Below are positions 1 to 50,643 of a stretch of 50,643 nt of DNA, piece after piece. Position 1 is the first letter of the stretch. Each line of letters begins with the position of its first letter. The position numbers were made by a program, and so were the translations under genes. The notes beneath the pieces were generated by a model. That model saw nothing but the letters and a program-made list of their open reading frames with translations. It ran no database searches and was not told where the DNA came from. The DNA comes from Alloascoidea hylecoeti. Its lineage: Eukaryota. Location of the stretch: assembly GCA_001600815.1 (NCBI GenBank), contig BCKZ01000005.1, forward strand, positions 443,532 through 494,174. Reading direction: 5' to 3'.

Positions 1-3000
1 TTAGGTTTTAGCCAAACCACTAAATGATGAATTGCGGGAAGACACTCGACTCTTCATAATTGGTTGTAATTGATTATTAATTATTGTTGAAGTAGTTGCC
101 ATTGGGCTATCAGGAACAGCAATAGGTACATATTTGCCACTTAATGAATGATGATGATGGGCATGCCCACTTAATGATTGTCGTCCATATGCATCAATCA
201 TTAAGGATTTTGTTGAATCTAGTGAATTATTATTATAATTATTATTATTTATCATGAGTTCATTATAATTGTTATCTTCATCAGGATGTGGTATAATATC
301 TTTTCTTGATATTGGCTTTGGCAATTTTTCCAATGGTGGAACTTCCACTCTTTTAAATAGCAGATCGTTTAAATTTGTATCAATTTTATAGTTTGTTTGT
401 TGAATAGTATTATTTAGTGCATTGATACGATTAATTGCTTCAGATGAAAATGATTTTATTGATAACGCATTGTTATTAATAGCAGTTTCAAATTGTGGCA
501 GAACTTTATTTGTTGAATCACTATTAACTTTCAAGTCATTTGATATTCGTTTGTACTCATCAATTATTTCAACGTGTGATGATTTTATAGATAAAATATT
601 TGTATTATGTTGTTCTTCAGTTATGTTATTTGCTGTCGATGTATAGCCAGCAAGGGCAGTCATTTTACCACCAAGACTTTCAATATTTCTATCAACTTTA
701 ATTTCTGCTAATGAAACATTTTCTGATGTTTTAGAGTTTATTTTCATGATCGCTTCTTTTGCTTCCATATTAGATACTGCTATAGATTTATCAAATTCAG
801 TTTTAACAACATCAATATCATCTTTTAGTTTAAGCTGTTTATCAATTAAATCTAAGTTTGTTTTATCAAAATTTGTCATTGAATTATCAAGGTTTGAAAC
901 CAAGTCCATCATTTTGCTGTCAACTTCATTAAATTTTTTTTCGATTCTATTTGAACGATTGTCATTCATATTATTTATGAGAAGCATAACATCATTTAAA
1001 AGTTTGACTTTCTCCTTTTCAATTACATTTATCTCCTCAAATCTAAGCATATCAAAATCTTCTTTATATTTTAAAGTCAGGTTTATATTATTTTGATTTG
1101 ATTCATTGAGATGATTTTTTAGATATTCAATTTCACTTACTTGTGATGAAATTTGATTACCCAAACTTTTAAAGGTATCAACAAACTTCTTGTTTAGTAT
1201 ATTATAGGATGTTTGTATTTGAGTTTTAATACTGTTTATATCACCTGATAAAAGTTTTGAAAGATTTTGAATATCAAGCTTCAATTCCTTTAATTCATTC
1301 AAATTTTCATTTGTAATATTATCGTGGACTCCAATAATATTTTTAGTCGTAGAAGTCATTTTATTTTTTGAATCATTTATATCTTCAACTAATGTTTGAA
1401 TGTTTTTTGTGAACTTGTTTGTTGTCTGTTCTAATTTATTATATGATGTTAACATTTTATCACTCTGGAAATTTATAAATCTTTCAATATTTTCATGAAT
1501 TTCAGTTGAAAATGTATCTGTTAATTTAAGTAATGAATGGATTCCATTATTTAATGTATTACTTTGATTATTAATTGAGTCTTTTGTTTCTAACAAAATC
1601 TTATTATTATTTGATGATGATTTGTTATGGGTTGATAAGATATTTCTCAACTCGTTTGATTCTTCTTGTAGTTTATGAAGTATATTTTTTAAATGGCTTA
1701 TAAATTTATTTACTTCATGATCTCTTGTTTCATAGGCTTTATTAATTAACGATTCATTTTCAAGTTTTTTAATTATATTTGATAAATTTGTTTCTGTGGT
1801 CATTAATTTCTCATCAGTTTCCATTAAAATCTTCCGTTGTTCTTTTAACTCTTTATCCTTTTCATTAATTGATTTTGCATTTCTTTGGAATTCTTCAGTT
1901 TGTCTTTTAACTAAAATTTCCAAGGCATCTATTCTTAAATTCTTATCATCAATTTCTAACTTTCTTGATTCATTTTCATTGATTATTTCACTGTATGTTT
2001 CTTCACTTAAATAAATACCATTCTGTAATTTCGTTGAATTTAATGAAGATTTTAATCTATTAATTTCATCAATATATTCTTTAATTAAAACTTTTTTCGA
2101 CAAATTTTGATTCAACTTTGGTTTATTTTTTATATATTTTGCTTTATTAGCATATTCTAAAGTACTTAAAGTTTCATCAAGATTTACCTGTGCCGGTGAT
2201 ATTGTTGCGATTATGCAAGTTTTTGTACTACCACCCAATGAATCTTGTAATAATCTCGTTAGTTTTGATTCTCTATATGGTATGTGCGGAGAATTTTCGA
2301 CCAATGAGTTTATAACGCGGCCCAAAGTCAATAATGACTGATTTATCATACCAGCTTCTTTTGCTCTCTTATTTTCAACGATACCAGATCGATTAATGTT
2401 TTCAGATCCCGCTAAATCTACAAGGTTTAATTTACCCACTTTAAATATTTCTTCACCGGTTGAACTTGTAGTTTTAATATGAACAGTTAGTGTATAAAGG
2501 GAATGAGAACGACTTGAATATTCATTACTTTGTGTATGAGCAACTTGCTTATTGATCGAACCTCTCCTTAATATTGTCATTCCTTGCTTAGCATTCTTAA
2601 TAAAAACTTCTTCGACCCCACTGATTGTAATCTGGTTATTATTATCACCATAAATTTTCAATTTTTTGGGATCTTCATTATAATTTAACAGATCACGTAG
2701 TTCTTCATTATAAATTTCTATGTAAGAAACCTTAATTGAATATTCAACATTGGGAGTTTCAGTACACATTCCATCAAGCTTTCTAAACACATATGATAAA
2801 CTTCTTGGGATGATACCGGCAGTATCAGATAAATTGCCATCATCATTTGTAGTATTAAAATTTTCAGAAATATCACCAGAAATTGTATAGGTTTTGCCAG
2901 TACCTGTTTGTCCATAAGCAAATATAGTACAGTTATAACCTTCTAACATTTCATCAATTATATCCTTTGCAATACTATTAAAAACCATAGACTGATCACT

Positions 3001-3423
3001 CTCAGGTCCAAAAACCTGTTCAAATGAGTAGGATTTTGTTTTTGATGGTGCTGCACCTGTCTGTATTATAACTTCTTTACCGTTCTGTCCAAAAGTTGAT
3101 ACAACAACGTTACTATTCTCTTTTATTTCCCTTTCATTTCGTGATCTGCATCGTAAATAAACATGAATATTAGAATCATTACTGTTTTCCCTGAAATTTG
3201 TATTTAACATAGTTGTAGTAGATGAAGAAGTACTAGTAGTGCTAAAGACACTAGGGCTACTAGACCTAGGAATAGGAACTCCAAAAGCCATGCTAAGACG
3301 ACTCCTTGGATTTTGAGTTTGAGTTTGAGTTTGCTGTTGATTTTGTTTTTGGTGTTTAGAAACTTGCCCAGCTGATTTTGGCCTGGGCTTGTGGGACCCC
3401 AAAGACTGGGCAAAAGATTTCAT
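1..3423 (-). CDS. KIP1: Kinesin-5 (BimC/Kip1/Cin8 family) mitotic spindle motor
   Basis: 1140-aa ORF with an N-terminal motor domain (GQTGTGKT P-loop, SSRSH, LVDLAGSE, HIPYRESKLTRLLQDSLGG) and a long coiled-coil tail. Divergent from PRX1 across 250 bp, as KIP1/PRX1 are in S. cerevisiae. Confidence 0.93.
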   Translation of the reverse strand: MKSFAQSLGSHKPRPKSAGQVSKHQKQNQQQTQTQTQNPRSRLSMAFGVPIPRSSSPSVFSTTSTSSSTTTMLNTNFRENSNDSNIHVYLRCRSRNEREIKENSNVVVSTFGQNGKEVIIQTGAAPSKTKSYSFEQVFGPESDQSMVFNSIAKDIIDEMLEGYNCTIFAYGQTGTGKTYTISGDISENFNTTNDDGNLSDTAGIIPRSLSYVFRKLDGMCTETPNVEYSIKVSYIEIYNEELRDLLNYNEDPKKLKIYGDNNNQITISGVEEVFIKNAKQGMTILRRGSINKQVAHTQSNEYSSRSHSLYTLTVHIKTTSSTGEEIFKVGKLNLVDLAGSENINRSGIVENKRAKEAGMINQSLLTLGRVINSLVENSPHIPYRESKLTRLLQDSLGGSTKTCIIATISPAQVNLDETLSTLEYANKAKYIKNKPKLNQNLSKKVLIKEYIDEINRLKSSLNSTKLQNGIYLSEETYSEIINENESRKLEIDDKNLRIDALEILVKRQTEEFQRNAKSINEKDKELKEQRKILMETDEKLMTTETNLSNIIKKLENESLINKAYETRDHEVNKFISHLKNILHKLQEESNELRNILSTHNKSSSNNNKILLETKDSINNQSNTLNNGIHSLLKLTDTFSTEIHENIERFINFQSDKMLTSYNKLEQTTNKFTKNIQTLVEDINDSKNKMTSTTKNIIGVHDNITNENLNELKELKLDIQNLSKLLSGDINSIKTQIQTSYNILNKKFVDTFKSLGNQISSQVSEIEYLKNHLNESNQNNINLTLKYKEDFDMLRFEEINVIEKEKVKLLNDVMLLINNMNDNRSNRIEKKFNEVDSKMMDLVSNLDNSMTNFDKTNLDLIDKQLKLKDDIDVVKTEFDKSIAVSNMEAKEAIMKINSKTSENVSLAEIKVDRNIESLGGKMTALAGYTSTANNITEEQHNTNILSIKSSHVEIIDEYKRISNDLKVNSDSTNKVLPQFETAINNNALSIKSFSSEAINRINALNNTIQQTNYKIDTNLNDLLFKRVEVPPLEKLPKPISRKDIIPHPDEDNNYNELMINNNNYNNNSLDSTKSLMIDAYGRQSLSGHAHHHHSLSGKYVPIAVPDSPMATTSTIINNQLQPIMKSRVSSRNSSFSGLAKT

Positions 3424-3673
3424 AACTTATAAAATAAGCGTAAATAAAGGATTCTGGGCTGGAAAAGATGGTGAAGAAGAAAGAAAAGGTGTCTTGAAGT
3501 TGAGACCTATGCATATGTACCTGCGCCTGTTTGAGAAGTGTTGCATAAATATCGTTACCCTGACTTTAGGTTTGTGATATAAAAAATTAAGGGCACGAAT
3601 CTTAATGTTTAAGAAGTAACCTGATCAGAAGTACAAATAGTAGAAAGAAAAGTAAAAGCTAAAATAAAGTAAG

Positions 3674-4930
3674 ATGCTTTCGAGTAGCCTTAAAAGATGT
3701 TATTTAAAAAATCCAACCAGTTATAATGTTTCACGATGTTTATTTACTACTATATCGAGATCTGGCTATAGCTATAGAGGGGTTGAGTTTAAATCATTCG
3801 GGAAACAACAAGTACCATTAAGAATCGGTTCTATAGCTCCGAATTTTAAAGCACCTTGTACAATAAGTAATATTGAAAAAGATAATCAAGGTAATAATTT
3901 TGATTTTTATAGGTTTAGTGATGATAAAAGCTGGATTATTTTTTTATCACATCCCATGGATTTTACTCCTGTTTGTACTTCTGAATTGGGCAAATTTGCA
4001 TTGCTGAAAAATGAATTTGATAAAAGAAACACTAAAGTTATTGGGCTTTCTGTTAATGCTTTGGGGACCCATGAAGAATGGATTGAAGATATTGAAGATA
4101 TCTTTATGCCCAATGATGTGGAATTTATGATACCAATGATTTCGGATTTGGAACTTCGTGTTGCTTATTTATATAATATGATCGATGCAAATGCTTACAT
4201 AAATAAGAATGATGAAAATCCAAATCCAAGTGGGATTATGTATCCTTATGCTGTGAGATCATTATATATAATTGATCCTAAAAAGAGAATAAGAATGGTG
4301 GAATCTTACCCTGTTTCTACAGGCAGAAATACAGACGAAATTCTTAGAGTCCTTGATTCATTACAGTTATATGATAAAACAGGATTAATTACGCCTGTAA
4401 ATTGGAAACAAGGCGATGATGTCATGATTCCATCTTCATTAACAACAAACGAAGCAAAAGAAAAATATGGAACAATTAATGAAAAGAAAAGCTATATCAG
4501 ATTCACAAAGTCACCACTTTTTTCTAAAAAAAGTGTAAAAAACTCTCTGATTATTCCCATAAATATTTCTGAGACAGAAACTGAATATAAGAATGATATT
4601 ATAAACTATAAATCTATAATGCTACTAATTGCTTTAGTGCTAAATAGTATTTATCTAAACTCAAGTGACGAAATTCAAAGGCTTAAAAAGTTAATTTCAG
4701 AGTAAGCTTAATTTGAATTGTATATTTATTCATAATCTTTTTCTAACTTTTTGCTTAATAATTATTCTATTTATAGTGTTCAATCTGGTGAAGAAGTTGA
4801 CACAAGGAAAGAATTTGGAACAGGTATTCCATCCGAAGAAAAAAAATGGAATGAACTATTTGATATAATTTCAGATGAGGATCCTGATAGTTTTGTTTCA
4901 CAACAAAAGATCAAGACTAAAAAAGATTGA
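3674..4930 (+). CDS. PRX1: Mitochondrial 1-Cys peroxiredoxin with a fused C-terminal membrane domain (DUF5321-like); exons 3674-4701 and 4777-4930
   Basis: Presequence-like N-terminus, HPMDFTPVCTSE active site, YPVSTGRNTDEILRVLDSLQ and TPVNW. There is no stop after the normal Prx1 end. The apparent TAA (4703-4705) lies inside a GTAAGC...TTCTAAC...TAG intron, and splicing continues the frame as ISDVQSGEEVDTRKEFGTGIPSEEKKWNELFDII...KKD* (TGA 4928-4930). Confidence 0.85.
4702..4776 (+). other. Spliceosomal intron (75 nt) in the PRX1 3' extension
   Basis: Donor GTAAGC at 4702, branch point TTCTAAC at 4741-4747, acceptor TTATAG ending 4776. Joining gives GA|T (Asp) and a further ~50 open codons. 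Confidence 0.8.
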
Positions 4931-5602
4931 TTTAACAAAAATTAATTCTACTGATAACAATTAATTGGGAAAAATAAGATCAGACGATGACATCAATAAA
5001 ATTACAACTGTAGAGAAACCCCTGACTTTTTTCTTACATATTAGTTTTGATCAATTCTCTTTCAAATAAGTTCGTTTATCAATCTTATGAGAATATCAAC
5101 CGGCCTTTGGTTATTTTTCTTAAGACAATCTGATATTGATGGGGTTTTCTTGATTACATATAGCTTTTAACGTTATATTCTAAATTTCTAATATACCCCA
5201 AGTTTGCTATGCCAATGTGTGGTGAGCCTATTTTTCGAAATAGGAAAATAATCTGATGATAACCATGATTAATCAAATGGAGTACGTGATTAATTATAAG
5301 TGTTATGAGACTATTTTAATGAGCGACAGTTACTAACCTTACATACGCTAATATATTAAGGTGAGGATAACATCTAACTTATTTAAGTATTTATAGGTAA
5401 AATCGGAATTATGCCCAGAAATATCAATTATTGGCTGTACTCATAATATTTTTTATATATTATATTTTTATGATATTAATTATTGCTTTTTACGGGTTTG
5501 AACGGGATTAATATACTTTCAATTACAGGGATATAAATATGATGAATCTTGGTATATGTATATATTAATTAGAATTGCAAGGTGAGAACAATATATCGAA
5601 AA

Positions 5603-6652
5603 ATGAAGTATAAAAATCTTGGAAATTCAGGTCTTATGATCTCTAAAATTATTATGGGCTGTATGTCCTATGGTGAGAAAGCATGGGCCGAATGGGTAAT
5701 TGAGGATGAAGAAAAAGTATTATCGTTAATGAAGAAAGCTTACGATGTTGGGATTAGAACATATGATACAGCAGATACTTATAGTAATGGGCAATCCGAA
5801 ATCTTATTAGGAAAATTCCTTAAAAAGTATTCAATTAAAAGATCAACTGTTGTTATTTTAACTAAATGTTTTAGCGTTTCTGACCCTAATGGCAAACCAA
5901 CTATGGCCGAAATGGTTAAAATTAATACTGGAATTGGTGAAAATACAAGCTTAATACAGGGATATGTTAATCGAATTGGATTATCCAGGAAGCATTTGAT
6001 GGATGCAGTAGATGACTCTATTGAAAGACTTGGAACCTATATTGATTTATACCAGATTCATAGATTGGACCCCATCACACCAAAGTTAGAGATTATGACT
6101 ACTTTAAATGATATTGTCAGATCGGGTAAAGTTCGTTATATTGGAGCTTCAAGCATGAAAGCCGTTGACTTTGTACAATTACAATTCACAGCAGAGAAGC
6201 ATAACTTGACAAAATTCATCTCCATGCAGAATTTCTATAATTTATTATATAGAGAAGAAGAGAGGGAAATGATTCCATTTTGTAAAGAAACTGGAGTTGG
6301 AATAATTCCCTGGTCACCACTTGCTAGAGGTGTTTTAGCACGCCCTATTCATGAAAAACTAAGTTCATTACGTGCTAAGACTGATCTTGGAATTCAATTA
6401 TTTTTAATGGATACTTCAGATTCCGTGAATGAAATTCATAAGAGAGTTGAAAGGGTAGCGAAAGATAAGGGAGTTTTAATGTCTCAAGTTGCGACAGCTT
6501 GGGTTATTTCTAAAGGAATGTGTCCGATTATTGGATTTAGTAGTGAAAGCCGAATTGACGAGGCAGTTGAAGGGCTTAAAGTGATTCTTAGTAATGAAGA
6601 GATCAAATACTTGGAAGAGCCATATATTCCTCAAAATGTTGTTGGATACTAA
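5603..6652 (+). CDS. Aldo-keto reductase, aryl-alcohol dehydrogenase/YPL088W-like, copy 1
   Basis: LGNSGL..SKIIMGCMSYG, DTADTYSNG, LTKC, IDLYQIHRLD, GKVRYIGASS, PWSPLARG. ATG at 5603; the track start at 5582 is GTG. Confidence 0.93.
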   Translation: MKYKNLGNSGLMISKIIMGCMSYGEKAWAEWVIEDEEKVLSLMKKAYDVGIRTYDTADTYSNGQSEILLGKFLKKYSIKRSTVVILTKCFSVSDPNGKPTMAEMVKINTGIGENTSLIQGYVNRIGLSRKHLMDAVDDSIERLGTYIDLYQIHRLDPITPKLEIMTTLNDIVRSGKVRYIGASSMKAVDFVQLQFTAEKHNLTKFISMQNFYNLLYREEEREMIPFCKETGVGIIPWSPLARGVLARPIHEKLSSLRAKTDLGIQLFLMDTSDSVNEIHKRVERVAKDKGVLMSQVATAWVISKGMCPIIGFSSESRIDEAVEGLKVILSNEEIKYLEEPYIPQNVVGY

Positions 6653-6819
6653 TTTTTCAAGAGTATCAATTAATTAATTGGCTATTCATGTATCGTCGGA
6701 CGGACCTCGTCAGACACCAACTTACAGGTACACAAATCAGCAAAATATAATTATATGTCTCTTATTTTATCTTTGGTATAATACTTATAATTCTTTAGGC
6801 GTTATTCTAATTAATTTCG

Positions 6820-7150
6820 GTAATTAGTTCAAACTATTTGGTTGTTGTGTAGACAAATCAGCGGTTTTGTACGTGAATAAACATTCGCGGATGATTCAGA
6901 TACTTCCATGAGAAATATAAAGTTAGGATACAGTAAATAATTAGATAAGTGTGTGGTCAGTATACATAGAAAATGTTTATCGGAAGTTTCGTCATTATTC
7001 CAAGGAATAGTTGTCATTATAACTTCTCAATACTCATTGTTAACTCATGGTAACTGGCGAATAATTGTTTTGTCTGATCAACAAAAAAGTATTGATATTT
7101 GGATTATTAGTCATGTTAAATATTATCCTCATTTAGGAGAAGAATAAGCG
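6820..7150 (+). mobile_element. Possible decayed Tc1/mariner transposase fragment
   Basis: Stop-interrupted translation KLGYSK*...HRKCL...NWRIIVLSDQQK...GEE resembles Tc1 'LGY..R....HRK.RL...W..V.FSDE.K...GE'. No terminal inverted repeats seen. Confidence 0.3.
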
Positions 7151-7743
7151 GTAAATGGAGAAAGAATTATTGGAATTTTTACATGTTGATGTGGATTATA
7201 TATGTGGACACTATTAGTCTACGCGTATGCGATTTTGTTACGGTGTTTTCCGTTAGTATAGACCACGTATTCGCCCATATTTGTGAAAATATTCGCCTAT
7301 ATCTTAAGTTGATGATTTGGCCACACGATGTGACAATATTCGGCCAACCATCGTATATTAACTAATTTCGGCCGCCTTGCATTAACAACAGACTCAACGC
7401 CAATATTCAAAAGACTTGAAAGGTGTTAAAATTTTCAATTACAATGATACAGGCGAATATATATGCCAACAAGTGGCCGATGTCCCCACAAAACACTATA
7501 TCATAAAGGCTTATACCATATCAGCTAATAATAACTGTAGAAGGTTTAGAGTCTAGACCGAGAGCCAGAATGAATAATTTAATAATTATAATATTCATAA
7601 TTAGTGCAAACCATCAATGGCAGACTAACGAAGTACCAAGTGGAGATACCAAACAAAGTGAATTAAGGTTGCTAGAAATGATATAATAATAAAAAAGCGG
7701 AATTAGGAAATAACAATTTCTGGATGCATTTATCAATAAAAAT

Positions 7744-7788
7744 ATGGATTTACAGGATTTAATGGATTTACAGGATTTAATGGATTTA
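7744..7788. repeat. 9/18-bp tandem repeat (ATGGATTTA CAGGATTTA)x2.5 in the promoter of AKR copy 2
   Basis: Five consecutive GGATTTA-containing 9-mers, read directly. Confidence 0.85.
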
Positions 7789-7959
7789 TCGATTATTGAT
7801 AAATCTACTGAAATGTATATAAGGCCTTATAGAGTAACACTTATATACATTTTGCGATATTAATTCAATTGCAATTGCAAGCTTAAAGATTGAATAAGTC
7901 TAGTTAAAGGATTGATCATTCATACATTGACAAATAAAGTATTTACAATCAATTGCAAA

Positions 7960-9000
7960 ATGGAATATCAAAATCTTGGAAATTCAGGTCTTAAGATCTC
8001 TAAAATTATTATGGGCTGTATGTCCTATGGTGAGAAAGCATGGGCCGAATGGGTAATTGAGGATGAAGAAAAAGTATTATCGTTAATGAAGAAAGCTTAC
8101 GATGTTGGGATTAGAACATATGATACAGCAGATACTTATAGTAATGGGCAATCCGAAATCTTATTAGGAAAATTCCTTAAAAAGTATTCAATTAAAAGAT
8201 CAACTGTTGTTATTTTAACTAAATGTTTTAGCGTTTCCGATCCTATTGGCAAGCCACCTGCCAATAGTCTGGCCATACCTGAATTCGGACCTGTTAATAC
8301 AAAACAAGAGTATGTTAATCGAGTTGGATTATCCAGGAAGCATTTGATGGATGCAGTAGATGACTCTATTGAAAGACTTGGAACCTATATTGATTTATAC
8401 CAGATTCATAGATTGGACCCCATCACACCAAAGTTAGAGATTATGACTACTTTAAATGATATTGTCAGATCGGGTAAAGTTCGTTATATTGGAGCTTCAA
8501 GCATGAAAGCCGTTGACTTTGTACAATTACAATTCACAGCAGAGAAGCATAACTTGACAAAATTCATCTCCATGCAGAATTTCTATAATTTATTATATAG
8601 AGAAGAAGAGAGGGAAATGATTCCATTTTGTAAAGAAACTGGAGTTGGAATAATTCCCTGGTCACCACTTGCTAGAGGTGTTTTAGCACGCCCTATTCAT
8701 GAAAAACTAAGTTCATTACGTGCTAAGACTGATCTTGGAATTCAATTATTTTTAATGGATACTTCAGATTCCGTGAATGAAATTCATAAGAGAGTTGAAA
8801 GGGTAGCGAAAGATAAGGGAGTTTTAATGTCTCAAGTTGCGACAGCTTGGGTTATTTCTAAAGGAATGTGTCCGATTATTGGATTTAGTAGTGAAAGCCG
8901 AATTGACGAGGCAGTTGAAGGGCTTAAAGTGATTCTTAGTAATGAAGAGATCAAATACTTGGAAGAGCCATATATTCCTCAAAATGTTGTTGGATTCTAG
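7960..9000 (+). CDS. Aldo-keto reductase, aryl-alcohol dehydrogenase/YPL088W-like, copy 2
   Basis: Same AKR motifs as copy 1; ATG at 7960. Nucleotide-identical to copy 1 over most of its length apart from the ends and one internal loop. Confidence 0.93.
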   Translation: MEYQNLGNSGLKISKIIMGCMSYGEKAWAEWVIEDEEKVLSLMKKAYDVGIRTYDTADTYSNGQSEILLGKFLKKYSIKRSTVVILTKCFSVSDPIGKPPANSLAIPEFGPVNTKQEYVNRVGLSRKHLMDAVDDSIERLGTYIDLYQIHRLDPITPKLEIMTTLNDIVRSGKVRYIGASSMKAVDFVQLQFTAEKHNLTKFISMQNFYNLLYREEEREMIPFCKETGVGIIPWSPLARGVLARPIHEKLSSLRAKTDLGIQLFLMDTSDSVNEIHKRVERVAKDKGVLMSQVATAWVISKGMCPIIGFSSESRIDEAVEGLKVILSNEEIKYLEEPYIPQNVVGF

Positions 9001-9256
9001 TTTTCTTGTATTTAACCCAGTATTACAAGTCGTAAATATAATTCCAATTCAATAAAATATTAATAGATATATGTTCTAGATCTTAGGTAATAGAAGTCTA
9101 GAGACCTTGTAAATGCCGATACAGAGTGTGTACCGATCCCAATTGAACGGTAAAACCGTTGCGATATACCAGACTATTTATAAATTTTATATATAAACAC
9201 GAATGTATCACACATTAGATGTGCATCAAACAAAAATGCAAGGCAAAACAGCAAAC

Positions 9257-9451
9257 ATGAAGATCTACAACTATCCAGGAACGTACTTAGTTGGCGACCG
9301 GGAGATCAAGGTCAACGATAAAAATAGATGTATACACATTACTAGGATTACAGACGTTGGGGAGAATTATGTGGCAAGGTTGGGTGAGGATGGATTGTAT
9401 ATAATTGGTGGGAAGGGCTTTAGAGTGAAGGATGGGAAGATTGAAGTATGA
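9257..9451 (+). CDS. Putative 64-aa orphan protein with an internal two-fold beta-type repeat
   Basis: AAACATG start, TATATAAA about 60 bp upstream, repeat GTYLVGDREIKVND / GLYIIGGKGFRVKD. No recognised homologue. Confidence 0.35.
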   Translation: MKIYNYPGTYLVGDREIKVNDKNRCIHITRITDVGENYVARLGEDGLYIIGGKGFRVKDGKIEV

Positions 9452-9716
9452 TCGGGAAATGTTCCATCGATGTTCCAGAGGTGGGAATGAAAAAAATGAA
9501 AAACAAAATTTTTAAGGAAAATGAGAGGCTTGATATGTTGTTGGAGAGAAATGAGAAATGAGGCTTGTCTTGGAGCTGTCAGGACTGTGAAACAAGGATG
9601 ACACATCAAAATGATATATCTTTTAGGCTTTAGCCAACCTTCCAGTATTTTTATAATTACACTAAATTAATATCAAACACTTTTTTTCCCCTTCTGTGTT
9701 TTTCTAATCGTTCTAA

Positions 9717-12700
9717 ATGTCCCCTTCTGCTACGGACCAAATCGATACCACCAGCATTGAAAAGGCCGCCTTGTCTTTATACAATAACGATGCTCTCAAT
9801 TTTGTACCACACTCCCAATACCTGAATGTTCTTACCCAGCCAAACACGCACACACAACTTTTACTGCACCATTTTATCTTGAATTTCGAATGGCACGGGA
9901 TTAATGTGATCCAAGCCTTAAGACAACTGTGCCTGAAAATCCCATTAAAGGGTGAATCTCAACAGATTAATAGGCTACTTGACGAATTTTCTCGGGTTTG
10001 GTTTGAGTCGAACCCAATGACCATATTTAAGACCTTCGATAATGTTTATGCGGTTAGTTATGCTTGTTTATTATTAAACACTGAACAGCATGGTATTGAA
10101 AAAAAATATAGAACGATGACTTTGGAGTCTTTCATTGAAAATACAATGGAAATCCTGGAAACAGACATGAACAAAATTGAACAAAGTAGATGTAGAAAAT
10201 GTCTTGAAGATTTATTTAATGATATTGTTAATGAAGAATTACCATATTTGAAAGATGAAAATGAACAAAAGAGCCCGAGTCCAAAAAAGAAAGACCATAA
10301 ATTTCACAATAAATCAAAATCTCAAAACACTTTAATAAGAATCACATCTTCTGATCCCATCAATATTAATAATGATTCCTTAATATCTGCACCTATTCTT
10401 CACCATTCGGGATCGAAATCTAGGTCAGAAGAGATCATCGTTTCTTCTGCTACTTCCCTCTCACATTCTGTACCCAATTTACGCGAAATACAAAGTACAA
10501 ATCACTCGGAAACCGAAGATGACCTCTTATTTGATGAAAGAGTGCTACATAAAAAACATTCAAGGTTATCTGAATTTGATGATGATTCTTTAAAATCTCT
10601 AACAATTAAAGGTAATGGACGTGATTTTGTTTATACAAAGTCTCAATTTACGCCTCCCAAACAACTAATAATAGCCAAAAATGAAAGTCGATCACGAAGA
10701 AGATCGGAATCTTTAAAAAATGATATGATTTATCAACATTTACCTTTACATCCTCGTTCCGGTTCAATTGCAAGCTTAAGTGCATATAACAATAACAACA
10801 ACAATAATAATTATGTGCCTCCACATTCACATCATCCAAATCATTCACATTCGCATACACATTCACATTCACATTCGCATAACAATATTAGGACGAAGGG
10901 TATTAATTATAATGATAAATATCTAAATCCAAATGTATCGTCTTTAAAAAATAGAGCAACAGATTCAAGTTTTTCCTTTTCTTCAACCTCTTCAAATCGT
11001 GATTTTATTATTAATAGTAGTATAACAACAGATTTAAACGAAACATTTCAAAATGATGATGATGATACTTTATTACAACCATCAATCGACTTTTCAAATT
11101 CAGTAACATTTGATGATATTTCAAATCATGTACCATGGGGTATGCAAGCATTAGTTGATTATATTGAATTAAAAGATGAAACTCTTATTAATTCAAATTC
11201 TAATTCAAATTCTAATTCAAATTCAAATGATGATTCAAATGATATTTCAGTATTGTCAGGAAACACATCATCGAAACCATCAACTTTTGAAAGAAGAAGA
11301 CAACGTAAAATAAGTAGTATTTATATACCATTATCAAGATCCGATTCAAATTCTGCTCCTTCATCACCAAAATCTCCAACATGGAAACCATCAGGTTTAT
11401 CTCATGGTTATAGTAGATCATCAATTGAAGTCTCATCAATATATAATGATAATTCAATAGCCAATTCTATACAACAGTCAGCATCATTAAACGTTAAGAA
11501 AACAAGAAATGCTAGTATAACTTCATTATCATCTAAATCAAAATTAAAATCAAAATATTCTCGTTCAAATCAATGGAATAAAGTATTTGCAGTTGTTGAA
11601 ACAAATTCCTTATATCTTTATAAATTTAAAAAGGATGATTCTAATGGTAGATCTAAAAATAGAAATATGGCAATAGGTAGTGGTAATTGGAAATCAAAAG
11701 TTTCAATTATTAAAGAATATTCTTTATCAAATTCTTATGCTCAATTAATGAATGGTACAAATAAGCCATTTTCTTTTAAAAGTGGTAATGAGAATAATAA
11801 TGGTGATAATACAATATGGAGTTTAATGGTACTAGATAATTCAAATAATTATAATATTGATACAGATTATGATGGTAAACAAATTTTTAAAACTTTGATG
11901 TTTCACACTGGTACAATTGAATTAGCAAAAGAATTTGTCTTATCATGTAATTATTGGGCAGGTAGAATGATTATTCCTCCAAAAAGTGATATTTTTTCAA
12001 ATGTTGAATATGGTTGGGGTCCAATATTGAAAAAATTAACTACTAATTCTTCACCAGCATCATCTTCCCTACATTTACAAACAAATTCATTTTCCAATAA
12101 TAATAATGATGATGATACTAATAGTTTAAATAGTTTGGAAGTTGATGTTAATTTAGAAGGTTATTATGATAGATTAACAGAATCTGAACTTTTAGAAATT
12201 AGAAATAAAACAGCAAAATTAACAAATATAATGGATTGGGATGCACCTTCGTCAAATGCTGTTATAATACCATCATCATCACCAGTAGCTTCATTTTCAC
12301 CTTCACTTAAGAATAATCTTACACCAATGAGAAGTGGTAGTGTTAGAGTTACACATAAGAAAGGTGAACCAACAAAAATTGAAAATTTAAAAGGTCAATT
12401 CCAAACAAGTAGAACAACAAGTATATTACCAATAATACCATCACATAATACAACAATTTCAAGTATTTTAACAAGAGATTTTAAACAAAGAGAAATGTTA
12501 AAACAATATTTAAAAAATTTAAAATTAATTATAATTCAACATCAATCATATTTAAAAATAATTAAAAAAATTTATTATCCAGCAAATTCAAATTTTAAAA
12601 AAGTTTATAAAAATTGGAATAAAAAAAATTTATGGCTATTAAATTTATTAAATAGATTTAATAATTATGTTGTTTCAATTGATTCAGGTGTTTTGAAAAT

Positions 12701-13067
12701 TGAAGAAATTTGGGAAATTGAACAAAAACAAATTAAAGAAAAACAAATTAAATTAAGGAATAGAATATTACTTGAAAGAAAGGAAAAATTACTACAAAGA
12801 AAATTAATTAAATCAATGATGGATGAAAATGATATACATAATCAAAATTATAATGATTTATCATATGTTAATATTAAAGATGATATAAATATTATTAATA
12901 ATGATACATATGATAGTGATAGATCAACCGCAGACTTATTATTATCAGAAAAAGATACAAAGATCTGGTGGACAAATAAACCAAAAACAAGTCCAAATGC
13001 TAAAAGATTTGGATTCATGTCTGATAATGAAAATAAAAATTATCAGATTTTAAAACATGTATCTTGA
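9717..13067 (+). CDS. YEL1: Sec7- and PH-domain Arf guanine-nucleotide exchange factor (Yel1/EFA6-like)
   Basis: Sec7 glutamate finger ALRQLC.KIPLKGESQQINRLL and LLLNTEQH; PH-like region WNKVFAVV...SCNYWAGR; SNVEYGW; low-complexity Asn/His-Ser tracts; syntenic with KIP1/PRX1. Confidence 0.85.
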   Translation: MSPSATDQIDTTSIEKAALSLYNNDALNFVPHSQYLNVLTQPNTHTQLLLHHFILNFEWHGINVIQALRQLCLKIPLKGESQQINRLLDEFSRVWFESNPMTIFKTFDNVYAVSYACLLLNTEQHGIEKKYRTMTLESFIENTMEILETDMNKIEQSRCRKCLEDLFNDIVNEELPYLKDENEQKSPSPKKKDHKFHNKSKSQNTLIRITSSDPININNDSLISAPILHHSGSKSRSEEIIVSSATSLSHSVPNLREIQSTNHSETEDDLLFDERVLHKKHSRLSEFDDDSLKSLTIKGNGRDFVYTKSQFTPPKQLIIAKNESRSRRRSESLKNDMIYQHLPLHPRSGSIASLSAYNNNNNNNNYVPPHSHHPNHSHSHTHSHSHSHNNIRTKGINYNDKYLNPNVSSLKNRATDSSFSFSSTSSNRDFIINSSITTDLNETFQNDDDDTLLQPSIDFSNSVTFDDISNHVPWGMQALVDYIELKDETLINSNSNSNSNSNSNDDSNDISVLSGNTSSKPSTFERRRQRKISSIYIPLSRSDSNSAPSSPKSPTWKPSGLSHGYSRSSIEVSSIYNDNSIANSIQQSASLNVKKTRNASITSLSSKSKLKSKYSRSNQWNKVFAVVETNSLYLYKFKKDDSNGRSKNRNMAIGSGNWKSKVSIIKEYSLSNSYAQLMNGTNKPFSFKSGNENNNGDNTIWSLMVLDNSNNYNIDTDYDGKQIFKTLMFHTGTIELAKEFVLSCNYWAGRMIIPPKSDIFSNVEYGWGPILKKLTTNSSPASSSLHLQTNSFSNNNNDDDTNSLNSLEVDVNLEGYYDRLTESELLEIRNKTAKLTNIMDWDAPSSNAVIIPSSSPVASFSPSLKNNLTPMRSGSVRVTHKKGEPTKIENLKGQFQTSRTTSILPIIPSHNTTISSILTRDFKQREMLKQYLKNLKLIIIQHQSYLKIIKKIYYPANSNFKKVYKNWNKKNLWLLNLLNRFNNYVVSIDSGVLKIEEIWEIEQKQIKEKQIKLRNRILLERKEKLLQRKLIKSMMDENDIHNQNYNDLSYVNIKDDINIINNDTYDSDRSTADLLLSEKDTKIWWTNKPKTSPNAKRFGFMSDNENKNYQILKHVS

Positions 13068-13379
13068 GGAAATTATAAAAATACTTGATCATAATAGCAT
13101 TGAAAATTTATATTAAGCTGTAAAAAGGGGACAATTGCATGATATATACATTATATGAAGTGGGATGGAGTTAATCATGATATTTTGTTTGAATTTATTA
13201 AATTTATATTTTAAGCTTAAGATGTGTATATGTAGGCCAAATAAAATATGTATTTATCTTTTTTTCTTTGTTTATTTTGGTAAGCTACGACTTAAAAAGT
13301 AGTTAAAAACGCTTATTTACCCTGCCTTTGATCTTGACAAATAGAAAACTTGGGCATCAAAATAAAATATAATGAAAAA

Positions 13380-13832
13380 ATGGGGCTAAGCTTTACAATT
13401 CTAACATCATCGGATCCTTATGTTGCCCGTCGACGCAAACAAATGTTTGCCTTTTATGGGTTTTCTATAATAACATTAATTGGGGCTCGTTTTGCAATTA
13501 AAGGAACTAGAGCAAGAATCTATATTCCAACGTTATATCAACAAAATCATAGACCACCAAATTTCAACTTTCATAAAGATGCATTACTTGCTGCTGGTGT
13601 TGGAACTTTACTAGCTGGAACTACGTTTGCAACTGCTGTTTCTGGTCTTGTGTGGTCGTGGGATGTTAAGAGTCCTGAAGATTTTGCAGACAAAATGAAG
13701 AGAAAGATGGGAGGTTTTGAAAAAGATGAAGAAAGGAGGAGAATTGGTGTTGATGATGAGACAAAAGAACTTGAAAATGCTATAGAAGGTTTCCTAGGTG
13801 GAAATTTGGACTTGGACAAGAATTCAAAGTGA
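13380..13832 (+). CDS. AIM11: Mitochondrial inner-membrane protein, Aim11/Iai11 family
   Basis: RRRKQMFAFYG, IYIPTLYQQNHRPP, two hydrophobic segments, WSWDV..PEDF..KMK..MG. ATG at 13380. Follows YEL1 as YBL059W does in S. cerevisiae. Confidence 0.85.
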   Translation: MGLSFTILTSSDPYVARRRKQMFAFYGFSIITLIGARFAIKGTRARIYIPTLYQQNHRPPNFNFHKDALLAAGVGTLLAGTTFATAVSGLVWSWDVKSPEDFADKMKRKMGGFEKDEERRRIGVDDETKELENAIEGFLGGNLDLDKNSK

Positions 13833-13993
13833 TTTAAAACACTTAATTATGTATTAATTGATTCTTTAATAAAATTGTAAATATTTTGAAGAGATTAAGA
13901 AATTGTGTTCATTCAACTTACCACCCGAAATTAAATTAAACCTCCATCTCACTATAGCTGGATATGGAACTATAAAAATATTATTAAAAAAAA

Positions 13994-15052
13994 ATGGCCT
14001 CAAAACTACGTTATTTTGATATTGGTATCAATCTTACAGATCCAATGTTCCATTCATATAAGGATCTCCCACAGGTCCTTAAACGAGCTGCAGCAACAAA
14101 TGTTCAAAAACTTCTCATTACTGGTTCTTCATTATCCGAAACCAAAAATGCAATTGAATTGTGTGAAGAACTTCAATCTCAATCATTAAAAGATTATAAT
14201 GGTATAAAATTTTACTCAACAGCTGGTGTTCATCCTTGTGCTGCTAATGAAATAGTAGCTACAGAGAAAACTCATAAGACATCAGATGAATATTTATCCG
14301 AGCTAATAAGTATTACTCAATATGGTATATCTAAAGGTATAGTTAAAGCAATTGGTGAAATTGGTCTTGATTATGATAGATTACATTATACACCTGCCGA
14401 TGTTCAACGTTTATATTTTCAAAAACAACTTGAAATAATCGTCAAAGAGAATTATAATCTACCATTATTTTTACATTCTAGAGCATGTCATGAAGATTTT
14501 ATAAAAATATTAAAACCATTTTTAATAAATTTACCAAAACGTGGTGTTGTTCATTCATTTACTGGTACAATTTCAGAAATGCAAGAATTAATTGATTTAG
14601 GATTTTTCATTGGAATTAATGGTTGTTCATTAAAAACTGAAGAAAATTTGGAATTAGTTAAATCTTTACCATTAAAATATTTAATATTAGAAACAGATGG
14701 ACCATGGTGTGAAATTAGACCAAGTCATGCTAGTTCTAAATATTTAAAAGAATATCCTAATGATTTTATACCTCAGATTGCATCACCAATAGAACTTGAA
14801 GAATCTACACCAGACTTAGGATTACAAACAAAATTGAAAAGTAAAAATATCCCGAAACAATCCCCACATTATCCATTCACTCCTCTCAAAAAACCAAAAT
14901 TTACTCCAGGTTTTAATAATATGTTAAAATCAAGATGTGAGCCATGTCTTATTGGACTTGTTGCTGAAGTTGTTGCGGGCGTTAAAGGAATTGAAGCTCA
15001 AGAAGTTATTGATGCTGCTTGGGAAAATAGTTGTCATTTATTTGATGTATAA
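13994..15052 (+). CDS. TatD-family 3'-5' exo/endonuclease (YBL055C-like)
   Basis: DIGINLTDPMF, TAGVHP, IGEIGLDYDR, PLFLHSR, GVVHSFTG, GINGCSLKT, LETDGPWC. Confidence 0.93.
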   Translation: MASKLRYFDIGINLTDPMFHSYKDLPQVLKRAAATNVQKLLITGSSLSETKNAIELCEELQSQSLKDYNGIKFYSTAGVHPCAANEIVATEKTHKTSDEYLSELISITQYGISKGIVKAIGEIGLDYDRLHYTPADVQRLYFQKQLEIIVKENYNLPLFLHSRACHEDFIKILKPFLINLPKRGVVHSFTGTISEMQELIDLGFFIGINGCSLKTEENLELVKSLPLKYLILETDGPWCEIRPSHASSKYLKEYPNDFIPQIASPIELEESTPDLGLQTKLKSKNIPKQSPHYPFTPLKKPKFTPGFNNMLKSRCEPCLIGLVAEVVAGVKGIEAQEVIDAAWENSCHLFDV

Positions 15053-16262
15053 TACAAACAATATAGATAGTATTAGTTACTGTTACTACATACTGTACAA
15101 AGTATTCTATAGAAGAATATACATAGATCTAGAATGCAGTTATTTGAAAATTTATGTGTTTTTAAAGTTGATCACCATTAATTATAACATTTAAAATTGG
15201 TTCGGTATCACACCCTAATAATATTAATCATAATTAATGATACACTTATCCAATTGTTAGGATAATCCTTATAATAATGTGAATTTTCATGTGGTGGAAT
15301 CTATAAAACTAGTGAGTATATTAGATCCGTTTGAAATATTTGTCTTGTTATATAATAGTATACTTATATTCTTTATACTTGATCATTCTTCCTCATAAAA
15401 CAATTGTAAAAGGTTTATTAATTTCAAACCAAATATTGCTTAAGATTCTTATGATTTGATAAAATTATTCAATACTAAGCCTTTAAAAGTTTCTGTCCGT
15501 GGCACTCAGTGCCCAATTTATTTCAATTGCAGAATAATTGAAAATAATTTTCAAGTTATATATAAGATTCAGATCACACCTAATATTATAACAAAATCAT
15601 TCAATAGTTAAGAGAATATTATTATTTTATTTATCTAAAACTCATAACATGGCCATTACATGTCTTGTTAAATAATCAAGCAATAGTGATATTAATACTA
15701 ATTAATAGTTATTTTGGCATATTCGGTTCTTGTGAGTCATCATAATCAAATATCTTATCACATTAGCGGACGAAAACACCATCATGACAGAAGGATTCGA
15801 TACACTTTCTCTTAAGAAAAATATTCGATTATGAAACTAGTTTTTGTGATTCGCGAAGCTACCCTCCTGTTGGAAGTAGAACAACTTAAACCCGAACCCA
15901 GTTTATCTCAGCAAAATAAGCCGAATGTAATTGTGGGTTACGCCATCGACCACAGGTGATTCCAATCGACGTCTATGTCAACAGGCTAACAACCACTGAA
16001 TTCAACATACCTTTGTCAGCTATAGGGAGTTGAAGAATTCCAAGCTAAAGACTCTGAAGTGCTTGAAATACTGAAATTTATTTCAGCTCGTTGTTTACTT
16101 ATAAACAGTTTTAATCTACGAAGGGTTCCATCTCCAAGTTTTATATCTTTTACTTAAATACCTTTTTCTAAATCTTCTGATACAGTAATAGTTATTGACA
16201 TGTAGCTCTAATAATGCTGCTCTATCTAAATATGCAATTACAGAGAATTCAATAAAGCGTGG

Positions 16263-17945
16263 TTATTGAAGTTTTGTAACAATAGTTTCTGTTAGGACTG
16301 TTAGTTCTTTAAAGCTTTCAATTGTGAGTGGTGAGTGCCGATCTTCTATAGCATTATTAGTATAAAATATTTCATTAAATTTTCGAAGTATAATTTCTTT
16401 CATGAATTTAACATATCTTTCATTCATAACTTTAAGTTCATCGTCTATTAATAGTTCAATAAGATCATCTAGAAAGGCAACTTCAATTTTAACTTTCGTG
16501 GAAGGATTCATCCAAGTGAGACTGTGCCTAACATTTTCATAATTCTCTAATTCTTCAATGATAATTTCTTCATCATTATCATCATTGAACAATTGTAATT
16601 TCAATGGTGAAGTTAAAAATAAAAGTTCTCTAAAACAATCAGCTTCAATTTCAACTTTTAATAATGGGTCAGAATAACTTTCCTTATAATCAATCGTTAT
16701 TCTTGCTGTAGATTCTAATCCATATAATCTCAAGAAAAATAATGGATCTATAGAGGAATTGAAATGAGTCTCTGATATCAGTAGTTTATCCTTTAAAGCT
16801 TTATTCCAATCATCTTTATCTAATATAATATCAAGATATTTGGGTGTACCTTGACTTCTTGGGATCATTCCATACTTAAACACAAATTCATTAATTTCTT
16901 CCTCATCGTCATACCTTATAAAAATTTCAAATTCAGAACCACCTTCATTTTTATTTTTCCTATCTTTTAAAAAATCAATATCTAACATTAATAAACAATC
17001 ACCATTTTCTGAATCTAAAATATAATAAGCGTTCAGTTTGTTAATTGATTGATCATGATTTGCAAAGTCAAGGATTGGTATCATCACAGTTGTTGAAATA
17101 TCTGGATCTTCTATAGATGGTAATTCTAAGCATCTCGATCTAACAACAGCATCGGCTAATATAAAATCATCAATTGTAAATAAATCAAGATTTAATTGAT
17201 TAGTGCCAGTACTACTACTAGTTGTTCGGGACTCTAATTCTCCTTCTTTTTGATTGGAATTATTATTATCATTTAATTCTTCTAAACTTTTTAATAATTG
17301 TTCATATTTATAATTCAAAAAATCATATTTTCCAGAACTTTGTTTATATAAAAAACTACCTTTTAAATCTTTATAATCATCTGATTTCATACCGGGTAGA
17401 TTAACTTTTGTTTTCATTAAAATTTCTAGATAAATTTCAAATTTCTTTAAAATTTCAAAATCATTATCATTAACTTTATAATTTTCATTTTTCTTATTTT
17501 CATTAATTCTTAATATAAAAAACAAGCTAGCAATAAAATTCGTAATTATTGATTTTTCACTATCTGATGCAGATCTAATAAAACAAGAAATGATATTTTT
17601 AAAATTTATAGATTTTGAATTTGAATCAGAAAGATCAGATATTAATGACATAATAGTATGCAGTGAAAGAATCATGCCTTTTGGAATTCTCATCAATTCT
17701 ATATCTTTATTGTCCTCTTCCTCATATTTATCACTATTTTCCCCTTCGTCCGAATATTCTGATTTGGTGGTTGTATAATTATAAAATAAACCAATTCCAC
17801 CATCAATAATAGTCCCATTATTAAGGTTATAACTGGTTCTTTTAATTCTAATATTAGGATTTAGAGTAATAAGATTCTCAATTGCCCATTTTTGGATTTG
17901 ATTTTCTGATATATTTGGATACAATAACCTCGAATTAGATAGCAT
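16263..17945 (-). CDS. CTM1: SET-domain cytochrome c lysine N-methyltransferase
   Basis: GGIGLF, ELMRIPK, SRCLELP, IPILDFANH, NAYY..D..NGD.LL.LD and EIFIRY...KYG..P, in the order found in yeast Ctm1. Confidence 0.8.
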   Translation of the reverse strand: MLSNSRLLYPNISENQIQKWAIENLITLNPNIRIKRTSYNLNNGTIIDGGIGLFYNYTTTKSEYSDEGENSDKYEEEDNKDIELMRIPKGMILSLHTIMSLISDLSDSNSKSINFKNIISCFIRSASDSEKSIITNFIASLFFILRINENKKNENYKVNDNDFEILKKFEIYLEILMKTKVNLPGMKSDDYKDLKGSFLYKQSSGKYDFLNYKYEQLLKSLEELNDNNNSNQKEGELESRTTSSSTGTNQLNLDLFTIDDFILADAVVRSRCLELPSIEDPDISTTVMIPILDFANHDQSINKLNAYYILDSENGDCLLMLDIDFLKDRKNKNEGGSEFEIFIRYDDEEEINEFVFKYGMIPRSQGTPKYLDIILDKDDWNKALKDKLLISETHFNSSIDPLFFLRLYGLESTARITIDYKESYSDPLLKVEIEADCFRELLFLTSPLKLQLFNDDNDEEIIIEELENYENVRHSLTWMNPSTKVKIEVAFLDDLIELLIDDELKVMNERYVKFMKEIILRKFNEIFYTNNAIEDRHSPLTIESFKELTVLTETIVTKLQ

Positions 17946-19485
17946 TCTTAAAACTCATGTAGAAATATTATGATGTAACTATTTACAGTTGGATAATTGA
18001 AATTGTGTAGAATTTAAGTAGGGTAACATTTTTACCAGACTATTTTTGATTATCCATTTGTTTCCCTCCGAAGGAAGAGACCCCCACAACCACCAGAAAC
18101 AAGTACAGCAATAGAGAGAGCTAGACAAATCAAGATGGGATTTTTGATACTATAGCTACTAATTGATACCGTGTCATTCCATGTCAAATCGTTAATCCGG
18201 AACTACACAATCCTTTTCAACCTGCATTATTGAAGCTTAAAAACTTTTAGTACTAGTATAGTTAGGTAAACTTCGGTGTCAGATAAACGATCAAAGTATA
18301 ACTTGGCTAGTTGCATGTTGTTCAAATAGAGATAAGATCCGATTCATAACCGAAAGTTACTTGATATTAAAATTGTATTAGCAGTGTGCTCAAGCCTTCT
18401 CAAGGCCGAAGGATATTATAAACCGAGATAAAGTGGCTAATAATATTTCTTAGCAGGCGGTTGATAATAAAAGAATTAGATTATAATATACCTGAATATA
18501 TGGATCTCAATCAATTCAAAAAATAAATTTAAAATTGATATTTGTTTGATGATTATAAATTGCAATTTTCAGAATACGATTTAGTAGGAAATATGCACAC
18601 ATATGTACTAGTGCAGGAGCAGATCAAACCTACAACGGTTAGTAGCACCAGAACCAATTAATAGTAGTCAAGCTTTAGTTTTATAAGATGAAGAAGTGAG
18701 TTTTCAGCAGAATGTAACTAATGACCATGATCAGTATTTTTAGATGTTGTGGAGAAATTGACATTGTCATTTTCATGATCATGATTGATCATAATATTAT
18801 GCAACATAGTATAAAACAGCATACGACTAAATCAAGATATGAGTAGGACGTGGTTGGTTTCTTTAAGCTGTTTATGTTGATCTCCGAGGTAATAAAGGAG
18901 TTTTCCATTATGATTAAAATCACCATAACTTCAATTATATATTATTAAGGTTGGTATGTAATGTCGTGACAAAATAGTTTTAATCATGATGAATGATTAA
19001 ATGCTGTCAAATATCCAGGAACTACCCAATAGTCAACCAAATTTATTACTATTATATAATTAATTCTGAGTTGTGGGATTTATTATAAGTATGAATACTA
19101 TATATAGATTTATATAGATAGTTATTCTCGGTCTGTCTATATGACTATTTGCAGGTATACCATTACATTTTTGATGTTCCAAATTAATGCAGGGTTCCGG
19201 TATTAATGTTTCTTAAAAATCCCCTTATTTTTAGCAGTTCAGTCCTCGGAAACTGTCGTAAGTGCTTATAACCCCTCGTATTTAATAATAATATTGATTT
19301 AACATCAATCTACAGAGATAGTACAGAAATATGAAAATATATCTCTCGAGTTCAGGAAATATAAAAGACTCTTAATTTCCCTTCAGTTTATTTCCTACTC
19401 CTCAGATAATTCCCTAATTATTCCTTCGCTAAATCTTCCTAAATACTCTCCTTATAATTATAGCTGATTATTACTTATTATAATA

Positions 19486-20358
19486 ATGAAGTTTGCTCTT
19501 GTTACTCTTGTCTTTGCTGGCTCCGCTTTCGCTGGATTCCATAATGCTACCAAAAGTATTTACACTGAGACTGTCAATACTGTCGTTACTAAATTTACTA
19601 CTTATTGCCCCGAGGCAACTGAGTTGGTCGTTAATAATAAAACAATTACTGTTACTGGTGAAACTACTTTGACTGTTACTGATTGTCCTTGCACTATCCC
19701 AACAACTAGGGTTGTTACTTGCACTGAAACAGTCTGTAAGCCAACATCAGCACCCACTACACCTCCAAAAACATGCACCAAGAAGGAGTGTAAACCAAAA
19801 CCAAAGCCAACTAAATATACATCCTACTATGAAACTGTCGTCACAGAGTATACTACTTACTGCCCATCTCCCACGACCTTAACTCATGGTTCCGTAACAA
19901 TTCCCGTTACCGTTCCAGGTGTCGTTACTGTTACTACATGCCCTAAGGAAGGCTGTACTGTCACAACTGGTTCCGTTCTTAGTACTAGTGTTCCAGTTCT
20001 TTCTACCAAAATTACTTCAACATATGAAACAGCCGTTACTGAGTATACTACTTTCTGTCCAACTCCAACAACATTAACACATGGATCCGTGACAATTCCA
20101 ATTGAAACTGCTGGTACAGTTACGATATCTTCATGCCCAGAAGAGGGATGTGTTATTCAAACTAGTAGTGTTCTCACTGAAGTGCCAATCACAACTCCTG
20201 TTATTGTGCCTGAAACTTCAACTACTGAAACTTATTCACCATTACCAACCCAATCAATCGCTCCAACAACAATTCCAATTCAAATTGCAACCGGTGCCGC
20301 TGATAGAGTTGTTGTTCCTTTCGCTGGTTTGATGGCTCTTCTTGCATTTTTGTTGTAA
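19486..20358 (+). CDS. GPI-anchored Ser/Thr-rich cell-wall protein with Sed1/Ccw12/Pga59-type (flocculin type 3) repeats
   Basis: Signal peptide, three VT.YTT.CP..T repeats, and a C-terminal GAA omega region with hydrophobic tail. Confidence 0.9.
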   Translation: MKFALVTLVFAGSAFAGFHNATKSIYTETVNTVVTKFTTYCPEATELVVNNKTITVTGETTLTVTDCPCTIPTTRVVTCTETVCKPTSAPTTPPKTCTKKECKPKPKPTKYTSYYETVVTEYTTYCPSPTTLTHGSVTIPVTVPGVVTVTTCPKEGCTVTTGSVLSTSVPVLSTKITSTYETAVTEYTTFCPTPTTLTHGSVTIPIETAGTVTISSCPEEGCVIQTSSVLTEVPITTPVIVPETSTTETYSPLPTQSIAPTTIPIQIATGAADRVVVPFAGLMALLAFLL

Positions 20359-21525
20359 TTTATAGCGATTTGCATTTCTAATTACTTAACGAATAAATAG
20401 TTTTTATTTTCTTCAAGTATTATCTTTTAATTAATTTAATTTATGAATCAAGGTTTAAATAATTAAACTTTTTTATGAATTTTAAAATTCTTGTAATTAT
20501 CTTAAACGATAATTGTTTAAGTTTCTAATTTCTTGTTAACTGACTTTTCTATAGTTTGTATTCTGATTTTTTAATATATATCTTTATCTAATATTTGTAG
20601 TTGAAATTAATCTTCACAATCAGCTATAGTTCCCCTCTATAATAATGTAATACACGGTATATTAATATGTTTATTGATATTAGAACATTGTATTATCTAG
20701 ACAAATTAAATAGAGCAGGTGTGTATGAATAAAGATAATAATCTCAAGTTTCTTACTTATTGATAATTAAATAGTCACGAGTTAGTAGGTTTTCACGGTC
20801 GAGGCCCCAAACAAAGCTCCTGAATTGGAGGTACGGATACCTGTAATAGCTGACCAGAAGTAAATTTTTGATCTGGTGATTGCTGTAATATCTGTATATT
20901 TGTTTTATAATAATTAACATTACATTATATAAAGTTTATAATGATCTTAGCAATAATCAAGCTATACCTACGTAGATGTAGTACGTACACTCAATCACAC
21001 CTATCATAATACCCGAACCAATGAATACACAGAACTATAGGCAGCATATTAGTAGAACCTCGAGGTGGTGATTCATTTTACAGCTTTAAGTTGAAAAATA
21101 TTAGTCTAATTTGATTCGTAGGTATACGTATAGTTTATCAATATTAATATCAGTAAGTCATACTACTACTGTATACCAAATCATCCTAATTATATAACTC
21201 CTAACTAGTTACATAAATGCCATAAGTAACTAACGATCTAAATTTTATTGATATATTGTTATAACTGTCATTTTATAGGAACCTTTTGATAACTTCAAAT
21301 TGCTTACGTTGGGCAAAGCTACCAACATAAGAGGTAATCCAAATCTTAATAGTCAGAAAGAGCAGATTGGTGGTTAAGAGAAGGAATAGAGTGGCAAGAC
21401 AGCTAGAGGGTCATGCTTAGCTGTCACCATTTTTGTCCTCCGGTTGAATTACCCCACAATCCTACTGTGGTCCTAAAATGGGGCACGACGCGGCGCACAA
21501 GATGAAAAAGTTGCATGAAAAAAAT

Positions 21526-21623
21526 TGCTCCGTGGGAGGCTCGAACTCTCGACCTTCAGATAACACGTTTTCGCATTACACGGATATATGAGACTGACGC
21601 TCTACCAACTGAGCCAACGGAGC
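21526..21623 (-). tRNA. Elongator tRNA-Met(CAT) with a 25-nt intron (21562-21586)
   Basis: Reverse complement GCTCCGTTGGCTCAGTTGGTAGAGCGTCAGTCTCATA[intron]ATCTGAAGGTCGAGAGTTCGAGCCTCCCACGGAGCA gives a 73-nt mature cloverleaf. T7 Pol III terminator at 21518-21524. Confidence 0.95.
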
Positions 21624-21660
21624 TCAGGTTTTGTTGCAGCGAGAATAATCTTAAATCAAT

Positions 21661-23445
21661 CTATAGTAGAGATTTCCTCAGAATTTACATAGTTTCTAGT
21701 TATATAATTTAATTGGAAAATATATGAAGTCAAAAAAAAAAGAGTTAAAGAGAAGTTAAGAAGAAGAAGAGGTTTTATACTCTATAAGTGATTTCCTCAA
21801 TTTAATAGTTTTTAATTAAAAGTTTTAATCGGAAATTATATGTAAAATTGAAAAGAAAACAAATAATAATGAGGAAAAGAATTAAGGATGTATAGAAAGT
21901 AAAAATATTACTAGACTCAGTAGACTGTCTATTAATTCTGTCAGTCAACAGATATAAGAAAAAATTAGGGTAATTATAAAACCGAATAGATGAGTGAAGA
22001 AATACCCAGACTTGAGCTCATAGAACGAAGATGGGCATGAATGGGTAAAATATCAAAAAAGCCTACAAGAAAACACAATAGATTCATATGTTTAGCATAG
22101 GATACGTAACCCAAATGATTCACTCAAATTAGCGAGAAAAAAGGCGGTGGCACAAATCAGATATGTATAACTTATTCCAACAAGGAAAAGATGATATACT
22201 ATTGCGACATCTGCTTGAAGAATGCTCAACCATAAAAATACTAAAGAGAAAAATGCCATGATCTGACAGGGTAGGACTCAAAACATTAATAGTAAACCAC
22301 AAATAAGTAAGGATTGAAAAGAAGGGCCAATATATAGAAAAGGTATTAGAAATGATTTGGAATTAAAGAAGAGCATAAGATATGTAGAGACATCACCTCA
22401 AAAATTAAATAACATAGGCTGAGGAATTTTAATATTCAAGTCATAGAGAAAATATAACAATAAAAAAATTAAAACTAACGGTAGTTTAAATAATTTAGTC
22501 AAAAAATAAAAGAAGAAAAAGAAAAATGAAGACTTATAAGATCCTATATAAAGATGTAGAGGTTTTTTTGCTTTATGTGTGATTTTTTCTTGAATAGTTT
22601 CTAGTTAGAAGTTTTAATTGGATTGGATATAAAAAATATTAAAAAAAATAAAGAGAGAGAGCACAAACCGCAAAATAAAGATCACTGGTACTCAATGTTA
22701 AAAGGTAAAGAAACATTAAGAAAGCCTACAAAAATACCCAAATTTAAACAACAATGTGCCCTCAGCCTTAATTAGCATAGGATAGCCCATAATTATATTT
22801 GTATGGTTTAGTTCATTATAAGTTTGAACACGCTTAAATCTACCTCCCCACCCCCATACTAGTATCATGCTTATAACTTTTTTTAAAATATCCAATTATT
22901 AGATATTACAAAATAATATCTCTCTAAATATTTTGGATGAAAGACTTATAATCATAAGTAATATTCTTTGTTAAAAAGTATGAGCAAAAAATGAATTAAA
23001 GGTAAAATTTCTTTGCCTATAGGTTTATAGACTAGAGCATATTGAAAGTAAGATATCAATGAGGAAGCATGGGTTAAGGGTTAAGTCCCAATCATATTTA
23101 TTAGACTTAAGAGTCAAAATATAATTGGCATAAAGTTGAGACCTGTTCATTCTAAAATTTTCTTAACAATGAAGAAAAACGGAGAGTGAGGGGTTATGCC
23201 TTTTGTTGATTATTTGTAAAATGCTATCTGTTAAGACATCAAATTCTCCTTCACGGTAATAGATGTGATTTTTTCTGAGTATTTTAGTGGCAATAATATT
23301 TGGACAATTTGCCTTATTAGATTTTCCTAACATTATAAATTTCCAATAAAATTCTAACTAGAAACTATATGTTTAGATGAATAGCTCACTCTTATTGTGA
23401 AAACCCCCTGCATATATCTTCTCTCCGTTTTTAGAGACAAATAAT
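21661..23445 (+). mobile_element. Array of 5'-truncated non-LTR retrotransposon 3' ends upstream of tRNA-Met
   Basis: Units at about 21661-21741 (A10 tail), 21742-21870, 21870-22652 (A-rich tail), 22655-23310, and an inverted unit at 23341-23445. They share GAGGTTTT..GTGATTT..ATAGTTTCTAGTTA..TTTAATTGGA. The long unit encodes a decayed CCHC finger [Y]NL[F]QQGKDDILLRHLLEEC and LELKKSI..TSPQKLNNIG*GILI. Confidence 0.7.
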
Positions 23446-24171
23446 AATAAAAATAGTTAGCTAGCTGAAAAAATTCTGGTTTTATTAAAGGTATCACAAA
23501 AAAAAACTAATACTTTAATACTAGACAATAAAAAAAAATATAATATCTAGAATTAAAGCACTAAGACCAAGAAAAGATCTATATGACACCATAATCGCAA
23601 GGATTTCTGTCTACGTCTAGAATAGAGTGGAGATCTAGTCGTGTACCAAATAATTAAATTTTATAAATACCTGGGAAAGTATACAGATTCAAAAGGTGAC
23701 AGGGTAAAGTAGTGAAAGATAAAAAATTAGACATTTAATATTAGGTAGTTATACGAATGAAGATAAATAGATGTAAGGACTTACCGGTTTTAATTATATT
23801 ACACTTTGTATGCAGATGATCGGTTTAGGAGGTCAAATAAATCATGTCCGTTATAGCATGGATGTGCTAATTATGTAGATTCTGACCAAAATTATATAAA
23901 TTTTACATACACAATACTACACATTAATAGCTGTTATATCTACCAGCTCTAGTATTTTGAACTTAATTATAGAGATATACAGGAGGACAAAGTAAAAAGT
24001 TGTGTCATAATTTTGGGCACCAAATTAAAATGGAAATAAGGTATAAGCAGCTACTGAGAAAAGGCACACAATACCTTGAACGGTTCTTACAATAGTAGAC
24101 GTTCACAGTGCACCATAAATTCTATGGGTTCAAATCATTCTATTGCTCTATATGAAATGACATTTCAAGCT

Positions 24172-24812
24172 TGGGTTTAGTACTAGTTCCCTTACATCAT
24201 AAACAGCTGTAACTCTACGAAGTATGGAGTCAATCAGATTCTCAATGATATCCTGATCCATGAGGTTTCAGTAGTTTGAAAGAGGCTCAAATAATGGATT
24301 TTCCTCCACATGTGTGACTATTATTGAGCATATGTTTTACTGGATATGGATTTTATAACGACCGAACATTTGTCACTGAATACAACACCCTCCCAAATAT
24401 TATTTCTTTCTATTTCTCCGGCTCTTGTCATTCAGATAAAACATTTTAGGTGCTAGAAATGTTCCATATCCAAGTTTTGTCAAAACAGTTATTATGGTGG
24501 TCTTTAATATGAGTGCTGAACATTGAAGCTAGACCGTATTCAAGGGGGCTTTTACAACCCTCAGAATTTGATTTACTCCCTTTTCACAAAATTATGTAGG
24601 CTTTTTTCTTTCAAAGAGGAGTGTTTTAGCATATGTCTGCATTGTGCTGTTAACCACACAGTTGAAGGGTTAATATTAAGCTTCCTGCTTATTTTGGAAA
24701 TTAAGAAACCATCATTACTCAAATTACATCTTGCAATATGCTAAAATAATTGTCATTGCTTTTTAGAATTTATGTTACCTGAGATATCGTTCAACCTAAT
24801 TCTAGAAGTCAT
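24172..24812 (-). mobile_element. Internally deleted, decayed Tc1/mariner transposase
   Basis: Motifs in order: MTSRIRLNDISGN, HTH GFLISKISRKLNINPSTVW, TIITVLTKLGY...YLNDKSRRNR, first catalytic motif WEGVVFSDK, C-terminal IIENLIDSILRRVTAVY. Stops and frameshifts are present and the central DDE region is missing. Confidence 0.75.
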
Positions 24813-25065
24813 CCTTTAATATGTTTAAAGAGATGGTTTTTCTTGGAGTAGTATCCAAAAATAAATTTTGGCCTTACCCTAAGCTTCTATTCCTACGTAA
24901 ATAATATTAATTAGATACAATTTATAAACTTGAGTTATAGTATAATATTAATATTTAAAAAACTTGTGAATAAAATATAATTACATCTACATTTTAATTA
25001 TAGGAGTATTTTGAAAAATGGTAGATCAATCTAAAATACAGCTATAGCCTATAGGTACCGGTATC

Positions 25066-25068
<3 letters not shown>

Positions 25069-25099
<31 letters not shown>
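25069..25099. repeat. (AT)15 microsatellite
   Basis: Perfect AT dinucleotide run. Confidence 0.95.
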
Positions 25100-25102
<3 letters not shown>

Positions 25103-25585
25103 CTAGCCCAGTTAATTACAGTTATGATTTTTTGTGGTGTAATTTTATAACTATGGAGAGGTTTTATATTATAATTAGCTTCTACTATAAGACCTCCTGG
25201 GGCACCAAATAATGTGATGATCCTATATGACTAAAGGTGACCAATGTGATAGCTAAGAAATCGTCATCCCAACGGCGGTCACAGGAAAAACCGTGGCTTA
25301 TATTACATAAATTTTATTTCTTACAAATCTAATTTTTATGTTTTCTACTTGAAAAATACGAATACGTTTAATGTCACAACAATGACATTTTTTCCAAATC
25401 TAGGGTTTACAAGAGACCCACCAAAAGCGCTTAAAATGGATCGGAGAGGTGTGATATTCTGCAATTGTGTCGCCGATTCCCTTCAAACTTAGCCGTTGAT
25501 CTGTGTATCTTAACTACAAGATTAATATGTATTTATAATAGAATTCTGTTAAATATAAATATATTTATGATTATAATTTATAATG

Positions 25586-26462
25586 TTAATTGGATATATT
25601 TTTTTTTTCTTTTTTTTCTTTTCTTGCAGTAATTCTCATTCCTTGAGAAGCAAAATGTTTACTTAATTTTGTACTATCAATCACACCAGGAAATCTTTTT
25701 ACTGTATATACCTGAAATATATTTGAATAACAGGTGGATTTAACTGCTAAAGTGTTTTCAACAGCTAGAGAGCCATCATCGGATGAACCGATATCCGAAA
25801 GTTGATATAAGTGGAATTTCAAACGAAAGAATCCTTCGGATCTAATCGATAGATCATTGAAAATAAACCAAATTCCAGGATTTTGTTCAAGATCATTTAG
25901 TTTAAAAGCAGTTGCCGTCAAACAACCAATTAAATTTTTAGATGGAGGTTGTAGGTTTAAAGGTTGAATGTAACTATAGAGATCCTCTTCATAAGGATGT
26001 TTAGAATGATGTTCACGATGCCCTTTGGATTTTCTTTTTGAAATTGAAGAGGACGAATCAACATTTATTTTAACTTTAGAACCATCCAACTGATTATTAT
26101 AATTTGAATTGGAAGAATAACCATTATTGGTGTGATCGTGGAAGCTCTCCTGCACTAACGAACGGTTTCGTGTTTCATCAGGTGACCGTAATTCAGTTAT
26201 CAGAACAAAAGTCGAGGTGTCAATACTATTCGGATCTAATTCCTCATTTGTATCGGAATCATAAATAGAAAGACGAACGAAAGGAGGAGGGGAAATTGGT
26301 CGACGATCCTAAATATGTAAAAATAATAAGAAATTGATCGTTAGAATTCCAAAACTAATTGCAATTAGTTGTAAATGAACATACTTTATCACCGAAACCA
26401 CATGTCCTAGCCCGAACAGGTTGCTGAACTACTTGAAGTTTATAGCTGATACCTTTAGTCAT
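25586..26462 (-). CDS. velB: Velvet-domain regulator VelB, 266 aa; exons 26462-26385 and 26308-25586
   Basis: Exon 1 MTKGISYKLQVVQQPVRARTCGFGDK; 76-nt intron GTATGT...TTCTAAC...TAG (26384-26309); exon 2 DRRPISPPPFVRL... with a split velvet domain (NLIGCLTATAF, GIWFIFNDLSIRSEGFFRLKF, KRFPGVIDST.LSK.FA.QG). Confidence 0.9.
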
Positions 26463-28049
26463 TTCTTTTTAATATCAATTGTTTTCTGAAAATATATAAA
26501 GAAGTGACAGAACGAAAGTTATTTATATATTTATTCAGGGAGCTAAATACCGATATATCATCTATATAATTATACACATTTGATGTAATTACTTAAAGTC
26601 CGTATAGCTATATAATTCACAATCCACATGTTTTGCCTATAGCTAGTATATACTTATATATTCTAAACATTTTAGATCTTATGTGTATTTCTATATTGCG
26701 CCTGCAGCTGATTAGCATGTTACGACTTTTAACTCACACAAAAACAGTTTTTGAAATTATTTAATAGAATACTCTTTGCAATTTACAAATTTTTTTCCAT
26801 ACTCTGAGACATGACTGTTTAAATTTATTAAAACATTACAATTATTATTTTTTCCGGTCTACCATATGTTTAATACCACATCTTATATTCATAATTGGCT
26901 ACATTCTACTTCTATTTTTTCACACCCTTCAATTCACAAATATATTAATTTTATATAAAATAATATTTTTTGAGATTCAAATTATAAATCAAATAAATAT
27001 CGAATGAAAACAACTGAAAGCTTACGTCCTAACTTTTATCGGGAAGTAAATGCGGTTTACGAGAAGTATACTATTATATTCATAATTAGAACTATATAGA
27101 ATATATTTATTAACATTTATATTTATAGTTCTATATATATATAAATGGTATTACAATAAAATGACAGATAATATAAAATGACTAAACATGTTATAAATTT
27201 ATACTTATAGCTAACTATCTATATCTGTTAACGTTATTTCACAGCTATAAGAATAGATTGTAAATTTAATAGCCAACGACCAAATTTAAACGTCAACTGA
27301 ATGTTCTATTTTCTAAATGTCATTAAACACAGTTGCAATTCGTATCAATATTACATAACTAATATATTACTGTACCTTATATTATTTTATACTGTATATT
27401 GACCCATGTATAAATTTAAATTAAAAACAAAATGTATAAAACTTCACATGTATGCATCCGTTTCAAAAGGCTATAAAGGCAAAAACCAGACAATAATTAA
27501 AATTTAGTAAGCATATGAGAATCTTGCTTTGAACGTACTGTTATGCAATCTATTTACAGATCTTGCAATCCCAATCGCCCATTTTGAGGTTTGTGAAGAT
27601 GAACATGAATAGCCAGGATTTAATGTCTAACTTATTAGTCCCAAAATTAGAATATAATACTACCACGGCGGAAATCATAATAACTAGCTTTCTGAACATT
27701 ATAAGAATTTATGACTATCACACAAAGTCCAAAGCAAAAAGAATCTTAATGATTAAATTTAAACTTATAATTATAATTTATTAATTGATCATTAAGTTTG
27801 AGATTAGTTGCTAAACGTCTCTGACGATCTTTGTATAATATATATAATGCATATGTATTCTCGTCTAGAAGAGGAGTACTTTTGATGAAGATAGTTTGAA
27901 TGGTACTGCATATAGAATTCGGTAAAATATATTTAAATGTTATAACTGTCTTAATCAATATAGCTATAGCTACTAGCTAGCTTTGGCGAACCATAACATT
28001 AGATACGTTATGTTGGTTTAAAAAATTGAAAGGGAAATTTTTAAAGTAA

Positions 28050-29090
28050 TGATAATGATCATGCGAGGTATCCATGGCTGTCAAGTACAACAAGAAAGAC
28101 ATTTCTATGCTACAATTTCTAAAATTCAGATTTCATTCAAAATCAATCAAATTATTATATAAATGGATTCTTTCAATGTCAAATAGATTAGAAGCTATTC
28201 CTTTATCTATGTGCGTGGTGAAAAACTTTGGGCTCCTTGAATATTTAAAGTTAAGAGATTCGCTCGAGCTCATCATATATAGATCATATACAGTCAACCC
28301 ACTAATCATGAACCGCCATGAACAAAAAGTAAATCTATCTGACAATAAAACAATTGAATCCAAAGACGAAATAATCGGACATAAATATTTTTTTTATATC
28401 TGGGTATATTTATTGTAAACCGATTAATCTATAACTATGAGGTTACCTTACTATTTGTGGGGACAGGTACCTGATTTATTGGAATAATAATAGCCTCCTT
28501 TTGGGAGATTGGAATTTCTCTTTACATTAAACTTTTGTGATATTTCTCTTCTTTTCCTTTTTGATTATGTTTTGGTGATCCTTATTTCCGTTGATAATTA
28601 TTTTCTTTGTGTATTCCACAGTGAATCCACACTATTTCAATTATTGTACTTAAACCCCTTACTAAAACTTTAAACTAATAACATATTCTATCTTATATCT
28701 AATAAAAGGAAAGTTCAACTATAGTTGAAGAACGTTTGTTTCAATAGCGTAAAACCTGAGGTAATATTCACTGAAACCCTTCATAGTGATTTGATGATAT
28801 TAGCCCTTGAATATTATTGAGAATCATAATATGGAGATGAAAAGAGATTACTAGGGCTTACAGGTTGCAATTCTATTGAAGATATATCAAGGCTTCAACT
28901 ATGCTTCCTTCTTCCTGATTGTTTTAACAGGAATGTCTCCGATTGTCGAAAAGTGTGCATTTGTTGAACTGTGTGGGACTCCTCCACCTTACGCTGACAA
29001 ATAAATTGTCAGTATATGGAACCCGAAGAAAATATAATCCATAGAAGAACTGTCGGTTTTTTTGGTCTGATACAAGAGATTCAACCTCTA
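28050..29090 (+). mobile_element. Decayed pogo/Fot1-type (CENP-B HTH + DDE_1) transposase
   Basis: Degenerate motifs in the expected order across frameshifts: MAVKYN, LYKWILSMSNR..IP, IIG, IYNY[D]E, ESSTIVE..KPEVIF, ALEY, KRLLGLTGCNS (for RLLILDGHGSH), FLLP, MSPI (for LQPL). Confidence 0.55.
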
Positions 29091-29094
29091 CGTT

Positions 29095-29110
29095 ACATAT
29101 TTTTTTTTTC
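29095..29110. repeat. Left target-site duplication ACATATTTTTTTTTTC
   Basis: Identical 16-mer at 33560-33575. Reads (G)AAAAAAAAAATATGT on the element strand. Confidence 0.85.
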
Positions 29111-29410
29111 AAGTAGCCATTAACGCTCTATATAAGACTGCTTTATCTATAAATACTATATTTATAACAACCAAAAAATGTGAAAATAAAAAGACCTATT
29201 ACTAGGCAAAAATACCTATTACTAATGTTATAGGTTCACTCTTTTTTGAGTATTGTTGTTACTTTATTATAGTATTATTGCCACCATTTCCAACTTCTTA
29301 CTCAATCAATACGAATAAAGGATGTCATATGTATACATCTTTCCTCTTTTTCTTTTTTTGTCCGTAGCACCTAAGTGATTCAGAACAAAGCTTTGTGGAG
29401 TCCGTTTCAA

Positions 29411-31942
29411 TCATTTTACACCATTGTAATTCTGATAAACTATTCTCCTGTTGATAATATCTTCTGTGATATTTTCTAACCAAAAAAACTGTTTTACCGC
29501 TCTTAATATTAATTCTTTTTTTTCCTTATGGTTAAAATCAAGAAAAGATTTCACTTCAATTTCCTTTTCTTTTAGTTCTATCACCTTTTGGTTATAGGAC
29601 CATATTTTCTTTGTAATTTCACATGTCAAGAAAACATGTCCAAAGGATCATTCCAACTTTTCACAGCAGGGACATCTTTTGTCTTTAAGGTTGTTGTAAA
29701 AATGTAAATATGAAACCACTGCAGAATATTTGGTAGTCATTACGTTTGATAAATATAGGTTATTTTTGTGGATTGTTTTCCATAGCAAATCCCATCTATT
29801 GACTCCAATTGTGTAGGTTTTTTCCATTTTGGTACTAATACTTTTTGGTTTGCTTTGAAAAATGTTTTACAAATGCTCAACTGAATTTGTCGAGCACTTC
29901 ATTTTGTAGACCAATGAAGTCCTCTACTTTTAAAATTTGGGTTTTTGCTGATTTATCTATCAATTCCATGGATTGATTGAATTCTTTAATTGACCTTAAA
30001 CTTTTATTTTTAATATATTGTTGGTTTATGTCACCAACTTTTGTGGTGTCCCAGAAATGGGCTATATGTGTTCCAGGGCTGAATTATTTTGAGGTTTTGC
30101 TTAAAGCATTGGAGGTAATGCACATTTTCTGTCGAAAATTTTTCATGAAAATATTTATTATTGATTGAAAACATTTGATCCCAATCCAGGTGTATTAAAT
30201 TATCATTTTTAGCTTTTTTTTCTTTTTCCATTATTTTATTTGCTAATATTGAGGCTTTTACCCCATGAAATATCATTTGTTCCCTGATTGTGATTTGGAG
30301 ATCCTCATCGTCATTGGTTAGTAATGATGATAAATAATAGGAATGACGGCCTTTCTGTTCAATCATTAGGTCTATCAGACCATAACCTCCACTCTTTGCA
30401 GGAGTCGTCAACACTTTGAGCGATACTTGTCCATATGTACCTATATTATTTTTAATTATTTTCATAATGTCGTTCAAGATACCTTTTGGGGTGGTGAAAT
30501 TCCATAAGAAAAGGCGTCTTGGACATAACGTAAATATTTACTATGATGCACCTCGTTCGTATATTATTATGATGGTGAAATAAAAAATCCAACCTTGATT
30601 TAATATTGTTAATCATCTCTTCCCAGATTTTTCCGGGGTTCACACCTCTACCCATTGTTATTCCCAAATATTTAAAACTGTTAACGATTTCAAACTTGTG
30701 TATTTGTGATTGATTATTTATAGAACACTTGGTGTCCATTGGAAAGTATATTTTTGTTTTCCCAGCATTAACTACCGAACCAGATGAACGTTTATAAAGA
30801 GATAGTGCCCTATCAAGGACAAGTTCGTCGTCTCTGGAATTAATATAAATTGATAAGTCGTCTGCGAATAAGCTCACTTTAAGTGAGCGGTGGTTTTTTA
30901 TAGCCGATATAGACGTAACAGGTCATTTAGTGATTGCCCTTGAATGTTGATTTTTGTAATTTGTTGAGCTTTCTCTATTTCATTTTCATTTATGGACTAG
31001 ACCCCTTGTTCTTAAGTATAAAAGTCAGTTCCCTCGCAAGTTTCTTTATTTCGGATTTTTTAACCATCCAATGTTTATAGGCTGGAAATTCTTCCGGCAA
31101 TCGAATGTGTCCTTTACAAATGTAACGAACATTATCAGCATTGTAAAGCAGAGATCTGCTAATGGAAAAGGGTCTATTGTTCCTAGAGAGATTAGAGGTG
31201 GGTTCCAATTTCATATTGATCGCAAAATGGGTAGAGTGTTTCTTGTTGGATATCGAAGATTTTGTAAGATCGTTTGTTAGAGAGGAAGATATATAAAATC
31301 TGTCCAGTCTTCTTCTTGCTGATATTGCAGATTGAATATTGGAAAATTGTTTCTTTGTTGGGTTTAATTCTCTAAAAGAATCAATTAAAGAATATTGACT
31401 CAGAAGTTCTTGTAGCTGACTGACTCCTTGATATTTAATTCTAGTGGGAACCGAAGAGTCAAGAGAAGGTAATTCAACACAGTTGAAGTCACCTCCCCAT
31501 ATTAATTGGTGCTTTGATACGCGTTGGATAAAAGGTTTCATTGATTCGAAATATTCTATTCTTTCGTGGCCGGTGCATGGTACATGGGAATTGATGATGG
31601 TGATAAAATCCTTTTGGTATTCTATGTGAATAAGGGAGGTATGTGCTTGAAAAGTATAGCGAAATGGTTCTCTAATATTTTGAGCGAAAGAGTTCCATAT
31701 TTGGTGTTTTGGTATTTTTGTGGAAACATGTTTTAATTAGAATGATTGTCAAGTTTGAATAAGCCATCTCAATTTCGATTTCCTAGAGCTGCTTTCTTAA
31801 GCTGAGGAAGTCTCAGCCTCGGGTTTCTTGTTATAATAAAATTGTTAAATTGTCATTTTGCATAAACTAGTTAATAATTAACGATTGAGTTAATTTTGAG
31901 AATCTTCCCACATTTTGAGGAAATATTTATATATTCAGACAT
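29411..31942 (-). pseudogene. LINE ORF2 (APE endonuclease - reverse transcriptase - CCHC finger), disrupted
   Basis: ATG at 31942 (MSEYINISS..NV, ILL*QET), GGDFN, LIDSFR, RLDRFY, STH, SLFADD, FKYLGI, KSGGYGLID, CPCC...HVFLTC. Contains stops and frameshifts, and RT subdomains upstream of FADD are deleted near 30880-30990. Confidence 0.88.
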
Positions 31943-31949
31943 TAATAAT

Positions 31950-33460
31950 TTAAAGAAGATGGTGGTACGCTATTTGGCCCAGCTGGTGAACCCTTTTGTA
32001 TAGTTGTATCAGCGTTAATTTATTAAAATGAGATCTATTATTCACTTTAGTAGGGCTTGAGTGATGACTCCTAGAGCGTAGACATCTAGGAGTTCCAGGA
32101 GATTCCTCGGGGGATATTAATGGCCTCGCAGGGATATGATTAGTGTTATTAAATATGTTAATGTCTGTTACCGGTTGAGTAGCAGTAACCGTATGTTCAG
32201 GAAGATCTATAGTATCTGATACAACACTAGAATCCAATGAAAAGTTTTCTGGGTACCCTTCTGCTTCGGAATCTGTGATATCCATTGTTTCAGTAGCCTC
32301 CATTTGGTTGGGGATATGTGGTTCATCCTTGTTAGATGATGACATGTTCAAAAGGGGATTCTTTTCTGATTTCAAATCTGCAGCAAAGGCGGCATCTTCA
32401 TTTTCAGAAGAATCTTCGGCCATGGTAAAGTCATCCGAGGATTCACTATTGGGAGATTCGTCAGCCTCCGATTCCAACATCCGCAATAGGAGTAGATGGT
32501 CTTGACGGATAAGCGTTTTGTTTTTTGGGGTTTTTCTTTCTTAATGGGGTGGAGATTTTAAGTGGAGGAGCGGGTGCTTGCAGATTCTCCTCAATTGGGT
32601 CCGGATCCCTCAGATGTTCGAGGACGCCAAAAGGATTTTTTTCTAAATAGGGATGGGAGGTGTTTGCCGGAACGGATGCCTGAGCAACCTTGTGAGCCTT
32701 CTTTTTCCTATCATTACCATCAGCAACGCGGGGGGAGGATTAGCGGCTTGTTGCTGCTGAGTTCTCGCGCCACCAGAAACAATTGGCAAATGATAAACAA
32801 GCTGTTGGGGACAACTTGCTTTACCGTGGAAAAGTGAATTGCAATGAATACTATATAGCTTTCCGTTTGGCTTCACGTGAAGTCGGAAAGAGTGAGCAAT
32901 GGATCTACCTCGAGAGGTAACCTTAAAGTTGTTACTACCTTTGGAATAGTAGTGGGTGCGTGCATCATCGGGAACTTCTACTAAGAGAAAGTTTGGTGCT
33001 TTAACGATAATCTGAGATAGATTGTCTGTATCATTCAAATTGTTTGCAAGAAAAGCAATTGGTTGACAAAATTGGTCAATTGTTTCTGCAAGTTCTTTTT
33101 CCACTTCTGCAATATGGATGGGGGCGTCCGTAGTAATGACCGCCACCTTTAACAAAGGGTTGATTCTTTCCATAGGAAGGATTTGGGCCAAAGCGTAAAA
33201 TGATAATGAGTTCATTATCTTAATGATACCGGACGCGTGCAAAGGCGACCAATTGGTCTCCCCTGTTACAAAAATAAGGTAATTTCACCTTTTTACCAGT
33301 AAGCTTCTTTTCCACATCGTTTTGGAATCATCGATGGTCTTATTATCAGAAATGATTAATCGGTATAGTAAAGCTCTCGGGTTGTTTGCCGCAACTTCGG
33401 CATGGCGTAACATACTATGCACCTCATTAACAATGGAGGCAAAGAGGGGGGCTTTGATCA
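31950..33460 (-). pseudogene. LINE ORF1 (gag-like), disrupted
   Basis: Frameshifted ORF fragments 33242-32643 and 32486-31950, a degenerate knuckle [S]IHCNSLFHGKASC and an acidic Ser/Pro-rich tail. Stops 7 nt before the ORF2 ATG. 5' limit approximate. Confidence 0.65.
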
Positions 33461-33559
33461 CTGTTTCCCTGTTGGGGGGCCAGTGACAAGATACGGTTTA
33501 GTTTTAGGTACCTTTTTGTCTCAAATAAAGACAAATTAAAATATTATTTTTTCTGGGGC

Positions 33560-33575
33560 ACATATTTTTTTTTTC
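33560..33575. repeat. Right target-site duplication ACATATTTTTTTTTTC
   Basis: Identical to 29095-29110. Confidence 0.85.
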
Positions 33576-33644
33576 CACATAGGCTACCCAGTTATGTCGA
33601 TTAAAAATCGAAAAAAGAAAATTTCGGTTCATTTGATAATATAA

Positions 33645-33715
33645 TGCGTCAGCCCGGAGTCGAACCGGGGGCTCTTCGATGGCAACGAAGAATTTTACCG
33701 CTAAACCACTAACGC
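33645..33715 (-). tRNA. tRNA-Gly(GCC)
   Basis: Reverse complement GCGTTAGTGGTTTAGCGGTAAAATTCTTCGTTGCCATCGAAGAGCCCCCGGTTCGACTCCGGGCTGACGCA folds as a cloverleaf with a GCC anticodon. T6 terminator at 33611-33616. Confidence 0.95.
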
Positions 33716-33759
33716 TTTAATTATCTCTGTGAAGGAACAATCATGATATCATCATTATT

Positions 33760-35162
33760 TTGGGTGTTCCTTTGGTCTAGGTACATAAGAAGGGAAGAAA
33801 GAAGAGCGTCAAGAATACACAAAAATAAGAAGAATAGAAAGAGAGAGGTTTTTATTTCACTATATATAGTAGAGATTTTCTCAGAATTTACATAGTTTCT
33901 AGTTATATAATTTAATTGGAAAATAAAAAAAAAACTATAGGCTAATAATAGATACATTATATACATTAAAGGTGTTAGAAATTAGGAAAAGTATTACATC
34001 ACCCGAAACCTTAAACGAAATAGATTGGGGTATTTTATTTTCCAAATATTAATATAACATTATAAAATAAAAATGAATGAAAACAAAATAAACAAGGTGG
34101 TAAGAAAAAGAGAGATAATAAAAACAAATAAGTAGAGAAATGAAAGAGAAATAGAGAAGAAGAAGAGGTTTTATACTCTTGGAGGAGTGATTTCCTCAAT
34201 TTAATAATTTTTAGTTAGAATATTTCAATTAATTAGATATTTTAATCAGAAATTATGGTTAAAAAGAAAAAAAAAAAAAAAGACACCACCACAAATCTTA
34301 TATGAGATTGATTGGGGGATTCTAATATTGGATATATAGTTATATAGTTATATTAAAATTGTTTTTGTTATTACATAGTTACATATATATGGGGTGATAT
34401 TTATGGTGAACTAATTTCACTTATATATTAGCTAGTTCCTACATTAGTTAGTTTTAGAAAATACACGTTCTTTTTATAATAAAACTTTACTATGCCTCAG
34501 AATAAATCCAAGGACATCAATGAGCAAGAGCCTCTAAGCCAACATCTAATATCTGAAAACTTGAAAAAGTAAAAAAATTCAAGGTGGTCTAGGTTCATAA
34601 GAAGGGAAGAAAGAAGACATTAATATTAAGAAGTAGTATGGAAATAATAATCAAAGAATAGTCGAATAATGAGTTCCTTTACATTTCGTAAGAGAACCAT
34701 ATAGACCTTTCCTTTTTTGTTCTTCTAAAAAAGAGCTTTACATCTCGTTATTATGTAATTGTCGTTCGTCTTTAACTTATTGTTGTTCTTGTTTCATATA
34801 TTCATGTTGCTATATTATATATATTCTCACGTTACTATTGTTAGTTGTTATATATCGATCATATGGCTATGGCTTTTACTTGAACTATATAAACCCTCAT
34901 TTTCCTAGTCTTCAGTCTTAGTATAATATACTTAACTTTCCTTTTCCTCTCGATCTCCAACAATTTTTGTAGAGAAACTAGGAAACGGTCCTCTTACGAG
35001 TGTGGGGTATCTTAATGTGGTGGCATTTATTTAAATAAATAAGAAAGAGGAGAAGGACAAGAAAGATATAATAAGATAAAGAGGTTTTTCATTTCCTTCA
35101 TTAAATAGTTTTTGGTTGGTCATTTAATTGGAACTTATATATAAAGTTTAAAAAATAAAAAG
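33760..35162 (+). mobile_element. Array of 5'-truncated non-LTR retrotransposon 3' ends upstream of tRNA-Gly (same family as 21661-23445)
   Basis: Units at about 33760-33934 (A10 tail), 33935-34281 (A5GA15 tail), 34282-34340, 34400-34680 and 34969-35162. About 60 bp are near-identical to 21662-21722. Shared ORF-end peptides WVFLWSRYIRREERR / IDWGILFSKY / IDWGILIL / WSRFIRREERR / WGILM. Confidence 0.72.
34718..34962 (+). mobile_element. Possible solo LTR (245 bp) nested in the array
   Basis: TGTT...AACA ends, near-matching 5-bp flanks TTTTT/ATTTT, internal TATATAAA at 34886. Only one copy is visible. Confidence 0.35.
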
Positions 35163-36384
35163 AAGCAATTCTGATAATGCATGAATGGTGAAGAATTGGT
35201 GGCATTAATATTTGAATAATAAATGGATATAAATAAGCCGATTTGTTACGTATTTCTAGTTTCTTCTTTAAGTTATCATTAAGTTAATCTTTAATATACA
35301 ATTGCTTAATTAAAGCCATAAACCATGAGGGTCAGCCCTTGGTGAAGGGTTGGTTTCTTCACACGAAAACGTTACTTATATGAGAGGTTAATATTGTTTG
35401 AGTTTGGTGAGACTAACCCATGTTAATTATAAGTGCTACTTATGTGTTATGCAACAAACGGTAATAAATCACACTGCATATGCATATGCATATATAAACT
35501 TTATATGTACACCATTCCCATTTTCTTTTACAAAATTTCAGAGTATATTTATTAGTTAATATTACAACAAAATATTTTAATCCTATACTAGAATTATAAA
35601 AAAGTTAAAAAAATGATGATTTTATATATGATAGAATGTATTATGCATATGCACATACTAGCATCTGAACCATCCGACTAAAATTTTCACCACGATCATT
35701 AATCTTTTTTCTAATTTCTTTTTTTTTGAATATATATATTTTACTTAACACTATATATCCGGTCTATCACCCTCAGTGTTTTTTTTCTCTGATTGACCTT
35801 TTTATGGAGGGTATTTTCCTCATAATCTGCCAACCGTTAACGTTTCCTGTTCAGTGGAGGTAAATTCAACAACGATTCTTTATACTTCTCTATCATTGTA
35901 TCACAGGGGGTGTCTTAATAAGGTTTGCGGTTTTGGCACCATAACTTCTCATAGGTGAAAGACATATCCTAACAAGTTGGATATTACATATATATAATTG
36001 AAACAGGAAACCTAAAGCGATCATTGCATCAGAGAATGGGAACTAAGAACAGAAAAGTAATATATAAAATGCTAAGGCAAGATATGAAATGGTGAAATAT
36101 GGGTCATTATAAATGTTGTAGAGTTTTAGATATGACGAGAGGATAATTTCTTGAAAGTTTAAGAGAATTCATCTGCTCATAGATCTAGATAGTCAATTAA
36201 TTATTATTATCAGATTATTATTATTCTATTATATTATTATACTGTTACTCATTTATTTCTTGTGCAATTCATTTTAAGTCTTAATTTTTACAGAGATCAA
36301 ATTGGCCGTATTCCATTCAATTACGGTCATTTGTTTCTCCACCTAGCATGAAAACTTACTAACCGTAATTGTTTCACTAGTGTA

Positions 36385-36990
36385 GAATATGGTTTCATCA
36401 ACATAAATCTGGTTTCATCAACATAAATCTGGTTTCATCAACATGAAGCTCAATTGATTTATAATGAAGTTGTTGATCAAACCTTCAAGAGCATCATACC
36501 AAGATTTAAGATCATAGATCCAGAGAAATCAGTATTCGTACAACATGGGAGCCATCTCATTTATTATTCGTTGATTCCTATCAAGAAAGCTTTAAATCCA
36601 TTTTAAATCCATACAGTGTCTGTTTGCATTTTGTTTTAGCGGCTTTTGTTTCGGTGGTGGGGCGCGTCTTGGGACTGTATCTCTGGTCAATCACTTCATC
36701 CACAATCTGGTAACACGCTTCCTTATCAATCTCCACACCTATTCTAGCCGTAAACCAGTGGATTATTGGGTTGTTCCTTTTATAACTGTGTGAGCAAAAT
36801 CGGTATTTTTTGTTTACAACAGCCGAAGAGAGTCCACTATTCTCTCTGAAATAAAATGTTGAGTCGGCACACCGTTCTCTTTAGCAATTTTTGAAATTTA
36901 TGTATTCCTTTCAAGTGATAATTGATCAAAATCTTTAAAGATTAATATTCTACTCTCCTTGCTCTTTGATACAGGAGGCTTTAAATTTGA
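36385..36990 (-). mobile_element. Decayed pogo/Fot1-type transposase, N-terminal half
   Basis: ISKIAKENGVP.STFYFR (HTH), KWI*SFLDRNQRI, DLKSWYDALEGLINNFII and VDETRFML (for MDETGFML), in order. Confidence 0.7.
36390..36444. repeat. 20-bp tandem repeat TGGTTTCATCAACATAAATC x2.7
   Basis: Read directly; it triplicates the DET-motif codons of the pogo relic. Confidence 0.9.
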
Positions 36991-37413
36991 TTATTTTTCC
37001 TTAATATTATTTTCACGGATATCAGAAGGGGACAAAGAATATACGGGCCAGGGTTTACAAATTACGCGATCTGTCAAAACGCCCCTCATACTGCCCAGAC
37101 TGAATGGAAGTCACTCTATAAGATTATGGTACCATGGTACATGTATAAAAATTTGTCATACTGATCATGAGCCAGCTAATGAAAGTGTGAACTATTTATT
37201 TTCAATGAGTCTATAGCTACCTTTGAAATGCATCTCAACATATTTTACACAAAATTATAAAACTATTAACTTTAGATGCTAGTTTAATTAATATAGCAAT
37301 ATTAGAATTATATAAATCACTGGATTAAACTAAATGTGGTATCTATGTATATTGTACGAGCTAGAAGCAAATTATCGTGCCAGTAGATTGTTCATACACT
37401 CCATTAATAATGA

Positions 37414-38148
37414 TTATACATCATCAAAAAATAGTTGCAAGTAATATTCTTTTGTGTCTTTATCCCAATATGTCCAAAATCCATCACTGCCTTTTGCAAG
37501 GTCCTTCGATGGAATTTTAAAAGCCACTGTCTCACACGGTTCAGCAGCTATGACCAAGTATCGATAATTTGTATTTAATTCCGGAGTCTCCTGTTTCTGT
37601 TCATAGCAGGACATAAATCGATGTCTTGGTACTATATCCTCTTTGATGTCTTCATAGTGTAACTGAAACTTAAGACCAATACGTTTCGAAACAGGATCCC
37701 TAATCTTGGCAATTTTATAACCAGGTCGACCAGTTTTAACAAATTTATGCTTTTTTATTGTAGAGGCTGTTGGACCACGAGCGTCCGCTATACTACCTTC
37801 TAATTGTTGTTTTTGGTCTTTCGCTGCCCTTTTAGCTAAATTTGTCTGATGTTTTCTTCCTTGAGTATGTGATAGGTATGAACCTTCAGACACATGTGTA
37901 GTAGAGCATAACCTGCATTCTAAATGACCAACGTGATTCCTGAAGACATAAGGATCTTTGTCAAAGTTTATTGTTTCTAATGCTAATTGCCGTTGACGTT
38001 CTCGTTTATATGCGTTGGATTCTGCCCAACCAGCTTGGCCACCACCTAAAATAATTAAAAGTTTTAGATTCAGATTGTTTATATATTTAATAATAATGGG
38101 TAAATACTTACTTCCTTTCTTTGATCCTACTCGATTTTGGAAATCCAT
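37414..38148 (-). CDS. PRP11: U2 snRNP SF3a subunit Prp11/SF3A2; exons 38148-38112 and 38045-37414
   Basis: Starts MDFQNRVGSKKG; 66-nt GTAAGT...TTTTAG intron (38111-38046); then SGGQAG...DPYVFRNHVGHLECRLC.T.H..EGSYL.HTQGRKH (U1-type zinc finger), GRPGYK, AAEPCETVAFKIP. Confidence 0.92.
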   Translation of the reverse strand: MDFQNRVGSKKGSKYLPIIIKYINNLNLKLLIILGGGQAGWAESNAYKRERQRQLALETINFDKDPYVFRNHVGHLECRLCSTTHVSEGSYLSHTQGRKHQTNLAKRAAKDQKQQLEGSIADARGPTASTIKKHKFVKTGRPGYKIAKIRDPVSKRIGLKFQLHYEDIKEDIVPRHRFMSCYEQKQETPELNTNYRYLVIAAEPCETVAFKIPSKDLAKGSDGFWTYWDKDTKEYYLQLFFDDV

Positions 38149-38284
38149 CTGAACATGGAAATATGGGTTTGAAGAAAAAAATCCTAACATCTGATTTAGC
38201 TCATCGTAAAAATTACCACGTGATACCCATAAGCTATAGCTACAACATACCATTTGAGTTATTAAAAAAATACTTTCGCCTAGT

Positions 38285-38910
38285 ATGAGAAAGAGAGGAG
38301 TTGTCTGGCTGGAGTAGAGAGGAAAAGCATAGTCTAGAACTGGGAATACTATGAGGTTGCCCAGCCATTCTCGTTCTTACTCTTGCCAAAGATAATTCTT
38401 CCTGAACATTTACATTAGGAATATTTCGTTTTATGAATCTTGTTGTGGTGTTTCTTAAGAATATGTATTAAACCTGGGTAACTTAACAGGTAGCACTGCT
38501 GGACAGTACTAACATATTTATTTCAGTGATAATTTGTTAGTGAATATTTTGAGCGATATCCAAATGCGGAAAATAACAGGAAACACGTTGTAATATATAT
38601 TTCATTAAGATGCCACTAAGTTAATGGTAGTTAATTATAATGGTATATACTGAAGTTGCAAGTGGATTTTCACAGTTGCATGGACTTGGGTTTTATTAAT
38701 ATTTTATTTTGCAACACACGATAATATATGCTGTCCACGGGCCCTGAAGTCATGGCCAAAAAAAGTTTAAATAAAGCATTATAACTTATATGTAAACAAT
38801 CAATTTAGAGCCTCTTGAATTCTGAATTTAACAATGTGTTGGGTATATTACACTCTTAGAACAGTTCACTAAAGAGTCGATTGGCTTTTTGGTGCAACTG
38901 GGAGAACAGG
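38285..38910 (+). mobile_element. Heavily decayed pogo/Fot1-type transposase
   Basis: Degenerate motifs in order: LAGVE.KSIV, L*GCP..LVLTLAKIIL, LG-IFRFM, KWIF, AVHGP*SH (for LDGHGSH), LEPLE (for LQPLD), FTKESI.GF.ATG. Confidence 0.5.
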
Positions 38911-39685
38911 CACTTTGAACTTTATTACAAGGTATGACAGACAGGATGTTTTGGATGTTATAAAAGATACGCAACTACATTTCGTTAAGCTGAGAGATAT
39001 ATTTAGTTGTTAAAATATCGTTAGTTGTTGTGAGTAGGTAAGATTGCTTTAAAACAAATAAGAAAACTATAGCTATAAAGCTATAGGATTATACGATATT
39101 TTTGTTCTTTGAAATAACCAATTATTAACTATCACCTTTTATTAAAAGTTACATTTGTAACAACAAACGATTGGGAATTCCTATAAGCCAAATACAAGTT
39201 TCCCTCTCCACCAGTTTTACAAAATTTAGGCACCAAATAAAACCTTTCATATTCTCTAATACTACTTTTATTTGTTTTTTGTTAAGAAAATACTACTTTT
39301 CAACACTTATTACAATTAAAATTCAAGGGGAACGCTATACTTTTCAGAGTTGAAATTCACTGTATCCAAGCATGCTAAACATAACTAAACAGTTATAAAG
39401 TTTATATATATATTATAGCTATATGAATTAGAACTGTGTTTTAACAAATCATATGATCAGATTTATCATCCTTATATAAAAAAACCTATTATAAATAAAT
39501 ATACGAGTTACGTATAAAATTAGAGCATTCAATAGTAACCATTTTCAAGTTGTTACTATTTCAAAGAAAGTAGGATCAGTACTATTGTAAGAGTACTTGA
39601 TTTCTAATAAATATATCATTCATGCTATGTGTGTACAAATATTCAAAACATAATGTTGCAATGCATTTGCATATAAATTTAAGCT

Positions 39686-41344
39686 CTAAGCAATCCAAAA
39701 CCAAATTCTTTCGCCTATGTTTCTTGGTATTCTTTCTGGAGTAGCAGCTTCTTCAGCATCGCATTCTTCTTTCCCCGTAAAGACATCAATTTCGTTGATT
39801 GGAATGCATACACCTCTCCTTGCACTTTTTGCGAAAATTTTGTGCCCAACATATAAAACTATGAAGATAGGTAATGTGATATAAGCAGCTATAAAAGATG
39901 AGGCAGTAAATTGATGATTGACAAATACCGCATAACCATTGGTGATAGTAATTATAATGACAGCAAAAAGGGCAAAATAAGTTGCATATGGTTGAAGTGG
40001 GGCTCTGAATCTCAATTCTTCCTTTAAGCCATTATATTCAATTGCTTTGCGAAATCGTAAATATGCCAAGAGAACACAAATCCAAGATAAAAAGCCAGAG
40101 ATAGTTGAAATGTTACTTAACCAACTGAAAACGGTTGCACTAGAATTTGAACAGTTGAGGTAAGCTAAAGAACAGAACGCCGAGCAAACACCAACAGCAT
40201 TGTATGGAACACCCCATTTGTTAACATTAGCGAAAAGCTTTGGTGCTTTGCCATCTCTAGCAAGGGAATATAAAGTCCTTGAAGCAGCATAAAGAAAAGA
40301 ATTACCTGCTGACCAAGCTGATGTTAAAATAACAGCATTTACAATATGGTTTAAAACAGGAATTCCTGCATTTTCAATACCAATCACAAATGGAGAAGCT
40401 TCTGCGGTAGAAGCACCGGTCATAAGCCTGTCGTCGTTTGAAGCCACAAGACAACCAATAATTATAGACGATAAAATGTAGAAGAACACTAATCTCCAAA
40501 TGAATCTTTTGGTAGCCTTTGGAATATTTCTTCTTGGGGCTTCAGTTTCACCAGCGGCTGTTGTAATTAATTCTGGCGAGCAAATAAATGAGAAACCAGA
40601 TTTAATAAGACATGTCCAGAAGCCTAAAAATTTTCCAGTTGATCCTTTAGTTAAATGTTCATGGAAGGGTCCTGGATTCTTCCAGTATCTAAAGCCGATT
40701 GCATCATGATCTGGACCACCACCCGCTATAATAACGATGCCAACAATGATAAGGACGAGAATAATAATGATTTTAATTGAAGCAAACCAAAATTCGGCTT
40801 CACCATAATATTTGACAGCTGTAAAATTGAGTATAATAATAACGAAGGAGAAAATGGTAATCCAAACAGCAATGTTGACGCTTTCTGTCCAATACTGAAC
40901 AACGAAGCCAGCCGCTGTCACTTCTGTGGGCACCAAAATAGCAAATGAATAGGCATAGTTATAGCCTGAAGCAAACCCTAAAGAGGTATCAAAGTATTTA
41001 GTGACAAAACCAAATGCACTTACACCTGGCTGGGGCAAATGAGTAGTCATCTCACCGAGAGCATTCATTACAGCCCATAATACAACTGACATTACAACAT
41101 AGGAAAGTACTAGACCAGCAGGACCAGCCGTTGCTAACATCGTACCAGAGCCGACAAACAAACCAGTACCAATGGCACCACCAATTGCTAAAAGTTGAAC
41201 ATGACGACTTTTCATTCCACGGTGAACATGCTGAACTTCAATACTCTCAACCCCATCCTTTGCATTTTCGAGTTGAGCACAAGAAGGTGAAGATGAGGAG
41301 GTGGACTGAATTCGGGTATTGTTCTCTATGTCTTTTTCATTCAT
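39686..41344 (-). CDS. PUT4: YAT-family amino-acid permease, proline permease type
   Basis: GMKSRHVQLLAIGGAIGTGLF, YYGEAEFWFASIK, IKSGFSFICSPELI..AGE..PRRNIPKA.KRFIWRL.FFY (Put4/PrnB-like), about 12 hydrophobic segments. Confidence 0.85.
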   Translation of the reverse strand: MNEKDIENNTRIQSTSSSSPSCAQLENAKDGVESIEVQHVHRGMKSRHVQLLAIGGAIGTGLFVGSGTMLATAGPAGLVLSYVVMSVVLWAVMNALGEMTTHLPQPGVSAFGFVTKYFDTSLGFASGYNYAYSFAILVPTEVTAAGFVVQYWTESVNIAVWITIFSFVIIILNFTAVKYYGEAEFWFASIKIIIILVLIIVGIVIIAGGGPDHDAIGFRYWKNPGPFHEHLTKGSTGKFLGFWTCLIKSGFSFICSPELITTAAGETEAPRRNIPKATKRFIWRLVFFYILSSIIIGCLVASNDDRLMTGASTAEASPFVIGIENAGIPVLNHIVNAVILTSAWSAGNSFLYAASRTLYSLARDGKAPKLFANVNKWGVPYNAVGVCSAFCSLAYLNCSNSSATVFSWLSNISTISGFLSWICVLLAYLRFRKAIEYNGLKEELRFRAPLQPYATYFALFAVIIITITNGYAVFVNHQFTASSFIAAYITLPIFIVLYVGHKIFAKSARRGVCIPINEIDVFTGKEECDAEEAATPERIPRNIGERIWFWIA

Positions 41345-42619
41345 GATGTATTTTCTGTTATAATGACAGAAGATTATTTAAAAAAAGAATAATCAAAGGT
41401 GGATATCTTTGGTTTAAAAAGCAAATACCTAATTTGTAAAAAATTTTATTTTTCAATGTCTTTAAGTTTATACCTGCACATACAGCATATATCTATCTTA
41501 ATGCATAAAATTAGATGGTATGTAACATTATGTATATGAATAATTTGGTTTCTTATTATCTTTTAGTAATAATACTTACAAACAGAAACTATAAGGCATT
41601 TTTATTCCAGGAGTTATGGAATTGTAATCTATAATACATTCATCTGAAATTTCTGTCATTATTTACTCACGTACTAAGCAGATCTGAAGAGATTACCTTA
41701 AGAAACCGACAAATATTTAAATCTAACGTCATAATCCAGGGTCTCTACTATTCTCTATTCAATAATAATATCCCTGTAAGTTACACTTTTGTATTCTAGT
41801 TGAATCTTTTGTTTGGCTCAGGGAGCTGTAGTGAATACTAGCATACTCACTACCCCATATTTTTAACCAGCTATAATATATCATCAATAAAACTCGGTCG
41901 AGTTAACCCCCACCGAAGACCAGCAGGTAATAACCTTATACACTCTTACTATAACTTTATCTGCCTTCATTATAACTGTAAATAATTGTATGTTATTCTT
42001 TGCTAATGAGATAATCTCTAGTTGAAACTCTACATTTAGACATTAAAAAATCAAATGAATATTAATGTCTCGTACGTAACATGGAAATGATAATCAATTG
42101 ACTTCAGCATAAGCTTAAGCTTCTAGAGCAAATTTTCGGGTGGCTGGAGGGGAATAAATGTCCACAGTATAAGGAGAAAGAAATTTAGAGACTTGATTTA
42201 GCACCATCCTCCTTCTTTCATAATACCTGTTTTTTCTTGATCGTTGTAGACATCGCGATTGCGATGACGTAGGGCTTCAAAGTTCAAACTAATTTATTGA
42301 TGAAATTTCGATCACTTGAATGGTAGAAGCAATCTGACGTACATCCATTTAATTATATATTTCCTTAAAATTTAACATTCTTAGAGAGCTAATCGTTGTG
42401 ATCTTAACTTTTTATAATGAGTATTAGATTGAGACTTTAGTTAAGGACATGAAGAGGAAAAGAAAAGAAGAAGACCTTTGTTACACAAGAAAGTGTCAAT
42501 ATGTCATTTCCAAGTTGGTAGCTATCAGGAGGAAAAAGGTCAGGAAATTGATTGTCAACTACATATAGGAAGCTATTAGGAGCGAGAGGAGAGATGGCTA
42601 TAACCTTTCCAATAAGATG

Positions 42620-43020
42620 ACTTAGATAAGCATTGGCTCGGAGGTTATCTGAATATTTAAAATACATCCACGTCAAGGGAGACTTATATTAGCTCCAGGA
42701 ATTCTGTTTCCCAACAAAACTTCAGCCTCTGCGTTCACGATCACTCTAGCTCCGTGTTTCATCCATGTTGTAGATTGGTTTCTTTAAATTCCTCTAAAAT
42801 GGTGAGGGGAAGATATATATTATGTTATAACTGCTTTTAAACTGTACAATATATGATTTTTTGATTCATTCACAATTCCCACGAGCATCTACTGTTGACT
42901 TAGACCTTCCCTATTCGATGGAATAACCATGGTCAGTAAGATCTAGGCCTCAAGATCATCACTGATATCATGATTTTGGAGATTTAAAGATAGCATGTTC
43001 CTCTCGATGGACGACTCATT
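42620..43020 (-). mobile_element. Decayed pogo/Fot1-type transposase fragment
   Basis: DDLEA*I.LTDHGY (CENP-B HTH-like), an intact IYNMDET motif at about 42756-42776, then RVIV...PG...CI...PMLI. Confidence 0.6.
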
Positions 43021-43214
43021 AGTATTGTGTCTACCACAATTTCTCTCCCAAATTTAAATTTGAAAATGGTTAATATTATAAAAAAGTGTAGTTCCTTCTA
43101 TAGCAAGCTGTGGTTGACGTAAACGTGCAATTAATATTAAGTTTCATTGTTAACCTTAACCTTCGCAGGTGAAGGTTTCACACCTTAATTGAATCTACTG
43201 AAAAACATTAGCCT

Positions 43215-43560
43215 ATAGGCTTGCTCCGTTAAACTTTATAGCCGTCTACTGAATGATATGAAAATTATTTCTCGGAATCTTCCTACACTCAAAAACAAAA
43301 AAAACTGCCATTGAAGTTGTAACCTAGAACTTTCTACCAGATCAAAAATTGTGACCTTCTCCAAATTGGTGACTCAAAATAATAAGGCTAGGTGGAAATT
43401 TTACGTATACCATCTCCATAACGCTATATCAATTGTGGTGCACACATTTATTCCCAAACAAATATAAATAGATTATAAAGCTCTCGCTAATACTCATATG
43501 GCATATACCATATTTGAGAACACCCGTAAAGTAGCACCATCCGGCCATTGACACTATACA
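43215..43560 (-). mobile_element. Possible decayed Tc1 transposase C-terminal fragment
   Basis: GRMVLLYGC..YG (for GSVMVWGC..G), KFPPS..L.PI (for WPP.SPDLNPIE) and AIKFNGA (for AVIKAKGG), in order. Confidence 0.35.
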
Positions 43561-46500
43561 TCTGATTCAGAGGGGTATACATAAAATTATTCAGGGTTTG
43601 GGAGAGTTTTTTGAAAAAATAAATAGATTTCCAGTAATTTGTAGCTAATAGCTATAGGGCTATAGCTGATTTGAAATTGCGGTAAGATTTACGATGGTGT
43701 CTTATCTATTCTTTACGATGCATACTCTTCATTAAGTTATAGTGATATCAGAAATAAGTAATTATCACAACATTTAAATTTAGCCAAATTCAACTAGTTC
43801 TTCGCCATCTATAGCTAGAATGACTTCCTATATAAGACTTTATAGGTACTTATAGCGACATGACAAACTGTGTCATTCTATTAAATTGTTATAAAAATAG
43901 TCTGAGGCCAACAACTGCAATCAAAAACTTGTAAGTTATACTTCAATATTCCCTCAGATAGCTTATACTCAAGGCATATCAAGCTTACACGTACCTATAT
44001 AGCTAACTAAAAGTCCTAGATATAGGATATTTCAATAGAGACAATACACATTGGACACCTAGTTTAGGTATTTTTTTGAACTATTGTAAGTTCCCCTTAA
44101 TCTTCCCATATATTTCACATGATATGAATATTATGGCAGCACGAACTCTTTGAAATTATAATTAGACGGAATCTTATAATAGAAAGAAGTTGATCTTTAG
44201 TAGCTATAAAGTCAATTAAATCTTTTAACTATCATTATGTTATCTTTTACGGTTTTCTATATTCAATCATATTAATTATATGTTAAGCGATTTTTACTCA
44301 TATAGAGTGATGCATATATTGATAGTTGATTAATTTGTTTCAACATCTTATCGGTTTAGGATTATATGATGCATAAGCATAACTATAGCTATATTCATAT
44401 TTATATATTATTTGCTTATGGTGCAATCATGTTGGTTACAATTGCGATTTTACAGAATTATCTAGAGGCCAAGCTTACATTCGGTATCGTTTAACCTCCT
44501 CCTGCTCTCACGTTTACCGAAGTTTAAGACTCAAAAACCTACCTTCCAGCATGATATTTGAAGCAATTGGCTTTTAACTGTCGCCGAATGAAGATATTTG
44601 CCGATAATAATCAGTTTTGTTGTAAGTAATTTCAATTGGGATGCAGATCCTGTTGTGGTAGTGCTATACATAGAAATTAATCATAATTATAATCTGGAGT
44701 TCTTAAAATATAACATCAGTTTTTATATTATAAATTTTGATGCCTTCAAAGTTCAATGGTATTTTAGGTGTACATGCTGTTTTTTTAGTTGGACTATTTC
44801 TCCTTATTTATCTACTTTAAATAAAAATATTTACTCTTATTATGGTCATTTCACTTAATTTAGGCCATCTTTTGAAATGAATATTGAGCCTTACGATGCA
44901 CTAATGTTCGGCCATAATTATACATAAGTATAGACCATTTAATGTAATAATTATTAAACCACCAATTAAGTAATGAATTCGGCCATATTTCAAACTAACT
45001 AATCAGCATCACCCAATTTCGCATGGCCAATGATTCAGTCATCGCACCCGAGAATAGCTAGTGATTAAAATAAGTGGAATGATACTACAGTAATAGTAAT
45101 TTATCCTAATAGTAGGCCCAACAACATTATGTATCTTGGTACGGTATTTATGAGTCCATGACATCGATTTGATTTGTAACATGTTACTATTATAATTTCA
45201 TAACTATGGTAGAGAGCAATGCTAACGAGCTCAAACTATTACTGTAAATCCGGTGATCGACAGGACTCTTAATAGAGCTTATAAAAAGAACTTGAACTGC
45301 ATGTCTTTAATTATAATGTCGACAAGAGGTCGTGCGATTTTTTGGAGGTAAACTGGCTCTACCTATTATATATTTCATATATGGATTTGTAGTTGTTGAT
45401 TCACAATTTCACACTTATATGAATCAGTATATTTATAGAAGTAACCACTATTCGAAATGCAGGCGATTGCAAGAGCAGGGCAAAATCTAGATAATAATTG
45501 ATCATTATGTTTGGTATATACCTCTATGTAAGATCTTATGCGGTGATATTAAGACTCAAAAAAGTAAAAGAAAGAGTAGAAGACAACTGCTAAAAAGTCA
45601 ATTGAAAATAATTATCACACCATTATTTACCTTAAACTGATGCTTAGGTTAAATATTTGATTGATTAGAATTAAGCTAGAGAAGTTAAAATTTATTGTGT
45701 ACCACATAAGTTACCCCTAATTCTTTGAACATCAAACTTTATACGATCGAAATCAATTATAAAGCCTGTACTTACATGTACTAAAAACGGTAATACATTT
45801 ACAGCTTCAGTTATACTTAAGTATACATTTATATTAACCGTATATACAAGTATAAGGCCTTATAAGTATAGGATATTCTATTCTTATTCTTATGATTATT
45901 ATGTAGATGTAAGTATAGCTATAGTAGGTTAATATTAGCTACAGTCATTGTGCAATATATATTATGGACCCATAAATATAGCAATTAGAAATTATGTGAC
46001 TTAAGCTATTTCTAAATTATATACTTCTAATCTTTTGATGGAAATTTCATTGCCCTTTCAATTTTGAAGTCTATAATTTGTGTATCATTACATGTACAAT
46101 TGATCTATTCAATTTTTGAGAATTATCCTTTATTTTGTTGTTTCTTATTTTCTCACATTAATGTTTCCATGATCATGTAATTAATCTCCCAGTCATTGAG
46201 TTTAGCGCTGTATCTATCTTTTAAGCTTAAGTCTAAACAATTCAATTTATCAATAGAATTCTACTTATATCCATGTATACGAAGATCTTGATTCAAGGTT
46301 AATATAACCTCTGCTAAGATGGATATATCATAATAATGATTGATGAATTTCAAATATCGAGCTCTTGCCGATCATCTAAATGTGGTAGTAGAATATTATG
46401 TATAACATAGTAAAAGAAAAGTACATAAATCTTATATGTATGAGATCAATGCTGGAGTAGGGTTCTATTTCAGTAGAAAATATATTGTCGAGTATTGAAC

Positions 46501-47159
46501 GGGAATTTAGTAAGAGATTCATGATATCGATGCTCTCATCTTCATATAGGATAATACACCTATCCATAAAGTTGAAATCACGATGATCAATTGGTTTCAT
46601 GGAAAGGATATAAGCTTATAATTCAATTACAATTTTGTAACATCACATCTTATGATTTTATATGTATGCATATTTTATAACTACCCACAATTGTAAGGCT
46701 TAGATTTGGTTTATTAACTTATACAGTTATAAGGTGTAACTACATAATTTATAATCAGGTTCCAAGCTTATAAGCTTACTCGTATATCTATAATTGAACT
46801 ATGGGTGCTTATCGTATTCCGCTACCTTTTTTCAAGTAGGAATAAGGAGATAAACAAACAAGGTTTATTGTCTTTATATATATTATATGGTATGTAAATT
46901 ATCACTTATGATCAATATCAATCTCTCGGATCTATATAAATGCCCTTATTGGTTCCTTTATTTTGTACTATTGTATTTGACGACAATAAGATGGAGTAAA
47001 AGACTCCAGTACTAGAATGCTGAATTCAAGTCTTTTTTTACTCATATAAAAACATCATTAATTTTTATTTATTCTCCGTATTCAGATTGCACTGAGATAA
47101 ATAGAATTATAAACAATTTCCCAATGCGGCAGATAATCAGAGCACTTAAGATTATACCT

Positions 47160-47400
47160 TCTAGTAAGAGGAAGTTGCCCGTACTTAGTGGCTCAAGGGA
47201 GTTGTGGGGGCTGAGGGAACATCGAGGGAGATGATATCAGCGTGTATAGGACTTGTTGTGGACCATTATGTCTCGTTTTTTTGGAGAAGCCAGAAAATGT
47301 ACCCCGTTTTTCAATCAGGGCTGGATTCGACTTGCTTAACCACTTGACTTCACTATGAACTCCAAGCTACATGTCATAACTGAGAATAACAGCATGCTTT
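47160..47400 (-). mobile_element. Possible hAT (Buster-like) transposase relic
   Basis: HSEVKWLSK (for HTEVRWLSR) followed about 25 codons later, across frameshifts, by W.QQVLY.ADIIS.L (for W...LAYLADIFS.L). Locally GC-richer than the flanks. Confidence 0.4.
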
Positions 47401-49666
47401 GCCTCATAGATCAACCCTCATGTTATTCTTCTTTATTTATATATTTATTACATATGTTATATAAACTAGAACAATGCCCAACAGTGTGTGGCTATGGTAA
47501 TTTATAATCTCGAATTTTTCTATTAGCTGTAGACTGTAATTATATAATTTATTAACTTATGCATATCTTTACAATCATGCAAGGATTATCTTGGGTAATG
47601 TCTTACTTAATTAAGGAGATGGGCTCAAGGGAAATGATCTATTTAAATTTGTATGTTATTCAAGATTAGTTTAAATTACTCTTTCGAAAAGTAATTGAAT
47701 AAATATAGCATTATAAGTTAGATGACTAAAACTCAATGTATATAAAAAGAGAAAGAGTACCATAGTGTTTACGCCGCAATATTTTAGCCGCGATTAGCAT
47801 AATATTATAGCCATACACACACACACGTGATATTGATGATATTTTTTCTTCGTTTAAACCTTAATTGCAGGTAAAAATAATAATTCCACTCAAATAACTA
47901 ATTATTTTTATACAGAGGATGCTTAAGCTGTCTTATATAGATTAGCTACATCTTATGTAGCTAATTACCTATTGATCCTTACTGCAGCAAATCTTGATAT
48001 AATATCTCTTCTCTTTACATGTGATTTATAATTAAAATTATATGATGCTGTAATTTTTATCTATTCTTTCACAATTTATTCCTCAAATTTGATTATCACA
48101 GATAATCACACCTACACCGGTTAGATACTCATTAACTAGCTAATTATATAAGTATAAGTATAAGTATTATGGATATATTTTTATACATATTTGAGTAAAA
48201 TGGAGTCTTTTATTGTAAATTTAATAATGATTATTATGAAATATTTGCAGAAAGACTTAAGATTGAACCACCGCGGTCGGAATATATCTACAAGTTCGAG
48301 AATTGCATATGCTATAGCTAGTTAGAGCTATAATAGCTAGCTATAACGATACTTTTGATGGAAGCTGCAGTACACTTTTTTCCACTTATATTTTCTGATC
48401 CGGAGATAATCTCCAATTGCTATGAATATAACCATATAATTACTAATTAGCTATATTTAGTTATATTCAGTTAAATGGATATTTAAAATTTTGATCTTTA
48501 TTAGCATATAACAATATTCTACACATGCGTACGATTTCAGTTTAAATTTAATATTAGTGAAATCAATTTTGTGTACTATTATTACGTTAATCAGTTGATT
48601 GAAATCCAGAAATTCAAGTGTGATTTCTACCCCTGCGATTGAGATTCCAAGCCTTTGTTTGTATTCAAGTTCTAATCCAAATTCACGATTGGAATGAAGT
48701 TCAATCTTACTTCTAGTAGCTACTACCATAAATAGGACCATAAAATTATATATCATAACTATTTAGTTATCTGGAGCCGATGTATAGTGGCATAGTCAAA
48801 ATAAGAGCTTGAATAATAGAAACATTACAGATAGAAGGTCGTAGATGTAAGCATTGTATCTTCTAATCAGTCAAGTTCACGATCTGAGCTGTGATTGGTT
48901 AAGATAGAGGATGCTTCAACTATTATTGTGGAAACGTTGAGATAATTTTTCCAGAAGGGACCAAACTATTAAAATATTAGAAACATTGTACGAGCACATA
49001 TATGCAACTGCACATACGCATTCTACACGTATAGTTAGGACATTTGCAATTCATATTGCAAAAAAGCTCGCTAATCAGGTAGTTTAATCAAAATTACAAC
49101 AAAGTAGAACGTTTTATAAACTTTCAACAAAACTAGATATTAATAAAGAAAAACATCCAGTCATAAATTATTGGAGGCCAAAAAGCACCCTCTTTCAGTA
49201 AATTTCCCTTTAAGGGTATCGATTACCCCAACTCAGTAATTGGTTTCCTCGTATTAACACTATTATTCAATTGTCAAATCAGAAGGTTCCCTTTGATAGC
49301 TCCATTCCCTTACTTATGTACGCTCACTATATTGATTGCGGAGTAAAAATGTCTCACAAACGAAGAGTTTGTGGGCTGTACTGGTTTTGATTTAGAAGTT
49401 TCCACATTGAGAAGTACTGATATTTGCAGATTATATGCATAGAAATCGAATTGCAAGCATTAGTAAGGTACCGATTAATACATAACGAGAAAAAATCAAC
49501 TCAGGAGCCGATTCCTAATTATAGATACAGGTAGTCTTTATAAACCGCTTAAGATCCTCTTCAATTCAATAACTATATCTTGTTCTCATCTTCAATTGAA
49601 AAAAGGATCTTACCATCCATTTACTGCATTCGTTTTCTTCTATAATTACAATTGATCCAGAGAATA

Positions 49667-50643
49667 ATGAAACTTCTCAACCCTTCACTTTTCGCAGCGG
49701 TTGCTCTTATTAGTTCCGTTTCTGCTGACAGTCAACTATTCTCGAATAATACTGTTACTTCCCACACAACTGAATATGTCACAACAACAAGTGTAGTTGT
49801 CACTGAATACACTACATACTGCCCAACGGCTACAACTTTCACTGAAAATAGTCAAGTCTATACTGCAACTGGTGAAACTACCATCACTGTTACAAACTGT
49901 CCATGCACCATACAAACTGAAGTTACCAAAACCACCGTTTTAACAAATGGTGAGACAATTCCAACCACTTCTTTGATTACGGGTTCCACCGAGTCAGAAA
50001 CAGCCGCTCCAGGTAGTACGGAGCAAACAACTGCTTCTGCTGGTACTGAGCCTGTTTCATCCAGTGTCCCTGTAACTGAAGAATCTTCTTATGTCACTTA
50101 TACCGCTACTAGTGAAACTGTTGTCGAAACACTTACTACTTACTGTTCCGCTCCTACAACTATTGTAACAAATGGTGCAACTTATACTGTCACATCTGCA
50201 GGAACTGTTACAATCACAGACTGTCCTTGTACTGCCAAAACTACTTTCGAGACAAGCAGTGTTGCAACAACCCCAGTTGATGTTACAACCACTCCAGCAG
50301 TTGAAACTACCCCAGCCGGTGCTACAACCTCTCCTGCTGATGATGTTACTTCTTATAGCACTTACGCTGTTAGTACCGAAGCTACTGTTACTGTATTTAC
50401 TACCTATTGTCCTGAACCAACAACCATCACAACTAATGGTAAGACTTACCCAATTACTTCTGCAGGTTCTGTCACAGTTGTTGATACTATTCCTACTATC
50501 TATCAGACTAGTACTCCAGTCACTCAAGGTACCACTGCTCCAGCTGAAGTTACTGAAGGTACTGCTACTGCTGAAGGCTCTTCAGTTGAAGGAACTTCAT
50601 ACAACACTTTCACTGTTAGTACCCATGCTACTGTAACTTTATT
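49667..50643 (+). CDS. Secreted Ser/Thr-rich cell-wall protein/adhesin with flocculin type 3-like repeats (runs off the window)
   Basis: ATG at 49667, signal peptide MKLLNPSLFAAVALISSVSA, repeats VVTEYTTYCPTATT..TVTNCPCT, LTTYCSAPTT..ITDCPCT and FTTYCPEPTT. No stop before the window end, so it is absent from the ORF track. Confidence 0.9.
   Translation, partial: MKLLNPSLFAAVALISSVSADSQLFSNNTVTSHTTEYVTTTSVVVTEYTTYCPTATTFTENSQVYTATGETTITVTNCPCTIQTEVTKTTVLTNGETIPTTSLITGSTESETAAPGSTEQTTASAGTEPVSSSVPVTEESSYVTYTATSETVVETLTTYCSAPTTIVTNGATYTVTSAGTVTITDCPCTAKTTFETSSVATTPVDVTTTPAVETTPAGATTSPADDVTSYSTYAVSTEATVTVFTTYCPEPTTITTNGKTYPITSAGSVTVVDTIPTIYQTSTPVTQGTTAPAEVTEGTATAEGSSVEGTSYNTFTVSTHATVTL

Follow-up and report, generated by a model that had tools for sequence, protein, structure and literature searches.

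The non-LTR retrotransposons TRE5-A, TRE5-B and TRE5-C of Dictyostelium discoideum insert 40-54 bp upstream of tRNA genes and NLTR-B of Polysphondylium pallidum 39-64 bp upstream of them (PMC5911963). According to the sections of PMC5911963 and PMC3159450 cited here, TRE5 and NLTR-B are transcribed in the direction opposite to that of the tRNA gene, towards which their 5' end is turned; they carry an oligo(A) tail and are frequently 5'-truncated. TRE5-A is found ~50 bp upstream in this orientation, and its 5'-truncated insertions are often accompanied by target deletions and shorter distances (PMC3159450; PMC5911963). In Saccharomyces cerevisiae, components of the Pol III machinery direct the insertion of Ty3 (TFIIIB) and Ty1 (Pol III subunits) upstream of their targets (PMC5911963). 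Among budding yeasts, known L1-type LINEs include Zorro3 of Candida albicans and Ylli of Yarrowia lipolytica; the text of PMC5014426 relied on here describes the latter as having no identifiable target duplications.

The window, that is, the whole 50.6-kb stretch of DNA that was analysed, is gene-dense except between 20.4 and 37.4 kb and contains two tRNA genes, each with a retroposon cluster just upstream (Table 1). The tRNA-Met gene, which we take to be of the elongator type, was found by Rfam only and was missed by ARAGORN; it is treated here as the target gene of stack A, and the tRNA-Gly gene as that of stack B. At the Met locus the first family base is 21659, and at the Gly locus family homology is detectable from 33773, before which the sequence of other family copies differs (loose contig ends). 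The stacks start at -35 and -57, respectively, and both tRNA genes of the window (2/2) carry one. The upstream placement described in the initial annotation is in agreement with these positions; its spacers of 38 nt (from 21661) and ~45 nt had to be corrected to 35 and 57 nt.

Table 1. Coordinates of the tRNA genes, the family copies and the LINE2 element in the window.
Feature	Position	Strand	Evidence or remark
tRNA-Met, anticodon CAT, 27-nt intron	21526-21623	-	Rfam RF00005, 51.1 bits; anticodon and intron by direct reading
Met-locus spacer, 35 nt, tRNA-Met 5' end to first family copy	21624-21658	.	sequence reading
A1, 83 bp, abundant subfamily, ends in A10 (21732-21741)	21659-21741	+	nhmmer E 4.5e-16; 96.9% to B1 over 64 nt
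A2, ~130 bp, older subfamily, A-rich tail, end approximate	21742-21872	+	nhmmer 21744-21860, E 2.7e-26; 85.9% to B2 over 78 nt
A3, longest copy (~780 bp), decayed, 5' limit approximate	21873-22650	+	blastn, alignment, nhmmer
A4, possible internal family fragment without 3' module (weak)	22651-22790	+	31 nt, 81% to 22048-22078
Sole inverted 3' module	23338-23424	-	nhmmer E 4.4e-6; blastn
LINE2 3' target-site duplication copy, merged with A-tail	29095-29109	-	exact 15-mer
LINE2, decayed L1-type LINE, 4450 bp (4.45 kb)	29110-33559	-	RVT_1 E 2e-5, zf-RVT E 5e-6
LINE2 zf-RVT	29414-29866	-	
LINE2 RT, C-terminal part; N-terminal RT part deleted	30455-30922	-	
LINE2 APE	30993-31736	-	
LINE2 ORF1	32646-33284	-	
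LINE2 5' target-site duplication copy, 15 bp, A10TATGT	33560-33574	-	70 nt downstream of tRNA-Gly
tRNA-Gly(GCC)	33645-33715	-	ARAGORN; Rfam 59 bits
Gly-locus spacer, 57 nt, tRNA-Gly 5' end to first family copy	33716-33772	.	sequence reading
B1, 162 bp, abundant subfamily, ends in A10	33773-33934	+	repeat search, blastn, alignment, nhmmer
B2, 347 bp, older subfamily, tail 34261-34281	33935-34281	+	blastn, alignment, nhmmer
B3, lacks 3' module, abrupt end	34282-34617	+	repeat search, nhmmer, ORF-end comparison
B4, old 3' module, A-rich end	35043-35158	+	nhmmer E 9e-19; alignment

Repeat search, blastn and MAFFT agree on one repeat family in two clusters. The two top blastn pairs were 21659-21722 with 33862-33925 (96.9% over 64 nt, E 3e-25) and 21747-21821 with 34143-34220 (85.9% over 78 nt). 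The window contains four matches to a degenerate 29-mer taken from the 3' module, versus 0.00 expected (100 shuffles), and an nhmmer profile of this module recovered its six source copies on the plus strand together with one inverted copy; no further family copy was detected in the 50.6 kb, the next-best match having an E-value of 0.77. That a single family is stacked upstream of both tRNA genes and occurs nowhere else in the window, as first noticed, was confirmed by blastn, MAFFT and nhmmer, and the present count of seven 3' modules plus two internal pieces (22651-22790 and 34282-34617) fits the about 10 fragments reported then.

The seven copies have in common a 3' module of ~120 nt followed by an A-rich tail, and their 5' ends vary, giving lengths of 83, ~130, 162, 347 and ~780 bp. 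The A10 tails at 21732-21741 and 33925-33934 and the A5GA15 tail at 34261-34281 lie exactly where they had been annotated. Six of the seven 3' modules point away from the tRNA gene, with the 5' end towards it (divergent), as had been said of all copies but one; the inverted module is 1.7 kb from tRNA-Met with no Pol III gene alongside. Inspection by eye showed no target-site duplication at A1, B1 or B2, and neighbouring copies abut at their A-tails. The missing duplication is not disqualifying, because Ylli lacks such duplications too and TRE5-A often shows target deletions. The common 3' end with variable 5' truncation and the A-rich tail of variable length are those of non-LTR elements, and no LTR ends accompany them, so that the signature of 5'-truncated target-primed insertion proposed initially is retained. 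This anatomy supports the reading of the fragments as 5'-truncated, A-tailed non-LTR insertions. The position upstream of tRNA genes is also typical of Ty1-Ty4 (PMC5911963), and in a yeast such a site would usually be occupied by solo LTRs or other remains of Ty-like LTR elements. This origin is nevertheless very improbable here: the 3' end is all that the copies have in common, their A-tails vary in length, and neither shared 5' ends nor TG..CA termini are present. LTR-like ends were absent from the alignment and the profile of the seven copies; identical TG..CA ends, a short fixed duplication and a nearby gag-pol were likewise lacking, and none of 44 ORF pieces from this region showed a gag/pol remnant in Pfam.

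The end of an open reading frame is kept in frame in three copies, over 18 codons with a shared stop at codon 19 (TAA/TAG/TAG). It is intact in B2 (33996-34052, stop TAA); in B3 (34283-34339, stop TAG) it is followed by a 278-nt 3'UTR piece highly repeated in the genome; in A3 (22390-22446) it contains an internal stop and precedes the 3' module at 22521-22649. The three copies are 70-76% alike, with third-position synonymous differences at Pro, Glu, Ile, Gly and Leu codons. The source element was coding, since the ORF end occurs in three copies with the same stop codon position and synonymous differences; judged on these sequences, the family descends from a protein-coding element. The annotated peptide TSP..LN.IDWGIL is real and in frame in all three, whereas WSR[YF]IRREERR lies after the stop and corresponds to conserved 3'UTR DNA, and the decayed CCHC finger suggested at ~22165-22215 found no statistical support. 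The B2 ORF-end peptide, used as query, matched no longer protein. In a tblastn search with 43 L1-type ORF2 proteins, no match fell in the family zones at E<=1, and 87 of the 97 HSPs were located in LINE2; with an ORF2 C-terminus HMM, the homology of A3 was not significant (E 0.94) versus 9e-10 for LINE2. Neither a full-length copy nor an APE/RT domain was recovered for the upstream family.

LINE2, a separate L1-type element on the minus strand, lies within the same interval and had been overlooked in the initial annotation. Its target-site duplication is an exact 15-mer with only two occurrences in the window, and A-tracts are present on both flanks; the element was inserted at an A10 target, as Zorro3 does. 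Its contig depth climbs in a clear gradient from ~2x to 22x between the 5' and the 3' end, depth not being copy number. No similarity between LINE2 and the tRNA-linked family was detected, and their 3' ends are unlike. The presence in the same genome of this APE-RT LINE family with 5'-truncated copies, the fact that no APE/RT copy of the upstream family was found and the restriction of the abundant part to the last ~0.5 kb would suit abundant short copies that are a non-autonomous, SINE-like derivative moved in trans by another LINE (e.g. LINE2), the coding remnants coming from an extinct ancestor and the helper choosing the site. We consider such a derivative distinctly unlikely. LINE/SINE partners usually share their 3' ends, which LINE2 and the family do not; the 5' ends vary as under LINE truncation, and a clear duplication marks the one LINE2 insertion here whereas none is seen in the family. 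Moreover, an Rfam E-value scan of 20300-37500 returned only the two real tRNA genes; the copies carry no head with a tRNA-like sequence or a Pol III promoter, and so lack the tRNA-, 5S- or 7SL-derived head with internal Pol III promoter of a SINE.

Abundance was estimated from the summed depth of public same-species contigs (4 runs, 3 samples), which is a rough proxy and not copy number. The family 3' end is highly repeated in these contigs. At 33840, in B1, the summed depth is ~90-160x that of single-copy bins in the 4 runs (~160x in X1); the A2/B2 subfamily reaches ~6-13x, and in X1 the depth is ~53x baseline at 34406 (B3) and ~1-2x over old copies, again without being copy number. From 21728, 11 contigs in X1 and 11 in X2 run into A12-14 and then into unlike flanks, and the antisense ORF P0151 reveals a further copy with a different distal flank. 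B3 is 97% identical to B1 over 33 nt (repeat search). At 2/2 loci the tRNA-proximal copy, A1 or B1, belongs to the abundant, homogeneous subfamily, the two being 97% alike over only 64 aligned bases; the next copies outward, A2 and B2, are 86% alike, and the distal copies A3 and B4 are decayed and ~70-77% alike. The truncation points differ, so the copies arose by separate insertions rather than by duplication of a block. The equation of abundant with young depends on summed contig depth, not on copy number.

Such stacks could also result from an endonuclease which, like that of Zorro3, prefers A/T runs, new copies landing in older A-tails with the tRNA vicinity being secondary and a single founder required per locus. 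Zorro3 integrates into poly(A) tracts, as stated in the part of PMC7175516 cited here; the family copies abut at A-tails with neither spacer nor duplication, and the exact 15-bp duplication of the unrelated LINE2 starts with A10. Other genomic copies are preceded by A16 in the contigs, so stacking occurs elsewhere too. This explanation stays alive because LINE2 used an A10 target, but it is unlikely. Insertion into tails places newer copies distally and predicts the oldest copy at the tRNA gene, whereas the proximal copies observed are those of the abundant, 97%-alike subfamily at both loci. No A-run precedes the first copies: the 5' flanks of A1 and B1 are non-A, the spacers ending ...TTAAATCA and ...GTTCCTT. 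Recurrent insertion at a site anchored to the tRNA gene accounts better for the proximal position of the abundant subfamily than insertion into the tails of earlier copies.

The tRNA association rests on two loci in one window; scans of metagenome, viral and prokaryote contigs added nothing usable. The chance of two divergent clusters at <=60 nt upstream of both tRNA genes is ~7e-7 under uniform placement; A-tract preference would leave unexplained why both founders landed, in the same orientation, less than 60 nt upstream of a tRNA gene in a window with only two such genes. Another way to such a pattern would be random integration followed by survivorship, in which only copies in harmless tRNA-adjacent DNA persist in a compact genome. 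The gene density outside the retroposon-bearing interval is compatible with it, and tRNA-flanking DNA is a known refuge of yeast transposons (PMC5911963). Selection alone, however, predicts neither the starts at -35 and -57, nor the orientation bias (6/7), nor the abutting of copies at one reused site, and the other intergenic DNA of the window is free of any copy; we regard this scenario as rather improbable. With a probability of about 0.6, the arrays consist of insertions, stacked on each other, of a single tRNA-targeted non-LTR retroposon family, derived from a protein-coding LINE and inserting preferentially upstream of tRNA genes. The initial proposal of a tRNA-targeted non-LTR element in a yeast is supported in part: it is in agreement with the orientation, the position, the coding origin and the literature searched, in which no fungal case was met, but the search for an APE/RT copy of the family gave none.

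In the mechanism that we propose, tRNA genes, which Pol III transcribes, would receive new copies a few tens of bp upstream, the element 5' end pointing towards the tRNA. The element RNP would be drawn to the upstream border of the gene, probably by the TFIIIB/TFIIIC complex. The orientation of the copies suggests that the strand carrying the tRNA sequence is nicked at this border, and that reverse transcription is primed on the A-tail by the distal 3'-OH of this strand and runs towards the tRNA. An early stop of reverse transcription would give the 5'-truncated copies seen in the anatomy. The same site would then be re-hit with little or no target duplication, the newer copy presumably displacing the older one outward; the outcome would be head-to-tail stacks with the youngest copy adjoining the tRNA, the order observed at 2/2 loci. 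Members active today may be autonomous (APE-RT) or short derivatives moved in trans.

Among the known systems, Ty3 and Ty1 resemble the family in being yeast retrotransposons directed to DNA upstream of Pol III genes. Both are LTR elements, with LTR ends and 5-bp duplications, which use an integrase and not target-primed reverse transcription; the insertion site of Ty3 is the transcription start. The A-tailed, 5'-truncated copies described here match none of these features. With Zorro3 and Ylli the family shares a yeast host and poly(A)-tailed, 5'-truncated copies; the portions of the literature examined mention no link of Ylli or Zorro with tRNA genes, whereas the family is present at both tRNA genes. 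It is LINE2 that has the APE-RT-zinc-finger ORF2 plan of Zorro3 and Ylli and, as in Zorro3, an A-tract target (PMC7175516, in the part cited). The aiming of non-LTR elements at tRNA genes has so far been described only in social amoebae, and no fungal element of this kind appeared in the reviews and literature searched. Like TRE5 and NLTR-B, the family lies a few tens of bp upstream at both loci, at 35 and 57 nt, in the same orientation (5' end facing the tRNA in 6/7), with 5' truncation and no visible duplication. It differs from them by its host, a budding yeast and not an amoeba, and by its tight age-ordered stacks; we assume that it is a case of convergence with the dictyostelid TRE elements.

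In the window, two tRNA genes were detected with Rfam, both on the minus strand, and immediately upstream of each of them lie plus-strand copies of one repeat family in head-to-tail arrangement, as repeat finding, blastn and MAFFT agree. The copies and the other features of the region are collected in the table, A1 to A4 and B1 to B4 being numbered outward from tRNA-Met (stack A) and tRNA-Gly (stack B), respectively. The copies have a 3' module of about 120 nt in common, composed in order of a purine-rich tract, GAGGTTTT, GATTTCCTCA, ATAGTTTCTAGTTA, TTTAATTGGAAA and an A-rich tail, and their 5' reach varies from copy to copy. An nhmmer profile of the module recovered six plus-strand copies, which are its own training set, and one new inverted copy; beyond these, no significant module copy was found in the whole window (next best match, E = 0.77). 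A degenerate 29-mer of the module gave 4 matches against 0.00 expected. The repeat family that the initial annotation had placed upstream of both tRNA genes is therefore real, all these methods concurring, and its restriction to the two tRNA genes (2/2 occupied, no copy elsewhere in 50.6 kb) was upheld, as was its orientation with one exception (6 of the 7 modules are directed away from the tRNA). The position of the stacks just upstream of the tRNAs also stood, the spacers being corrected to 35 nt (tRNA-Met) and 57 nt (tRNA-Gly); the presence of several fragments was retained, with the count revised from about 10 to 7 modules and 2 internal pieces.

Features of the tRNA-flanking region (window positions)
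Feature	Position	Strand	Description
tRNA-Met(CAT)	21526-21623	-	27-nt intron after anticodon; Rfam 51.1 bits; anticodon and intron read directly
A1	21659-21741	+	83 bp, A10; at tRNA-Met
A2	21742-~21872	+	~130 bp; at tRNA-Met
A3	~21873-22650	+	~780 bp; at tRNA-Met
A4	22651-22790	+	Weak internal piece; at tRNA-Met
Inverted module copy	23338-23424	-	nhmmer E 4e-6
LINE2	33559 to 29110	-	Decayed 4450-bp L1-type LINE, distinct family; ORF1, APE, partial RT, zf-RVT
tRNA-Gly(GCC)	33645-33715	-	Rfam 59 bits; ARAGORN = Gly-GCC
B1	33773-33934	+	162 bp, A10; at tRNA-Gly
B2	33935-34281	+	347 bp, tail A5GA15; at tRNA-Gly
B3	34282-34617	+	Without 3' module; at tRNA-Gly
Stretch between B3 and B4	34618-35042		~420 bp, no family assignment; contig depth about 2x
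B4	35043-35158	+	At tRNA-Gly

The tRNA-Met gene, which we take to be an elongator Met gene because it resembles that of S. cerevisiae, was overlooked by ARAGORN under bacterial settings and detected by Rfam only. A permissive Rfam scan of 20300-37500 revealed no further Pol III gene. Within stack B, the stretch between B3 and B4 may be a later insertion or rearrangement, because it is exactly there that B3 is deprived of its 3' module.

Stacks A and B are independent of each other: each has its own tRNA and its own spacer, and the truncation points of homologous copies do not coincide (A1 at 83 bp versus B1 at 162 bp, A2 at ~130 bp versus B2 at 347 bp). The outward order is identical at both loci: abundant, 97%-alike copies (A1, B1) are followed by rarer, 86%-alike copies (A2, B2) and then by decayed copies which are about 70-77% alike. 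This order, observed at two loci, is the one predicted by repeated insertion at a single tRNA-anchored site, because each newcomer would displace the older copies outward. An affinity of the family for A-tracts, by which new copies would insert into older A-tails, predicts the reverse order at both loci and is considered unlikely. Under uniform placement, the chance of two clusters both starting within 60 nt upstream of the two tRNAs, in divergent orientation relative to them, is about 7e-7, a value which limitation to intergenic DNA would raise by roughly one order of magnitude according to our estimate. That the pattern results from survivorship only seems more improbable still than A-tract targeting. 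The copies abut without any spacer remnant, which implies little or no target duplication.

The repetition of the family was analyzed in five public sequencing runs: most of the stretch is present in X1-X4, which come from three samples, and only a small share of it in X5. The contigs of X1-X4, which break at repeats, were aligned to 21300-35500 at 80% likeness. Because the tool itself warns against taking summed contig depth for copy number, the sums were used only for the relative repetition of the types. Single-copy bins gave about 23.6, 60, 8.5 and 7-14 in X1-X4, respectively, B1 (position 33840) gave 3776, 9172, 1155 and 1048, and the B2 module (34181) gave 154, 682, 111 and 90; the 3'UTR of B3 (34406) reached about 1243 in X1, and the old ORF ends about 1-2 times the baseline. 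By this measure, repetition is far higher for the B1/A1 type than for B2/A2 and A3. The segment 34335-34578 may be a separate third retroposon or else the 3'UTR of a young subfamily; the verdict on the family is independent of this reading. In each of X1 and X2, at least 11 contigs follow the family as far as 21728, after which they read A12-14 and then dissimilar sequence. At least two contigs show A16 and 13 more family bases ahead of 33773, so that copies are stacked behind another A-tail elsewhere too. The 3'-module pattern was found in no viral contig and in no contig of prokaryote genomes; its sole locus in metagenome contigs comes from an unrelated organism with AT-rich DNA, has no tRNA and was rejected as a chance match within a TATAGTTTTTAAT tandem repeat. 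Of the words sampled from 19000-23500, 82% are present in X4, a wood-decay metagenome, and a close relative of this yeast is therefore present in that habitat.

The common 3' ends, together with the variable 5' ends and A-tails, are the anatomy of target-primed (non-LTR) retroposition and bear out the 5'-truncated insertion signature proposed at the outset. The reading of the copies as solo LTRs is very improbable in view of this anatomy, and Pfam analysis of the 44 ORF pieces of the region revealed no gag/pol remnant. In B2, B3 and A3, whose DNA is 70-76% alike, the same 18 codons, T[SP]P..L...IDWGIL...., are in frame and codon 19 is a stop in all three (TAA, TAG and TAG, respectively); codons for Pro, Glu, Ile, Gly and Leu differ synonymously in the third position, and A3 has an internal TGA. 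The ORF-end peptide announced for the longer units is thereby confirmed, and the family was once protein-coding; by its anatomy and conserved ORF end it is therefore a non-LTR retroposon of coding descent. The second peptide that had been proposed, WSR[YF]IRREERR, sits downstream of the ORF stop and hence is conserved 3'UTR DNA. The "decayed CCHC finger" of A3 found no support: no Pfam family was found there, 43 full-length L1-type ORF2 proteins gave no tblastn match at E<=1 in the family zones (87 of their 97 HSPs fell within LINE2), and an HMM of ORF2 C-termini scored A3 at E = 0.94 versus 9e-10 for the positive control. In protein searches, the 41-aa ORF-end peptide of B2 as query matched no longer protein, and the antisense ORF of B1 matched only P0151, another short family copy with a different distal flank. 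RNAalifold predicted a 17-pair AU/GU stem with an unfavourable covariation term (+0.84) and double changes in 2 pairs only, and a conserved 3' hairpin may be kept as a lead only. That the short copies are a SINE-like derivative mobilised in trans is thought about as improbable as survivorship.

LINE2, the element situated between the two stacks, had been overlooked in the initial annotation. It is bounded by an exact 15-bp duplication, A10TATGT, with which it spans 29095-33574 and which occurs at these two sites only within the window. Its ORF1 has a CCHC-like motif, and the ORF1 region has a G+C content of 43% versus 30% for the genome. Its APE has GGDFN, and with the APE piece as phmmer query 1345 proteins were retrieved at E<=1e-3, 45 of them at E<=1e-10. 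Of the RT, the element retains the C-terminal part alone (RVT_1, E = 2e-5, below the Pfam cut-off), the N-terminal RT motifs being deleted, and zf-RVT was found with E = 5e-6; the RT piece as query matched no longer protein. Twelve of its nearest full-length relatives (1146-1213 aa) carry RVT_1 in 12, Exo_endo_phos in 10 and zf-RVT in 8 cases, which is a domain plan of the L1 type. The contig depth climbs from about 2x at the 5' end to about 22x at the 3' end, which is a classic truncation gradient. The assignment of LINE2 and the upstream family to one family was rejected: tblastx gave nothing below E = 0.05, and 3'UTR Smith-Waterman scores against shuffles were unconvincing (p>=0.04 in five of six comparisons, the sixth, 0.003, being due to purine-rich low complexity). 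The target lies 70 nt downstream of tRNA-Gly and the element has the same orientation as this gene; as a single case it is uninformative on targeting, and its position and orientation would fit a TRE3-like habit too. The available text on Zorro3 (PMC7175516) describes an A-tract target which resembles that of LINE2.

The surrounding DNA is that of a budding yeast, AT-rich (about 30% G+C), with uninterrupted ORFs which Pfam assigns to a flocculin type 3 repeat, a YEL1-type PH domain, Prp11/SF3a2, an amino-acid permease and others. Two adjacent aldo/keto reductase genes of similar length (5603-6652 and 7960-9000, +) are probably a tandem duplication. A velvet-factor domain at 25589-26308 (-; Pfam E = 7e-55), in a frame absent from the list of ATG-started ORFs of at least 200 aa, probably belongs to a gene that contains an intron or starts further on, and the 17 kb in which long ORFs are lacking (20.4-37.4 kb) are thus not empty. 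Summed contig depth is elevated over 24144-24617 (about 4.5x) and 23196-23669 (about 2x), where other contigs have several "skip" joints; both segments resemble further repeats of low copy number. Spurious mir-297 matches in the permissive Rfam scan came from a (TA)n microsatellite and a related palindromic, AT-rich stretch (25047-25121 and 27108-27147, 2 kb apart), and 36386-36450 holds three tandem 20-nt units, AATCTGGTTTCATCAACATAAATCT-like and 88-100% alike.

What the data show of the family is its anatomy, its position and orientation, the order of stacking at both loci, its descent from a coding element and its high repetition. Its most likely reading, to which we give a probability of about 0.6, is that of a tRNA-gene-targeted non-LTR retroposon family of a budding yeast. 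The initial proposal of a Pol III-targeted non-LTR element is thus retained in part: its non-LTR anatomy of coding descent, the occupation of both tRNAs, the order and the orientation favour it, and no APE/RT of the family was seen by Pfam, tblastn, HMM or protein searches. The RNP would be brought in by the Pol III initiation complex. A nick would then be made at the upstream edge of the DNA covered by TFIIIB, placed here with the footprint coordinates that we assume, in the strand that has the tRNA sequence; reverse transcription would then proceed toward the tRNA and abort early. The fuller picture, of an L1-type LINE lineage of high copy number and recent activity in a budding yeast, with independently evolved integration guided by the Pol III complex, a nick at this edge, nearly no target duplication and repeated use of the same site giving age-ordered stacks, is put forward tentatively, at slightly less than even odds.

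For transposons in compact genomes, targeting of tRNA genes is the textbook "safe haven" strategy; to our knowledge, it has been documented for non-LTR elements in dictyostelid amoebae only. LINEs are rare in budding yeasts, the group in which knowledge of Pol III transcription factors, of genetics and of Ty3/Ty1 targeting is most advanced. If a LINE of this group had such a habit, it would represent another independent origin of the strategy and, if the reading is true, the equivalent in fungi of Dictyostelium TRE5 and a third LINE-bearing lineage for budding yeasts. It would allow the first comparison of LTR and non-LTR solutions within one fungal subphylum, and the reading of TFIIIB/TFIIIC by a target-primed element would be directly testable and comparable with integrase-based targeting. 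The interest would be high if the association holds genome-wide.

A search of the full-text literature returned no non-LTR element of fungi that targets tRNA genes; with Repbase and subscription papers outside its scope, an earlier description is possible. The available text of a 2018 review (PMC5911963) tabulates TRE5, TRE3, NLTR-A and NLTR-B as tRNA-targeting non-LTR elements, with no fungal case, and its yeast tRNA-targeting elements are all LTR elements. Excerpts of a 2026 review (PMC13269885) name only Ty1/Ty2 for tRNA genes, and those on the known yeast LINEs Zorro and Ylli (PMC7175516; PMC5014426) report no tRNA association. Ylli is described, in the portion available, as lacking recognisable target duplications (PMC5014426), and the family copies likewise abut with little or no duplication. 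According to the accessible parts of two papers (PMC5911963; PMC5006619), TRE5-A sits 40-54 bp and NLTR-B 39-64 bp upstream of tRNA genes, both in opposite orientation; for 5'-truncated TRE5-A insertions, frequent target deletions and shortened distances, e.g. 28 bp, are described in the available text of PMC3159450. These two dictyostelid elements are the nearest known to the family in function and geometry.

Follow-up and report, generated by a model that had tools for sequence, protein, structure and literature searches.

The window analysed here is a stretch of 50,643 nucleotides from contig BCKZ01000005.1 (assembly GCA_001600815.1) of the fungus Alloascoidea hylecoeti. It contains a tRNA-Gly(GCC) gene on the minus strand (33645..33715), the target gene of this report, followed by T4 and T6 runs on the same strand (33611..33621) that presumably, judging by their sequence, act as the Pol III terminator. 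Beyond them lies a decayed L1-clade non-LTR retrotransposon of family D (downstream of tRNA) on the minus strand (29111..33559; 4,449 bp, or ~5.35 kb including the deleted part). On the other side, 49 bp before tRNA-Gly and divergent from it, a stack of 3' ends of another family, U, occupies 33765..34290 on the plus strand, with more pieces to ~35160. A second family U stack (21659..22652, plus strand) starts 35 bp ahead of the tRNA-Met(CAT) gene at 21526-21623, which has an intron. The first-pass annotation had described a 4.45-kb element between identical repeats in the same direction as tRNA-Gly, with its 5' end facing the 3' end of the gene past the terminator. This geometry is borne out, with the nearer repeat 70-85 bp from the tRNA and beyond the T-runs.

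The repeat is a 16-mer with exactly two occurrences in the window, both read on the minus strand: the 5' copy of the target-site duplication (TSD) at 33560..33575, consisting of a G, A10 and five further bases, and the 3' copy at 29095..29110, whose G and A10 fall together with the G that ends the element and with its poly(A) tail. Since a G followed by poly(A) terminates most family D copies, the 3' junction offers only five independent bases; the other 11 of the repeat's 16 cannot be told from the element end. The earlier description of a perfect TSD stands for the exact 16-mer at both ends but not as a trait of the family, in which TSDs are short or absent (median 2 bp) and the long duplication of the window copy is atypical. 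The sequence would also fit an earlier D insertion, a tiny one flanked by its own duplication of 5-6 bp, of which the 5' repeat is the stub. A search for an empty site in reads from four runs gave no joint skipping the window element, and the contigs show its presence only. One read joint, linking 29164 and 33644, was rejected as an empty site because it corresponds to a short copy that lies behind a different tRNA-Gly gene. No RNA data set was listed as containing the element, a result with no bearing on its expression.

Both open reading frames noted at first pass are present as remnants, and both are broken by frameshifts and stops. The ORF1 remnant (31942..33510, minus strand) has an acidic, Ser-rich C-terminal half and no Pfam match; its start codon is missing here and present in the C3 copy. 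A single degenerate zinc knuckle (S-x2-C-x4-H-x4-C, ~32810-32852, minus strand) was seen in this one broken copy. The 49 bp at the 5' end of the element (33511..33559, minus strand) match no other copy and may represent a variant 5' end or extra sequence. Between the end of ORF1 and the apparent start of ORF2 are ~80 nt with stops, as read from copies that are all broken. The APE endonuclease remnant at the N-terminus of ORF2 (31200..31863, minus strand; GDFN at 31496, RLD near 31310) has no Pfam match, and its best match among solved structures is the human L1 endonuclease (E 7e-8). The C-terminal part of the reverse transcriptase (RT) is retained (30452..30922, minus strand; FADD at ~30868), and its N-terminal half was lost with a ~0.9-kb deletion near 30912, whose junction an X3 contig crosses with zero differences. 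The family D RT matches RVT_1 and scores better against L1 ORF2p (E 1e-8) than against R2 (5e-5). A C-terminal CCHC finger (29612..29683, minus strand) was found in five family D copies and is interrupted by a stop in the window copy, and no RNase H family was found in the 449-aa C-terminal piece. The ORF2 stop (29411-29413), common to three other copies, is followed by a 3' UTR (29111..29410, minus strand). The window copy is therefore dead, with its frameshifts, stops and deletion, and its APE, RT and CCHC remnants are L1-like. Together with the poly(A) tails and frequent 5' truncation of the family, as in the L1 clade, these features identify family D as an L1-clade, APE-type non-LTR retrotransposon.

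When the other copies were collected and their tRNA distances and TSDs tabulated, proximity to tRNA genes held across family D. All 44 matches to the D 3' end (40 loci; 22 of 62 candidates were left out of scoring) lie on the 3' side of a tRNA gene that has the same orientation. At 37 of the 40 loci the element starts 10-93 bp past the tRNA (median 47.5 bp), and the window copy is farther from its gene than is usual. An exhaustive pattern census placed 43 of 48 D termini behind tRNA genes, with 0 in the control; the chance expectation per site is 0.4% with 400 tRNA genes and 1.8% with 2,000. Among 62 tRNA genes picked via Rfam, blind to elements, D was present downstream in sense at 24 and in antisense at one (a convergent tRNA pair), upstream at one (beside an assembly gap), and upstream pointing away at none. 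Three of the five termini without a tRNA share one repeated flank; these five, a 2.3-kb copy on C3 and a 55-bp C17 fragment showed neither a tRNA nor an Rfam match in the flanking DNA examined.

As all family D copies seen are broken and no fresh insertion was observed, the targeting is read from old copies. This, and the small number of copies away from tRNAs, would be compatible with random insertion followed by selection sparing copies near tRNA genes. We consider such a history highly improbable, because selection alone would not easily confine copies to a single side and orientation within some 100 bp, and do so in opposite ways for two families, where the genome has long intergenic stretches. 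The tRNA and LINE tail could also have travelled together as chimeric, SINE-like retrocopies, and one tRNA-Thr unit does occur with an identical junction on both C8 and C16. That C16 unit adjoins an assembly gap, however, and trailers are otherwise unique except for two local inverted pairs. The tRNA genes targeted by D carry 28 anticodon labels, seven have introns, and a terminator-like run (T>=4) separates gene and element at 51/51 loci, which makes co-transport barely credible.

Junctions and TSDs were tabulated for 35 of the 51 loci, namely those with exactly one recognisable terminus (stacks were left out). No common sequence is visible by eye in the 35 junctions, and T is frequently abundant on the top strand. 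L1-type endonucleases prefer TT/AAAA; with a T-rich top strand, this preference would give the opposite orientation. Among the sequence-specific Tx1 elements, Dewa and Kibi are examples of tRNA-array types; a conserved target of the Tx1 type is at odds with junction sequences that differ, by eye, among the 35 loci. Short TSDs were in modest excess over shuffles (core >=4 nt in 7/35 vs 2.7, p 0.012).

The first-pass annotation had also entertained a preference for A10 runs, and the idea that the tRNA neighbour is incidental draws on the window copy, which sits on such a run, with A10 at either end, like Zorro3 of Candida albicans (PMC7175516). Zorro3 is likewise a yeast L1-clade element with an ORF1 zinc knuckle, and in the available part of that source its targets are poly(A) runs, and no preference for particular regions is known. 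Family D does not target poly(A): an A>=6 run precedes only 3/35 D junctions, whereas 44/44 matches are tRNA-linked, and copies at poly(A) sites without tRNA proximity, the outcome named beforehand as fatal to tRNA targeting, did not turn up. Zorro3-like targeting is thereby refuted at the family level, and we give it next to no chance. Zorro3 has two zinc knuckles in ORF1; one degenerate knuckle was seen in a single broken D copy. We hold it to be highly likely that family D insertion is tRNA-directed, and very probable that D is an L1-clade LINE family inserted by target-primed reverse transcription at positions set by the tRNA gene and not by the target sequence.

The suggestion that family D is distinct from the upstream arrays was confirmed, as D and U have no blastn match and share 22-31% RT identity. 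Family U lies ~60 bp upstream and divergent at 41/62 tRNA genes (median distance 61 bp, taken over the 61 genes that have a U copy no farther than 100 bp away), and both families point their 5' end toward the tRNA. The fungus does, as proposed, host both upstream- and downstream-targeting LINEs. D is not the only LINE family on the downstream side, where other families occur too, and downstream LINE pieces occur at >=31/62 sampled tRNA genes. In a tree of L1-like proteins only, the D branch is long and falls outside the yeast L1 group (Candida and Metschnikowia L1s), and U clusters with L1s from Candida subhashii, C. jaroonii and Metschnikowia. The AU test does not reject a D+U clade (p-AU 0.116), so that a separate origin of D and U stays a proposal. 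The 449-aa C-terminal piece, when used to look for longer relatives, gave none, which is weak evidence; a metagenome scan gave four loci with matches of 19-23 aa, and a protein cluster atlas gave generic RVT/zf-RVT clusters only.

Open DNA flanks tRNA genes on both sides. It is possible that D uses no tether and enters nucleosome-free DNA behind active tRNA genes, its orientation arising from strand exposure at Pol III termination. The broad distance spread (10-104 bp) with no obvious period, the lack of a target motif and the presence of several unrelated LINE families in the same zone are in keeping with this, to which we assign a small but real chance. At the same genes, however, D stays 3' and U stays 5' (18/62 carry both) although both sides are open, and D upstream pointing away was found at 0/62 genes.

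A protein tether is probably the cause of the tRNA-directed insertion. The D ribonucleoprotein may be tethered to the Pol III apparatus, most likely to TFIIIC on the internal B box or to terminating Pol III. The insertions themselves follow the direction of the gene and lie beyond its terminator, most of them in a zone that runs from 10 to 100 bp behind the tRNA 3' end. The tether would hold the endonuclease so that the tRNA template strand is nicked, reverse transcription would proceed toward the tRNA gene, and later insertions would push older ones outward. The window copy may have hit an A10 run within this zone, where its tail could anneal, giving an unusually long duplication of 15-16 bp before decay set in. 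In the available sections of a 2018 review, the dictyostelid TRE5-A is described as requiring the B box and binding TFIIIB (PMC5911963).

Family D behaves like Dictyostelium TRE3. Both TRE3 (TRE3-A to -D, in D. discoideum and other dictyostelids) and D sit downstream of tRNA genes and share the orientation of the gene, with zones of 40-150 bp for TRE3 and 10-93 bp (median 47.5) for D. Their hosts differ (dictyostelids vs a fungus). TRE3 also targets external B boxes, and D gives no sign of this, with a B-box-like hexamer in 3/70 trailers without D. The TRE3-A ORFs are joined by a -1 frameshift, and those of D appear spaced in copies that are all broken. TRE5 and P. pallidum NLTR-B resemble U in lying upstream of tRNA genes in opposite orientation, at similar distances for TRE5 (44-54 bp vs a median of 61 bp), but U groups with yeast L1s. 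A shared ancestor has been described for TRE3 and TRE5, whereas D and U are very distant, even if a common clade is not rejected.

Family D could in principle be a true TRE3 acquired from a dictyostelid by horizontal transfer, given the same side, orientation and domain order and its position, on a long branch, apart from the yeast L1s. We regard this as very unlikely: the best 150 matches to the D RT among 1.84 billion representatives, a library that may or may not include TRE3, have <=40% identity save two short ~90% proteins, and ORF1 and ORF2 are apparently ~80 nt apart, not overlapping. The names looked up for 20 proteins included no TRE, Zorro or Ylli. We incline to the view that several L1 lineages of this fungus, deeply diverged from one another, each began on its own to insert beside tRNA genes and that they split the flanks: U took the upstream side at ~60 bp, and D the downstream side along with two or three more families. 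This would repeat dictyostelid TRE5/TRE3 by convergence. If so, a contact with the Pol III machinery on the 3' side, whether TFIIIC or terminating Pol III, evolves easily and could be dissected by yeast genetics.

A two-sided LINE habit around tRNA genes has so far been described only in social amoebae, and here it is found in a fungus. Our literature search found no fungal case of LINE insertion behind tRNA genes. The available sections of the 2018 review place insertion downstream of tRNA genes only in dictyostelid genomes, report it absent from S. cerevisiae and suggest that it may harm yeast fitness (PMC5911963), and a 2016 study considered TRE targeting unique to dictyostelids, with only TRE5-A studied in detail (PMC5006619). 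A fungus with downstream LINE pieces at >=31/62 and upstream ones at 41/62 tRNA genes indicates that both geometries arose, and are tolerated, in another kingdom. It supplies upstream and downstream specialists that occur naturally in pairs, in a kind of host with strong Pol III genetics, and possibly safe-harbour integration tools for yeasts. Should an intact relative turn up, the mechanism of downstream insertion could be tested.

Two other elements may be compared with family D. Ylli of Yarrowia lipolytica also represents the L1 clade in a yeast; many of its copies have a poly(A) tail and a truncated 5' end, and clear TSDs are lacking. It differs in that the available part of its description reports no tRNA association (PMC5014426). 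The dictyostelid Skipper-2 elements also lie 7-140 bp downstream of tRNA genes but belong to the LTR class and carry an integrase, whereas family D is a LINE.

The family D element in the window is bounded by identical 16-mers that occur exactly twice (exact count over the window), at 29095 and 33560, and that enclose a minus-strand interval of 4,449 bp (29111-33559). The repeat at 33560 lies 70–85 bp from the 3′ end of a tRNA-Gly(GCC) gene on the same strand (33645-33715, minus), past T4 and T6 runs, which confirms that the element sits behind a co-oriented gene as the first-pass annotation had described. Its L1-like identity was also borne out, as comparisons of APE, RT, and the CCHC finger agree in placing it as an L1-clade LINE. 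Specifically, the endonuclease piece matched human L1 endonuclease structures (E 7e-8), and the RT of a sister copy matched Pfam RVT_1 and was closer to L1 ORF2p than to R2. ORF2 ends in a CCHC finger in five copies, and ORF1 carries a single degenerate zinc knuckle. The window copy is dead: frameshifts and stops break both ORFs, the ORF1 start codon present in a copy on contig C3 is missing, and ~0.9 kb with N-terminal RT motifs has been lost near 30912 (reference: the copy on contig C19). This deletion is not an assembly error, because a contig from sequencing run X3 crosses the junction without change. No intact copy of D was found in APE, RT or RVT_1 searches of the genome, and the first 49 bp of the element had no match in any other copy.

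Family D shows a real, family-wide, and orientation-specific preference for the tRNA 3′ flank, alongside an upstream family. Using the 3′ 310 bp of the element as query (40 of 62 candidates scored), we obtained 44 matches at 40 loci; each follows the 3′ end of a tRNA gene in the same orientation, either directly or inside a stack. The distance from the tRNA end to the first homology was 10–93 bp at 37 of these loci (median 47.5); homology begins 232, 310, and 411 bp away at the remaining three, and other repeats fill two of those gaps. One of the 40, on contig C16 beside an assembly gap, duplicates a C8 locus; the two units, tRNA-Thr plus a 127-bp D tail, are 98% identical (L091:6142-6417, L092:5309-5584), and the C16 unit, abutting the N gap, may be an assembly duplicate. 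A census with an 18-nt terminus pattern (≤1 mismatch) returned 48 hits vs. 0 in the control, and 43 had a co-oriented tRNA 5′ of the terminus within 6 kb. In a sample picked irrespective of elements (62 of the 63 tRNA genes from a list by Rfam score), D was downstream in sense at 24 genes and in antisense at one, the latter being a single copy common to a convergent tRNA pair; no upstream copy pointed away from its gene, and one lay beside an assembly gap. A B-box census (139 hits vs. 31 in the control; pattern present in 18/62 genes) suggests a total of ~370 tRNA genes, and chance proximity would be 1.8% per site even with 2,000. We therefore regard tRNA-directed insertion of family D as very probable.

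For 5 of the 48 termini, no tRNA was present within ~1.5–2.6 kb upstream, and three of these carry one common repeated flank. The tiny termini at C23:220136, C30:1567, and C30:182081 lie inside one repeated segment, possibly subtelomeric, with two at the ends of C30. A 2.3-kb D copy on C3, the only long one without a tRNA, sits in a small LTR element, within its 5′ LTR (L040:2437-5183). That element has ~94-bp LTRs around an internal part of ~200 bp, which contains a B-box-like motif, and its primer site is complementary to the initiator tRNA-Met of this genome; similar LTRs occur at L076, L136, and L035. No tRNA was found near a 55-bp fragment on C17, and an Rfam search at all these sites (five termini, C3, C17) gave no match.

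A tRNA-LINE chimera, in which gene and element spread as one unit, is very unlikely. ARAGORN gave the 51 genes with D 28 different anticodon labels (a few of them miscalls), seven retain introns, and all 51 have a run of at least four T ahead of the junction. Besides the C8/C16 pair, only two local inverted pairs have a trailer in common. Two inverted local duplications that include tRNA genes and their near flanks (L015:1179-2017, L046:3434-5228), one convergent and one divergent, were both later hit by LINEs. Odd labels (Asn-att, Ser-act, Stop-tta) at L015, L047, L041, and L085 are probably misread intron-bearing tRNA genes.

The perfect TSD reported earlier stood only in part: the identical 16-mers do bound the element, but the terminus of most D copies is a G followed by poly(A), and in the 3′ repeat the G and A10 therefore double as the end of the element itself. 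This arrangement is consistent with ordinary target-primed reverse transcription on the A10 run and a duplication of 15–16 bp. When TSDs were tabulated over genomic copies, as had been proposed (35 loci with one recognisable terminus, out of 51 D-bearing genes), the median was 2 bp and 10 bp was reached in only two, so that the long window duplication is atypical of the family. Cores of at least 4 nt were seen at seven loci vs. 2.7 in shuffles (p 0.012). The first-pass annotation had offered a preference for A10 runs as an alternative, and the window junction itself resembles this; a run of at least six A, however, precedes the 5′ junction at 3/35 loci, which excludes Zorro3-like poly(A) targeting as the rule for family D. 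Copies at poly(A) sites away from tRNA genes were not the pattern found.

The upstream arrays belong to a different L1 family, U, which has a CCHC finger of its own, no blastn match to D, and 22–31% RT identity. At 41 of the 62 genes U lies on the upstream side in divergent orientation, and 18 of the genes carry both families, so the genome does host both upstream- and downstream-targeting LINEs. Among 121 fetched genes, a set enriched by the way loci were picked, it is upstream at 86 and within 100 bp at 61 (median 61 bp). Stacked U 3′ ends, divergent and genome-wide ~50–70 bp upstream of tRNA genes, occupy 33765-35160 and 21659-22652 in the window; in run X1 the summed contig depth of this end is ~150x the single-copy flank, which is not a copy number. 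Two or three additional LINE families lie downstream, mostly in sense, raising downstream occupancy to 31/62 genes. The third family, with its own CCHC finger (L164, C5:328630-329545; L158, L157, L163), is often immediately behind D copies and was downstream at 29 sense and 3 antisense positions and upstream at one among the 121 genes; a 2-kb RT-bearing relative lies downstream of a tRNA at L146:630900-628850 (C15 coordinates). A fourth (8 hits, downstream sense) includes L034:5660-6120, behind tRNA-His. Several long-ORF RT copies elsewhere are probably LTR elements, and TGA is the sole or main interruption in RT matches on small contigs C53, C63-C67, C72, C76, C80, C125, and C133, a pattern expected of mitochondrial intron-encoded RTs.

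The side, orientation, distance, tails, truncation, and stacks of the copies were observed directly. The insertion machinery may be tethered to the Pol III apparatus, and we consider a protein tether reasonably likely. Co-orientation implies that the first nick would fall on the tRNA template strand, with reverse transcription toward the gene; U, on the other flank, likewise has its 5′ end facing the gene. Downstream of tRNA genes, T is often abundant on the top strand, and since an L1-type preference would there yield antisense copies, sequence does not explain the orientation of D. External B boxes are rare (3/70), which would fit an insertion zone closer than that of TRE3, with the internal B box or the terminator as its anchor.

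A velvet-factor gene (25586-26308) and a flocculin-repeat gene in the window mark the host as a fungus; the label of yeast is that of the first-pass annotation. TRE3 is reported to insert 40–150 bp downstream of tRNA genes in sense and TRE5 44–54 bp upstream, with downstream insertion stated as dictyostelid-only (PMC5006619, PMC5911963); Zorro3, in contrast to D, sits at poly(A) runs (PMC7175516, PMC3956500), Ylli lacks TSDs (PMC5014426), and most fungal non-LTR elements are described as uncharacterised (PMC13728883). No fungal tRNA-targeting LINE was found in the literature searched, most subscription journals and Repbase being outside its coverage. A fungal L1 family at the tRNA 3′ flank, with another upstream, thus differs from the limit to dictyostelids in those texts. 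Family D behaves as TRE3 does, and the likeness is one of behaviour.

An RT tree of 45 rows placed U together with L1s of Candida subhashii, C. jaroonii, and Metschnikowia, with support of 96/87 for the group; D branched outside this group on a long branch, and a 76-row tree was concordant. Constraining D and U to one clade made the tree 10 log units worse, a difference that the AU test did not reject (p-AU 0.116). Among the best 150 RT hits, only two short proteins (~90%) exceeded 40% identity, and the names retrieved for D and U relatives included no TRE, Zorro, Ylli or Tx1 protein.

All 30 bins were covered in three of four sequencing runs, X1 being possibly the source of the assembly and hence not independent, and no empty allele was found in the four. 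Run X4, which comes from a wood-decay metagenome and differs in the flanks, yielded one contig spanning the 3′ junction, and the insertion is therefore common to another strain. Elsewhere in the window are a TatD DNase gene (13994-15052) and two tandem aldo-keto reductase genes (5588-6656 and 7945-9004) that are 95.5% identical.
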